DNA of 64,000 bases from Centroscyllium fabricii (taxonomy: Eukaryota): contig JBNRSN020000020.1 of NCBI GenBank assembly GCA_051313645.2, positions 20,088,001-20,152,000 on the forward strand, in the 5' to 3' direction. Made by a program: the position numbers and the translations under genes. Positions within the stretch are counted from its first letter, which is position 1, and each line of letters opens with the position of its first letter. Shown here piece after piece: positions 1-64,000 of the stretch. The notes under the pieces are model-generated. The model was given only the letters and a program-made list of their open reading frames with translations. It did not search any database and was not told the DNA's origin.

Positions 1-528
1 CCACCCTGCAGCCGCCCACATACCTGCCTGGAGACCTACCATTCCTTCAGATGTTAGCATGCCAAGTACTATCCCTGGAGTTCTGTGGGGAGCAATGTTC
101 CCTTCAAGCAGTGTGGCTGCGTAGCTCTCTGGACCTCCCACGCAGGGGGCTCACCGGCTTTACAATGAGGAAACATTGCGCAGGTGCAGTATTTTGAATG
201 GGCATGCTGCATGGCCCCCCGAAAATTAACGGCAACATTGGTAGGAAGATGCCCAATTCAAGGGCTCTTCTAATGCTATTTCCTAGTCTGGGATGACCGT
301 TCCTCTGGTTTTCCCTCCCCAAGTCACGGGGAAGTGGCCAGCCTTTGTTCAGTAGTTGCTTATCGTGGTAAAGTCAAGCTAGGAAACTCATTGGATGAAA
401 GATAACAGGCGCGTACCCATATCTAAGCATTCACAGAGGTCCAGCTGGCTGTATTACTATAATAATAATGTTTTATTAGACAGGACCATCTTCCTCTGGA
501 CTTGCATGTGAAAGAAACCAAGTTTTTA

Positions 529-3500
529 AAATTCATTCCTGGGTTGTGTGTGTCGCTGGCAAGGCCCAGCATTTATTGCCCACCCTTGTTTGCCCTTGAG
601 AAGGTGGTGGTGAGCCGCCTTCTTGAACCACTGCAGTCCGTGTGGTGAAGGTACTCCCATTGTGTTATTAGGGAGGGAGTTCCAGGATTTTGACCCATCG
701 ACGATGAAGGAACAGCGATATATTCCCAAGTTAGGATAGTGTGGAACTTGGAGGTGGCGGTGTTTCCCATGCACCTGTTGCCCTTGTCCTTCTAGGTGGA
801 AGAGGTCACGGGTTTGGGGGGTGCTGCCGAAGAAGCCTTGGTGAGTTGCTGCAGTGCATCTTGCAGATGGTACACACTGCAGCCACGGTGCACCAGTGGT
901 GGAGGGAGTGAATGTTTAAGGTGGTGGATGGGGTGCCAATCAAACGGGTTGCTTTGATCTGGATGGTGTTGAGCTTCTTGAGTGTTGTTGGAGCTGCACT
1001 CATCCAGGCAAGCGGAGAGTATTCCATCACAGTCCTGACTTGTGCCTTGTAGATGGTGGAAAAGCTTTGGGGAGTCAGGAGGTGAGACACTCGCCACAGA
1101 ATACCCAGCCTCTGACCTGCTCTTGTAGCCACAGTATTTATGTGGCTGGTCCAGTTAAGTTTCTGGTCAATGAGGAGCCCAGGATGTTGATGTTGGGGGA
1201 TTCAGCGATGGCAATGCTGTTGAATGTCAAGGAGCGGGGGTTAGGCGCTCTCTTATCGGTGATAGTCATTTCCTGGCACTTGTGTGGCATGAATGTTACC
1301 TGCCACTTATCAGCCCAAGCCTGAATGTCATCCAGGTCTTGCTGCATGCGGGCATGGACTGCTTCATTGTCTGAGGAGTTGTGAATGGCACTGAACACTG
1401 TGCATCATCAGTGAACATCCCCATTTCTGACCTTATGATGGAGGGACGGTCACTGATGAAGCAGCTGAAGATGGTTGCACCTATGACACTGCCCTGAGGA
1501 ACTCCTGCAGCAACGTCCTGGGGCTGAGTTGATTGGCCGCTAAAAACCACAACCATCTTCCTTTGTGCTAGGTATGACTTCAGCCAGTGGAGGGTTTTTC
1601 CTCCGATTCCCATTGACTTCAGTTTTACTCGGGCTCCTTGGTGAAACACTTGGTCAAATGCTGCCTTGATGTCAAGCGCAGTCACTCTCACCTCACCTCT
1701 GGAATTCAGCTCCTTTGTCCATGTTTGGACCAAGGCTGTAATGAGGTCTGGAGCTGAGTGGCCCTGGCGGAACCCAAACTGAGCACTGGTGAGTAAGTGC
1801 CACTTGATAGCACTGTCAACACCACATTCCATCATTTTGCTGATGATTGAGAGTAGACTGATGGGGCGGTAATTGGCCGGATTGGATTTGTCCTGTTTTT
1901 TTGTGGACAGGACATACCTGGGCAGTTTTCCACATTGTCGGGTAGATGCCAGTGTTGTAGCTGTACTGGAAGAGCTTGGCTAGAGGCGCGGCTAGTTCTG
2001 GAGCACAAGGCTTCAGCACGACAGCCGGGATGTTGTTGGAGTGCACAGCCTTTGCTGTATCCAGTGCGCTCAGCCATTTCTTGATATCACGTGGAGTGAA
2101 TCGAATTGGCTGAAGACTGGCTTCTGTGATGGTGGGGACCTCAGGAGCAGGCCGATATGGATCATCCACTCGGCACTTCTGGCTGAAGATGGTTGCAAAC
2201 GCTTCAGCCTTGCCTTTTGTACTCATGTGCTGGGCTCCACCATCATTGTGGATACTCATGGAGCCTCCTCCTCCAGTTAGTTGTTTAATTGTTCACCACC
2301 ATTCAAGACTGGATGTGGCAGGACTGCAGAGCTTTGATCTGATCCGTTGATTGTGGGATTGCTTAGCCCTATCTATAGCATGCTGCTTCCGCTGTTTAGC
2401 ATGCATGTAGTCCTCTGTTGCAGCTTCCCCAGGTTGGCATCGCATTTTTAGGTATGCCTGGTGCTGCTCCTGGCATGCTCGTCTACACTTATCATTGAAA
2501 CCGGGTTGGTTGTCTGGCTTGAAGGTAATGCCAGGCCATGAGGTTACAAATTGTGGTGGAATACAATTCTGCTGCTGCTGATGGCTCACAGCGCCTCATG
2601 GAAGCCCAGTTTTGAGCTGCTAGATCTGTTCTGAATCTATCCCATTTAGCACAGTGGTAGTGCCACACAACACGATGGAGGGTGTCCTCAGTGTGAAGAC
2701 AGGACTTCGCCTCCACAATGACTGTGCGGTGGTCACTACTACCAATACTGTCATGGACAGATGCATCTGCGACAGGTAGATTGGTGAGGACAACTATGTT
2801 TTTCTCTCACCACCTGCTGCAGGCCCAGTCTGGCAGCTATGTGCTTCAGGAGTTGGCTAACTCAGTCAGTAGTGGTGCTGCTGAGCCACTCTTGGCATAT
2901 TCTGTGCCCTTGTTACCCTCTGTGCTTCTTTCAAGTAGTGTTCAACATGGAGGGGTACTGATTCATCAGCTGAGGGAGGGTTCCTTGCCCATGCTTAACC
3001 TGAAACCATGTGACTTCATGGGGTCCGGAGTCAATGTTGAGGACTCCCAGGGCCACTCCCCCCCTCTGTGTACCACCTCTGGTGGGTCTGGTCCTGCTGG
3101 TGGGACAGATGGAGGAGTCTGGGACCTTGGCTGAAAGGTATGATTCTGTGAGTATGACTATGTCAGGCTGTTTTGCTTGACTGGTCTGTGGCTCAGCTCT
3201 CCCAATTTTGGCACAAGTCCCCAGTGTTGACGAGGAGGACTTTATAGGGTCGACTGGGTTTTGTCGTGCCTGAAGCCGAGTGGTCTTTTTATTGTTATTT
3301 CTGTTTATTATTTAAACTGAGAAGCTTGCTGGGCCATTTCAGAGTCAACCACGTTGCTGTGGATCTGGAGCCAGACTGGGTAAGGACGGCAGATTTCCTT
3401 CCCTAAAGGACATGAGTGAACCAGATGGGTTTTCAAGACAATCTTTCATGGTCATCATTAGCTTTATTTTTAATTCTAGATTAATTTAATTAACTGAATT

Positions 3501-3607
3501 TAAATTCCCCAGCTGCCGTGGTGGGATTTGAACTTCTGTCTCGCGGATCATTGGTCCAGGCCTCTAGAATACTAGCCCAGGGACATTACCACTTTGCTAC
3601 CGTTCCC
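529..3607 (-). mobile_element. Near full-length, degraded APE-RT non-LTR retrotransposon (CR1/L2-group, Zenon/Crack-like) with tRNA-derived 5' head and no ORF1
   Basis: RT motifs QFGFR, ALDIKAAFD, GVPQGSV in ORF 1296..1835; APE N-terminus (KLGELSHR..PDIVILTESYL) at about 3130-3240; A/B-box head at about 3520-3607. Confidence 0.85.
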
Positions 3608-3735
3608 TTAAAGTAGCACAGAACCACCAGTGAGGGATATGTGTGAACAAAGTATTTGAATGCGGCTGTGATCCGAACAATGTCTCCAGCCTCTGCTCAC
3701 CATGGATCGCCAGGAAGTACTTCCATTAATGTTCT

Positions 3736-4133
3736 GGGCGGCACGGTGGCACAGTGGTTAGCATTGTTGTCTCACAGCACTGGAGACCCGGGTTCAAATC
3801 CAGCCTCGGGTGACTATCTGTGTGGAGTTTGCACATTCTCCCCGTGTCTGCGTGGGTTTCCTCCGGGAGCTCCGGTTTCCTCCCACAGTCCAAAGATGTG
3901 CGGGTTAGGTTGATTGGCCATGATAAATTGACCCTTAGTGTTAGGGGGATTGAATACGTGGGGATAGGGTGGGATATGTGTCGGTGTAGGCTCGATAGGG
4001 ATCAAGGGATATGGGGAGAGGGCAGGGACAGGGTGCTGGGTTTGGATGATTAGCCATGATCTCATTGAACAGCGGAGCAGGCTCGAAGGGCCGAATGGCC
4101 TACTCCTGCTCCTAGTTTCTATGTTTCTATGTT
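3736..4133 (+). mobile_element. HE1-type V-SINE (tRNA head, V domain, CR1/HER1 3' tail)
   Basis: A box tggcacagtgg, B box ggttcaaatcc, V domain gtgtggagtttgcacattctcccc...cccacagtccaaaga, (tttctatg)n tail. Confidence 0.9.
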
Positions 4134-4542
4134 CTCTTGTTTCAGCATTAATGCAGCAAAAGTCCACAAGGAAGCAAAAAGAACTGAGAGTGGAGTTGGT
4201 GTTCCAACACACTCTGTTTCAAAATGGTACGACGTGGGTTGGTCATTTTCAACCCCCCCACTCACAGCAGGTTCCTGAACCGTCACTGTGCTGTTCTTGG
4301 GGAGGTGGTGGAGGAAAGTGAGGCAAAGTACCTCTCTAGTGGAAAGAAAATGGAACGTGAGTCACCCCACCCGGCTCGTGTTTGAGCAGCTGGTTTGAAA
4401 ATGCAATTGGCCTGTGAACAGGCCGACCCACACCCTTAGATAGAGGATGGAGTGGGCAGATCGACACTGGGAGGAAGCACGGGCAAAGAAAAGATAAACT
4501 GTATCACTCAATCTAGATAGACCTCTTGGTGTTACTGCTGCA

Positions 4543-5203
4543 ACCCTTGTGCACCAGTCACTGAAGGTAAGCATGCAGGTGCAGCAGGCGGTTAAGAAAT
4601 CAAATGGTATGTTGGCCTTCGTAGCGAGAGCGTTTGCGTACAGGAACAAGGATGTCCTGCTGCAGCTGTAAAGGGCCTTGGTGAGACCACACTTTGAAGT
4701 ATTGTGTGCAGCGAAGATTCAACCGGCTGATATCTGGGATGGTAGGAATGACGTATGAGGAGAGATTGGGTCGATTGGGCTTATACTCACTGGGGTTTAG
4801 AAGATTGAGAGGGGATCTCATCGAAACCTATAAAATTATGTCAGGCCTGGACAGGCTAGATGCAGGAAGGATGTTCCCGATGGCCGGGGAGTCCAGAACC
4901 AGGGGTCACAATCTAACGATAAGGGGTAAGCCATTTAGGACTGAGATGAGGAGGAATTTCTTCACCCAGAGACTGGTGAACCTGTGGAATTCTCTGCCAC
5001 AGTGGGCGGTGGAGGCCAGTTCATTAAAGATGCTCAATAAGGAGTTGGATATATTCCTCAAGGCTAAAGAGATCAAGAGATATGGTGAGAAGGCAGGGAC
5101 AAGGTACTGAGTTTGGATGATCAGCCATGATCTCATTGAATGGTGGAGCAGGATCGAGGGGCCGAATAGTCGACTCCTGCTTCTATCTTCTATATTTCTA
5201 TGA
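4543..5203 (+). mobile_element. CR1 LINE 3' fragment
   Basis: YEERLGRLGLYSL..RRLRGDLIETYKI, FFTQR.VNLWNSLP; CR1 3' UTR. Confidence 0.9.
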
Positions 5204-5321
5204 ACAAATCTTGATGTTGATGGGATGAGACGAACTAAGGTGTGAGGAGGCTCATGTGGAGTATAAACACCGACATAGTTCTGTTGGGCCGAATGGCCTG
5301 TTTCTGTGCTGTAAATTCAAT

Positions 5322-5920
5322 GGTCAAAATATTGGTGAGCGCACGTTTTGAGGCGCTAACCTTGGCGCAGCGCTAAAGTTAGCGCCAGGTGCAAATTAGC
5401 GGCGGAGCTCCCGATATTGGGTTTAGCACCGGCCTTACAGAATGCAGCGCTAAATGTAGCGTTGTACGGCTGCGAACGGCCAATTTCCTGGCGCTAATTG
5501 GCGATCGCAGCGCTCCTTCAACCACTCCTGCCCTTCCCACGAACTCTGGCACCGGTCGGTCTCAAAGCGGGGAGGGAAGACAGTATGTGATGTCTCCCCA
5601 CCTCCCTCGGCATCTCCCCGATCTCGGACGAAAAGGCTACCAAACTAAAGGGAGCAAGTGTCTCCCTTTAAGTAGCATTTCCCAAAGCTGGCGCGGGCAG
5701 CGCTGCGCCGGGGTAATGGCGCAAAGGTGAATTTCGGGTGCAGCTCGGTGGGCGGGCGTTGCACCAGGATATCAGCAAAGGATCGCCGGTCGCCAATTAG
5801 CACGCGCTAACATTTAGCGCCGGCGCTAATCGCTTGGTGAATTTAGCGCCCAGCGCTAAAACCTCTTGCGCCCATTTTCCGGCGCTAATCGGTTGGCGTT
5901 AGAATGCCAATTTTTTGCCC
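5322..5920. mobile_element. GC-rich PIF/Harbinger-like MITE ('gcgctaa' family)
   Basis: Imperfect TIR ggtcaaaatattgg / ccaattttttgccc, 3-bp TSD aat/aat, many gcgctaa/ttagcgc motifs. Confidence 0.7.
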
Positions 5921-6009
5921 AATGTAATTTTTAGCTCCCATTTTGATCAACTTCATGCTTGTAATTACTATGCAGTGATCCCTGCTATAGTGTAGTGTGC
6001 ATATTTTCA

Positions 6010-7235
6010 AAAATTCATTCCTGTGATGTGAGCGTTGCAGGCAAGGCCAGCATTTATTGCCCATGCCTAATTGCCCTCGAGAGGGTGGTGGTGAGCCGCC
6101 TTCTTGAACTGCTGCAGTCCGTGTGGTGAAGGTGCTCCCACAGTGCTGTCAGGGAGGGAGTTCCAGGATTTTGACCCAGCGACGATGAAGGAACAGCGAT
6201 ATACATAGAAACATAGAAGATAGGAGCAGGAGTCGGCCATTCGGCCCCTTGAGCCTGCTCTGCCATTCAATGAGATCATGGCTGATCATCCAAACTCAGT
6301 ACCCCGTACCTGCCTTCTCCCCATATCCCTTGATCCCTTTAGCTCTAAGAATTATACCGAACTCCTTCTTGAATATATTTCATGACTTGGCCTCAACTAC
6401 ATTCTGTGGTAGAGAATTCCACAGGTTCACTACTCTCTGGGTGAAGAAATTCTTCCTCATCTCTGTCCTGAATTGCCTACCCCTTCTCCTTAGACTGTGC
6501 CCCCTGCATCTGGACTCTCCGACCATCGGGAACATTCTTCCTGCATCTAGTTTGTCCAGACCTGTCAGAATTTTATAAGTTTAGATGAGATCCCCTCTCA
6601 TCCTTCTAAACTCCAGCGAGTATAAGCCCAATCGACCCAATCTCTCCTCATACGTCATTCCTGCCATCCCAGGTATCAGCCTTGTGAACCTTCGCCGAAC
6701 TTCTTCCATGGCAAGAACGTCCTTCCTCAGATAAGGCGACCAAAACTGCACACAGTACTCCAGGTGCGGTCTCAACAAGGCCCTGTACAACTGCAGCAGG
6801 ACATCCTTGCTCCTGTACTCAAACCCTCTCGCTATGAAGGCCAACATACCATTTGCCTTCTTCACCGCCTGCTGCACCTGCATGTGTACCTTCAACGACT
6901 GGTGCACAAGAACAGCCAGGTCTCGTTGCACTTCCCCGTCTCCCAATCTGTTTCCATTCAGATAATAGTCTGCCTTTCTGTTTTTGACAGTCAGGATGGT
7001 GTGTAACTTGGGAGAGGAAGTTGGAGGTGGTGGTGTTCCCATGCGCCTGCTGCCCTTGTCCTTCTAGGTGGAAGAGGTCGCGGGTATGGGAGGTGCTGCC
7101 GAAGAAGTATTGGCGAGTTGCTGCAGTGCATCTTGTAGATGGCACACACTGCAGTCACGGTACGCCGGTGGTGGAGGGAGTGAATGTTTAAGGTGGTGGA
7201 TGGAGTGCCAATCAAGTGGCCTGCTTTGTCCTGTT
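6010..7235 (-). mobile_element. 3' fragment of the 529-3607 LINE family, interrupted by CR1
   Basis: Colinear with 530-960 on both sides of the CR1 insertion. Confidence 0.85.
6202..6990 (-). mobile_element. CR1 LINE 3' fragment
   Basis: ORF 6581..7042 with [19 protein letters not shown]; catagaaa tail. Confidence 0.9.
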
Positions 7236-7363
7236 GAGTGAGAACAGGATTTACACAGCATCCAAGCTCAATAACGTCCATCAGCTGCAGGTGTGTAGCT
7301 CAGCAAAGGGGTCAACATCTTGAGGAGAGGACAGGAAATTGGGGGAATGTATTTTTTTAAATA

Positions 7364-7480
7364 CATCGACCTGAAACATTAACTCTGCTCCTCTCTCCAC
7401 CGATGCTACCTGGCCTGCTGAGTTTCTCCAGCGTTTCCTGTTGTTATTTCGGATTTCCAGCATCCGCAGAATTTTGTTAT
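7364..7480 (+). mobile_element. Penelope-like-derived short repeat fragment
   Basis: Matches one arm of the hairpin element at 34284-34483. Confidence 0.55.
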
Positions 7481-7719
7481 TTTTTTTAAAGTTTGCCTCA
7501 ACAGTCCCATCTAGTGGTGCCAGTACGCCACTACAGCTGGATATTTCTAGTGGAGATTTTCTTGATGTTCAGAGTTATATTGTTCCACAGGTGAGCGAAT
7601 AGTAAAAGGTACACACCAGGGCGAGGAAGGGAAGGATTGGGATGAGGTCAAATGAGAAGGCGCACAGTTTGCCGACATGCAGGAAATGAATAAGAGAAGT
7701 GTACAGGAATGTCACCTAC

Positions 7720-7793
7720 CATCCATCTCCATGTACCTCCTCAGCTCCTGTTCCAGTCGGCTCTTCTGGTCCTCCAGCTCCAACTCACGCCAA
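7720..7793 (-). CDS. MICAL1: bMERB exon, 74 nt, phase 2->1: WRELELEDQKSRLEQELRRYMEMD
   Basis: Acceptor tgtgtttaactcag and donor G|gtaggt; ELELED..SRL.QELR signature. Confidence 0.92.
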
Positions 7794-8004
7794 CTGAGTT
7801 AAACACATAAAACCATTAGGTCTTTCTTCAGGACCAAAGGGCCTTCTACTACAGCTACAGACCCCCAGTTTAAGAAAGGTATCGCAGCTAAAGCCTTCAA
7901 TCCCTCTCTCCATCTCATTTTATGAATCTTTATTAAAACGACAATGTTCATTGCTTCTTTTAATTCTCCTTTCTTGCGGCTCCTCTGCTCCAGAATATAC
8001 CATC

Positions 8005-9530
8005 GTACCCACCCTCCCGCCCTGTATCCACCCCTCCCACCCCTGTATCCACTCCTCCTCCCCTGTATCCACCCCCTACACATCCTCCCTCCCCCGTATC
8101 CACCATCCTACCCACCCTCCCCCCCTGTAAGATAAGATAAGATAAGATTCAATTTATTGTCATTGTAAAGTGAACATACACAAAACAACGAAATGCAAAC
8201 ATGCAATCTCCCAAATTATTAAAATGTCCTTTAGTCCCAGTCTGATCCATTCCATCCCACCAGGACCACCCGGCGCTGCAGCCACGATGCGCCCGGTGCC
8301 CGGCCACGCAGGCCCTGGCGCTCCGGCCACGCAGCTCCCGGCCCTCGACGGCCTCGCAGCTCCCGGGCCTCGCAGCTCTCAGCGCCCGACGGCCTCGCAG
8401 CTCTCAGCGCCCGACGGCCTCGCAGCTCCCGGGCCTCGCACCCCTCCCACCCCTGTATCCACCCCTCCCACCCCTGTATCCACCCCTACCCACCCTCCCA
8501 CCCCCTGTATCCACCCCTCCCACCCTGTATCCACCCCTCCCCCCCGTATCCACCCTCCCCCCCTGTATCCACCCCTCCCACCCCTGTATACACCCCTACC
8601 CACCCTCCCTCCCCCTGTATCCACCCCTCCCACCCTGTATCCACCCCTCCCCCCCTGTATCCACCCTCCCCCCCTGTATCCACCCCTCCCACCCCTGTAT
8701 CCACCCCTACCCACCCTCCCTCCCCCTGTATCCACCCCTCCCCCCGTATCCACCCTCCCCCCCTGTATCCACCCCTCCCACCCCTACCCACCCTCCCGCC
8801 CTGTATCCACCCCTCCCCCATATCCACCCCTCCCACCCCTGTATCCAACCATACACACCCTCCCCGTGTATCCACCCCTCCCCCCCTGTATCCACCCTCC
8901 CTCCCCCTGTATCCACCCCCTGCACACCCTCCCCCCCCTGTATCCACCATCTACCCATCCTCCCTCCCCCTGTATCCACCCCCTACCCACCCTCATTCCC
9001 CCTGTATCCACCATCTACCCATCCTCCCTCCCCCTGTATCCACCATCTTACACACCCTCCCTCCCCCCCTGTATCCACCCCTCCCACCCCTGTATTCACC
9101 CCCTACCCACCCTCCCCCCCCGTATCCACCCCTACCCACCCTCCCCCCCCGTATCCACCCCTACCCATCCTCCCTCCCCCTGTATCCACCCCCTACACAC
9201 CCTCCATCCCCCTGTATCCACCCCCTACACACCCTCCATCCCCCTGTATCCACCCCCTGCACACCCTCCATCCCCCTGTATCCACCCCCTACCCACCCTC
9301 CCTCCTCCTGTATCCACCCCCTACCCACCCTCCCTCCTCCTGTATCCACCCCCTACACACCCTCCATTACCCTGTATCCACCCCTACACACCCTCCCTCC
9401 TCCTGTATCCACCCCCTACCCACCCTCCCTCCTCCTGTATCCACCCCCTACCCACCCTCCCTCCCCCTGTATCCACCCCCTACACACCCTCCCTCCGTCT
9501 CTATCCACCCCCGTACCTACCCTCCCTCCG
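8005..9530. repeat. C-rich irregular minisatellite (core cccctgtatccacccc), interrupted at about 8128-8440
   Basis: Dozens of tgtatccacc cores separated by C-runs; G4-prone on the minus (transcribed) strand. Confidence 0.95.
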
Positions 9531-9895
9531 CTCTGTACTCAATGTCCGACTCACTCACCTTGCTCTCTATATCGTCACAGCTCTCTCTTTCCTGGGATCT
9601 ATAACAAGCTCTTCGTCCAGTGACTTTCTCACTCTTACCCCCAGATGAAAGGTTGTGAGCTGCACTGTAACACTCGCGGTAGAGCTCTTAAGTTACACTG
9701 TAAAACTTTGGATTACACTGTAGCACTGTGCTATAAGGATCTCGGTTTCCCTTTCCTATTTATCCAGGGTTAGTGAACACCATACAGAAGACCCTTCAGG
9801 TTACTTGGGCTGCCAAGGATCTGGTTGGATATAGGGTGCTGGAATTCCTTCCAGAGCAGGACATGGAGTGTAAACAGGATTTGAATTGTTCTCAC

Positions 9896-9983
9896 GTTAT
9901 CATTAACTCGGACTCCTCGCTCACGAGCTGGTTCTTGTCTTGCACCAGTGCGATCCAGGATTGCATCAGCTGTGGCTGCTCTC
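9896..9983 (-). CDS. MICAL1: bMERB exon, 88 nt, phase 1->2: EQPQLMQSWIALVQDKNQLVSEESELMI(T)
   Basis: Acceptor ttctttttgcgacag and donor AC|gtgaga; LM..W..LV..KN.LV..ESELMI signature. Confidence 0.92.
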
Positions 9984-10417
9984 CTGTCGCAAAAAGAACG
10001 TTTAGAAACAATTAGGCCCACCAAGTCCATCCCTTTATTGATAGATCTCAGCCTCACCAACCCTCCCGAAAGGCATCCAACTGCCTCTTGAACCCACGTC
10101 TGCTTCCGTGTCTTTGTCTATGAACTTACTCTATTACCCTTTACGCGAACAAGTTCCACCTGACTTCCCTTCTCACTCACAATTTCCTGTATCCCCTGCG
10201 CGCTCCTCTTAACACAAGCTCACACAAACGTGTTGCGTGGGAGGATGGACCTCACTCGGTTTCGGTCGAGCATTGTTGACCCTGGGTGCACTCGACAGCA
10301 ACATGGCCTCTTTACTCGGATTCACCTGCAGCCCTCCCAGTGTCCCTTACGGTCCGTGCGCAACCCTGTGTCAGCAACTTTACTGCCCAGTACATCAGGA
10401 AGAAGCTCCTCATGGAT

Positions 10418-11382
10418 TCATAGAAGATAGGAGCAGGAGTAGGCCATTCGGCCCCTCAAGCCTGCTCTGCCATTAAATGTGATCATGGCTGATCATTCAA
10501 TTTCAGTACCCTGTCCTTGCCCTGTCACCATATCCCTTTAGCCTTAAGAAATATATCCAACTCTTTATTGAATATATTTAATGAATTGGCCTCGACTGCC
10601 TTGTGTGGTAGAGAAATCCACAGGTTCACCACTCCCTGGGTGAAGAAATTACTCCTCATCTCAGTCTTAAATGGCTTACCCCTTATTCTTAGACTGTGAC
10701 CCCTAGTTCTGGACTCACCGGTCATCAGGAACATCCTTTCTGCATCTAGTCTGTCCAGTCCTTTTAGAATTTTATAAGTTTCAATGAGATCCCCTCTCAC
10801 TCTTCTAAACTCCAGTGAGTATAAGCCCAATCAACCCAATCTCTCCTCATATGTCATTCCTGCCATCCCAGGTATCAGTCTGGTGAATCCTCGCCACACT
10901 CCCTCCATGGCAAGAACATCCTTCCTTAGATAAGGCGACCAAAACTGCACACAATACCCAAGATGTGGTCTCACCAAGGCCCTGTACAACTGCAGCAAGA
11001 CATCCTTGTTCCTGTACTCAAATTCTCTCGCTACGAAGGTCAACATACCATTTGCCTTCTTAACCGCCTGCTGCATCTGCATGCTTACCTTCAGTGACTG
11101 GTGCACAAGGACACCCAGGTCTCGTTGCACTTCCCCATCTCCCAATCTATTGCCATTCAGATAATAATCTGCCTTCTTGTTTTTGACACCAAAGTGGATA
11201 ACCTCACATTCATCCACATTATACTGCATCTGCCCAATCACCCAACCTGTCCAAATCACCCTGACGTTTCTCGGCATCCTCCTCACAGCACACACGCCCA
11301 CCCAGCTTTGTGTCGTCTGCAAACTTGGAGATATTACATCTAGTTCCCTCGTCCAGATCATTAATATATATTGTGAATGGCT
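10418..11382 (-). mobile_element. CR1 LINE 3' fragment (RT C-terminus)
   Basis: IYINDLD...[26 protein letters not shown]. Confidence 0.92.
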
Positions 11383-11418
11383 GACACATAATTAAACAGT
11401 ACAAGGGGCCACTGCACA

Positions 11419-11673
11419 TTGGGTTGCCAACCCCTCCAGGATTGCCCTGGAGTCTCCCGCAATCAAAGATTAATCCCCCGGACACTGCTGTGAGCAAACC
11501 GGGAAAAGAAATCATAGGGACATTTAAAAAAAAATGGTTTGTTCTTTGAACACTCCTGTTTATTGGTTATAAAAATATTGGCGATGGGGGAGAAATGATT
11601 GTTTGACCGAGTGGGGCGGGAGGTCATGTGATAAAACCTCCAGGAATGTGTCCAACCAGAGTTGGCAACCCAA
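11419..11673. mobile_element. hAT-type MITE
   Basis: 13-bp TIR ttgggttgccaac / gttggcaacccaa; degenerate 8-bp TSD actgcaca / agcgcaca. Confidence 0.8.
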
Positions 11674-11971
11674 AGCGCACAAGGGGCACGCTTATAGGAG
11701 AACATCACTGTTTCACCAATTCTCTCCCCCACCCCCTCCTCCCTTCCTCTCCTCCTGTCCCGGAGATGTTGACTGGTGTACAGTTCCACAGGTTCTGCTT
11801 CATCCAGTGTGGCCAGCTGGTGCTGCTGTGATGTGTGACAGACAACAAATCGAACACTGAGGCCATGCTGAAGAAGGCACATCAGCGCCTCTACCCTCTA
11901 TGGTGCCTGAGGAAATGCGGCATAAGCACACACAGCGGAACCCTCTGCCGGAATGAAAGCTGCCCTGCATC

Positions 11972-12740
11972 CAAGATTCAAGATTCAAGATGATTTTATT
12001 GCCATATGTAACTCCCCACTCAGTCCCATAAATATAAAAAGCAAAAGTAAAAACAAGTAAAAATAAAGAAATAATAAGCAAACAAGTGCAGTTAGCAGTT
12101 CAGTAGGCGCACTGCCTGTGGGTAGAAACTGTTCTTGAACCTGCTGGTCCTGGTTCGGATGCTGCAGTACCGACGGCCGGACCACAGGAGGGAGAACAGA
12201 TCGTGCCCAGGGTGATTGGGGTACTGGATGATGGAGCGGGCCTTGTTCCGACACCTGGTCTGGAAGATCTCCTCGATGGACGGAAGTGCACACCCGATGA
12301 TATTTTCTGCCGTCCTCACGACCCTCTGGGTGGCTTTCCTGTTCTGAGCAGTGGTGTTGCCATACCACACAGTGACACCACCCATCAGGACGCTCTCTAT
12401 GGTGCCATGGTAAAGGTTCACCAGCCACTGTGTGCTTATGCCGCATTTCCTCATGCACCGCAGAGGGTAGAGGCACTGGTGTGCCTTCTTTAGCATTGCC
12501 TTGGTGTTGTAGTTCCAGATCAGGTCCTCGGAGATCTGCAGACCCAGGAATCAGAAACAACTGGCGACTTCCACCGGTGTCCCGTCTATGCTGATGGGGC
12601 GATGGTTCCCTCGGTGGCTTCTGAAGTCCACGATGAGCTCCTTCGTTTTGCCGACGTTCAGGGCAAGGTTATTGTCATTGCACCATCTCATCAACTGGAC
12701 TATCTCATCTCTGTACTCCGTCTCATCATCGTCACAATAA
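11972..12740 (-). mobile_element. Rex1/Babar LINE 3' fragment
   Basis: WCNDNNLALNVGKTKELIVDFR; IESVL....TVWYG; RTSRFKNSFYPQAVRLLN; (ttgaatc)n tail. Confidence 0.88.
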
Positions 12741-12814
12741 CACAACCGTGCCCCATTTCTACGTAATTTAACGAGGCAATGCCATCAGTGGACCCGTAGC
12801 TCCCACTTTCTTTT

Positions 12815-13110
12815 TGCATTCATTCTTAGGATATGGGTGTCATTGGCAAGGCCGGCATTTACTGCCCATCCTAAATGCTCTTGTGAAGGTTGTGAGCTGC
12901 CTTCTTGAACCGCAGCAGTCCATGTGGTGAAGGTGCTCAAACAGTGCTGTTAGGGAGGGAGTTCCAGGATTTTGACCCGGCGACGATGAGGAATTGGCGA
13001 TATATTTCCAAGTCAGCATGATGTGTGACTTGGAGGGGAACTTGGAGGTGGTGGAGTTCCCATGCGCCTGCTGCCCTTGTCCTTCCAGGTGGCGGGGGTT
13101 GCGAGTTTGT
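12815..13110 (-). mobile_element. 3' fragment of the 529-3607 LINE family
   Basis: Colinear with about 530-815. Confidence 0.8.
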
Positions 13111-13239
13111 GATTTCCCAAACCACTGGGTTCTCTATCCCAGCCATGAGGTGGGAAGACATGGATAGGTGGAAGTTCAGAGGCAGAGTCAGTCTGAGCCA
13201 CTCTTAACACATCTCTTAGCAACCACTCTCAGAGGTGGG

Positions 13240-14975
13240 GGTAGGGGTGTGTGGGGGGCACCAGCTCTCTGTGGTGGATGGGGGTGTGTGGGGGGTACCA
13301 GCTCTCTGTGGTGGATGGGGGTGTGTGGGGGATACCAGCTCTCTGTGGTGGATGGGGGTGTGGGGGGTACCAGCTCTCTGTGGTGGATGGGGGTGTGTGG
13401 GGGGTACCAGCTCTCTGTGGTGGATGGGGGTGTGGGGGGTACCAGCTCTCTGTGGTGGATGGGGGTGTGTTGGGTGTACCAGCTCTCTGTGGTGGATGGG
13501 GGTGTGGGGTACCAGCTCTCTGTGGTGGATGGGGGTGTGGGGGGTACCAGCTCTCTGTGGTGGATGGGGGGGTGTGGGGGGTACCAGCTCTCTGTGGTGG
13601 ATGGGGCATCATGTGTGGGGTGTACCAGCTCTCTGTGGTGGATGGGGGTGTGTGGGGGGTACCAGCTCTCTGTGGTGGATGGGGCATCATATGTGGGGTG
13701 TACCAGCTCTCTGTGGTGGATGGGGGTGTGGGGTACAGGCTCTCTGTGGTGGGGGGGGCATCATGTGTGGGGGGTACCCGCTCTCTGTGGTGGATGGGGG
13801 GGTGTGGGGTGTACCAGCTCTCTGTGGTGGATGGGGGTGTGTGGTGTACCAGCTCTCTGTGGTGGATGGGGCATCATGTGTGGGGGTTACCAGCTCTCTG
13901 TGGTGGATGGGGGTGTGGGGGGTACCAGCTCTCTGTGGTGGATGGGGGTGTCAGCTCTCTGTGGTGGATGGGGGTGTGTGGGGGGGTACCAGCTCTCTGT
14001 AGTGGATGGGGGGGTGTGGTGTACCAGCTCTCTGTGGTGGATGGGGGGGTGTGGGGGGTACCAGCTCTCTGTGGTGGATTGGGGTGTGTGGGGGGTACCA
14101 GCTCTCTGTGGTGGATGGGGGTGTGTGGGGGGTACCAGCTCTCTGTGGTGGATGGGGGTGTGTGGGGGGTATCAGCTCTCTGTGGTGGATGGGGGTGTGT
14201 GGGGGGTACCAGCTCTCTGTGGTGGATGGGGGTGTGTGGGGGGTACCAGCTCTCTGTGGTGGATGGGGGTGTGTGGGGGGGTACCAGCTCTCTGTGGTGG
14301 ATGGGGGTGTGTGGTGTACCAGCTCTCTGTTGTGGATGGGGGGGGGGGGGTGTACCAGCTCTCTGTGGTGGATAGGGGTGTGTGGTGTACCAGCTCTCTG
14401 TGGTGGATGGGGCATCATGTGTGGGGGGTACCAGCTCTCTGTGGTGGATGGGGGTGTGTGGGGGGTACCAGCTCTCTGTGGTGGATGGGGGTGTGTGGGG
14501 GGTACCAGCTCTCTGTGGTGGATGGGGGTGTGTGGGAGGTACCAGCTCTCTGTAGTGGATGGGGGTGTGTGGGAGGTACCAGCTCTCTGTGGTGGATGGG
14601 GGTGTGTGGGAGGTACCAGCTCTCTGTGGTGGATGGGGGTGTGTGGGGGGTACCAGCTCTCTGTGGTGGATGGGGGTGTGTGGGAGGTACCAGCTCTCTG
14701 TGGTGGATGGGGGTACCACTCTCTGTGGTGGATGGGGGTGTGGGGTACCAGCTCTCTGTGGTGGGGGGGGTACCAGCTCTCTGTGGTGGATGGGGGGGTA
14801 CCAGCTCTCTGTGGTGGATGGGTGTGTGGGGGGTACCACTCTCTGTGGTGGATGGGGGTGTGTGGGGGGTACCACTCTCTGTGGTGGGGATGGGGGTGTG
14901 TGGGGGGTACCACCCTCTGTGGTGGGGATGGGGGTGTGTGGGGGGTACCACTCTCTGGGGGGGGTGCATCATGTG
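13240..14975. repeat. G-rich minisatellite, about 35-39 bp unit gtaccagctctctgtggtggatgggggtgtgtggggg
   Basis: More than 40 tandem copies with variable G-run lengths and an occasional gcatcat variant. Confidence 0.97.
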
Positions 14976-15466
14976 TGGAAATAAATAATTTAAGAGAGAA
15001 AGAAAAGTGTTTTCCCTTGGTTGGGTCACTCTGGGATTGGCTCACAGTCAGATCCCGAATCGAGCTCCCGTTAAATTGAACAGGACCACTCCAAGACATG
15101 GAGGACACATCCGAATCAGTCAGATCACCGAGCAGCTCCGGAGAGAGGGAGCCTCAATAGGCAGGTCTCTGCTGGAGCAGGACATTTCTCTTTAAGACAG
15201 CAACAACTGTTTTATATTCAAGTTGAGAGAGTGCTTTGAATAAAACGTACGCCCGCTGGACTTTAATGCCGCCTTTTAAAAGTGGACATGCTGGACTTTG
15301 CAAAAGAAGGGCCTGGTTGGAAAAGAGACAAATTTCAGTGGAGAGCTGGTGGCACGAATAACCTGCAGATCACCAGGAGATATTCTTATCATACTCCTTG
15401 TCCAAATAGAACATTATAAAGAGAAGCTACTCGATTTAATGGTGTTGAAAATTTCATGGCTCTTAC

Positions 15467-15560
15467 CGTTACTCTTGCGCATTTCCTGCTCCAGGTAAAT
15501 GCCTTGTTGCTCCAACTCATGGAACGTTTGTTCAATCTCTTCCAAGCGCCTCTGAATCAT
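15467..15560 (-). CDS. MICAL1: bMERB exon, 94 nt, phase 0->1: MIQRRLEEIEQTFHELEQQGIYLEQEMRKSN(G)
   Basis: Acceptor ctctctgtactgcag and donor G|gtaaga; IQR.LEE.E....ELE..G..LE..R bMERB signature. Confidence 0.92.
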
Positions 15561-16682
15561 CTGCAGTACAGAGAGAAAACAGAGGCTAAACACAGGAGAA
15601 CACACAGGCTCAGCTTGACATGAAACACAGCCCTAACTCAGGAGAAAACACCGGCTCAAGATAAAGCACAGGAATCCTCTCGAGAAAAACACCGGCTTAA
15701 CTCAAGGGGCAGCACAGAATCCACTCCGGAGAAACACAGGACCTACTTGAGAAAAACCACACAGGAAAAGAAGAGATTGTGGCGTTTCCACATTGGGGAT
15801 TAAATGTCTGTACACAGTTAAACATGTAAAATCCCCTTTAACTGGCAGTTTCCCTCTCCCCTTTTAGAGAGAGGGAAAACGGAGATCACATGGCCAGGCC
15901 GTGACGTTGTAGCGCGTTTCGCGGGCTTTTGAATTCATTCTGTTTGTTGGGGTTGAGTAGTAAAGAGCTGTATTGAGTTAAGCTCTTGATTTTGGCTGAT
16001 TGTTTTGCTGGGAGACCGTAGTCTCCCACAAAATCTATTTAAACGTAGCTGGGTAGAATTTCCACGGCGGTTCTCCCTGACTGTTTAGGATGGAATAGAT
16101 AAATTGGGAAAATTAGAGAAGGGAAAATCAAGAAACTGGTTGGGATCACTGTACAAATTTAAGGAATAGAATTTCCATCAGGTTGTCTTCCGATCGCCTG
16201 CTGTAACTTCAGCGCAAACCCCGGAGAAACTTGTAAATGGCCATTCACGCCCTTTTCTCCAGGATTTCTATCAATCTTCCAGCAAAGTTAAGGCAGGTGA
16301 TGAGGAGAAACCCCGTGGGAATCGCAGCTGTGAGTTTTTTGCATTAATTTAAAGAGACTTGCGGGTTTAGTGCGGAATGGGAAGGTGGATATAACTGGGC
16401 AACGAAAGCCTGGTTAATGCAGGAGACTGGCTTGGACTTAAAACAAGAACCCCAGAAAGCACGGAGTGAGAAGAAGCCATTTGGCCCATCAATTCTACTC
16501 CTTCCACAGACCATATATCATATGTCAGGGATTCTACCCCATTCATTTGATCAAATGAGGGGGAAGTGCCGTAGAAATACTTCCTTATCTCCACAGGTAA
16601 TGACCTAAACCTCTCAGAATGCTCATCGATCCTAACATCTCAACTACTCAACACTGCCGACCTTCATTCCACAGGCACCATC

Positions 16683-16962
16683 TGTGGCAAACCGTTTACC
16701 ACTAATACTGCTGTATTGCACATAGTCCCTGTATTGTGTTATATTGTACATGGTTACCTCTTGCCCACCTGAGATCTACCTGGGATGCCTCAGCCGGCTC
16801 CGCGCCCTGGCTCCACCCACAGACGGCTGTATAAAGGTGGCAGCCCTGCTGACCTCGTGGCATTCCAGGACCTGATAGTGACAAGACCGGTACTCCAGTT
16901 CTTTGCTAATAAAAGCCTCAATTGCTTTACTTCTTCGGCTCACAGTAATTGATCGTGCATCA
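16683..16962 (+). mobile_element. Solo LTR (Gypsy-like)
   Basis: TG...CA ends, perfect 5-bp TSD ccatc, tataaag and aataaa inside. Confidence 0.88.
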
Positions 16963-17035
16963 CCATCTCCCTCCTCTGTCCCACCAGTGCAGGAAGTGCT
17001 GTATTCTGGGAGTTTTTTATTTACTTTTTTTTTTT

Positions 17036-17489
17036 AATTCATTGATGGGATGTGGGCGTCACTGGCTGACTAGGCCTGCATTTAGTGCCCATCCCTAATT
17101 GCCCTTGAGAAGATGGTGGTGAGCCGCCTTCTTGCTTATTGTTTTTCGTAGCGGTTGTTTACAATTGAGTGGCTTACTGGGCCATTTCAGAGGGCATTAA
17201 GAGTCAACCACATTGCTGTGGGTCTGGAGTCACATGTAGGCCAGACCAGGTAAGGACGGCAGATTTCCTTCCCTAAAGGACATTAGTGAACCAGATGGGT
17301 TTTTGCAACAATCGACAATGGTATCATGGTCGCCATTACTAAGACTAACATTTAATTCCAGAATTAAATTGAATTGAATTTAAGTTCCACCAGCTGCCGT
17401 GGTGGGATTTGAACCCATATCCTCAGAGCATTTGACTGAGCCTCTGGCTTACTAGTCTAGTGACATAACCACTACGCCACCGCCTCCCC
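17036..17489 (-). mobile_element. SINE-like internal-deletion derivative of the tRNA-headed LINE
   Basis: A box tggcgtagtgg and B box ggttcaaatcc, then the LINE 5' region fused to about 100 nt of LINE 3' tail (junction near 17134). Confidence 0.85.
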
Positions 17490-17586
17490 TGGTAATTAAC
17501 CCTCTCAGGCTATACCTATTTCTAAGAGTGAAATGCCCAAGTGGCACCGTGCACAGAGTGGCACCATCAGTGGAAATACACATCGC

Positions 17587-17990
17587 CCTTTCCCCATCTC
17601 TCCTGAAGGTGCTGACTCCTTGCTGGGGTATAGTTCCACAACCACCTTCCGATGCCTCTCACTTCACGCGTGAGCCTGGAAGTGACTGTTCACAGGCTAC
17701 TCCACCATAGGGGTATCACAGTCAAGCCCGGCCCTGTCCTCATCTGATGTCCACACACGGAACTTTCCAGCAGGGGAGTCACTGGATAGCGATTGACGGG
17801 GGGTGGGGGGGGGGGGGGGGGCGCAGGAACGCTGGTTGATCTGTTCCCCAGACTCCCCTCACCTGGGACTGCGGAGCCCAGTTGTAGGCCCAGTGCCACC
17901 ACCCCAACTGCGACGGGCTAACTCAGCACAGGCTGGGGATTGAAGCTGGGACTGTCCTGGGATGTGTGGGTCAGTTCCACATTGGGTGGT
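17587..17990 (-). mobile_element. Old SINE-like repeat; diverged relatives near 24850-25020, 36100-36480 and 59290-60110
   Basis: Recurrent blocks (actttccagcagg..gtcactggatagcgat; ctaactcagcacag..ggattgaa with B-box-like end) shared by several diverged copies. Confidence 0.5.
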
Positions 17991-18022
17991 AGTTCTGCAA
18001 GAGTGTTGAACAATGTGTCAGC

Positions 18023-18685
18023 TGTGGCTCACTGGTAGCACTCTCTCCTCTGAGTCAGAATGGTTGTGGGTTCAAGTCTCCAGAGGTTTGAGCATATAAT
18101 GGAGGCTGACACTCCAGTGCAGTACTGAGGGAGTGCCACACTGTCAGAGATGCCGTCTTTCCGATGAGATATTAAACTGAGGCCCCATCTGCCCTTTGAG
18201 GTGAAAGTAAAAGTGTGGTGTATGTGTACACAGTGCACTATATTGTGAAGCCCGGAACTTCTTGCTGTGTAAGAATACATTGTATTGTAAAGGAGTGAGC
18301 TCCCAGTATAAATAAGGGGCAGAGCCACAATCCTCACTTCTCCTGATGACGACCACCAGTAAAGACATGTTCATTTTATCTTTGGTGTCCTTGTATTATT
18401 ATATGATATAATACAAACACAATAAAAAGATCCCATGGCACTATTTCGAAGAAGAGCAGGAGAGTTTTCACTGGTGTCCTGGTCAATATTTATCCCTAAA
18501 CTAACATCATGAAAACAGATTATCTGGTCATTATCACATTGCTGTTTGTGGGAGCTTGCTGTGTGCAAATTGGCTGCCGTGTTTCCTACATTACAAAAGT
18601 GTCTACACTTCAAAAAGTACTTCATTGGCTGTAAATCGCTTTGGGACATCCTGAGGTTGTGAAAGGCGCTATAGAAATGCAAATT
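18023..18685 (+). mobile_element. Deu-domain SINE (SacSINE1/AmnSINE1-like) with L2-type tail, interrupted by a solo LTR
   Basis: tRNA head, gtaaaagatcccatggcactatttcgaagaagagcagg Deu core, gaaaggcgctatagaaatgcaa tail. Confidence 0.85.
18214..18424 (+). mobile_element. Solo LTR nested in the Deu-SINE
   Basis: Starts tgtgg, 5-bp TSD aaaag, tataaata and agtaaa signals. Confidence 0.7.
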
Positions 18686-19321
18686 ATTTCAAGTCTTTCT
18701 TTCAAATAGAGGCTATTTATATGAAACCGATGATGTCAAATTCCTCATTAACCGGACTGAATCGTGTCACAGAGAAAACACATTCCGATACGGGTTTAAT
18801 GTAAATAAAGGTCCCCTGTCCTCGGATTACCCGACATCCAAGTGCTTGCTGAGAAAACCTGTCCCAGAAGCAGGATTTGTGGTCATTGCCAGCACTCGCT
18901 AAATTCAAGGTTGTCTGTAACCGTTTCACACTCAAAACCCCTTTCAAAATCAAACCGTGATTACTCTTACCGTCCTCCCGATTTACTGTCTTCTGTAATA
19001 GTTTTTTCCCGTCTTTTTTTTTATAAAGTGATTGCTTGTTATCGGTCCCGGTGATTTGGTAAAAATGGTGAGTTTCTCTACACCGTTCGGATTTAGCCCA
19101 GTTGGCTGCCGTTTGGTGCTAAACAGTTCAGGTGGCGATGGAAATGCCAGATTCTGGGCAGACTGGAGTGACAACAGCAACAACTTGCATTCATATCGCG
19201 TGTACAACATAATAAAACGTCCCAAGGCACTTCACAGGAGCGTCAGACAGAATGTGAGACCGAGCCACACAAGGAGATATTAGGACAGGTGACCAGAACT
19301 TTGGTCAAAGAGGTCGGCTTT

Positions 19322-21710
19322 AAGAACTAAGAAATAGGAGCAGGAGTCGGCCATTTGGTCCCTCGCGCCTGCTCCGCCATTCAATAAGATCATGATTGAG
19401 CTACCTCATCTCCACTTTCCTGCACTATCCCCATATCCCTTGATTCCCTTAATATTCAAAAATCTATCGATCTCTGTCTTGAATATACTCAATAACAGCC
19501 TCCACAGCCCTCTGGGGTAGAGAATTCCAAAGATTCACCACCCTCTGAGTGAAGAAATTTCTCCTCATCTCAGTCCTAAATGGCCGACCCCTTATTCTGA
19601 GACTGTGACCCTGGTTCTAGACTCCCCAGCCAGGGGAAACATCCTCCCTGCATCTACCCTGTCAAGCCCTGTAAGAATGTTGTGTGTTTCAATGAGATCA
19701 CCCCTCATTCTTCTAAACGCTAGATAATATAGGTCTAGTCTACTCAATCTCTCCTCGTAGGACAATCCCCCAATCCCACGAACCAGTCTGGTGAACCTTC
19801 GTTGCACTCCCTCTATGGCAAGTATATCCTTCATTGCACAGACCAAAACTGTACACAATACTTCAGGTGTGGTCTCACCAGGGCCCTATATATTTGCAGT
19901 AAGACGTCTTTACTCTTATACTCAAATCCTCTTGTAATAAAGGCCAACCTACCATTTGCTTTCCTAATTGCTTGCTGTACCTGCATGTTAACTTTCAGTG
20001 ATTCGTGCACAAGGACAGCCAAGTCCCTCTGAACATCAACATTTCCCAATCTCTCACCATTTAAAAAATACTCTGCTTTTCCATTTTTTACCAAAGTGGA
20101 TAACTTCACATTTCTCCACATTATATTCCATTTGCCATGTTCTTGTCCACTCACTTAGCCTGTCTATATCCCTTTGAAGCCTCCTTGCATCCACCTCACA
20201 ACTTACATTCCCACCTAGCTTTGTATCATCAGCAAACTTGGATATATTACATTTGGTCCCCTCATCCAAATCATTGAAGTAGATTGTGAATAGCTACGGC
20301 CCAAGCACTGATCCTTGCGGTACTCCACTCGTTACAGCCTGCCAACCTGAAAATGACCCGTTTATTCCTACTCTCTGTTTTCTGTCCGTTAACCAATCCT
20401 CAATCCATGCTTGTATAATGACCACAATCCCATGAGCCCTAATATTGTTTAATAACCTCTTGTGTGGCACCTTATCAAATGCCTTCTGAAAATCCAAATA
20501 CACCACATCCACTGGTTCCCCCTTATCTATTCTGCTAGTTACAACCTCAAAAAACTCTTAACAGATTTGTCAAACACGATTTCCCGTTCCTAAATCCGTG
20601 TTGACTCTGCCCGATCCTATTATTATTTTTCTAAGTGCCCTGTTACCACGTCCTTAATAATAGATTCTAGCATTTTCCCTACTGCTGATGTCAGACTAAC
20701 TGGTCTGTAGTTTCCCATTTTCTCTCCCTCCTTTCTTAAATAGTGGGGTTAAATTTGCCACCTTCCAATCCATGGGGACCATTCCAGAATCTATGGACTT
20801 TTGGAAAATGACAACTAATGCATCCACTATCTCTAAAGCCACCTCTTTCAAAAGCCTAGGATGTAAGCCATCAGGTCCAGGGGAATATATCGGCTTTCAG
20901 TCCCATTAATTTCTCCAGTACTATTTTTTTTACTAATACTAATTTCTTAAAGTTCCTCATTCTCGTTAGACTCTTGGTTTTCCACTATTTCCAGGAAGTT
21001 TTTTGCGTCTTCTTCCATGAAGACAGACACAAAGTATTTGTTTAATTTCACTGCCATTTCCTTATTCCCCATTATAATTTCTCCTGTCTCAGCCTGTAAG
21101 GGACCCACGTTTACTTTTGCTAATCTTTTCCTTTTTACATATTCTTCTTACAGAAGCTTTTACCATCTGTTTTTATGTCTCTCACTAGTTTACTCTCATT
21201 CTATTTTCCCTTTCTTTATCAATTTCTTGGTCCTCCTTTGCTGCATTCTAAAATCTTCCCAATCCTCAGGCTTACTATTCTTTTTGGCAACATTATAAGC
21301 CTCTTCCTTTGATCAAATACTATCTTTAACTTCCCTTGTTAGCCACGGTTGGACCACTTTTCCTGTGGGGCTTTTGTGCCTTAGAGGAATGTATATTTGT
21401 TGTAAATTATATATTAATTATTTAAATGCTAGTCATTGCTTGTCTACCATCAAAGCTTTTAATGTAGTTTCCCAATCTATCTTAGCCAACTCACCCCTCA
21501 TACCTACATTTGCTTTATTTAGATTTAAGACCTTAGTTTCGGATTTAACTAAATCACTTTCAAACTCAATATAAAATTCTATCATATTATGGTCACTCTT
21601 CCCTAAAGGCCCATTTACTACAAGGTTATTAATTAACCCTTTCTCATTGCACAATACTAGATCTAAAATAACCCGTTCCCTAGTTGGTTCCTCAACATAC
21701 TGATCTAGAA
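19322..21710 (-). mobile_element. 2.4-kb CR1 LINE (end of endonuclease through RT) inserted in an L2 fragment (19170-19322 and 21710-21770)
   Basis: LGKSDHNMIEF, DVVYLDFQKAFDKVPH, SGVPQGSVLGP, KFADDTKLGG. Confidence 0.92.
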
Positions 21711-22479
21711 AAGGAGCGTCATAAAGGAGGAAAGAGAGGTTTAGGGAGGGAATTCCAGAGCCTCGAGCTTACCCATCAGGCACTTGGGGGGTTGTCTTAT
21801 TTTACCAGGTTTCCTGATGGTCAGACTCCATTCAGGGCAACCTCCCTCTGATTTCCTCCTGGTTTCTTGAACCATACACCAAACTGCAGCCAGGAGGGTG
21901 ACTGGGTAACTTGTCACCAAGTCTTCCCCTATACCACTTGACGCTGTGATCCGGGGAGACTTTCCTTCCCATTCTCCCACCTTCCATATGGGAGGCGGTT
22001 ATCCTCACTTCACTATTGCAGTGCCGCTGAGATCAGCGATTTGGTGGGATGGTGATTGAACCCTTGTCGTACCACCCATGGAGCTACAAGTTGTCCCCAT
22101 AACCTCCACCATCGACCTTCTCATGCTCAGTGTCCTTGTCATTGACCATTGCACTGACTGATAAAGAGTGGCTCCATACACAGAGTGTGACATTTCCCCA
22201 TGCTAAAAGGAAATCCCTTCAAAAGAAGTTCTTGCCCTGTCATGAGGCCGAACGTGGTCTGGGTATCAGTTGGGTGAGGGTCAGGCTTTCATGTGGATAA
22301 CAAAGTGTGGCAGAATAACCAATGGATATACAGAGGATCACATTAAAAAATGTCAAATAATCTGTTGCTCCCCCTCAAAATGAATTATATGCCGTTTTGC
22401 CGGCATTTCCGTGGCTCTTGTGCCAGTCATGGCAGACCAGCAGAGGAACCGCCTCAGAAATACAAACCCAGTGAGTGCG

Positions 22480-22940
22480 ATTGTCTGGGGCTAAGAGAGA
22501 TAAATTATGAGGACAGGTTGCATAAACATGGTTTGTATTCCCTTGAATACAGGAGGTTGATGGGTGATCTGATCGAGGTGTTTACATTTTTTTTAAAGGA
22601 TTTGATAGAGTAGATACGGAGAAACTATTTCCTCTTGTGGGGAATCCAGAACAAGGGGATATAATGTTAAAATTAGAACTAAGCCATTCAGGAGCGATAT
22701 CAGGAAGCACGTTTTAACACAAAGGGTAGCAGAAATCTGGATCTCTGGAACCAAAGACCGTGGACGCTGGGACAATTGGAACTTTTAAGACATAGATAGA
22801 TAGACAGACAGACAGACAGAGTATCAAGGGATATGGAACAAAGGTGGGAAAATGGAGTTGAGATGCAGATCTACCAGGATCTAATTGAATGGCAGAGTAG
22901 GCCCGAGGGCTGAATAGCCTACTCCTGTTCCACATGTTCT
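22480..22940 (+). mobile_element. Old CR1 3' fragment
   Basis: YEDRLHKHGLYSLEYRRLMGDLIEVF. Confidence 0.75.
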
Positions 22941-23349
22941 GTAGAAACCTAGGTGAAGGCCCTGGACCCATCATGTAGGTCATTAGAGAGACACTAGGAG
23001 AGAACACAAGGTAAACCAGGAAGCAGTGATTAATATGAAGCCCAGTTCCAATTTTTAAAGGCCTGTAGCTTGTAGGAGGAAGGGATGACTGAGGGGGTAA
23101 AGAGTTCCACGGTTTTGAGGTTCTGGGGAAGAGCGAGGTAGAGTAGGAAACAGCGCGGTAAGTCTTGATTGCCGCACAGGGATGATGCAGTAAGGTGGAA
23201 GAACGTGCATTTGGAACCTGTGGAAACACAAGACTGGGAAATTCAGAGGAAGGCTGGTCAGAGTAGTATTGATGATATAGAGAATCAAGAAAGCTGTCTC
23301 TTGTTGCATTAATTCAGCAGTGATGAGTAAGACTCCCACCTCCCAGTCA

Positions 23350-24015
23350 TACAGCACAGAAGGCCATTCAGCCCATCATGCCTGTGCCAGCTCTTTGGTA
23401 GAGCTCTCCAATTAGTCCCATTCACCCGCTCTTTCCCCATATCCCTGCAAATATTTCCTTTTCAAGTATTTATCCAATTCCCTTTTGAAAGTTACTATTG
23501 AATCTGCTTCCACCGCCCTTTCAGCCAGCGCGTTCCCGATCACAACAACTCGCTGCGTAAAGAGAATTCTCCTCATCTCCCCTCGGGTTCTTTAAATCTG
23601 AGTCCTCTGGTTACCGACCCGCTCGCCGATGGAAATAGTTCCACTCTATCTACTTTATTGAATCGCCTGTGGCAGGTCTACATCCCACTGTGTATAGCTG
23701 TACATAACTTCCATGTATATAATTCTCTGCAACTGTTTTTGTAGCTTACTTATGCAAGGGGCGTGGCCCCTTTAAGAGTGCAGGAAACGCGGACCCACGT
23801 GATGACGCGTGGTGACGTCATCACGTTGGGCGCGGGCTTGTTTCACCAGTGTGATCATCGACTTGATAGAGTAAAGGCCTGTTTGTTACTGTTTCTTCGT
23901 GTGGGCTCCATTTCTTCAGCTAGGAATACTTAGATTCCTACACCACTCATAATTTTAAACAGCTCTGTTAAATCTCCCCATACCCTTCTCTGCTCTAAGG
24001 AGAACAATCCCAGCT
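23350..24015 (-). mobile_element. CR1 3' fragment interrupted by a solo LTR
   Basis: CR1 3' UTR and ORF end resume on both sides of 23668-23942. Confidence 0.75.
23668..23942 (+). mobile_element. Solo LTR-like insertion
   Basis: tgtgg...ctaca ends; GC box, tttaa, cacgtg, tgacgtca, agtaaa; TSD degenerate. Confidence 0.6.
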
Positions 24016-24500
24016 ACCCTCGGTTGATGGGAGGATCCTACCATTTCACACAGAAAAGTAAGCCATTCCGTGCCAGGATCAGTGCAGATGGTGATTGGGG
24101 TGGTGAGGTGTATCCTCTCAGTTTGCCTCTCTGCTCTTGCCCCTCACCTGACAAGGTAGCTTTCCCAAAAGACTGCCCATGCTCGCAGTCAGCAGCTGCC
24201 AGGAGGTGCCGGGTAGGACTCACCCTCTGATTTGTCCTCCATCCCACATGGCTGACACTACAGGCTCTGCTTGGCCCTTCCCTCTCAGTGCAGTTCAGAC
24301 AGGGTACTGCGATCGAACCGCTCTATGATCATACTCCATCACTTTGAACATAGAGGCTAAGCCCGCTGTGTTGCCCCATCAGGTGAACCTTGTGAATGTT
24401 GTTGAAATGGATCTTTAGTTACCCGATTCTGTTCTGAAAAGGGGTTGCAATGGGCCAGTCTGGAATATGAAGGTATTACATGGCTAATATCCTACATTAC

Positions 24501-24605
24501 CTGCGCTTTCAAACGTGTCGCCGTTACTATCTGCTTTGCGCGACGTTCAAAAGTTCTCAGTCGCCATGTTTCCCGCCTTGCAGCTGACTCCTCCGGACTT
24601 AGTTT
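24501..24605 (-). CDS. MICAL1: Exon at start of bMERB coiled coil, 105 nt, phase 0->0: KLSPEESAARRETWRLRTFERRAKQIVTATRLKAQ
   Basis: Acceptor ttccttttgtcgcag and donor CAG|gtaatg; ends in the family-typical ...KAQ. Confidence 0.88.
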
Positions 24606-25857
24606 CTGCGACAAAAGGAACAATTTCTCTTATCTGTGACTTCAGTTTCAGCCGTTACTAACCATAGCGATTTGAATCTCTTTTGTAACTGAACGTGAAC
24701 CGGACACAAGCACAAGTGAACCAGACACAAGTGCACTGAGAGCCTCACATCAATTCACTGTAGAGGTGTCAGCTGGTCAGTTATCTACTCTGCTCTCCTG
24801 AAGGACCTGTTTTGTGCTGAAGTACAGTCCCATCTACCCAGCATCTCCGTCGACGGTTGTGGCCATTCTTCACAGTCACATCTAGACAATATTGGCAGGA
24901 TATTTGATCACAATGGTCATCACAGCCAAGCCCAAACCTGTCCTCGTACACTTTCCCACTGGGAGTCCCTGGAGAACAATCAGGAAGCCTAGCTTGGGAT
25001 TTTCCTTAATGCAGGCCACTGAGTTCCTTGTGTTCAGCTTAGAACAGCCTCTAAGTCAGGAATGTCCTGATTCAGGTCAGAGCCAAACAAGACAGAACAA
25101 TTAACTTTAATAATGGAGAATAATGTATTACAAAATAAAGTCAAAAAATTCTGTAATAAACTTAAAGCTGGTTTTTGTGTCTGTGGTTCTGGTAGGTACG
25201 GAGAGCAGCAGGGAGATACAGCACAGTGTGGTCTCACTGAATGACGACTGACAATTTAGTGCAGTTTTGCACTGTGCCCTTTAGAAGCTGGATAGAAATT
25301 ACAGTTTCACTCAGAATCCTTACGGGCAACAGACGGAAGGGACCTTCATCCGGTCAGTCTAGGCAGGATGAAAAACCAGGGGGGTGGATCTTGACTTTGT
25401 GAACTGGGCGATAGCGAATCGGCAGCTCATTTTCCATCTCTCCCCATTATTATTTCCATTGACCTACTGGCACAAGGTCAAGATCTACTGCCAGATATGA
25501 GGCCAATATGAACTACAGTAATAAAATATGCAATCAGGTCAGAAAGATCTTCACTTAACAGGAGTGAATACCTAGGGTTGCAATTCTAACCTAACTCGCC
25601 GGGTGGGAAGCCCTCGGGATCAGGTGGGACGCCGGTTTTCACCCCACCCAATATTACTCTCCGCTGACTTCAATGGAGAGTCACATCGGGCGGGTGTGAA
25701 ACCAGCGTTGCACCCGATCACGTCAGTTTCTTGACCTACGGGTTAGGTTTGAATTGCCCCCTAATATTATTCCATTAGCACTGAACCCAGTGAGTTTAAA
25801 TGGAAAATGTTGAGCGAGCAATCTTCATCTCTCAGGTGTAGAGTCACGTGTACTCAC

Positions 25858-25961
25858 GGTTTTGATTGGTGGCTCAGTGTAGCCTTCCAGCTCATCTTCG
25901 CTAAGGGACTCTTCCTCATCCTCCTCCGATTCCTCACTCTCACTCACATTGCAAGATTTTA
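25858..25961 (-). CDS. MICAL1: MICAL-like acidic exon, 104 nt, phase 1->0: (V)KSCNVSESEESEEDEEESLSEDELEGYTEPPIKT
   Basis: Acceptor tttcttttatgcag and donor ACC|gtgagt; phases match both neighbours. Confidence 0.85.
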
Positions 25962-26172
25962 CTGCATAAAAGAAACATAGAATCACAGAGTAAGGGTCCT
26001 GGCTCTCATGAGAGAGGACGCACAGCGCAATAGAGTTTTGGGAGGCAGGGTCTCACTGTGTGCGAGAGCAGGCCGGGACTCGGGTCACATGCGGCTATGC
26101 GGCGAAATTTGTCCCTTCTGTGCCCATTTTTGGGCGCTAATCGGCCGGCGCTAAGGCGCCAATTTTGCGCCC

Positions 26173-26585
26173 ATAAAGTTATACAGCACAGAAAGAGGCC
26201 CTTCGGCCCATCGCATCCGCGCCAGCCATCAAGCCCAGTCTATTCTAATCCCATTTTCCAGCACTTGGTCCGTCGCCTTGTATGCTATGGTATTTCAAGT
26301 GCTCATCTAAATGCTTCTTGAATGTTGTGAGGGTTCCTGCCTCTACCACCCTTTCAGGCAGTGAGTTCCAGATTCCAACCACCCTCTGGGTGAAAAAATT
26401 CTTCCTCAAATCCCCTCTAAACCTCCTGCCCCTTACCTTGAAACTATGCCCCCTGGTTATTGACCCCTTTACTAAGGGAAAAAGTTCCTTTCTATCTACC
26501 CTATCTATGCCCCTCATAATTTTGTACACCTCACTCAGGTCCCCCCTCAGCCTTCTCTGCTCTAAGGAAAACAACCCCAGGCTAA
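26173..26585 (-). mobile_element. CR1 3' fragment, same subfamily as 50241-51005
   Basis: FSLEQRRLRGDL.EVYKIMRG...WNSLPERVVEAGTL. Confidence 0.9.
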
Positions 26586-26849
26586 GTTGTTGTGCAGTTT
26601 GTGGCAGGAAAGAAAGTGGGTCGAAGAGAAGTCTTCCGGTCAGTGAAAGGAGGAGTTATATTAATGAGATCGCACTCCTCAATTCACTTCACCTGAGTGA
26701 ACTTTGCTCACTTCCCTTCCTGTACCCACATAAAATGAGCAAGTTAGTAGGTCAGCGGCCTGGCCTGTGGTAGCTGGATTCTGAAGGATAGATTGAAAAG
26801 TCATGGCTGTTGGGTGTACAGGTATTTAATTATATTTTAGGTTATTCCA

Positions 26850-27350
26850 CATTGCCTCCTGGTCCAGCAATGGCTTGAATTTAAAATTCTCATCAAATGT
26901 ATTCAAATCTCTTCATGGTCTCACCCCTCCTCAAGTCCAGCAACCCTCTGGGAACTCTGCGTTCATTCAACTCTGGCCTCTTGTGCCGCCCCGATTTCCT
27001 TCGCCCCACCATTAGCGGCCATGCCTTCAGCTGCCTGGGCCTGGAGCTCTGGAATTCAGTCCATAACCCACTCTGCCTCTATACCACTCTGCCACTCTGC
27101 CTCTATACCACTCTGCCACTCTGCCTCTATACCACTCTGCCACTCTGCCTCTATACCACTCTGCCACTCTGCCTCTATACCACTCTGCCACTCTGCCTCT
27201 ATTTCCTCCTTGAAGACACTCCTTAAAACCTACCTCATTTTCCTAATATCTCCTGATGTGGCTCGTTTTCAATTCCTGTCTGATTACGCTCCGGTGAAGC
27301 GCCTTGGGACGTTTTACTACGTTAAAGGCGCTATATAAATACAAGTTGTT
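26850..27350 (+). mobile_element. L2 LINE 3' fragment containing a 24-bp tandem repeat
   Basis: GHAFSCLGLELWNS and L2 tail gttaaaggcgctatataaatacaag. Confidence 0.75.
27068..27202. repeat. Tandem repeat (ccactctgcctctataccactctg), about 5.5 copies
   Basis: Exact 24-bp units. Confidence 0.95.
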
Positions 27351-27699
27351 GATATGGAAGATGCCAGTTTTCTACACTTCGTTAGTTTCTTTGCCACCTT
27401 TTCCTACAGTCGTTGATTGCTGGCTTCAGCTCCCAGACCCGCTCTGCAAGTGTTGGGAGTGTATTAGTGACAGGGACGAGCCTCACAATTCTTGGTTGCC
27501 TGTATGAGTGCACTCATGCCACCGGCGGGCTCAGTCCTGACATTGCCAACATCACGGGGCTGCTGTGTATTCAACCCTGCTGACCCTTCTGTTTTCATTC
27601 TAAACGGGACATGGGCGTCGCTGGCAATTATTCCCTATCCCTTTGAGGACTGTGCCTTGTCGACATATCATAGATTGTCTTTTTAATAAGCAAGAAGAT

Positions 27700-28865
27700 C
27701 GGAAAGACTTGCATTTTTATAGCACCTTTTGCAACCCTACTACGTCGCAAAGCGCTTTACAGCCAATGTCATAGTCATAGAGTTATAACAGCATGGTAGG
27801 AGGCCATTCGGCCCATCGAGTCCGTGCCGGCTCTCTGCAGAGCAATCCAGTCAGTCCCATTCCCCCGCTCTATCCCCGTAGTCCTGCAAGTTTATTTCCC
27901 TCAAGTGCCTATCCAGTCTCTCCTTGAAAACAGTGAGTGTCTCCGCTTCCACCACATCCGTCGGCAGCGAGTTCCAGGTCCTCACCACTCGCTGCGTAAA
28001 AGTTTTTCCTCACATCCCCCCTGTATCTCTTGCCCAAAACTTGAAATCGTTGTACCATCAACTAGTGGGAACAGCCTTTCCTTGTCTAGCCTATCCAAAC
28101 CCGTCATAATCTTGTACACCTCTATCAAATCACTCCTCAACCTCCTTTGCTCTAATGTAAACAAATCCAGCTTCTCCAACCTGTCCTTGTAGCTAAGATC
28201 TCCCATCCCCGGAACCAGTCTGGTAAATCTCCTCTGCACCCTCTCAAGGGCCTTCACATCCATCCTAAAGTGTGGTGACCAGAACTGGACGCAATACTCC
28301 AGTTGTGGCCTAATCAGTGCTTTGTAAAGGTTCAGCGTAACTTCTATACTTTTGTACTCAATACCTCTATTTATGAAGCCCAAGATCCCATATGCTTTGT
28401 TAACCACTCTCGCAATATGTCCTGCCACCTTCAGGGACCTATGCACATTGACTCCCAGGTCCCTCTGTCCCTGCACATTCTTTAAAACTGTGCCATTAAG
28501 TGTATATTGCCTCTCCCTGTTCCTTAACTGAAGAACTTTTGAAGTGTAGTCACTGTTGTAATGTAGGATGCATACAGCAAGATCCCACAAACAGCAACGT
28601 GATAATGACCAGATAATCTGTTTTTTAGTGATGTTGGTTGAGCGATAAATGTTGGCCCGGGAGAAGCCTCCTGCTCTTCTTCAAAAAGTACCATGGGATT
28701 TCTTACATCCACTTGAGAGGGCAGATGTGGCTGCTCACCCAAAAGATGGCACATCTGACAGTGCAGCACTCCCTTAATACCGCACTGGAGTGTCATCCTG
28801 TAGTGGGACTTGAACCCACAACCGTTTGATTCAGAAGCGAGAGTGCTACCCACTGAGCCACGGCT
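27700..28865 (-). mobile_element. Deu-domain SINE split by a CR1 fragment (about 27769-28523, minus strand)
   Basis: SINE tail at 27700-27768, body and head at 28524-28865; CR1 [19 protein letters not shown] in between. Confidence 0.8.
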
Positions 28866-31564
28866 AACGCCAGTAAAGTAAGGTAGGCAGGAGAATAGAT
28901 CTGATAATTAGATTCCCCATCTCTTGGGTTGTCCTGGATCTTGTACCATTTCTTGGCCAAATGGGTTAGTAGGCAACCTGTTCCCTGGACACTGCCAATG
29001 CTCCTATTGAGCCAACTGAGCAGATATGGGGTAACTCAATCACCAATGTTCTATCTCTCCCTGTAGGCAAGTACCTAGACTTTTCTCAGCTTCTCTCTTG
29101 ACATTATGGTTGGGATAGGGAACTCACAATATTGAAAACTAAAATGCCAACATACTGTAGTTAAATGGACCATTTAAGGGTTAAGTCCGCTTGTTCATTT
29201 TAGCACCAGAGTCTTTCTTCTGGTAGCTGATGTAGTGTGTAAAGTCTCGGGGCTAACCTGCAGCTGGTTGTAATCTCTCCTTACACAAGTATAAGTTACT
29301 GCTGGTTGGTGACAGAATAGCTCATCAATGAGACTACAGGTACTGAACCCAAACAGGTCTAAACTAGGCCAATTTAGAAAGAGTTGGGTGTTGATCTGTT
29401 GACAGCTGGGCGCATTTAGATGTGCCAATCCCTTTACTAAAATGGTGCTTCACACATTTGTGTGGCTATTATTGGGTCAGGTTCCCAGTAGTCGGTCTAG
29501 TGATTGTGGCCAATTCCCTGGCAGTCTAGGCAAGGTTCTTTGTTGCTATTGAAATTACTGTATTAAATTTAAATTTAACTCCATTTTTCCACACTGAAAA
29601 TTAGAATTTAGGCAAATGGTCAGCTCTAGGAGTAAGTAGTAAAGAATGGTACTTTCAGGACTGATATCAGGAAATTCCTCTTCACACAAAGAGTGAGCAA
29701 TGGGTGGAATAAACTATCCGATAGAGCAGCACAGGCAAAAACCCTGGAAACAATTGGATGATGCACTGGGAGGTTGTTAGAATTTCTGTGGATGGATGAA
29801 TCAAGATTGGTCTTGGCCTTCCTCATCCCTAATTATCTTGTGATCGCACGAACACTTCAAACATTATCCTTAGTTGGGGGGTGGGGGGAGCCGGAGAGTC
29901 TTCAAACACTCTTAAAGTTGATTTTAATGGTGAAGTGAATCTTCATCATTAACCCATAAGATCTCATTGGTGCCAATGGCCACTAAAGCAAACCCATTGT
30001 GGTTCTCCTCTTCAATGCCCTGTGAGGAGGGAGTTCCTCAACATCTCTTGGTAACAGAAAGTTCTATTGCAACCATTCCAATTTAACTCGGCAATAATAC
30101 AGCAATTACGGAATATTTTCCTAGAAATTTAGAGACTTTGTGGTAGATTTCCCCCCACCCCCGACTTGCGTATTAAAAGGGCCCATCAGCCGGCTTGGGT
30201 GAGTGTAGCGGCTGCCAAGCCACAGGCCCGGGAGAAGATTGCAGCAGCCACAGCGATGGTGGAAATGGGGTGGTAAGTCACCCCCCACCATTTTGGGGGG
30301 CAATAGTGCCCCATTTCCGCTGGATGGGTAGGAGGGGTGGAGGGTGGGACTCAAAATCTATCGTCCATCATTTCCCATTGATAGCTCCCTGAAAGTCTAT
30401 TAGCATCTGCTGCCTGCTCTGTTACAACACCGAGTGCGTCTACTTGCACATCAACCCCCCGCACCCCCCCCCCCCCCCCCAGTGAAACAGCAGATGTAAG
30501 TGTAAAGGAGTCTGCTTTCTTCACTTTACACTGAGATCTGCCTTTTCCCTACGATTAGCCCCTGGATGTTATTTGAGGAAGACCGGGGCGGTTAATGAAC
30601 ACCCAAACTAACTGAGCATCACTAACCTGGATTTTCAGTGTTTTTTTCTGTTAACATATATATATGAAAATGTATGCAAGATACAAACTGCATAACAAAT
30701 GACATTGGTACATAAGAACATAAGAAGTAGGAGCAGGAGTAGGGCATGCGGCCCTTCGTGCCATTTAATAGGATCATGGCTGAGCCCAACTTAGATTCAT
30801 GTCCACTTCCCTGCCCAATACATGTATTGTATACTTTTCAGGTAGAAGCTGTATACTACTTGGACAGATGTTACTACTTGCACAGAGTATGTACAGTGTT
30901 TATATCATTGGACATTGACCAGTGAAATTTGTCTCCTCCATGACCAACACCATTTGACCTGCTCTCATGTGTTGGTTCTCTTTGCTATGGTGACCCTATA
31001 GACTGATGAGTTTACAGCTCGCAGACACAAGCAACAGACACACAGACAGGCCACACAGTACCATCCAGTTGAATGGTCAGATTTTACCCAGTGCCCACTG
31101 TATTACGTAGCATTGGGGGGTTCAAATTATGGCCCAGGAGCCTGTAAGGCACGCATATCCGGGTGACTTAATTCCTCCTGGTGACTTAATTTCTATTTGT
31201 GCTTCGATTTCTCACTCTGCTGGTTTCTCCTGATTGAATATCCTGGGCCTGGAGATTTTGAAAGGTTCTCGGTACTGTTCCCTTATTGGCATCATGGGTT
31301 TGGCCAGTTTCCAGGCAGGTTTGAGGTAAAGACAGTCGAAAGTTGGCCACAGCTCACCACCATACTGGGCCATCTTACTCATAGATGCCACAAAATTACA
31401 GAGTATGGAGAAATTGAAAGTTGAGCTAATGCTTTAGGGAGGTCATTGCCTCAGGCTGGTGTCTAGAGCCGTTAGGAGGGTAATGTTTTAAAGAGCCTGC
31501 AGTGCATCTGCCCAGTGCTACACCTGTCCCGTGAGGGCCAACAGTCAAACTGGGTGTCTTTTTC

Positions 31565-32920
31565 TTTATTCACTCATGGGATATGGCTGTCATAGCAAGC
31601 CCAGCATTTATTGCCCATCTCTAATTGCCCTTGAGAAGGTGGTGGTGAGCTGTCTTCTTGAACCACTGCAGTCGGTGTGGTGAAGGTGCTCCCACAGTGC
31701 TGTTAGGGAGGGAGTTCCAGAATTTTGACCCAGTGACGATGAAGGAACGGCGATATACTTCCAAGTCAGGATGGTGTGTGACTTGGAGGGGAACTTGGAG
31801 GTAGTGGTGTTCCCATGCGCCTGCTGCCCTTGTCCTTCTAGGTGGGAGAACGCAGGTTTAGGATGTGCTGCCGAAGAAGCCATGGCGAGTTGCTGCAGTG
31901 CTTATAAGAACATAAGAAATAGGAGCAGGAGTAGGCCAATCACCCCTCAAGCCTGCTCAGCCATTTAACAAGAGCATGGCTGATCTGATCCTAACCTCAA
32001 TTTTATTTTTTACTCTCCATCCCGCCCAAACCCATGTGGCAAAAAACCAGATAAAAAACCCAGTGGCCAATTTGGGAGAAAAAATCTGGGAAATTCCTCT
32101 CCGACCCATCTAGGCGATCGAAAACTGGTCCAGGAGATCACATGGCCGGTCTGAACCTAGCCTCACGTCCACTTACCTGCCCGCTCACCATAACCCCTAA
32201 TTCCCTTTACTTCCAGGAAACTGTCTATCTCTGTTTTAAATTTATTCAATGTAGTAGCTTCCACGGCTCTCTGGGGCAGCAAATTCCACAGCCTCATCTC
32301 AGTTTTGAAATGGCAGCCCCTTATTTTAAGATTATGCCCCCTAGTCCTAGTTTCACCCACCATTGGGAACATCCTCACCGCATCCACCCGATCAAGCCCT
32401 CTCACAATCTTATATGTTTCAATAAGATCGCCTCTCATTCTTCTGAACTCCAATGAGTAGAGGCCCAATCTACTCAGCCTCTCATCATATGTTAGCCCCC
32501 TCATCCCCGGAATTAACCTAGTGAACCTTCTTTGCACTGCCTCGAGAGCAAGTATGTCCTTCTTGTAGTTGGTACACACTGCAGCCACGGTACGCCGGTG
32601 GTGGAGGGAGTAAATGTATAAGGTAACGGATGGGGTGCCAATCAAGCGGGCTGCTTGTCCTGGATGGTATCGAGCTTCTTGAGTGTTGTTGGAGCTGCAC
32701 TCATCCAGGGAAGTGGAGAGTATTCCATCACACTCCTGACTTGTGCCTTGTAGATGGAGGAAAGGCTTTAGGGAGTCAGAAGCTGAGACACTCACTGCAG
32801 AATTCCCAGCCCCTGACCTGCTCTTGTAGCCACAGTATTTACGTGGCTGGTTCAGTTATGTTTCTGGTTAATGTTGACCCCCACGATGTTGATGGTGGGG
32901 GGATTCAACAATAGTAATGC
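31565..32920 (-). mobile_element. 3' part of the 529-3607 LINE family with nested CR1 (about 31905-32563)
   Basis: Colinear with 530-1230 outside the CR1. Confidence 0.85.
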
Positions 32921-33317
32921 CATCTGCAGTGAGAAGAAGTTGTCTCACCCCCTCATCGCAAGCAATACATAGTGAGAACAGAACAAAGGGTAGCACGCAA
33001 AACAAAGCTGCATCTGACTGGATGTTAATTTTCCCAATTTCCTTCCCTGACCCCACCCCCTCGGCCCGCTGGAATCTTTCCGAAGTAGCCACTCTTCATG
33101 GAGGTGCCAATTCCAATTCAGTGTTTTTGTGTGGAATTTCAATGGTCTAAATCACTTCCAAATTATTCATGTGTAATTCAAATGGACTAAACAACTTTTA
33201 GCCATCATCAATGCACAGAATGTCAGTGTGCTGAACCATTTCTGATTCACTTTTAAGGGACAGATGGGTTGGGAAGATTTCCTCTGTGCGCTTTATGTAC
33301 TAAAATATGAAGAAGCG

Positions 33318-33968
33318 GTTTGAGAATAAAGACGTCTTACTGCAATTATATAGGGCCCTGGTGAGTCCACACCTGGAGTACTGTGTACAGTTTTGGTCTC
33401 CTTACCTAAGGAAGGATATATGGCCTACTCCTGCTCCTATCTTCTATGTTTCTATGTTTCTATACTTGTCATAGAGGGAGTACAACGAAGGTTCACCAGA
33501 CTGGTTCCTGGGATGGGGGGATTGTCCTATGAGGAGAGATTGAGTAGACTAGGCCTATATTCTCTAGAGTTTAGAAGAACGAGAGGTGATCTCATTGAAA
33601 CATACAAAATTCTTACAGGGCTTGACAGGGTAGATGCAGGGAGGATGTTTCCCCTGGGCTGGGGAGTCTAGAACCAGGGGTCACAGTCTCAGAATAAGCG
33701 GTCGGCCATTTAAGACTGAGATGAGGAGAAATTTCTTCACTCAGAGGGCGGTGAATCTTTGGAATTCTCTACCCCAGAGGTCTGTGGAGGCTCAGTCGTT
33801 GAGTCAAGAAAGAGATCAATAGATTTTTGAATATTAAGGGATTCAAGGGATATGGGGATCAGACGGGAAAGTGGAGATGAGGCAGAAGATCAGCCATGAT
33901 CTTACTGAATGGCGGAGCAGACTCAAGGGGCCAAATGGTCAACTCCTGCTCCTATTTCTTATGTTCTT
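33318..33968 (+). mobile_element. CR1 3' fragment with a nested 44-nt CR1 tail
   Basis: RRFTRLVPGMGGLSYEERLSRLGLYSLEF. Confidence 0.88.
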
Positions 33969-34283
33969 AACTCTGTGTTACACATAGAGCACAGAGGAAC
34001 CCCCCTCTTGCTGGGTAGCCTTCCAGTGAACCAAACGAAGCGCAATTCACTCTTGATGTATCAGGGTCAATTTCCCTTTTCAGTGGTCCCGGCATGGAAC
34101 TGGGTCCTCCAGGAACAACATACCAGAGATTTGTGCTCCTGCAAACCTTGATTTTCTGCCTCAATGGGGAGAAGATCACGGGCTGCCTGGGCACAACTTC
34201 CTGATGTGTGCTCCTGGAAGATGTGGTTCTGCACTGGGAGGGAATAGAGCTCCAGCAGGCCAAATCACTTCCAATTCCCTGTC

Positions 34284-34483
34284 ATAACAACAGAAAACGC
34301 TGGAGAAACTCAGCAGGCCAGGCAGCATCGGTGGAGAGAGGAACAGAGTTAACATTCCAGGTCGATGACCTTTTTTCAAAGGTCAACTCTGCTCCTCTCT
34401 CCACCGATGCTGCCTGGCCTGCTGAGTTTCTCCAGCGTTTTCTGTTGTTATTTCAGATTTCCAGCATCTGCAGTATTTTGTTA
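34284..34483. mobile_element. Palindromic Penelope-like-derived element
   Basis: 67-bp inverted arms with 1 mismatch; 14-bp direct repeat tccaattccctgtc on both flanks. Confidence 0.7.
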
Positions 34484-34674
34484 TCCAATTCCCTGTCGTT
34501 GTGTCAAACTCCCAGCCAGCTCTGCTACAGTGCCATTGCCTAGCACTCCGGTCAACAAAATTATTTCCAATTCTCTGCCATTATTGGCACAAATTCCAAG
34601 CTATGATGAAACCTCACCACATCAAACATCGTCAATCCAATGCCAACTATCACAAAGAGACCAACAGTTTAAGG

Positions 34675-35156
34675 CAGGGGTCCCCAACCGCCAGGCCGCG
34701 GCCCAGTATCGGGCCGTGGAACATTTTTACCGGGCCGCAGCGGCAGAAGGAATGTTCGCCGCCCGCACCCCAGCTCCCTCCGCCCCGGGCCGCAGCCGCA
34801 GAAGGAATGTTCGGCGCCCGCACCCCAGCTCCCTCCACCCCGGGCCGCAGCCGCCGAAGGAATGTTCGCCGCCCGCACCCCAGCTCCCTCCGCCCCGGGC
34901 CGCAGAAGGAATGTTCGCCGCCCGCACCGCAGCACCCCCCGCCCCGCGAAAACTCCCCCGCCAGCACCCCCCCCCCCCTCCGGTCCATCCAAAAAGGCAG
35001 CAGCACCCCCCCCCCCCCCGGCCCGTCCAAAAACCCTCGCCAGCACCCCCCCCCCCCGGCCCGTCCAAAAACCCTCGCCAGCACCCCCCCCCCGGTCCGT
35101 GAAAAAATTGTCTAGCTCAAAATGGTCCGTGGTCCAAAAAAGGTTGGGGACCGCTG
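34675..35156. mobile_element. hAT (Charlie-like) MITE with internal GC-rich tandem repeats
   Basis: TIR caggggtccccaacc / ggttggggaccgctg; perfect 8-bp TSD gtttaagg. Confidence 0.92.
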
Positions 35157-35162
35157 GTTTAA

Positions 35163-35970
35163 GGGGTGAATTTTCCAGGAGGTGCAGGGAATTGTCAGGT
35201 TTGTCAGGTTTCTGACCCGAATGTTAAAGGGCCTGGGAGCCCCATGCAATTTTGGCTCAATTGGCCAATTAATTCCCCGCGTGTGGGAACCCCCGGCCAA
35301 TTGATTGTTTTAAGACAGAAAGTGGGCGGGGTTTCTGGTGTGTAACCACCAGACCCATGATTGACAGCTCTAACTAGTCTGTTCTGTTTCTTTCAGTTGA
35401 TTCAGTGGATTGTGACATCACAAAGCACTGTCAACAGAAGCTAACCACAAGTCGATGATTGACAGCTCTAAGTGGTTTGTTTCACTGGCAGCCTCCTGAC
35501 AGCTAGGAAAGGCCTATCTGTCAATCATTAGAAAGCAGCTGGAAAATAAGTTTTTGAAAGGTTTTTTCCCACTAATCTTGATCACCCTAGGGAGACAGTT
35601 AGACCTCCAGCATGCTAGAGGCCAGGGAGGCATTCTGCTACAGGTGTTTCAATGCCTTGAAGGTGAAAGTCAGTAAACTGAATGTGTCCCCGCTAGGTTT
35701 CGCCAGCGTGGTTTCAGGCTGGCCGGTTATGGGTGGGAAGCGCTTCAAAATCACAGGGAGCCCTTAAAATGGCATTATACATGCCAATTAAGGGTCCCTA
35801 ATGAGCCTAACGACCATCCATGCTGGTTGCCGACGGGAAAGATTCGGGGTGGGTAGACACGGCGGCGGGAAATCACAAAGCGGCGGGGATCCTGCGGGGG
35901 CGGGTGTGGTCAGGACCCCCCGGTTTTGCAATTTTGTGGCCCGCCTCACGGCGCAATGAAAATTTACCCC
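35163..35970. mobile_element. PIF/Harbinger-like MITE, about 800-bp family, orientation B
   Basis: TIR ggggtgaattttc / gaaaatttacccc, flanks taa/tca; homologous to 48222, 58195 and 62040. Confidence 0.8.
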
Positions 35971-36756
35971 TCAATATCTGATCACTTGGATAAAATATAT
36001 TGAATGGCTATTTTAGTTTACAGGTTAGGGAAGATTAGATGGTGGTGATAAACACGCCATGCTTATCTGTAAGTTATTGAAATACTCAGGAATTCCCAAT
36101 GGTTGTGTGTGCTTAACCAGTCAGTAGATGGACCAACAGAGCAGGAAGCTCACAGCAATGATTCCCCACCTGTGCTGTGTTAGCGCATCTCGCCTGGGCA
36201 GTAATAGGGGTGCTATAATTGGCCACACTTTCCCTGAATTAGGCTGGAAATAAATTGGCTACTGTTCCTGCTTCAGATCACTGTCCAGTGGCTATGTGTG
36301 TGGATCTCAGGCGCGCTCTCGACCGGGGTCAGTTGTGATGCACTTCGGATCAAACGACCAATCAGTATGCACCGTCTAGGCTTGTACATTCATTTGGACA
36401 CAGTACCAGAGAGTGTTCAGGGCCTGTGCAATTGTACCCCAGTACAGAGTCAATCCTTTAGAGGGAGGGTCAGAGAAAATAGGTGAGGAAAAACGGCCCA
36501 AAATACTCATACCCTCGTCCAAGCAAATTGGGCTAGATCTTATGAATTAGCATTTCTCATGCAGGGCTTTTTGGGAGAACTGGAAATCATCATGAAAGGA
36601 AATGACTGGCTCCAACCTATGTTCAGCTCTTTGGTTTCCAGCGCTACGGTGCATCTTTCTGGGTGCTTGATCTATGGTAAAACTCTCCAGGAGCCAGCTC
36701 TGTGGGTACCGTGTGAAGCGAAGACATTCGGGAAAAGATGTGTGAGTGCACATGTT

Positions 36757-37138
36757 TTTATTCATTCACAGGATGTGGGCGACGCCAACAAGGTCTGCAT
36801 TTATTCCCCATCCCTAATTGCCCGCGAGCAGCCTTCTCGAATAAATGACTTGCTGGGCCATTTCAGAGGGCAGTTAAGAGTCAACCACATTGCTGTGGGT
36901 CTGGAGTCCTTAGCCAGACCAGGTAAGGACATTAGTGAACCGGATGGGTTTTTATGACAATCCAGTAGTTTTATGGTCACCATTAAATGATACTAACTTT
37001 TTATTCCAGATTTATTTAATTAATTTAATTTAAACTCCCCAATTGCCATAGTCAGATTTGAACCCACATCTCTGAGATCCATTAGTCCAGGCCTTTGGAT
37101 TACTAGTCCACTAACATAACCACGATGCTATCGTACCC
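36757..37138 (-). mobile_element. Second SINE-like deletion derivative of the tRNA-headed LINE
   Basis: Head and 5' region fused to about 85 nt of 3' tail at a different junction (about 36840). Confidence 0.8.
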
Positions 37139-38246
37139 CACGTGAGTAACATAAATCACCTGGGCACGGTTCACCAATCAATCTAGTGAAAGTCAGGAAA
37201 GTTCAGAATAATTAATTGATAGCTTTTTCTTGGAGATGTGTATGTCCTTGCCTACACTGAACAATGAGAAGATGCCTTTGCTAACCTGGCCACCACCCTA
37301 AACATCGGGACCACGCAGGGGGAGATAAGCAAAGACCTGCAGGCACCCCCCAATCTTTTGATAAGATGGCCTGAAAGTGCAGGAATGGCTTGTATTTGAT
37401 GTCACATGTGGCATGATTTGGGATACCGGCGTATTAGCAATTAAATAGGTGTGAGGCAACGAGGAAGCATGATGAAGATACACTGAATAACTGGTCTCAG
37501 ACATGCCCAGCCACACTGAGACCATTACAGGAAATAGTCAATGTGGCTCAGGAGAGTAAGTACATATACTGTATCACTACTGATTCAAACTATTTAATCA
37601 TGTTCCGAAAATTCAAGTGGAGTGAAGATATAAAATTGGAAATTGTAAATTCAAGGTGAACCAACCCCAAAATTGAAATTAAAGTGATCCACAATATGGA
37701 TAACGGTGAAAGACTGCTGGAGGATCTTTTAAGTCCAGGTGCTAACTTTTTTAACCTTGTTTACCAGTCAATGTATAACAATATTCATAATATTTTTGAT
37801 ATGTTATGTAAAATAAATGGGTGGAGATCTGCATGACAGAATAGATCGAGATAGATACATGATGCTGATGAAATAATAGGCCACAGGGTGTGTGTGTGTC
37901 GGGGGGGGGGGGGGGGGGGGGGGACGGACATACTATAAGGAAAGACTGTCTTGAAGTCTGCTAATATTATACTGTGATTGAATTATCTTTTTATATTGTA
38001 ATAAGAGTGAGGAAGTTTACATCAATTCAGGTGCAGTGACTACTGAACTGTTGAATTAAAACTGACCTTAATAGTCAGTTTAGACAATACAGTAAACAAT
38101 ACAGTAAACCTAATTAAAGGATGCGTATATTTCAGAGAGCTTTAATTGGTTGATAAGTTCTGCAGAAGGGAACATCATGCCTTTCAGAAGCAGGAGATTG
38201 GTATGGAATGGCACCGATTTACAATTGGAAGTTTCACAGTAGGTTG

Positions 38247-38640
38247 CGGCACGGTGGCACAGTGGTTAGCACTGCTGTCTCACAGCACTGGAGACCCGGG
38301 TTCAAATCCAGCCTCGGGTACTATCTGTGTGGAGTTTGCACATTCTCCCTGTGTCTGCGTGGGTTTCCTCTGGGTGCTCCGGTTTCCTCCCACAGTCCAA
38401 AGATGTGCGGGTTAGGTTGATTGGCCAGGATAAATTGACCCTTAGTGTTAGGGGGATTGAATATGTGGGGTTACAGGGATAGGGTGGGATATGCAGGTTC
38501 GATAGGGATCGAGGGGCATGGGGACAAGGCAGGGACAGAGTACTGGGTTTGGATGACCAGCCATGATCTCATTGAATGGCGGAGCAGGCTCGAAGGGCCG
38601 AATGGCCTACTCCTGCTCCTATCTTCTATGTCTATGTCTA
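38247..38640 (+). mobile_element. HE1-type V-SINE
   Basis: Colinear with 3736-4133. Confidence 0.9.
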
Positions 38641-39099
38641 TAACTTGAAATGGTCAGAAATCATCGATACAGACAGGTAGAAAAGCTGCCTTTATTCATT
38701 CATTAGGAGGAAGGCCTTGAGCCCTTACTTGCAGATAAGCACCTGCCTGAGAAAGAGCATAGATCTGGAAAGTTAGGGAGTGTAACAAGTTAGGCAGTTA
38801 CGGATCTATGGCTGTGAGGACAGGACAATCAAATCAGCGTTGAATGATAACTATGCAATGTAACAATGAAACATGCAAATTATCATGCAGAAGGGGTGAA
38901 AAAAGGCATAAAAAGTGGATGTTGGAACAGATTCTCTGTTTTGTTGTGTCTCTGTTAAGTGTATGTTTAATTTTTATATGCTTAATAAATCTGTGCCATC
39001 TGACAATTAATGTTGTGAACCGTATTATTTTGAGGAGCGAATTATAACTAAGAACACCCCATCACTAACAGTACCAGCTGGTACGGCTCTCTAGGAACG

Positions 39100-39386
39100 G
39101 CTCTCGGGGCCGGCGGGGGGGGGGGGGGGAGGGCACTCGGCGGGGGGTGCTCTCTGGGGAGGGCTCTGGGGGGACTCCTGGGGCTCTCTGGGGGGTTTGC
39201 GGGGGGCTCTCTGGGGGGTTTGTGGGGGGTCTCCCTGGGGGGCTCTCTGGGGGGGGACTCTCGGGGGGGGACTCTCGGGGGGGGGGACTCTCGGGGGGGG
39301 GACTCTCTGGGGGGGGACTCTCTGGGGGGGGACTCTCTGTGGGGGGGGACTCTCTAGGGGGGGGACTCTCTGGGGGGGGGACTCTC
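39100..39386. repeat. G-rich minisatellite (ggggggactctct-like, about 15 bp)
   Basis: Tandem G-runs separated by actctc(t). Confidence 0.9.
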
Positions 39387-40006
39387 TGAATCCCAGTTCT
39401 CTGCACAGCACAGAGCCAAGATGCCGAGTCACATGCATTCCCTCTGTGGACTATTGTAGCTAGCTGAACATGCACAGCAAAGATCCTTTTTAGTAAGATG
39501 CATTCCTGCAAATTCAACAACCAGAAATGTCAAGGACGAGCAGGATTACACAAAGAGGCCGCTTCCCAATCTCCACTTCACATATGAAAAGCTGGCGTAG
39601 TTTTAAAATGGGCGTGTGAGTAGCACGGTTTTCCTTTCACTTATTACCTCCTATCTACAAACAAGGAAAGTCTCATTTTGAGATGGCTGTAGGCACAACA
39701 GCTTTGGCCTTTGAATGCTTAATAAACAGAAATCCAATCCCAAAGTCACTAATACTGGATGGCACGGGGGGACCATTGCTCTGCTAGCTATGTGGACTAA
39801 CACCATAAATATAACCATGAAGGTTTCCTCTGGTGACTCGTTCTTTGAAGTCATGAACCTGTTCAACAAGAACACGTTCTTTGTGAAACCATTTACAATG
39901 TCACTGCACAGTAATCGCTGAGCAGTCCATCCCTCTGTTCTCTGCTGTGACTCCTTATTGTAAGAAAATGAAAGAAACAAACACTAGAGGCCACGAGACG
40001 CCTTAC

Positions 40007-41255
40007 CTTCCTCCTGGGGTGCAGAAGATACCTGGATTGCTGTTATCTCTGCTTTTGGCAGATGAGGAGTTGAGTTTGCATGGTCTTTATTTTTCTTCTC
40101 TCTTTTTGATTTACGAGAAAACACTTTGGAGAAAGAAAGCTTAAATTTTGGTTTATTTGATGTTTCAGAAGCCAAGTCGTTCTCAGATGGCCTTTCACTT
40201 TGTTTTAATTCTTCCTTGGCTTTAACCTTTGGGATTTCTAATTTGTTCTTGGCATACAAGGGCTGACCTGCATTCGGACTAGATTTGTCGTTTAAGTCAG
40301 GACATGGTGTGTCCCAATAAACCTGACTTTTCCTGTCTTGCTCTTTGATGCTCCTGTCGTTTTCTGTCCTAAGCACTGGTGAGGAGTTACCCAGTAACAC
40401 CCATTCCTGATCTGAGTCCATGAATTCTGCACCAATGGATGCTGCTGGTTTTGATGGAAGGAGCGTTGGTATTTTGTCAGCATACTGAATACTGGGCTTT
40501 GTGTTGTCCTCCTGACTTTCTGAGCCAGAGTCCGAGGTTACACTAAGTCTGGCTAGTTTGCGTCTTACGGTTGATGAAAGACTCAGTTTCTTCATTGGGA
40601 TGTTACCACTATCTTTCTCTTTGTCTATGACTAATTTAAAGTCAACGTTCACTGAAGAAGCTTCCTTTGGAAGACAGTTAGACTCTGATTCTCTTTCAGT
40701 ATCCTCCACACTCTCTTCAATGTTCTCATTTTCAACCCCCGGACAAGGCATGTGACGCAGATGTTCATTTGCAGAAGCTCCTTTGGAGCTGGCAGTATCC
40801 ATTGTCCTATTGACATCTTCCAGGTGCAAGAGTTTGGCAGAATGCGAAGGTAAAGACTCAGTGGTGTGAAGCTCAGAGAGCTCAAGAGATGGTATGAAAG
40901 TCTTATCCGTAGTTGAACTCTGTCTCGTCTGAGAGATACCAGCTCTCTCAGCGTTAATCTCAGTGTTGTTGCCAGATGCCATGACATTATCATCAAGCAC
41001 TGGCAGGATTTCAATGGAGGAAAGTGAGGTGTTGTTCGTACCATTGAGATATGATGTAGATTGGTTAGTTGCTGGAGAAGAAGGTTCTTCACTACGATGG
41101 TTACACGCTCCATTGGCTGGTTCAGTAATATTTTTATAATCCATGGAATTCCTTCCAGATCCTGCAGTAAAGCTGGAGTCAGTGCTCGATCCATATGAGA
41201 TGGACATCCTATTGCTGGACCACTGATGCTCTACCATAGTATGAGCAACAAAAGC
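40007..41255 (-). CDS. MICAL1: Large Ser/Glu-rich linker exon, 1249 nt, phase 0->1 (AFVAHTMVEHQ...SSAPQEE)
   Basis: 452-aa non-repetitive ORF 39984..41342; acceptor ttttctgaaaatccacag and donor G|gtaagg; PMKKLSLSSTVRRKLARLSVTSDSGSE resembles a MICAL1 linker motif (from memory). Confidence 0.85.
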
Positions 41256-43623
41256 CTGTGGATTTTCAGAAAAATTAAAAGATGACAAAAAATGGAAGGT
41301 TAGAAATGGGACAGTTTTCAGAGGTGGTGAAGCTACTTTCATTCGCTAGAGCCTGTGGTCTATCAGAGAGTCAAACTGGCAAAGCAGAAGTTATATTAGC
41401 AATGTGTTTAAACAGTGCTTGGGGACAGTTTGATGAAGAACCTATTGCAACACAACGGTCAGCATTGCCCTGCAATGAAGTGATAAAGGCGATCTGGGCC
41501 AGTCATTAATCCTAATATAGGAAAAATGTGAATGATGACCAGGAAAATGATTCATAGTCAGATGAATTTTCTTAATGACTGTCCTCAACCATCTAGCACC
41601 CAATTTTCAAAATGTGTCTGGAGACCCTTAGGCCTCCGACTCCAAATAGTGATATTCCTGACATTCAAATTGGGAAAATTCAGTTCTTTAATTGTATTTT
41701 TTAAATTGGGAAGCCTAGGTGAAGGCCCAAGATCAATGTACAGGACTACCAAGGATGAAAACAGTAGAATAGAGGACAACAAATAAGTGATTAGGTTTGT
41801 CAAGATTGTGTGTTAAAAGCCTGAGACTGCAGGAGGGAGCAAGGATTGAGGAAGTAAGGAGTTGATGGTTTGGAGGTCCTGGAAGTGATTGAGTTCGAGG
41901 AGGAGGCTTGAGGTTACTGCAAGGAGGAGCAGTTTATAGAAGGCAAACTTTCAACTTGGATGAACAATCGGAGAAACAATGACCATTGCAAGAGAAACAA
42001 GAAAGGTTGCAACAGAGAAAGAGGCGAGAGTGAAAGAGGAATCGCCTATCAAATAACAAACTTGTCCTTGCAACTTGTTCAGGAGTGCGAGAGATATTAC
42101 AAGTTACTGTACTGCACCGCAACAATCAGCCAAAATTCAGCAAGAACAGAGAACATGAAGGGCAGTGGAAGGCTGAGACACACAGATAAGGATGCAGCAA
42201 TCTCTCTTTCTCATAATTAGGATTATGTTGCAATTCACACTTCCTCTTGAAAGCACAAACTTCTTTGATTCACTCAACGTTCCACATGCTGTCACAGATC
42301 GAGCACCTTCTCAACACTACGCCAATCGAGGGTCACTTTGGGCTGTGGTCCCTTTAAGAACACATGCAGCCTTACTGTTTTGATATTTAGATTACATTCT
42401 TAGAATGCGGAACTCCACTAAGTGGGAAACTGAACAAAGGAACATTGTCACCACAGTAGGAAGTGGGCAGGCTCGATTCCTGGAACAGCTTGCTCCAAAA
42501 CCTCATGTCCAAGTTGACCACACTAACCACCTCAGAAAAACATTCACACAAACTGTTGAAATGCTTTTCTTCAACTCAATTCGGAATAAGAAGGTTCAGT
42601 CCCCACCGCTTACAGCAGGCAAATTGGTGTAAATGCGACTTGCCCGCTTTATCCGATGGTTGGTATTGCCGAGGTAGCGCTCTTACAGTACTCTACTAGA
42701 TAACAAGATCAATCACATCCTAAGCATAGCCTCCTGAATCACCAATAAATTATAGGAGATCCATTAGTCTGTCTACAACAGAGAAAAAAAGCAGGCAGTC
42801 AAAGTTGAGGGGATTAGAAGGGCTTAGGTACGCAAAAGGTAATTGGACTTCAAGATGCTATTTACTTATATTGTTTGTGCATTGCTGTTTCTGCCCAAAA
42901 TAAACGGAGCACAGAACACGCTGTAAGCGGCAACTTTGAAATTGGTAATGCAAATAGCTGATAGTTACTGCTTTTGGCCGATATAAGCGACTGCCCGATT
43001 TAACATGAACATATTAAGTGGTGGGGACGCATGTCTCAACACATTCTCAACCTTCAGTATTCGGTAAGTCAGTGACACTGTCATTTCATCAAACATATCA
43101 CTGCACACTCTTTCATTCAGAAATCTCATACTTTGCCTTGTACGGTATTTTGCCCGGCCCCAGTTAATATTCTCAGCATTTATTATCAATGTACTGAATT
43201 GCAAAGCCTGTGACACAAGAATAGCAAGAGCTGAATGATAAGATAGTACCTGATCCATATCTCGTGAAGGACTCCTGCCAGGTGATGTAAGATGCCTCAT
43301 GATAGGCACTCTGCTATGTTCTGTACATTCATAAGGACCTTATCACAAAGGTAGATGACACTTGTTAGGGGGGAAATTATTTTATACAGGGTACCTTCAT
43401 ATCGTTTTAAACTGTTATGTTACAGAATAATGGAGAGCCACAGTGCGGTGGTTGGAGCTGTCGTGTGCTGTAGCTACAGTGTGGTAGGTTGTGGCCTTGC
43501 ATCTGTAATTCACCACACACCAAATTAATGATCTCAGCTGTACGACTGTGGGGAGTGAGGTGTGGAGGCCCAGGTGCTTCTATGTTGGGCGGGAGAATCA
43601 CGCTGGACTGCGCTTGTACAAAC

Positions 43624-43793
43624 TTTAGCCGCTGGTGTCAGTGCGGCAGTTGGCAGAAGACTAGGCATCTGCCCACTCGTTTGGCTGGAGATGGTTTGTG
43701 TGCTGGAAGATCCAAGAAAAGGGAAGAGGCGCAAAGATCTTAAAGAGGAACTCCCGCCCTCAAAAGAGAACAAAACGTCTGGCCTACTGGATT
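43624..43793 (-). CDS. Candidate linker exon, 170 nt, phase 1->0: (E)SSRPDVLFSFEGGSSSLRSLRLFPFLGSSSTQTISSQTSGQMPSLLPTAALTPAAK
   Basis: Acceptor cattttgtag and weak donor AAA|gtttgt inside ORF 43534..43842; would bridge the phase mismatch between the flanking exons. Confidence 0.3.
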
Positions 43794-43839
43794 CTACAAA
43801 ATGATCACAAGACAGTATTCTAAACAAAGGCTTCAAGAA

Positions 43840-43965
43840 CACTCAACCGGTCAGGCAGCATCTGTGGAGAGTGAAACATAGGGTTAGCGTTTCTGAAACG
43901 TTCTCTCTGTTTCTCTCTCTGCAGATGCTGCCTGACCCGCTGAGTGATTCTAGCAATTTCTGTGC
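43840..43965. mobile_element. Palindromic Penelope-like-derived fragment
   Basis: ggtcaggcagcatctg...cagatgctgcctgacc inverted arms. Confidence 0.6.
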
Positions 43966-43976
43966 ACATTATATAT

Positions 43977-44552
43977 TAAGAACATAAGAAATAGGAGCAG
44001 GAGTAGGCCAATCGGCCCCTCGAGCCTGCTCCGCCATTCAACAAGATCATGGCTGATCTGATCTTAACCTCAAATCTACTTTCACTCTCCATCCCACCCA
44101 AACCCATGCGATCTCCTGGGAGAGGCGAAAAACCAGATAAAAAACCCAATGGCCAATTTGGGAGAAAAAATCTGGGAAATTCCTCTCCAACCCATCTCGG
44201 CGATCGAAGCTTGTCCAGGAGATCACATGGCCGATCTGAACCTAGCCTCACGTCTACTTACCTGCCCGCTCACCGTAACCCCTAATTCGTTTTACTTCCA
44301 GGAAACTGTCCATCTCTGTTTTAAATTTATTCAATGTCGTAGCTTCCACAGCGCTCTGGGGCAGCAAATTGCACAGCCTTACGACCCTCTGAATGAAGAA
44401 GTTTCTCCTCATCTCAGTTTTGAAAGGGCAGCCCCTTATTCTCAGATTATGCCCCCTAGTTCTAGTTTCACCCATCAGTGGAAACATCCTCACCGCATCC
44501 GAGGTAGCGCTCTTACAGTACTCTACTCACAATCTTATATGTTTCAATAAGA
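43977..44552 (-). mobile_element. CR1 3' fragment with extended 3' UTR, same subfamily as 31905-32563
   Basis: ETRTRGHNLRIRG..FKTEMRRNFF; taagaaca tail. Confidence 0.88.
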
Positions 44553-44971
44553 TTATATTATATTATACTAGTTCGATTAAAAAAATCCAGAAAAATAACT
44601 GTCATAAGATGAGAATGAAAGTCTAGATTGATTACAAGATTCCATCCATTAACTGAAACTCAGAGTGAGCTTACAGCCATGAACTCACATCAGGGTATAG
44701 GAACAGGAGGAGGCCCTTCAGCCCCTAGAGCCTGTTCCGCCATTCAATGAGATCGTGGCTGATCTGTATCTGAACTCCATCAACTCGCCTTGGTTCCATA
44801 ACCCTTGCCTAATAAAAAATTAATCAATCTCAGTTTTGATATTTTTAACTGACCCAGTGCCCACCTCAACAGCTTTTTGGGGGAGAGAGAGTTCCAGATT
44901 TTCATGACCCTTTGGAAATCTTTGGTTTACTGAAGAGTACACCCTGAGTACCCATGTTCTTTGTTTTAATT

Positions 44972-45448
44972 TGTTTTATGAGATGTGGGCGTTGCATTTA
45001 TTGCCCATCCCTAATTGCCCTTGAGAAGGTGGTGGTGAGCCGCCTTCTTGAAGCGCTGCAGTCCGTGTGGTGAAGGTGCTCGCACACTGCTGTTCGGGAG
45101 GGAGTTCCAGGATTTTGACCCAGCGACGATATACTTCTAAGTCAGGATGGTGTGTGACTTGGAAGGGCTGGTGTTCCCATGCGCCTGCTACCCTTATCCT
45201 TCTAGGTGGACACAAGTCCCCAGGACTTTGCAGGGTCGACTGGGCTGGGCGTGCCGTTGTCGTGTCCATAGCTGGTGCTGAGGTCGATGCCGGGTGGTCC
45301 GTCCAGTTTCATTTTTTTAATTCTTTTTCGTAGCGGTTTGTCACAATGGAGTGGCTTCCGTGGTGGGATTTAAACTCACATTTCTGGATCATTAGTCCAG
45401 GACTCTGGATTACTAGCCCAGTGACATTGCCACTATGCTACCATTCCC
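44972..45448 (-). mobile_element. Third, doubly deleted derivative of the tRNA-headed LINE
   Basis: Head (45358-45448), ORF-start region (45209-45357) and 3' tail (44972-45208). Confidence 0.8.
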
Positions 45449-45579
45449 TCTGGTGTGTGATGAATTCACACTTGACGTAAATGATCACAATATTGTTTCA
45501 GCAGGTTTATTGACAAATCACCAGCAGTGAGTACTGGGTAATTCTGGGGTCAGATATATATATATATCACAGCCAGAGC

Positions 45580-45760
45580 AAGATACTGCGGATGCTGGAA
45601 ATCTGAAATAAAAACAGAACATGCTGGGAAACACTCAGCAGGTCAGGCAGTGTCTGCGGAGAGTGAAACATAAGGTTAACATTTCTGAAACGGTTAACTC
45701 GGTTTCTCTCTCCACAGACCCTGCCTGACTTGCTGAGTGATTTCAGCAATTTCTGTGCAT
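45580..45760. mobile_element. Palindromic Penelope-like-derived element
   Basis: cactcagcaggtcaggcag...ctgcctgacttgctgagtg inverted arms. Confidence 0.6.
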
Positions 45761-46000
45761 ATTATATAAGTTCGGGAAAAAAAAAATCCAGAAAAAAACT
45801 TGTCAAAAGATGAGAACGAGAGTCTAGATTGATTACAGGTTTTTGAATATGTATTTCAGCAGCCACCATTTCTCATAGATTTAGAGGAACGGAACTCCTA
45901 ATATAGACCTGCATCCAGAAGACGGCCTCCAAAGGTGCCCCTAAAAATTGACCAGAAAAATTAAAGATAGGCATTCTCTTCCTTGGTGGAATATAATGTA

Positions 46001-46625
46001 CAGGTTGGGCACCGTTAATCCAGCACCTGAAAAACCGGCAGCTTCAGTCGTTCGGCACAGATATCCCCGACTGCCCGGTGCATGCGCAGAGAATTCAAAA
46101 TGGCCACCATTGGGGCTGGGCTTCCCTTTCACCTAACAGATACTCACTGGATCCCGGCTTAGTGACCACCCCGATGCCGATGGTGAATCCCAAGCCCAGA
46201 AGATAAGTTGTTGTGCCAGCCGCCTTTCGCAGGACGCGGTACAGCCAAATCTCGCCGCCCGGCTCCTCATCGCTGCCGGAGGCTGCTGTGTGCTGACGTC
46301 ACCGCATTCCGAAGCTGGCGTGCGGTGGCGTCACGTGAGCCGGGCTTGAGCCGCGCATTGGGCCTCAGGCCCGCTGGAGCCATGCAGCCCGCTCCCTGAT
46401 CCACCCTGGGCAGCAGAATCGAGTGCGTCCTGTGAGTTCCACCCAACCCTCGGGCCGAAAATTACCTTCCAGGTACCGGCGGCGCATGCGCAGAGCATTC
46501 AAGATTTCGCGGTGGCCATTTTGAATGTTCTGTGCATGCGCCGCCGAAGTTTCAATCATTCGGCGTTTTCAACAATTCGGCAGGGTGCTGGTCCCGACCC
46601 TGCCGGATTAACGAAGTTCAACCTG
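46001..46625. mobile_element. Tc1/mariner-pogo (Tigger-like) MITE
   Basis: TA TSD, TIR caggttg..c..cgttaatcc.gca; CpG-rich interior. Confidence 0.85.
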
Positions 46626-48221
46626 TACTCCAATTGCTAATTCACACTCTGCTTTAAGCCAGCTCAGCATTCTCCAGTCTGAAACACTTGCTTATGTAAG
46701 AGTCGGTATAATGCAGGTGGAGCCAACTGTACAAAGGATAATGTGATCGATTTGTGACCACTGTCAAATGTTTTTACATATAAATGTAACATAAAGATGC
46801 TTTAGGAGTGAATAAACCTAATATGGGAGCTGTCTTTCCTTGCTAAACTTCAAAATGGAGACAGAAGCCCAGCATGACATCTTTGATCTGTTGATTAGCC
46901 AGGATGTAGAAGCATTGCCCTAGGTAGCAATCAAATCATCAACGGTTAAAACATCTAGAGATATGTGATGCCTAGATGATGTGCAAGTGATTCAGTGCGC
47001 AGGATTCTCCATTGTGTCTTTGAACTTGCTTGATTAACAACTCGGTAGTTAGAGATCCTTATACATGATACATACAAAGAACATTTCTTTCAAAACCGGA
47101 TAGTACTTCTTACAGATTTCTACCTGGAAAAGAGTATTGTAATCTCTTGGAGATTTGATTCTATCTTCATTGTTTTTAATTGTTTGTACCATCAGTATCG
47201 TGTCAGCTTACTGCTTCTGTATAATTGTATTACTTGTAACTAAATCCAACCATTTAGTTTTAGCCTGAAATATGCTAGCCTGGCAATGTAAAATTTACTG
47301 TCATTTGGAGTAAACAAGGCAGTCAGCCATCCCACATGGTCTCCAGTGCAATGCACCATAGTTATAGGGTGATTGTTTGTGGCACATTATCGCATTATGG
47401 CACATGTAACAGTGCAGGTCTATGTTCAGAGGAGACTTGGTCTGCTTATGGAAACTGTTATTTTGCTGAAAACGTAAGTTAAATGAACTGGGAGAAAGCC
47501 TGAACTGCAGTAGAGAGATGGGGGTGTGGGTAACATTCAACTTTAGCGGCAGCGCGAAACGGGCAATGGCGAATCGGCCTCCTGTTTAACACACTGTCTG
47601 ATTTTCTTTTCCATGTCAAATTTCATCCCCTTTATCTCCAAAGTTGATCAAGATAATTTCTGAGAGCAAAACAAAGGCTTAGAAAATATGTGCTGTGGTG
47701 CACTGGGGAAGCCTAGTACCTTCCATTGTCGAAATACACACGTTAAGATTCTTGGTTCAGAGGGTGATGGATAACCCTGCCCTCAGACCTCTGTGCTGCA
47801 AGGGACAGAGTTTCAGGCAATGATACTGTTCAAGAGTTTGATCGGATGAGAAGCTGTGTTTGGAGCTTGACTACTGGTTCTCTGGGTGCACATTTTGGGC
47901 TCACACAGAATAGGGAGGTGTAGCCCCCATCTTCCTAGCTTTTAAAATTTGCACTCAATACAGAAGAGTTGCAAGTTCTCTGACATCAAAAATTCAAATG
48001 AGTTCTGTTAAGAGTTTGATGACATTGATTCTCCATTGTTCATCAGACCCTCCATTACAAATACCAATAAAAGTGACAAATCTGTGCCCTCACAGGTGAT
48101 AACAAATACTACGACTCAACTGTTAGTCATCTGAAATGGTTCACTGAAAGCGTTAATTAGTTGGCCTGAAGTGTGTGTGTGTGTGGTCTTTTGTCCTGTG
48201 CTCCATTGCCTCACACACTAA

Positions 48222-48950
48222 GGCCAAAATTTCATCTCCTCGTGAGGCGGGGTTTTCGGCGGGTCGGACGTCAAAATAGCGGAACTGGTGGGTCACGACC
48301 ACCCCCGCCGGATCTCCGCTGCTTTAGCATTTCCCCCCGCCCTGTCTCCCCGTCCCGAATCTTTCCCGCCGGCGGCCGACGGGGATGCTTGGTCAGCTCA
48401 TTAAGGGCCCTTAATTGGCATGTGTAATGCCATTTTAAGGGCCCTTAGCAATTTTCAACCCCTTCCCACCCTAACCCCGCCATCCTAAAACCCCGCTGGT
48501 GAAACCCAGCGGGATCACAGTGGTGTTGCTAACTTACTCCTTCAAGGTGTTGAAGGACCTGGAGCAAAATGCTTCCCTGGCCTTCAACACTCTGGAGGAG
48601 TAAGTCACTCCATTGGGTTAAGACCAGCTGTGGCCAAAAACTTAGAAAACTTACCTTCCTAGATTTACTGACAGCCGGCACCTAGCTGTCAAAGATTCGG
48701 AGCCCGCCCGCCCACCTGTCACTCAACAGCACTTGGCTTCTCCCATTGGTTTCACTCCACTGTGATGTCACTATGAGCCCTGGAATTGGCGACTGGACTG
48801 CTGCACTTACCACAGGCACCCCGCACATGGGGATTTAATTGACTGATTAGGCGAAAATAGTGTGGGCTTCCCAGGCCCTTGGCTGGGCGGGTCAGGAATC
48901 CGCACCGACCAATCCCCGCCAGGTTCCCACACCTCCAGGAAAATCCCCCC
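48222..48950. mobile_element. PIF/Harbinger-like MITE, orientation A
   Basis: Colinear with 58195-58975; ends gaaaatcccccc; flanks taa/tta. Confidence 0.8.
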
Positions 48951-49073
48951 TTAAGCTCCATTGAGGTCTACACTAAGTGGCGCTTAGCTGTGATGTTGCT
49001 GTCAATCACCTGATAGTAAAAACTCAACTTGAAATGTGATCTCTTTCTGAGATTCTTACCTATCATGGCTCAA

Positions 49074-49773
49074 CGGCTCCAAATGTTCCTCAAACTAGCG
49101 ATCGCGCCCAGCGCTAAATTCAGCTGAACGCTAAGTTGGGGGCTAACTGGTAGCGCCCCAACGAATTTAGCGCCCAGCTGGACGTCGTGAATGACATAAT
49201 CAGCCCGCGCAGTGCCTGGGAGGCGCCCATGGCTGAAATTGGGCAGTGCCCGCTGATTTATTGCTGGGCGCTGCCTGCGCCGGCTTTCTGTGGCTGTAAC
49301 AGCAACGGGGGAGCGCTGCTTAAAGGGGGGTGCGGCGATCGGCCATTTTTATTGCTGGCCGACTGCCAGAACCTTCCCCCTCAGCCTCCCCCGCTGCTCC
49401 CCCGGCAGGGTTAGGCCTCTGGCAACTGAGCCCGGCACCTCCCTCCAGTGCCGGGCTCCTTCTCCCGATTCTGGTCCCACGGCGGCCCCGCGGGGCTCCG
49501 GCCGCAGCCACGCTAGGCCCCTCCCCTTTAATCGGGGAGGAAGGCCTGCCGTACCGTGGGCCGCCGCTACGCACTCGTTCGCGCAGCGCCCGCGCCCCAA
49601 TATTCGGCTGCCTTGCACCAAGAGCGAGGCAGCCCGCCTCATTTACCGCCCGCCCACCCATAATGGGTGATGCAGGCGTATTTCTGACTTAATACCGCCA
49701 GCGATGAGCTGGCGCTAAAAATAGCGCATGGGAAGTCAGCGCCACGAAGAGTGCGCTGACCAATTTAGCCCCC
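49074..49773. mobile_element. GC-rich 'gcgctaa' MITE, inverted relative to 5322-5920
   Basis: Right end gtcagcgccacgaagagtgcgctgaccaatt matches the reverse complement of the left end of the 5322 element. Confidence 0.65.
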
Positions 49774-50036
49774 ATCCCTGCCCTGCCCCATCCTATCCCA
49801 TGACCAATTCTTAACTGAACAAAAGATAGTCGCCCCTACTGTGAGGACAGCTTTGTGTTGTGGACTCTATTGCATATTAGCTAGACTTCAGGCTACAAAA
49901 GATTATCACACTTTGGCCATCAGTCCAAGAACCCTAACCTGGATCTGAAGTAAGACATCAAACTATTTCACCAGATCACTCAATTGCCAGTGTGATATGA
50001 ATGAGATCCATTTCCTTCTAATGTTTTTGGACTAAC

Positions 50037-50144
50037 CTTTTTCTGTCAGTTCAGTTTCTTCATTGTATTGCTTAGAGCCTTCCTCCCCTTGCTCGTCATC
50101 TTCCCTCTCATCTTGAAGACCTTCATCTATATCTTGTTCTTCAT
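50037..50144 (-). CDS. MICAL1: MICAL-like acidic linker exon, 108 nt, phase 1->1: (Y)EEQDIDEGLQDEREDDEQGEEGSKQYNEETELTEK
   Basis: Acceptor tttcttattgtcacag and donor G|gttagt; open, strongly acidic frame. Confidence 0.75.
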
Positions 50145-50240
50145 CTGTGACAATAAGAAAGACACAAAAGGTTATTGCTGAAGATGCTGGTACACAGTAC
50201 ACTGAAACACAGTCATCTTAAGTGCTGTACATTTCTGTAG

Positions 50241-51005
50241 ATGGGAGGACTAACAAGGCAAGGGAATACACAATGAATGGTAAGACCCTAGGAAAGACAG
50301 AGGATCAGAGGGACCTTGGTGTGCATGTACATAGATCCCTGAAGGCAGCAGGACAGGTAGATAAGGTGGTTAAAAAGGCGTATGGGATACTTGCCTTCAT
50401 TAGCCGAGGCATAGAATATAAGAGCAGGGAGGTTATGATGGAGCTGTACAAAACGCTGGTAAGGCCACAGCTGGAGTACTGTGTGCAGTTCTGGTTGCCC
50501 CCTACAGGAAGGATGTGATTGCTTTGGAGAGGGTGCAGAGGAGATTCACCAGGATGTTACCTGGGCTGGAGAGCTTCAGCTATGAAGAGAGACTGGGCAG
50601 GCTGGGGTTGTTTTCCTTGGAGCAGAGAAGGCTGAGGGGGGACCTGATTGAGGTGTACAAAATTATGAGGGGCATAGTTAGGGTAGATAGAAAGGAACTT
50701 TTTCCCTTACTGGAGGGGTCAATAACAAGGGGACATAGTTTCAAGGTAAGGGGCAGGAGGTTTAGAGGGGATTTGAGGAAGAACTTTTTCACCCAGAGGG
50801 TGGTTGGAATCCGGAACTCACTGCCTGAAAGGGTGGTAGAGGCAGGAACCCTCACAACATTCAAGAAGCATTTAGATGAGCACTTGAAACGCCGTAGCAT
50901 ACAAGGCTACGGACCAAATGTTGGAAAATGGGATTAGAACAGACAGGGCTTGATGGCCAGCGCGGGCGCGATGGGCCACTTTCTGTGCTGTATAACTCTA
51001 TGACT
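50241..51005 (+). mobile_element. CR1 3' fragment
   Basis: [17 protein letters not shown]; LERVQRRFTRMLPGL. Confidence 0.92.
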
Positions 51006-51940
51006 CCATCGGCGTGAAATTGGCGCTCTAGTGCCGGCCCATTAGCGCCCGAAAATGGGCGTAAGCGGTTTTAGCGCGGAGCGCAAAATTTGCCAGACGA
51101 ACGCCGTCGGCGCTAACTGTTGCGGCCTGCTGCTGGGCGCACGTCAATAACCTGCTGACTTCCTCGTGCAACGCCCGTCCCCAGGGCTGCACCGGAAACT
51201 CACCACCGAAGACTCTCCCAGTAGATCAGGAGACGACTCTCCCAGTAGATCAGGAGACGACTCTCCCAGTAGATCAGGAGAAGACTCTCCCAGTAGATCA
51301 GGAGACGACTCTCCCAGTAGATCAGGAGACGGCTCTCCCAGTAGATCAGGAGAAGGCTCTCCCAGTAGATCAGGAGAAGGCTCTCCCAGTAGATCAGGAG
51401 AAGGCTCTCCCAGTAGATCAGGAGACGACTCTCCCAGTAGATCAGGAGACGACTCTCCCAGTAGATCAGGAGAAGACTCTCCCAGTAGATCAGGAGATGA
51501 CTCTCCCAGTAGATCAGGAGAAGACTCTCCCACTAGATCAGGAGAAAACTCTCCCAGTAGATCAGGAGAAAACTCTCCCAGTAGATCAGGAGAAGACTCT
51601 CCCACTAGATCAGGAGAAGACTCTCCCACTAGATCAGGAGAAGACTCTCCCACTAGATCAGGAGAAGACTCTCCCACTAGATCAGGAGAATACTCTCACA
51701 GTGGATCAGGAGAAGACTCTCCCAGTAGATCAGGAGAAGACTCTCCCAGTAGATCAGGAGAAGACTCTCCCAGTAGATCAGGAGAAGACTCTCCCAGTAG
51801 ATCAGGAGAAGACTCTCCCACTGGATCAGGAGAAAACTCTCCCAGTGGATCAGGAGAAGACTCTCCCAGTGGATCAGGAGAAAACTCTCCCAGTAGATCA
51901 GGAGAAGACTCTCCCATTCGGTCAGAAGACTCTCCCAGTA

Positions 51941-52349
51941 TAGAAACATAGAAACACAGAAGATAGGAGCAGGGGTAGGCCATTCGGCCCTTCGAACCTG
52001 CTCTGCCATTCGATGAGATCATGGCTGATCATCCAAACCCAGCACCCTTTCCCTGCCCTCTCCCCATATCCCTCGATCCCCATCGAGCCTGCACCAACCC
52101 ATATCCCACCCTATCCCCGAAACCCCACATATTCAATCCCCCTAACACTAAGGGTCAATTTATCCTGGCCAATCAACCTAACCCGCACATCTTTGGACTG
52201 TGGGAGGAAACCGGAGCACCCGGAGGAAACCCACGCAGACACGGGGAGAATGTGCAAACTCCACACAGATAGTACCCGAGGCGGGAATTGAACCCGGGTC
52301 TCTAGTGCTGTAAGGCAACAGTGCTAACCACTATGCCACCGTGCCGCCC
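51941..52349 (-). mobile_element. HE1-type V-SINE, copy 1 in the array
   Basis: Reverse complement of the 3736-4133 type. Confidence 0.92.
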
Positions 52350-53093
52350 AGTAGATCAGGAGAAGACTCTCCCAGTAGATCAGGAGAAGGCTCTCCCAGT
52401 AGATAAGGAGAAGACTCTCCCATTAGATCAGGAGGATTCTCTCCCAGTAGATCAGGAGGATTCTCTCCCAGTAGATCAGGAGAAAACTCTCCCAGTAGAT
52501 CAGGAGAAGACTGTCCCAGTAGATCAGGAGAAGACTCTCCCAGTAGATCAGGAGAAGACTCTCCCAGTAGATCAGGAGAAGACTCTCCCAGTAGATCAGG
52601 AGAAGGCTCTTCCAGTAGATCAGGAGAAGGCTCTTCCAGTAGATCAGGAGAAGACTCTCCCAGTAGATCAGGAGAAGACTCTCCCAGTAGATCAGGAGAA
52701 GGCTGTCCCAGTAGATCAGGAGAATACTCTCCCAGTAGATCAGGAGAATACTCTCCCAGTAGATCAGGAGAAGACTCTCCCAGTAGATCAGGAGAAGGCT
52801 CTCCCAGTAGATCAGGAGAAGACTCTCCCAGTAGATCAGGAGAATACTCTCCCAGTAGATCAGGAGAAGACTCTCCCAGTAGATCAGGAGAATACTCTCC
52901 CAGTAGATCAGGAGAAGACTCCCCCAGTAGATCAGAAGACGACTCTCCCAGTAGATCAGGAGAAGACTCTCCCAGTAGATCAGGACAAGGCTCTCCCAGT
53001 AGATCAGGAGAAGACTCTCCACTAGATCAGGAGAAAACCCTCCCAGTAGATCAGGAGAAGACTCTCCCATTCGGTCAGAAGACTCTCCCAGTA

Positions 53094-53502
53094 TAGAAAC
53101 ATAGAAACACAGAAGATAGGAGCAGGAGTAGGCCATTCGGCCCTTCGAACCTGCTCCGCCATTCGATGAGATCATGGCTGAACATCCAAACCCAGTATCC
53201 TTTCCCTGCCTTGTCCCCATATCCCTCGATCCCTATCGAGCCTGCACCGACACATATCCCACCCTATCCCCGTAACCCCACATATTCAATCCCCCTAACA
53301 CGAAGGGTCAATTTATCATGGCCAATCAACCTAACTCGCACATCTTTGGACTGTGGGAGGAAACCGGAGCACCCGGAGGAAACCCACGCAGACACGGGGG
53401 GAATGTGCAAACTCCACACAGATAGTACCCGAGGCTGGATTTGAACCCGGGTCTCTAGTGCTGTAAGGCAGCAGTGCTAACCACTATGCCACCGTGCCGC
53501 CC
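53094..53502 (-). mobile_element. HE1-type V-SINE, copy 2 in the array
   Basis: Same junctions as copy 1. Confidence 0.92.
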
Positions 53503-55245
53503 AGTAGATCAAGAGAAGACTCTCCCAGTAGATCAGGAGAAGGCTCTCCCAGTAGATCAAGAGAAAACTCTCCCAGTAGATCAGGAGAAGACTCTCCCAG
53601 TAGATCAGGAGAAGGCTCTCCCAGTAGATCAGGAGAAGGCTCTCCCAGTAGATCAGGAGAAGGCTCTCCCAGTAGATCAGGAGAAGTCTCTCCCAGTAGA
53701 TCAGGAGGAGACTCTCCCAGTAGATCAGAAGTCTCCCCCAGTAGATCAGGAGAATTCTCTCCCAGTAGATCAGGAGAAGGCTCTCCCAGTAGATCAGGAG
53801 AAGGCTCTCCCAGTAGATCAGGAGAAGGCTCTCCCAGTAGATCAGGAGAAGGCTCTCCCAGTAGATCAGGAGAAGGCTCTCCCAGTAGATCAGGAGAAGG
53901 CACTCCCAGTAGATCAGGAGAAGGCTCTCCCAGTAGATCAGGAGACTCTCCCAGTAGATCAGGAGAAGACTCTCCCAGTAGATCAGGAGAAGACTCTCCC
54001 AGTAGCTCAGGAGAAGGCTCTCCCAGTAGATCAGGAGAAGGCTCTCCCAGTAGATCAGGAGAAGGCTCTCCCAGTAGATCAGGAGAAAACTCTCCCAGTA
54101 GATCAGGAGAAAACTCTCCCAGTAGATCAGGAGAAGGCTCTCCCAGTAGATCAGGAGAAGGCTCTCCCAATAGAGTAGACACTTTTCTGTGTCGAAAGGG
54201 TCCCATTTTAGGCCCAATCTGACTTCATAATTCACCTTTTTGTTAATATTCACAAAGTTCACAAAGACAAATACAGTACAGGCAGGCCATTCGGCCCATC
54301 TAGCTCATCCATCTGCAGAAACCTACAATCCACCCATCTATGCGTCCAACTTTCACTTGGCGATTCCAGGCTTTTGCCCTCCAGGAGTTTCTTACTTCAA
54401 GGTATGAAAAGTTTAAGGTGCATGATACTGAGCACGCTCAAATCCAAGATTCCCCACCAAGGTGGTGAATTCCCCACATGAATTCTCTGGATCGTGTACC
54501 CATGATACACGTAAGAGTGACAATGTGCCCAGAGAAGTATGGAGAAATGAAATGGCTGTAGAATAGAGCTTATCTGATTGATTTTATGTTTTAAATGAAA
54601 TACCTTTCTTAGAATTACTATGACATATAATAATGCACATTAGAAACATAAAACCTTTGTTACGATATGTATAACCTTAGTTAAAAAGACAGCAGGCCGA
54701 GAAGCAAAGCATGATGATAAAATTAAGCCAACATTATGTTAACTGCAAGAATAGTGCTGAGGTAGTGTCGTTTTTCTGTTGTATTAAAAACAAGAAGCCA
54801 GTGAAGAACAAATATTACTTATATTTTTAAGTAGAATTGAGTGTTTTCAATACCTTCCATCCCTTATCGCTGAAGTTTCAGACCAGTCTAGATAATGGGC
54901 TATGGGAAAGGCAAGAGACATCTATAGTAATTTGTGAGAAGTCTAACTATGGAAAATTTCACAGTGAAGCTCACAGCACAAAAAGGGAGGGAATCATAGA
55001 CCGTACTATTGAAGGTCAGAATGGTGAGACAGCCCAAGCAGCTGCAAGTTGCTGTGTATTTTGAAAGGAAAAAAAGATATAAAGGAACAGCTATTGAGCA
55101 CTGAGGGCAGCACGAAACCAGGGGAAGGGAAACTTCAGTCAACAGAACACAGCAAGACTGAAGAAAAGAGACAACGCAGCAGTCACCCGGTGAGCACTGT
55201 ACTGGGGTTCCAAGGAACGGATTGCGACTATCATCCTGTTAAGTA

Positions 55246-55624
55246 CAGGTTGTGCACCATTAATCCGGCACCCGATAATTCGGCACCTTCAGTGGTCCGG
55301 CACGAATCCCGCTGGCCGCCCACGTGATCCCAGGGACGCTTGCGATGTGCGGGCTGCTCCCCGGCAGCACACCGCGATGGGCGGGACTCTGCCCGGCAGC
55401 ACCGCAAATCTCATTCCCTCACTCTTTGACTGGTCTGCGCATGCGCAGCGGCCAATTTGACTGGTCTGCTCATGCGCAGTGGCCATTTTGACTGGTCTGC
55501 GCATGCACAGCGGCCATTTTGACTGGTCTGCGCATGCGCTCCCCGAACCTTCAGTGGTTCGGCATTTTCAGTAGTCCGGCACCGGCCTGGTCCCGAGGGT
55601 GCCGGATTAACGGTGCACAACCTG
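55246..55624. mobile_element. pogo/Tigger-like MITE with internal 30-bp repeats
   Basis: TA TSD; TIR caggttgtgcacc(a/g)ttaatccggcaccc. Confidence 0.9.
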
Positions 55625-55683
55625 TATTGCTTCTTTGTACTGGATGTAAAGTGCTTAATAAATCTGTTATACTTCTACACATT

Positions 55684-56522
55684 GGGCCAGAATTTCGTCT
55701 GTGCAGGTTGGTGCGTGCACTAGGACCCTGCGGACACCTATTGCACGCACCAACATCGCACAGAAGTTGCTCCCTGACTTTCCTCCCCGTTCCTGCGCTG
55801 CGTGGCAGTCCAGCCACGCTAGGTGCGCAGTGTATGCCCCGCCCACAGATCCCAAATTTAAATTAAAAACGCCCCCAGATCCCTAATTTAAATTAAAAAA
55901 TGCGCACAGATCCCGAGTCGGACCTTTGTGAGAGCAGGGACGTGCGGAGCTGCACTCACAGACTCGGCAGGGAGCAGCGTGGGCACAGCAGCTTCTCAGA
56001 GGAAGAAACGCTAGGTAAGTCTGCCATTTTTTCTCTTAGATTTTTTATTATAGCTAGATAGTTAAAAATTTCAGAAATTTAACTTTAAAAATTAGCGATT
56101 TGAAACAGGTAAATTAACTTAAAATCGGATTTGTAAATTTAAAAAAAAAACTTTAACTTAAATATTTAACGTTACCGATCTGGCCACATTACTCCCAAAA
56201 ACTGTAAAATTTTTAAATTAAAGTAAAAAAATTAACTTACCTGCTTTAGTAACTAAATCTTGTCCCTCACGCACGAGTTTACTACTGTTTTTCCCGGGTG
56301 CAGCTTGTGGGCCAGTTGCACACAGAATCACTCTCCAAAAATCACCCTTTTGGATTGCAAATTCTGGGTGCAACTCACTCCTGCGTTTGATGCTGAGGGT
56401 CCTTCTCCCTCAGCATTGGAAATCTCCATTCCGTGGGCATCCCCCATGCGTTCATCGCACGGGGCATTTTGGACCCCCTCCGTGCGTGTGCAGCTCCTCT
56501 GGGCCACAGGAAATTCTGGCCC
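55684..56522. mobile_element. PIF/Harbinger-like non-autonomous element
   Basis: Perfect TIR gggccagaatttc / gaaattctggccc; flanks att/aat. Confidence 0.8.
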
Positions 56523-56757
56523 AATATATCTGTACCAGGAGTGGTCTACTATAGTCACGGACAATTTAAATATACATTTTGGATCTTGCAAAGATTGCAA
56601 ATTTTACATGGTTATATATAAAGCTAAGAGTCACACTGATTGAAGCTGCTGTACTGGTTTGATGATGTATGATTCATTCTGTGGTGCAGTTAGACACTGT
56701 GATGGGTGGATCACAGATTTCTCTGGATGGATGAGCTACATGGGCAGAGTTTTTTTT

Positions 56758-57062
56758 AATTCTCGAGATGTGGGTGTCGCTAGCCAGGCCAGCATTTAAT
56801 GCGCGTCTCTAGTTGCCCTTGAGAACGTGGTGGTGAGCCGCCTTCTTTAACCACCACACTCCGTGTGGTAAAGGTGCTCCCACAGTGCTAATAAGTAGGG
56901 AATTTCGGGATTTTGACCCAGTGGCGCTGAAGGAACAGCGATCTATGTCCAAGTTAGGATGCTGAGTGACTTGCAGGGGAACTTGTAGGTGGTGGTGTTC
57001 CCATGTACCTGCTGCCCTTGTCCTTCTAGGTGGTGGAGGTTGTGGGTTTGAGAGGTGCTATT
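56758..57062 (-). mobile_element. 3' fragment of the 529-3607 LINE family
   Basis: Colinear with about 530-830. Confidence 0.8.
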
Positions 57063-57451
57063 GAATGACCTCTCTGCTCTGTATTTATCTTTGTGATGTT
57101 ATGAACATATCCTGCCACTCATTCATTATTCATCCTGTAACATTCCAGTTTTAAAATCACTACAGTCCATGAATGGGCTATAGATTGGACACCAAGATAT
57201 TTGCCACCCCATTCTCTCATTTCCTTGTGGATTACCTCATTTCCTTATTTTCTATAGCACATTTATCCTGCAAAATAGGGGAATTCCTATTGATATTGGG
57301 CCATCAGGGTCTGGCTCTCGCAGTGGGTCACTTATGAGGCAGGAACACAGTTGCTGAGACCAATTTTAAACCATGGCCCCCACTCCCCCCATCTCAATCG
57401 TTCAGTGCGTTGTGAATGCGATTTGTTTCCTTATGATTTTGTTGGACTAAC

Positions 57452-57595
57452 ATTTTCCTGCCAGCTCCGTTTCTTCATCACACTGATGACCGTCAATCTC
57501 CTGTTGATTTTCATTGTCCATCTGGTCTTCCGGCACTTCCTCATAGTCGATACCTTCAGGTTTGCCCATTGCTGCTTCAGTGCCTGGGATATGAC
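57452..57595 (-). CDS. MICAL1: MICAL-like acidic linker exon, 144 nt, phase 1->1: (G)HIPGTEAAMGKPEGIDYEEVPEDQMDNENQQEIDGHQCDEETELAGK
   Basis: Acceptor cctcgcattcacag and donor T|gttagt; open frame; paralogous to exon 50037-50144. Confidence 0.7.
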
Positions 57596-57673
57596 CTGTG
57601 AATGCGAGGAGCCATGGAGTGTTAATTTTCAGTCCACCATGGCCTCGTACATTGAAGCACAGTCAATTTATTT

Positions 57674-58075
57674 AAACAACATCTTGCATTTATATAGCGC
57701 CTTTAACATAGTAAAATGTCCCAAGGCGCTTCACAGGAGCGATTATCAAACAAAATTTGACACTGAGCCACATAAGGAAATATTAGGGCCGGTGTCCAAA
57801 AGCTTGGTCAAAGAGGTAGGTTTTAAAGAAACGACCCAGAAGAGGAGAAAGAGGTAGAGAGGGGGAGAGATTTAGCGAGGGAATTCCAGAGCTTAGGGCC
57901 AGAATTGGAGGAGAGCAGAGATCTCAGAGGGGTGTAGGGCTGGAGATTACAGAGATAGTGCGGGGCGAGGCCTTGGAGGGATTGGAAAACCAGGAGGAGA
58001 ATTTAAAAATCGAGTTATTGCCGGACCAGGAGCCAATGTAGGTCAGTGAGCACAGGAGTGATGGGTGAACTGTAA
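57674..58075 (-). mobile_element. L2 LINE 3' fragment
   Basis: cttgcatttatatagcgcctttaac tail; matches 19170-19322. Confidence 0.75.
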
Positions 58076-58084
58076 TCAGTATAA

Positions 58085-59163
58085 TTTCTAAGGATAAGGG
58101 GTAGGCCAATTAGGACAGAGATGAGGAGGAATTTCTTCACCCAGAGGGTGGTGAACCTGTGAAATTCTCAACCACAGAATGTAGTTGAGACCAAGGGGGG
58201 GATTTTCATGTCACCGTGAGGCGGGGTTTTCGGTGGGTCGGCCGACAAAATAGCGCAACCAGTGGGTCACGACACCCCCCGCCGGATCCCTGCCCCGGAT
58301 ACATTTTCCCCCACCCTGATTCCCCGCCCTGAAACCTTCCCGCCGGCGGGGATGGGTTGGCACCTCGTTAAGGGCCCTTAATTGGCATGTTTAATGCCAT
58401 TTTAAGGGCCCTTAGCCATTTTGAGCCGTTTCCCACCCATTCTCTGTCACCTTAAACCTCGCTGGGTGAAACCCAGCGGGAGCACAGCGTTGGTCATTAC
58501 TTTCTCCTTTAAGGTGGGGAAGGACATGCTGCCAAATGCTTGGCATGCCTCCAGCACCTTAGAGGAGTAAGTCACTCCATGGTGGGTGCACCAGCTGTGA
58601 GCAAAAACGGAGAAATCTCAGCTTTGCACATTTCCTCACAGCGGTGCCGAGCTATCAAGGATTCGGAGCCCGCCCGCCCACCTGTCAGTCACCAGCACTT
58701 GACCTTTCCCATTGGTTCCACTCGACTGTGATGTCACAGTGGAGTGTTTCCATGGGAACTGTCAACAACCAGTGCTGGAACTGTCAATCAAAGTGCTCGA
58801 GCCCCGCTGCAGCCCGACTCGTTTGAGTCAATTACCACCAGCTGCCACAGGCGGGGATTTAACAACTCAATTAAATTAAAATTGCGTGGGCTTCCCAGGT
58901 CTTTGGTCAGGCGGGACAGGGACCCGCCCCGAACAATCCCCACCAGATTCCCGCACTTATGGCGAAATCACCCCCTAAGTCACTAAATATATTCAAGAAG
59001 GAGTTAGATAAATTTCTTAGAGTTAAAGGTATCAAAGGATATGGGGAGAAGGCAGGTACGGGGTACTGAGTTTGGATGATTAGCCATGATCTGATTGAAT
59101 GGCGGAGCAGGCTCGAGGGGCCGAATGGCCTACTCCTACTCCTATCTTCATTGTTTCTATGTT
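58085..59163 (+). mobile_element. CR1 3' end split by a Harbinger MITE
   Basis: gtagttgagaccaa|...|taagtcactaaatatattcaag reconstitutes the CR1. Confidence 0.85.
58195..58975. mobile_element. PIF/Harbinger-like MITE, orientation A
   Basis: G-run/C-run TIRs and 3-bp TSD caa/taa inside CR1. Confidence 0.85.
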
Positions 59164-59614
59164 TCAGTAGAAAAGTGGTTCCTGACAGAAGTAGTTAATT
59201 GGCTCAGGTATTTAACACTACGGGTCTGTTTAAATATCTTGCCAAGCATACTCTGACATGGTTTACATGTATACATCTTTCCTCCAGTTATTCACCCCTC
59301 TCCTAAAGTCCCCTTCAACGAGGTACAGGAGGACTGGGCAGCATTTGTGGAATCTTTATTTCCTGCAGGGGTTTGCTCTCTGCTTCCCTCCGTTACCTCA
59401 CCGAAGTGGTCTTTCTTCATGCGTTAGCTCAGAAAGCAGTGTCAGTAGGTAAGTCAACCGTGGGAAGCATCGCAGCCGTGCTTGATCCACACCTCATCCC
59501 GACATTTACACACGGACACTTTCCCAGCGGAGGTCACTGGATAGTGATCAGGACTGGGGGCCCTGGACCTGATTATCTTTTGCCTAGCCCAGAGCCAAGA
59601 GGCCAACTGTAGTA

Positions 59615-60011
59615 CAGGTTGAGCACCGTTAATCCGGCACCCTCGGGATCAGGCCAGTGCCGGACTACTGAAAATGCCGAACCACTGAAGGTTCGGGGAG
59701 CGCATGCGCAGACCAGTCAAAATGGCCGCAGTGTGCGTGTAGAGCAGTCAAAATGGCCGCTGCGCACACGTAGAGCTGTCAAAATGGCCGCTGCGTGCGC
59801 GTAGAACAATGCAAAGAGTGAGGGAATGGGATTCGCGGTCCTGGGACTTTCCGGTGCTGCCAGGGAGAGGCCCGCGCATCGCGGGGTGCTGCCGAGGAGG
59901 GGCCCGCGCATCGCAAGCGTCCCTGGGATCACGTGGGCCAGCCAGCGGAATTCGTGCCGGACTACTGAAGGTGCCGAATTATCGGGTGCCGGATTACCGG
60001 TGCCCAACCTG
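59615..60011. mobile_element. pogo/Tigger-like MITE, inverted relative to 55246-55624
   Basis: TA TSD; interior is the reverse complement of the 55246 element. Confidence 0.9.
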
Positions 60012-60278
60012 TACCCCAACTCCTGCTTCAGATGAAGTTAACTAACAGCACAGGGCAGGGTTCAAACTTGGGACCTTCTAACCTACATGGCCTTGTACGC
60101 AATACATTCACCTAGTGAATCACTGAGTGGACAACCCTATAGAGCAGGTACATTATCTGATGGATGATTACAGTCCGGTCTTAGAGTGGCTAGGAATATC
60201 TTAAATAGGCTATTGCTTACCAAAGTGAATCTCATTATAATACTACCCAACATTGATTAAAGATGAGCAGTCAGTTAC

Positions 60279-60330
60279 CTCCAATCCTCTCCACAGCACT
60301 GTCCAATTCAATTTCTTCATCCAAAAAGTC
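60279..60330 (-). CDS. MICAL1: MICAL-like linker exon, 52 nt, phase 0->1: DFLDEEIELDSAVERIG(G)
   Basis: Acceptor ttcttttttctttgacag and donor G|gtaact; open acidic frame; phase fits the next exon. Confidence 0.7.
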
Positions 60331-60849
60331 CTGTCAAAGAAAAAAGAAGTCAGGGACAAGGAAAAGCTATTTGGTTCATCAAAGCCCATCCATCCCGTGC
60401 TCTAACTCTTCTACTGAAGCCCATTCCTCCAGTACCATAATTCTTATTTGATGCCATATGTCTGGTACTCTAACTCTCCAACTGAAGGCCACCCCTCCAG
60501 TACCCTAATTCTCCCACTTAAGCTGATTCCTCTAGTACCCTAACTCTGCCACGGATGCCCATCCTTTCCAGTCCGTTAACTCTCTCAGCCTACCATCGAG
60601 CTCTATTTTGTAAAAACTCAATGCATTTATCTCTAATTCCAGGCCTGGGAGATTATTCCAGACATGTGTCCAAAGATGTGCGGGTTAGGTTGATTGGCCA
60701 TGATAAATTGACCCTAAGTGTAAGGGCGATTAAATATGTGGGGTTACAGGGATAGGGTATGATATGTATCGGTGCAGGCTCGATGGCCTCTATCTGCACT
60801 GTAGGGATTCTATGATTCATCGTTCTAAGTAGAGAAGTGCTTACTGCAG

Positions 60850-61865
60850 GACCTGAGCACGTAATTGAAGCTGGCACTTCAGTGCAGCACTGAGGGAGTG
60901 TTGCACTGTCCAAGGTCTTTCAGATGAGAATTTAAATCGAGGTCCGATCTGCCTCGTCAAGTGGACGTTAATGATTTATGGCATACAGGTGCACAACCCC
61001 TTATCCGAATCCCTTAGGACCAGATGTGTTTCGGATTTTGGAATTTTTCGGATTTTGGAATTTTGCTATTTTCAGTGAAATTAAACTCAAAATAACAAAA
61101 AATATCAGAGAGCCTAGCAGACTGGTAGCAGAGCTGAGACACAACTGACGCCTCACACCTGCGTGGGTCAAGCGTCGGCCGCGTCGGGTCAAGTTTGGCG
61201 CAACTCTGGTCATGTCGTGCACACGAGTGACGCTCCATGAAAAAACTTTCGGTTTTCAGAGCTTTTCGATTTTTGGAATTGCGGATAAGGGGTTGTGTAC
61301 CTGAATTTCAAAAAAGAACAAGGAGTTCTCCCAGTGTCCTGGCCAACATTTATTACTGAATTGTCACTGCGAGAAAAAGCTTACCTGGTCATCTCCAGGG
61401 GCCTAGATAGAGTGGATAGCAAGGGCCTATTTTCCCTAGCAGAGAGGTCAATAACCAGGGGGCATAGATTTAAAGTAATTGGTAGAAGGATTATGGGGGA
61501 CTGTTTTCACCCAGAGGGTGGTGGGGGTCTGGAACTCACTGAAAGGGTGGTAGAAGCAGAGACCCTCATCTTAATTAAAAAGTACTTGGATGTGCACTTG
61601 AAGTGCCGTAACCTACAAGGCTACGGACCAAGGACTGCAAATTGCGATTAGGCTGGATAGCTCTTTTTCAGCCGGCACAGATATGATGGGCCGAATGGCC
61701 TCCTTCTGTGCCTTAAATGTCTGATTCTGTGATCTGTCTCCTTGTTGCTTGTGAGATTTTGCTGTGTGCTAATTAGCTGCTGAATTTGCTTAAATAACAA
61801 CAGTGACTACGCGTCAAAAAAAAACCTTGAAACAGTTTTCAGGTATGATAAGGCACAATACCAGT
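60850..61865 (+). mobile_element. Degraded Deu-domain SINE split by a pogo-like MITE and a CR1 fragment (about 61395-61733)
   Basis: SINE blocks resume in order across both insertions. Confidence 0.7.
60986..61303. mobile_element. pogo/Tigger-like MITE, second family
   Basis: TIR caggtgcacaaccccttatccg / cggataaggggttgtgtacctg; TSD ta/aa. Confidence 0.85.
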
Positions 61866-62039
61866 CTTTCTTTTTCTATCTAATACACCAGTTTTAATAT
61901 TACATTCCACTCATTTAAAATTAACTCTTCTGGTCCAATTTGCCTTACTTTGAAGTGAAAGGAGTAAGGATTGCAATGCTGCACCACAACCTTGAAGTGT
62001 CATAGTCAGTGATAAGAACATCTACTCTTCCCAGACATT

Positions 62040-62835
62040 GGGGGGGATTTTCCTGGAGGTGCAGGAAGCTGGCGGGGATTGGTCGGGTCGGGTTTCTGTC
62101 GCCCGCCCAAGGGCCTGGAAACCCGACTCAATATTCCTTGCATTAATCAATTAAATCCCCGCCTGCGGGGAGCCCCTGGTAATTGACTCAATCGAGTCGG
62201 CAATCAGGGAGCTCCAGCGGGCTGCGAGGAGCTTGACAGACAGTTCCAAGGACTGTTTGTTGACTGTTCCCATGGAAACACTCCACTGTGACATCACAGT
62301 GGAGTGCAACCAATCGGAAAGGCCAAGTGCTTTGACAAACAGGTGGCCGGGCGGGCTGCAAATCTTTGACAGCTAGGGACCGTCTGTCAATGGAGCTGGC
62401 ATGGTAAGATTTTTAAGTTTTTTTCCCACAGCTGGTCTTCAAGGGAGTCACTTACACCCCCAGGGTATTGAAGGCCTGGAAAGCATTCTGCTCTAGGTCC
62501 TTCAATACCTTGAAGGAGAAAGTGACCACGGCCACTGTGCTCCCGCTGGGTTTCACCAGCGGGGTTTCAGGATGGCGGGGTTTGGGTGGGAAGGGGTGGA
62601 AAATAGGTGAGGGCCCTTAAAATGGCATTATCCAGACCAATTAAGGGCCTTCATTTACTTTAACGAGCATCGCCGCCAGCGGCGCGTGGGAAAGATTCGG
62701 GACGGCAGGAAACGGCGCCTGAAACTTACAAGCCGGCTTAGATCTGGCGGGGGGGAGGTCGTGACCCCCGGTTCCGCGATTTTAGGCCCCGCCCCACTGG
62801 ATCGCCGCCCTCACAGACCGAGGAAAATCCCCCCC
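62040..62835. mobile_element. PIF/Harbinger-like MITE, orientation B
   Basis: Perfect 15-bp TIR gggggggattttcct / aggaaaatccccccc; TSD att/att. Confidence 0.88.
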
Positions 62836-62894
62836 ATTGGTTCAGGCCATCCACTGCCTGCCACTCTCTCTACCCAGTGAATACTTAAGCCAGC

Positions 62895-63098
62895 TGTGGT
62901 AATATTGAACCGACTTCCGGGGGAAGACTAAGGGGTGAACTCTGTACATGTCACTTCCTGTTTCCTGTTACTATAAATACTGGAACTGCTCAGTATGGGG
63001 AGAAAGCTTCACCTGGAAGCATGGTAAAACCCACCTTTGTACATAGTGATAATGTAGTGGATTAAGTTATTGATGTATCAGACTCCATTATTACATCA
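62895..63098 (+). mobile_element. Putative 5' LTR of a Ty3/Gypsy retrotransposon
   Basis: tgtgg...catca ends like the solo LTR at 16683; tataaata near 62972; lies just upstream of gag. Confidence 0.7.
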
Positions 63099-63181
63099 AT
63101 TTAATCCACTAAAAACTTCGCGCTCAAAATCCTTAAAACTTTTGGACATTACGGAACTGAGGATCCAGGGACCAACCCATC

Positions 63182-64000
63182 ATGGAAAGCCTCCTCAAAC
63201 CGACTCGACTGGATCTGGACCCAAATGCACTAGCAGCTGCCAAGGTATGGAAGCATTGGTTCCATACTTTTGAGAATTTTCTTGAAAAATGTTGTACGGA
63301 TGCCTCTACCAAACTACGATTACTTGTGAATTATGTGTCCCGAAACGTATATGAATATGTTGATAAATGGGATAACTATAATGAGGTAATCCAAGCACTG
63401 AAAGAACTATATACTGAGGCCCCAAACGAGGTCTATGCTAGACATTTACTGTCCACGGCCCAACAAAGGCCAGGGCAATCGATTCAGGAGTTCCTTCAAG
63501 AATTTCGCAGGCTCAGTGTAGATTGTAATTTTAAGGCAGCCTCGGCTGAGGTGTACCGTGAAGAAATGATTCGAGATGCTTTCATCTGCGGGATCGCCTC
63601 TCCATTTATACGCCAGCGTCTGTTAGAGAGAAAAACGCTTGAGCTATCAAAGGCTTTTGACCTGGCTTGTGCTCTGGACTTGGCAAAAAAAAAATTCAGA
63701 CGTCTACAGATCTCGAACTGCTGCTGCAACTGCAATCAGATCATTCAAGGGGCCTCAGGTGGACCCTATCATGGAAGAATCTAGTCCTGATGAGTTCAGT
63801 GATGAGGAGGAGGATGACCCCACTTTAGCAGCCTCTTGGCAATCTAGAAAGAAATGCTTCTTTTATGGAGACTCTTTCCACCCTAGGAAATTCTGCCCTG
63901 TTCGCAATGCAATCTGCAGTCATTGCAGTAAAAAGGGACACTTTGCAAAAGTTTGCCAATCAAGAGCCTCTACGAGGGCCTATCAAGCCAAGGCCTACCG
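63182..64000 (+). mobile_element. Ty3/Gypsy (Mag-like) gag, frameshifted in an A-run near 63690, continuing out of the window
   Basis: WKHW..TFENF, ARHLL....Q.PGQSI.EF, IRDAFICGI.SPFIRQRLLE; after the shift, tandem knuckles CFFYGDSFHPRKFC and CSHCSKKGHFAKVC. Confidence 0.92.

Follow-up and report, generated by a model that had tools for sequence, protein, structure and literature searches.

Structure of the element

Near the beginning of the 64,000-nt stretch of Centroscyllium fabricii DNA analysed here (the window), the minus strand carries a decayed full-length LINE of the elasmobranch Zenon family, which opens with a tRNA-like head and closes with an A-rich tail (Table 1). The A and B boxes quoted in an earlier note on this DNA are both present on that strand. 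Head and UTR together take up 365 nt before APE begins at 3243. No stop-free stretch inside them is longer than 46 codons, so the main element has no ORF1; the note was right to see a short UTR followed by the APE N-terminus and RT with no room for ORF1. The APE domain begins with KVLL, then PDIVILTESY, and a profile of the N-termini of relatives matches both the latter motif (E 3e-4) and a later part of APE (E 2e-16). Both APE and RT are present in the right order and at the right spacing within the frameshifted copy. However, intact relatives of about 1000 aa align in pieces over 3182-773 in three frames, which means that this copy is dead, and its several frameshifts, stops and small deletions mean that the copy itself is not autonomous. 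At 3.1 kb and with coding sequence, the element is not the short, non-coding unit that a SINE would be.

Eight aligned tails in the window have A-rich ends, several of them decayed, which are of the poly(A) rather than the microsatellite type. A consensus 3' stem-loop is predicted over eight window tails; it is unproven, since just 1 of its 16 pairs shows two-sided change. No target-site duplications were evident by eye at four copies. At the other end of the element, the 5' UTR has no Rfam family match, its folding is not above that of shuffles (z -0.9), and a scan of metagenome contigs with a UTR motif gave no matches. Identity with MetaSINEs was considered and rejected: the 66-bp Meta-domain, which in MetaSINEs comes directly after the head, has a consensus unlike the UTR by eye, and a 15-nt Meta-domain motif had no match in any copy of the Zenon family, with four matches elsewhere against two expected.

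Table 1. Zenon features in the window (positions are those of the window)
Feature	Position	Strand	Remarks
Decayed full-length elasmobranch Zenon LINE	523..3608	minus	Begins with head and UTR; broken, presumably single APE-RT frame; A-rich tail
tRNA-like head	3512..3608	minus	D arm, anticodon arm, long extra stem-loop, T arm
A box of head	3589..3599	minus	tagcaaagtgg
Anticodon arm of head	3580-3564	minus	AGT at anticodon place
Long extra stem-loop of head	3560-3541	minus	
T arm of head	3537-3521	minus	
B box of head	3524..3533	minus	gttcaaatcc
5' UTR body and A-rich linker	3244..3511	minus	Without ORF1
APE endonuclease domain	2530..3243	minus	Frameshifts and deletions; upstream in-frame AUG absent
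Reverse transcriptase core	1386..1892	minus	Pfam RVT_1, E 4e-23
Very short 3' UTR	523..590	minus	AATAAA, predicted stem-loop, A-rich tail; without T-rich tract
5'-truncated copy	6010..7228	minus	Interrupted by other-LINE fragment, about 6204-6989
5'-truncated 3'-end copy	12818..13109	minus	
Short bipartite copy, SINE-like	17029..17487	minus	Head, UTR, linker and ~105 nt of 3' tail
5'-truncated copy	31568..32920	minus	Interrupted by other-LINE fragment, about 31905-32560
Short bipartite copy	36760..37138	minus	Head and UTR; 3' tail begins where that of the 17 kb copy does
Internally deleted copy	44972..45449	minus	Head joined to linker and first APE codons, then ~230 nt of 3' end
5'-truncated 3'-end copy	56756..57059	minus	

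Other copies in the window

BLAST of the main element against the window identified three further head-bearing copies and four 5'-truncated 3' copies. The three with heads are short (380-480 nt) and non-coding. Those at 17487-17029 and 37138-36760 have a 3' tail of about 80-105 nt and no coding start, and on their own could be explained as a plain SINE next to a truncated LINE. The copy at 45449-44972 is missing the UTR body and retains the end of the UTR; as an independent junction of head to APE, it must derive from the LINE. The earlier note had the head joined to the same downstream sequence in all three, which is correct as far as the head is concerned, but the APE start is linked to it at 45449-44972 only. 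The coordinates 17036, 36757 and 44972 given for these copies in the earlier note are their 3' ends. Among the truncated copies, a fragment of another LINE has inserted into each of two Zenon 3' fragments, and this LINE was therefore active after these copies.

The tRNA-like head

We scanned the window for pairs of A and B boxes, using consensus motifs with one mismatch permitted in each, and found 9 pairs compared with 0.13 expected from 30 shuffles. Four of the pairs are the Zenon heads, with 54-56 nt between the boxes, and the remaining five are the heads of other SINEs, in which the gap is 34 nt; both boxes are retained in all four Zenon heads of the window, set 20 nt further apart than those of the other SINEs. 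Each of the four can be drawn with a D, an anticodon, an extra and a T arm, and 80% of cells are paired compared with 31-42% for slid partners. The AGT at the anticodon place is Thr-like, and the long extra arm we take to be a Ser/Leu-like tRNA feature. In the extra arm there are three two-sided changes, all from one copy, and the shuffle control was not beaten (58 of 500).

No intact acceptor stem was seen by eye in the head, the heads alone fold no better than shuffles (z +1.5 to -2.0), ARAGORN did not call the decayed window heads as tRNAs, and Rfam gave no more than sub-threshold T-arm matches, with no tRNA call. A motif made of the anticodon arm and T arm, whose gap selects long-arm tRNAs by design, retrieved 21 viral loci, of which 19 are ARAGORN tRNAs of 84-90 nt. 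Of the 25 best phage BLAST matches listed for the head, 19 lie on the T arm of a tRNA, but at E values of 0.9-3. Overall, the head is very probably derived from a tRNA.

Family identity

Assignment of the element to Zenon rests on its nucleotide match to a published consensus that Stuart et al. (2026, PMC13343379) placed in this family. Table S2 of that paper contains 10 Zenon consensus sequences, which we compared by eye over the first 400 nt of each. The main copy is approximately 90% identical to the SquAca_Zenon-1 consensus over the first ~135 nt. All seven shark and ray consensus sequences (2886-3314 nt, from five species, sharks and a stingray) start with the head and the UTR, and the UTR is near-identical among them, although in one of the seven the A-box region is partly deleted. 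Within the same 400 nt, the head is absent from all three non-elasmobranch consensus sequences (two from hagfish and one from coelacanth). Its presence at the start of seven of seven consensus sequences from five species indicates that the head has been copied along with the element, as the fixed 5' end of full-length copies. This, together with a second window copy in which the head is joined to where APE starts, bears out the view in the earlier note that the head is not a chance SINE landing. Of the autonomous LINE-SINE hybrid family that was also proposed there, the head stands as a fixed part of the family, whereas the 3608-523 copy is itself broken and not autonomous.

The closest named protein fragments are from devil ray, catshark and sevengill shark (69-82%), a sign that the host is an elasmobranch. 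Pieces of the Zenon LINE also appear in three predicted elasmobranch proteins (P0028, P0056 and P0149), one of which is named as a cystathionine beta-synthase-like isoform; these are probably exonised or mis-annotated repeats.

Zenon has been reported in elasmobranchs, coelacanth and hagfish, in all cases without ORF1 and with poly(A), and the elasmobranch elements were previously missing from repeat repositories (PMC13343379). According to the same paper, Zenon makes up 4.4% of the spiny dogfish genome, 6.8% of that of the white shark and 0.7% in two rays, and a few intact ORFs are given in its Table S3. Because the absence of ORF1 is already a stated trait of all Zenon elements, the head alone is new. 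The word tRNA has no occurrence in the accessible text of PMC13343379, its supplement and its preprint, or in that of a whale shark preprint. A search of full-text literature, with Repbase and Dfam outside its scope, did not find a tRNA head described on shark Zenon. The novelty of this element is thus reduced, since the family is named, its consensus is published and its lack of ORF1 is known, but the head is nowhere described in the accessible parts of PMC13343379. We conclude that the head of elasmobranch Zenon is a real, family-wide and apparently unremarked feature of a known ORF1-less LINE family.

Relatives and origin of the head

We assembled a set of 80 loci with related RTs, many of which are without a 5' end. 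In 78 of them no box pair was found where the RT frame starts or upstream of it, and the pairs in the other two are mismatched and weak. ARAGORN, run on 53 of the 80 loci, found no tRNA, and none of the 80 had similarity to the UTR or tail (best E 0.07). The window RT is 44-49% identical to intact single-ORF relatives. In an RT tree of 50 rows, which includes no named Zenon, the window RT falls with single-ORF relatives in a group of 18 rows (81/99), where its branch is long. Named references for this tree were uninformative, with a name on 1 of 35 cluster members. L001 and L002, the full-length relatives closest to the element (43-45% in RT), each have a single ORF and a poly(A) tail; their 3' UTRs are T-rich and they carry no head. 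The head is therefore best read as an elasmobranch acquisition. One single-ORF relative, P0008, has a 2A-like GDIHPNPGP motif before the APE domain; none was seen in the shark element.

T runs on the sense strand

The sense strand of the main element contains two internal T4+ runs in 3068 nt (0.65/kb), with 20.5% T. One of these is missing from a second window copy and the other appears to be missing in a catshark relative, judged from the protein alignment. No internal T4+ run is present in the eight remaining window copies or pieces (3047 nt, mostly overlapping the same parts). By comparison, 34 long-ORF relatives picked from the 80 loci have 1.7-15 T4+ runs per kb (median 8.9), a contrast that is inflated because the relatives are AT-richer, and other LINEs in the window have 26 runs in 7540 nt, counted on eight hand-picked and non-independent fragments. 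Long T runs are found in both UTRs of L001 and in the 3' UTR of L002, whereas the shark element has none.

Dinucleotide shuffles gave an expectation of 2.9 T4+ runs against 3 observed with the tail included, and the observed/expected ratio is 0.47 in the main element against 0.49 in the lowest relative. The strand of the shark element is simply T-poor, and many LINE sense strands are A-rich. We regard the T runs as no more than suggestive of compatibility with Pol III.

Translation start

Traced upstream in the 45 kb copy, the APE frame passes through an Arg-rich stretch and meets a stop before any Met; the conserved AUG nearest to it belongs to a different frame. The stingray consensus gives the same 5' reading of the APE frame by eye. 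There are 7 and 11 AUGs upstream of the APE motif in two copies, none of them in frame, which is a poor fit with cap-dependent scanning. From these reading frames we infer that the Zenon ORF may use non-canonical initiation. Pol III promoter reporters give protein once TTTT is removed (PMC8223928), and non-canonical initiation has been discussed for LINE ORF2 generally (PMC3894237).

Comparison with known elements

The published elasmobranch Zenon elements (SquAca_Zenon-1/2/3 and the CarCar_, RhiTyp_, ScyCan_ and HypSab_Zenon-1 consensus sequences; PMC13343379) have the same 5' sequence, no ORF1, APE and RT, and an A tail. We found no structural difference between these and the window element, except that the window copy is decayed; the head is in the published data but undescribed in the accessible text. 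Lepidopteran Zenon/Persaeus (PMC6740152) resembles the shark element in its single ORF, length of about 3.3 kb and poly(A) tail. Persaeus is a deleted bipartite derivative of Zenon that keeps the 5' UTR, the ORF start and the 3' end (PMC6740152), and the 45 kb copy is alike. However, Persaeus has neither tRNA homology nor a Pol III promoter (PMC6740152), and the short shark derivatives differ by their tRNA-like head, because of which they look like SINEs.

RTE-1_DAn and related elements (PMC5786205) provide a brief precedent for a LINE with a tRNA-like sequence, but they belong to the RTE clade, unlike Zenon. Bov-tA, AfroSINE, CoeSINE4 and WALLSI2 (Kojima 2018, PMC5786205) combine a tRNA head with LINE 5' and LINE 3' parts, like the short copies in the window. 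In those bipartite SINEs a template switch placed the head on a deleted LINE, and the donors reported in the accessible text of PMC5786205 are RTE and Vingi only. In sharks, on the other hand, an autonomous CR1-group LINE itself carries the head.

Proposed expression and spread of shark and ray Zenon

The anatomy, the family match and the fixed head established above leave the role of the head to be explained. LINEs normally use Pol II promoters, and tRNA heads define SINEs. We tentatively favour, with confidence a little short of even, the reading in which shark and ray Zenon is a single-ORF APE-RT LINE whose head would act as the internal Pol III promoter for the whole 3.3-kb RNA, and this RNA would be both translated and copied. 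In favour of Pol III are the intact A and B boxes, the retained cloverleaf with its long extra arm and the scarcity of T4+ runs on the sense strand. Somewhat more doubtful is the stronger claim that the family is autonomous and run by Pol III, that its T-poor, uncapped 3.3-kb RNA is translated without an in-frame AUG, that it has reached 4-7% of shark genomes, and that it gives birth to SINEs by plain deletion. Before the shark/ray split, an ancestral Zenon would have exchanged its 5' end for a tRNA-derived head of the SINE type. Because the sense strand is T-poor, Pol III would then read through it until it met a terminator at the tail or beyond. The uncapped RNA might be translated by a non-canonical start, whether non-AUG initiation, re-initiation or a -1 shift out of a short frame upstream, and the conserved UTR would probably help. 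The 3' stem-loop may be the binding site of the Zenon protein, which would insert the RNA by target-primed reverse transcription. Ready-made SINEs could then arise from Zenon by internal deletion, as at 44972-45449; the SINE-like copies at 17 and 37 kb may be either daughters of the LINE or the source of its head.

It is possible instead, in our view with a similar degree of doubt to that stronger claim, that the LINE captured the 5' end of a SINE and stayed a Pol II unit, with the head and UTR serving as an internal Pol II promoter or insulator and the A and B boxes mattering mainly for the short derivatives. LINEs are as a rule Pol II units, and the AATAAA and poly(A) tail kept by the family suit Pol II. 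Pol III is held to be weakly processive, which limits SINE length (PMC10886601) and counts against the Pol III reading, and the deficit of T4+ runs is not significant against shuffles. In addition, the title of a cited paper concerns Pol II transcription from Pol III promoters. The tRNA-like 5' end, however, lies exactly at the start of the element in seven of seven consensus sequences, with both boxes kept; there are many upstream AUGs with none in frame, and the shark element lacks the T-rich UTRs seen in its nearest relatives, all of which sit poorly with Pol II. The two polymerases might also divide the work, with Pol III making the RNA that is copied and the protein being supplied in trans from capped Pol II read-through of copies within host genes. 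The short non-coding copies were mobilised, 39% of Zenon-like sequence in the whale shark is intronic (whale shark preprint), and the stem-loop predicted in the eight window tails is the kind of signal that LINE proteins use in trans. We nevertheless consider this division unlikely, as retention of the ORF across sharks and rays would be easier to account for if the RNA that is copied is also the RNA that is translated. Trans use of a 3' stem-loop by the LINE protein is established for L2 of eel and zebrafish.

A chance landing of a SINE, or a one-off template switch, before a truncated LINE would make the published consensus sequences SINE/LINE chimeras. Two of the three short copies do resemble plain SINEs, having no coding start, and automatic extension with manual checks was used to make the published consensus sequences (PMC13343379). 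Yet the same junction is present in two independent window copies and in seven of seven consensus sequences from five species, which were built from 59 to 2313 long copies (in the families with legible counts, leaving out SquAca_Zenon-1). This explanation is already largely refuted, and we regard it as highly improbable.

The divide between LINEs and SINEs rests on the polymerase, with Pol II for coding elements and Pol III for short, non-coding ones. If the head of Zenon does act as a Pol III promoter, a coding family with a tRNA-type head that makes up several percent of shark genomes would break this rule. It would also offer an example from nature of a long Pol III RNA that is translated, and a path leading straight from LINE to SINE with no capture of a head. 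If Pol II is used, the head would still represent a promoter exchange not described before, in a family catalogued only recently, and a warning that annotation enters such heads as separate SINEs.

Other repeats in the window

We also found a tRNA-headed SINE in four 90%-identical copies (3735-4133, 38246-38642, 51945-52351 and 53098-53518), with 34 nt between the A and B boxes. This SINE is HE1/V-SINE-like. The four copies share an adjoining piece that matches the 3' ends of other LINEs, and one of them lies back to back with the Zenon head. Two are inside a 24-bp tandem array of about 124 copies (51208-54174), and their regular spacing there suggests higher-order duplication. A third type of SINE, which has its own A/B-box head and a second partial copy, is represented at 28860 (minus strand) and 18017-18624. 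Further tandem repeats include a GT-rich minisatellite of 37 bp in 48 copies (13244-14957) and a 32-bp array that is C-rich and strongly strand-skewed (8439-9537). Finally, a dispersed repeat family of 400-800 bp, whose members are 70-80% alike, lies at 35541-35949, 48230-48950, 58190-58981 and 62034-62841.
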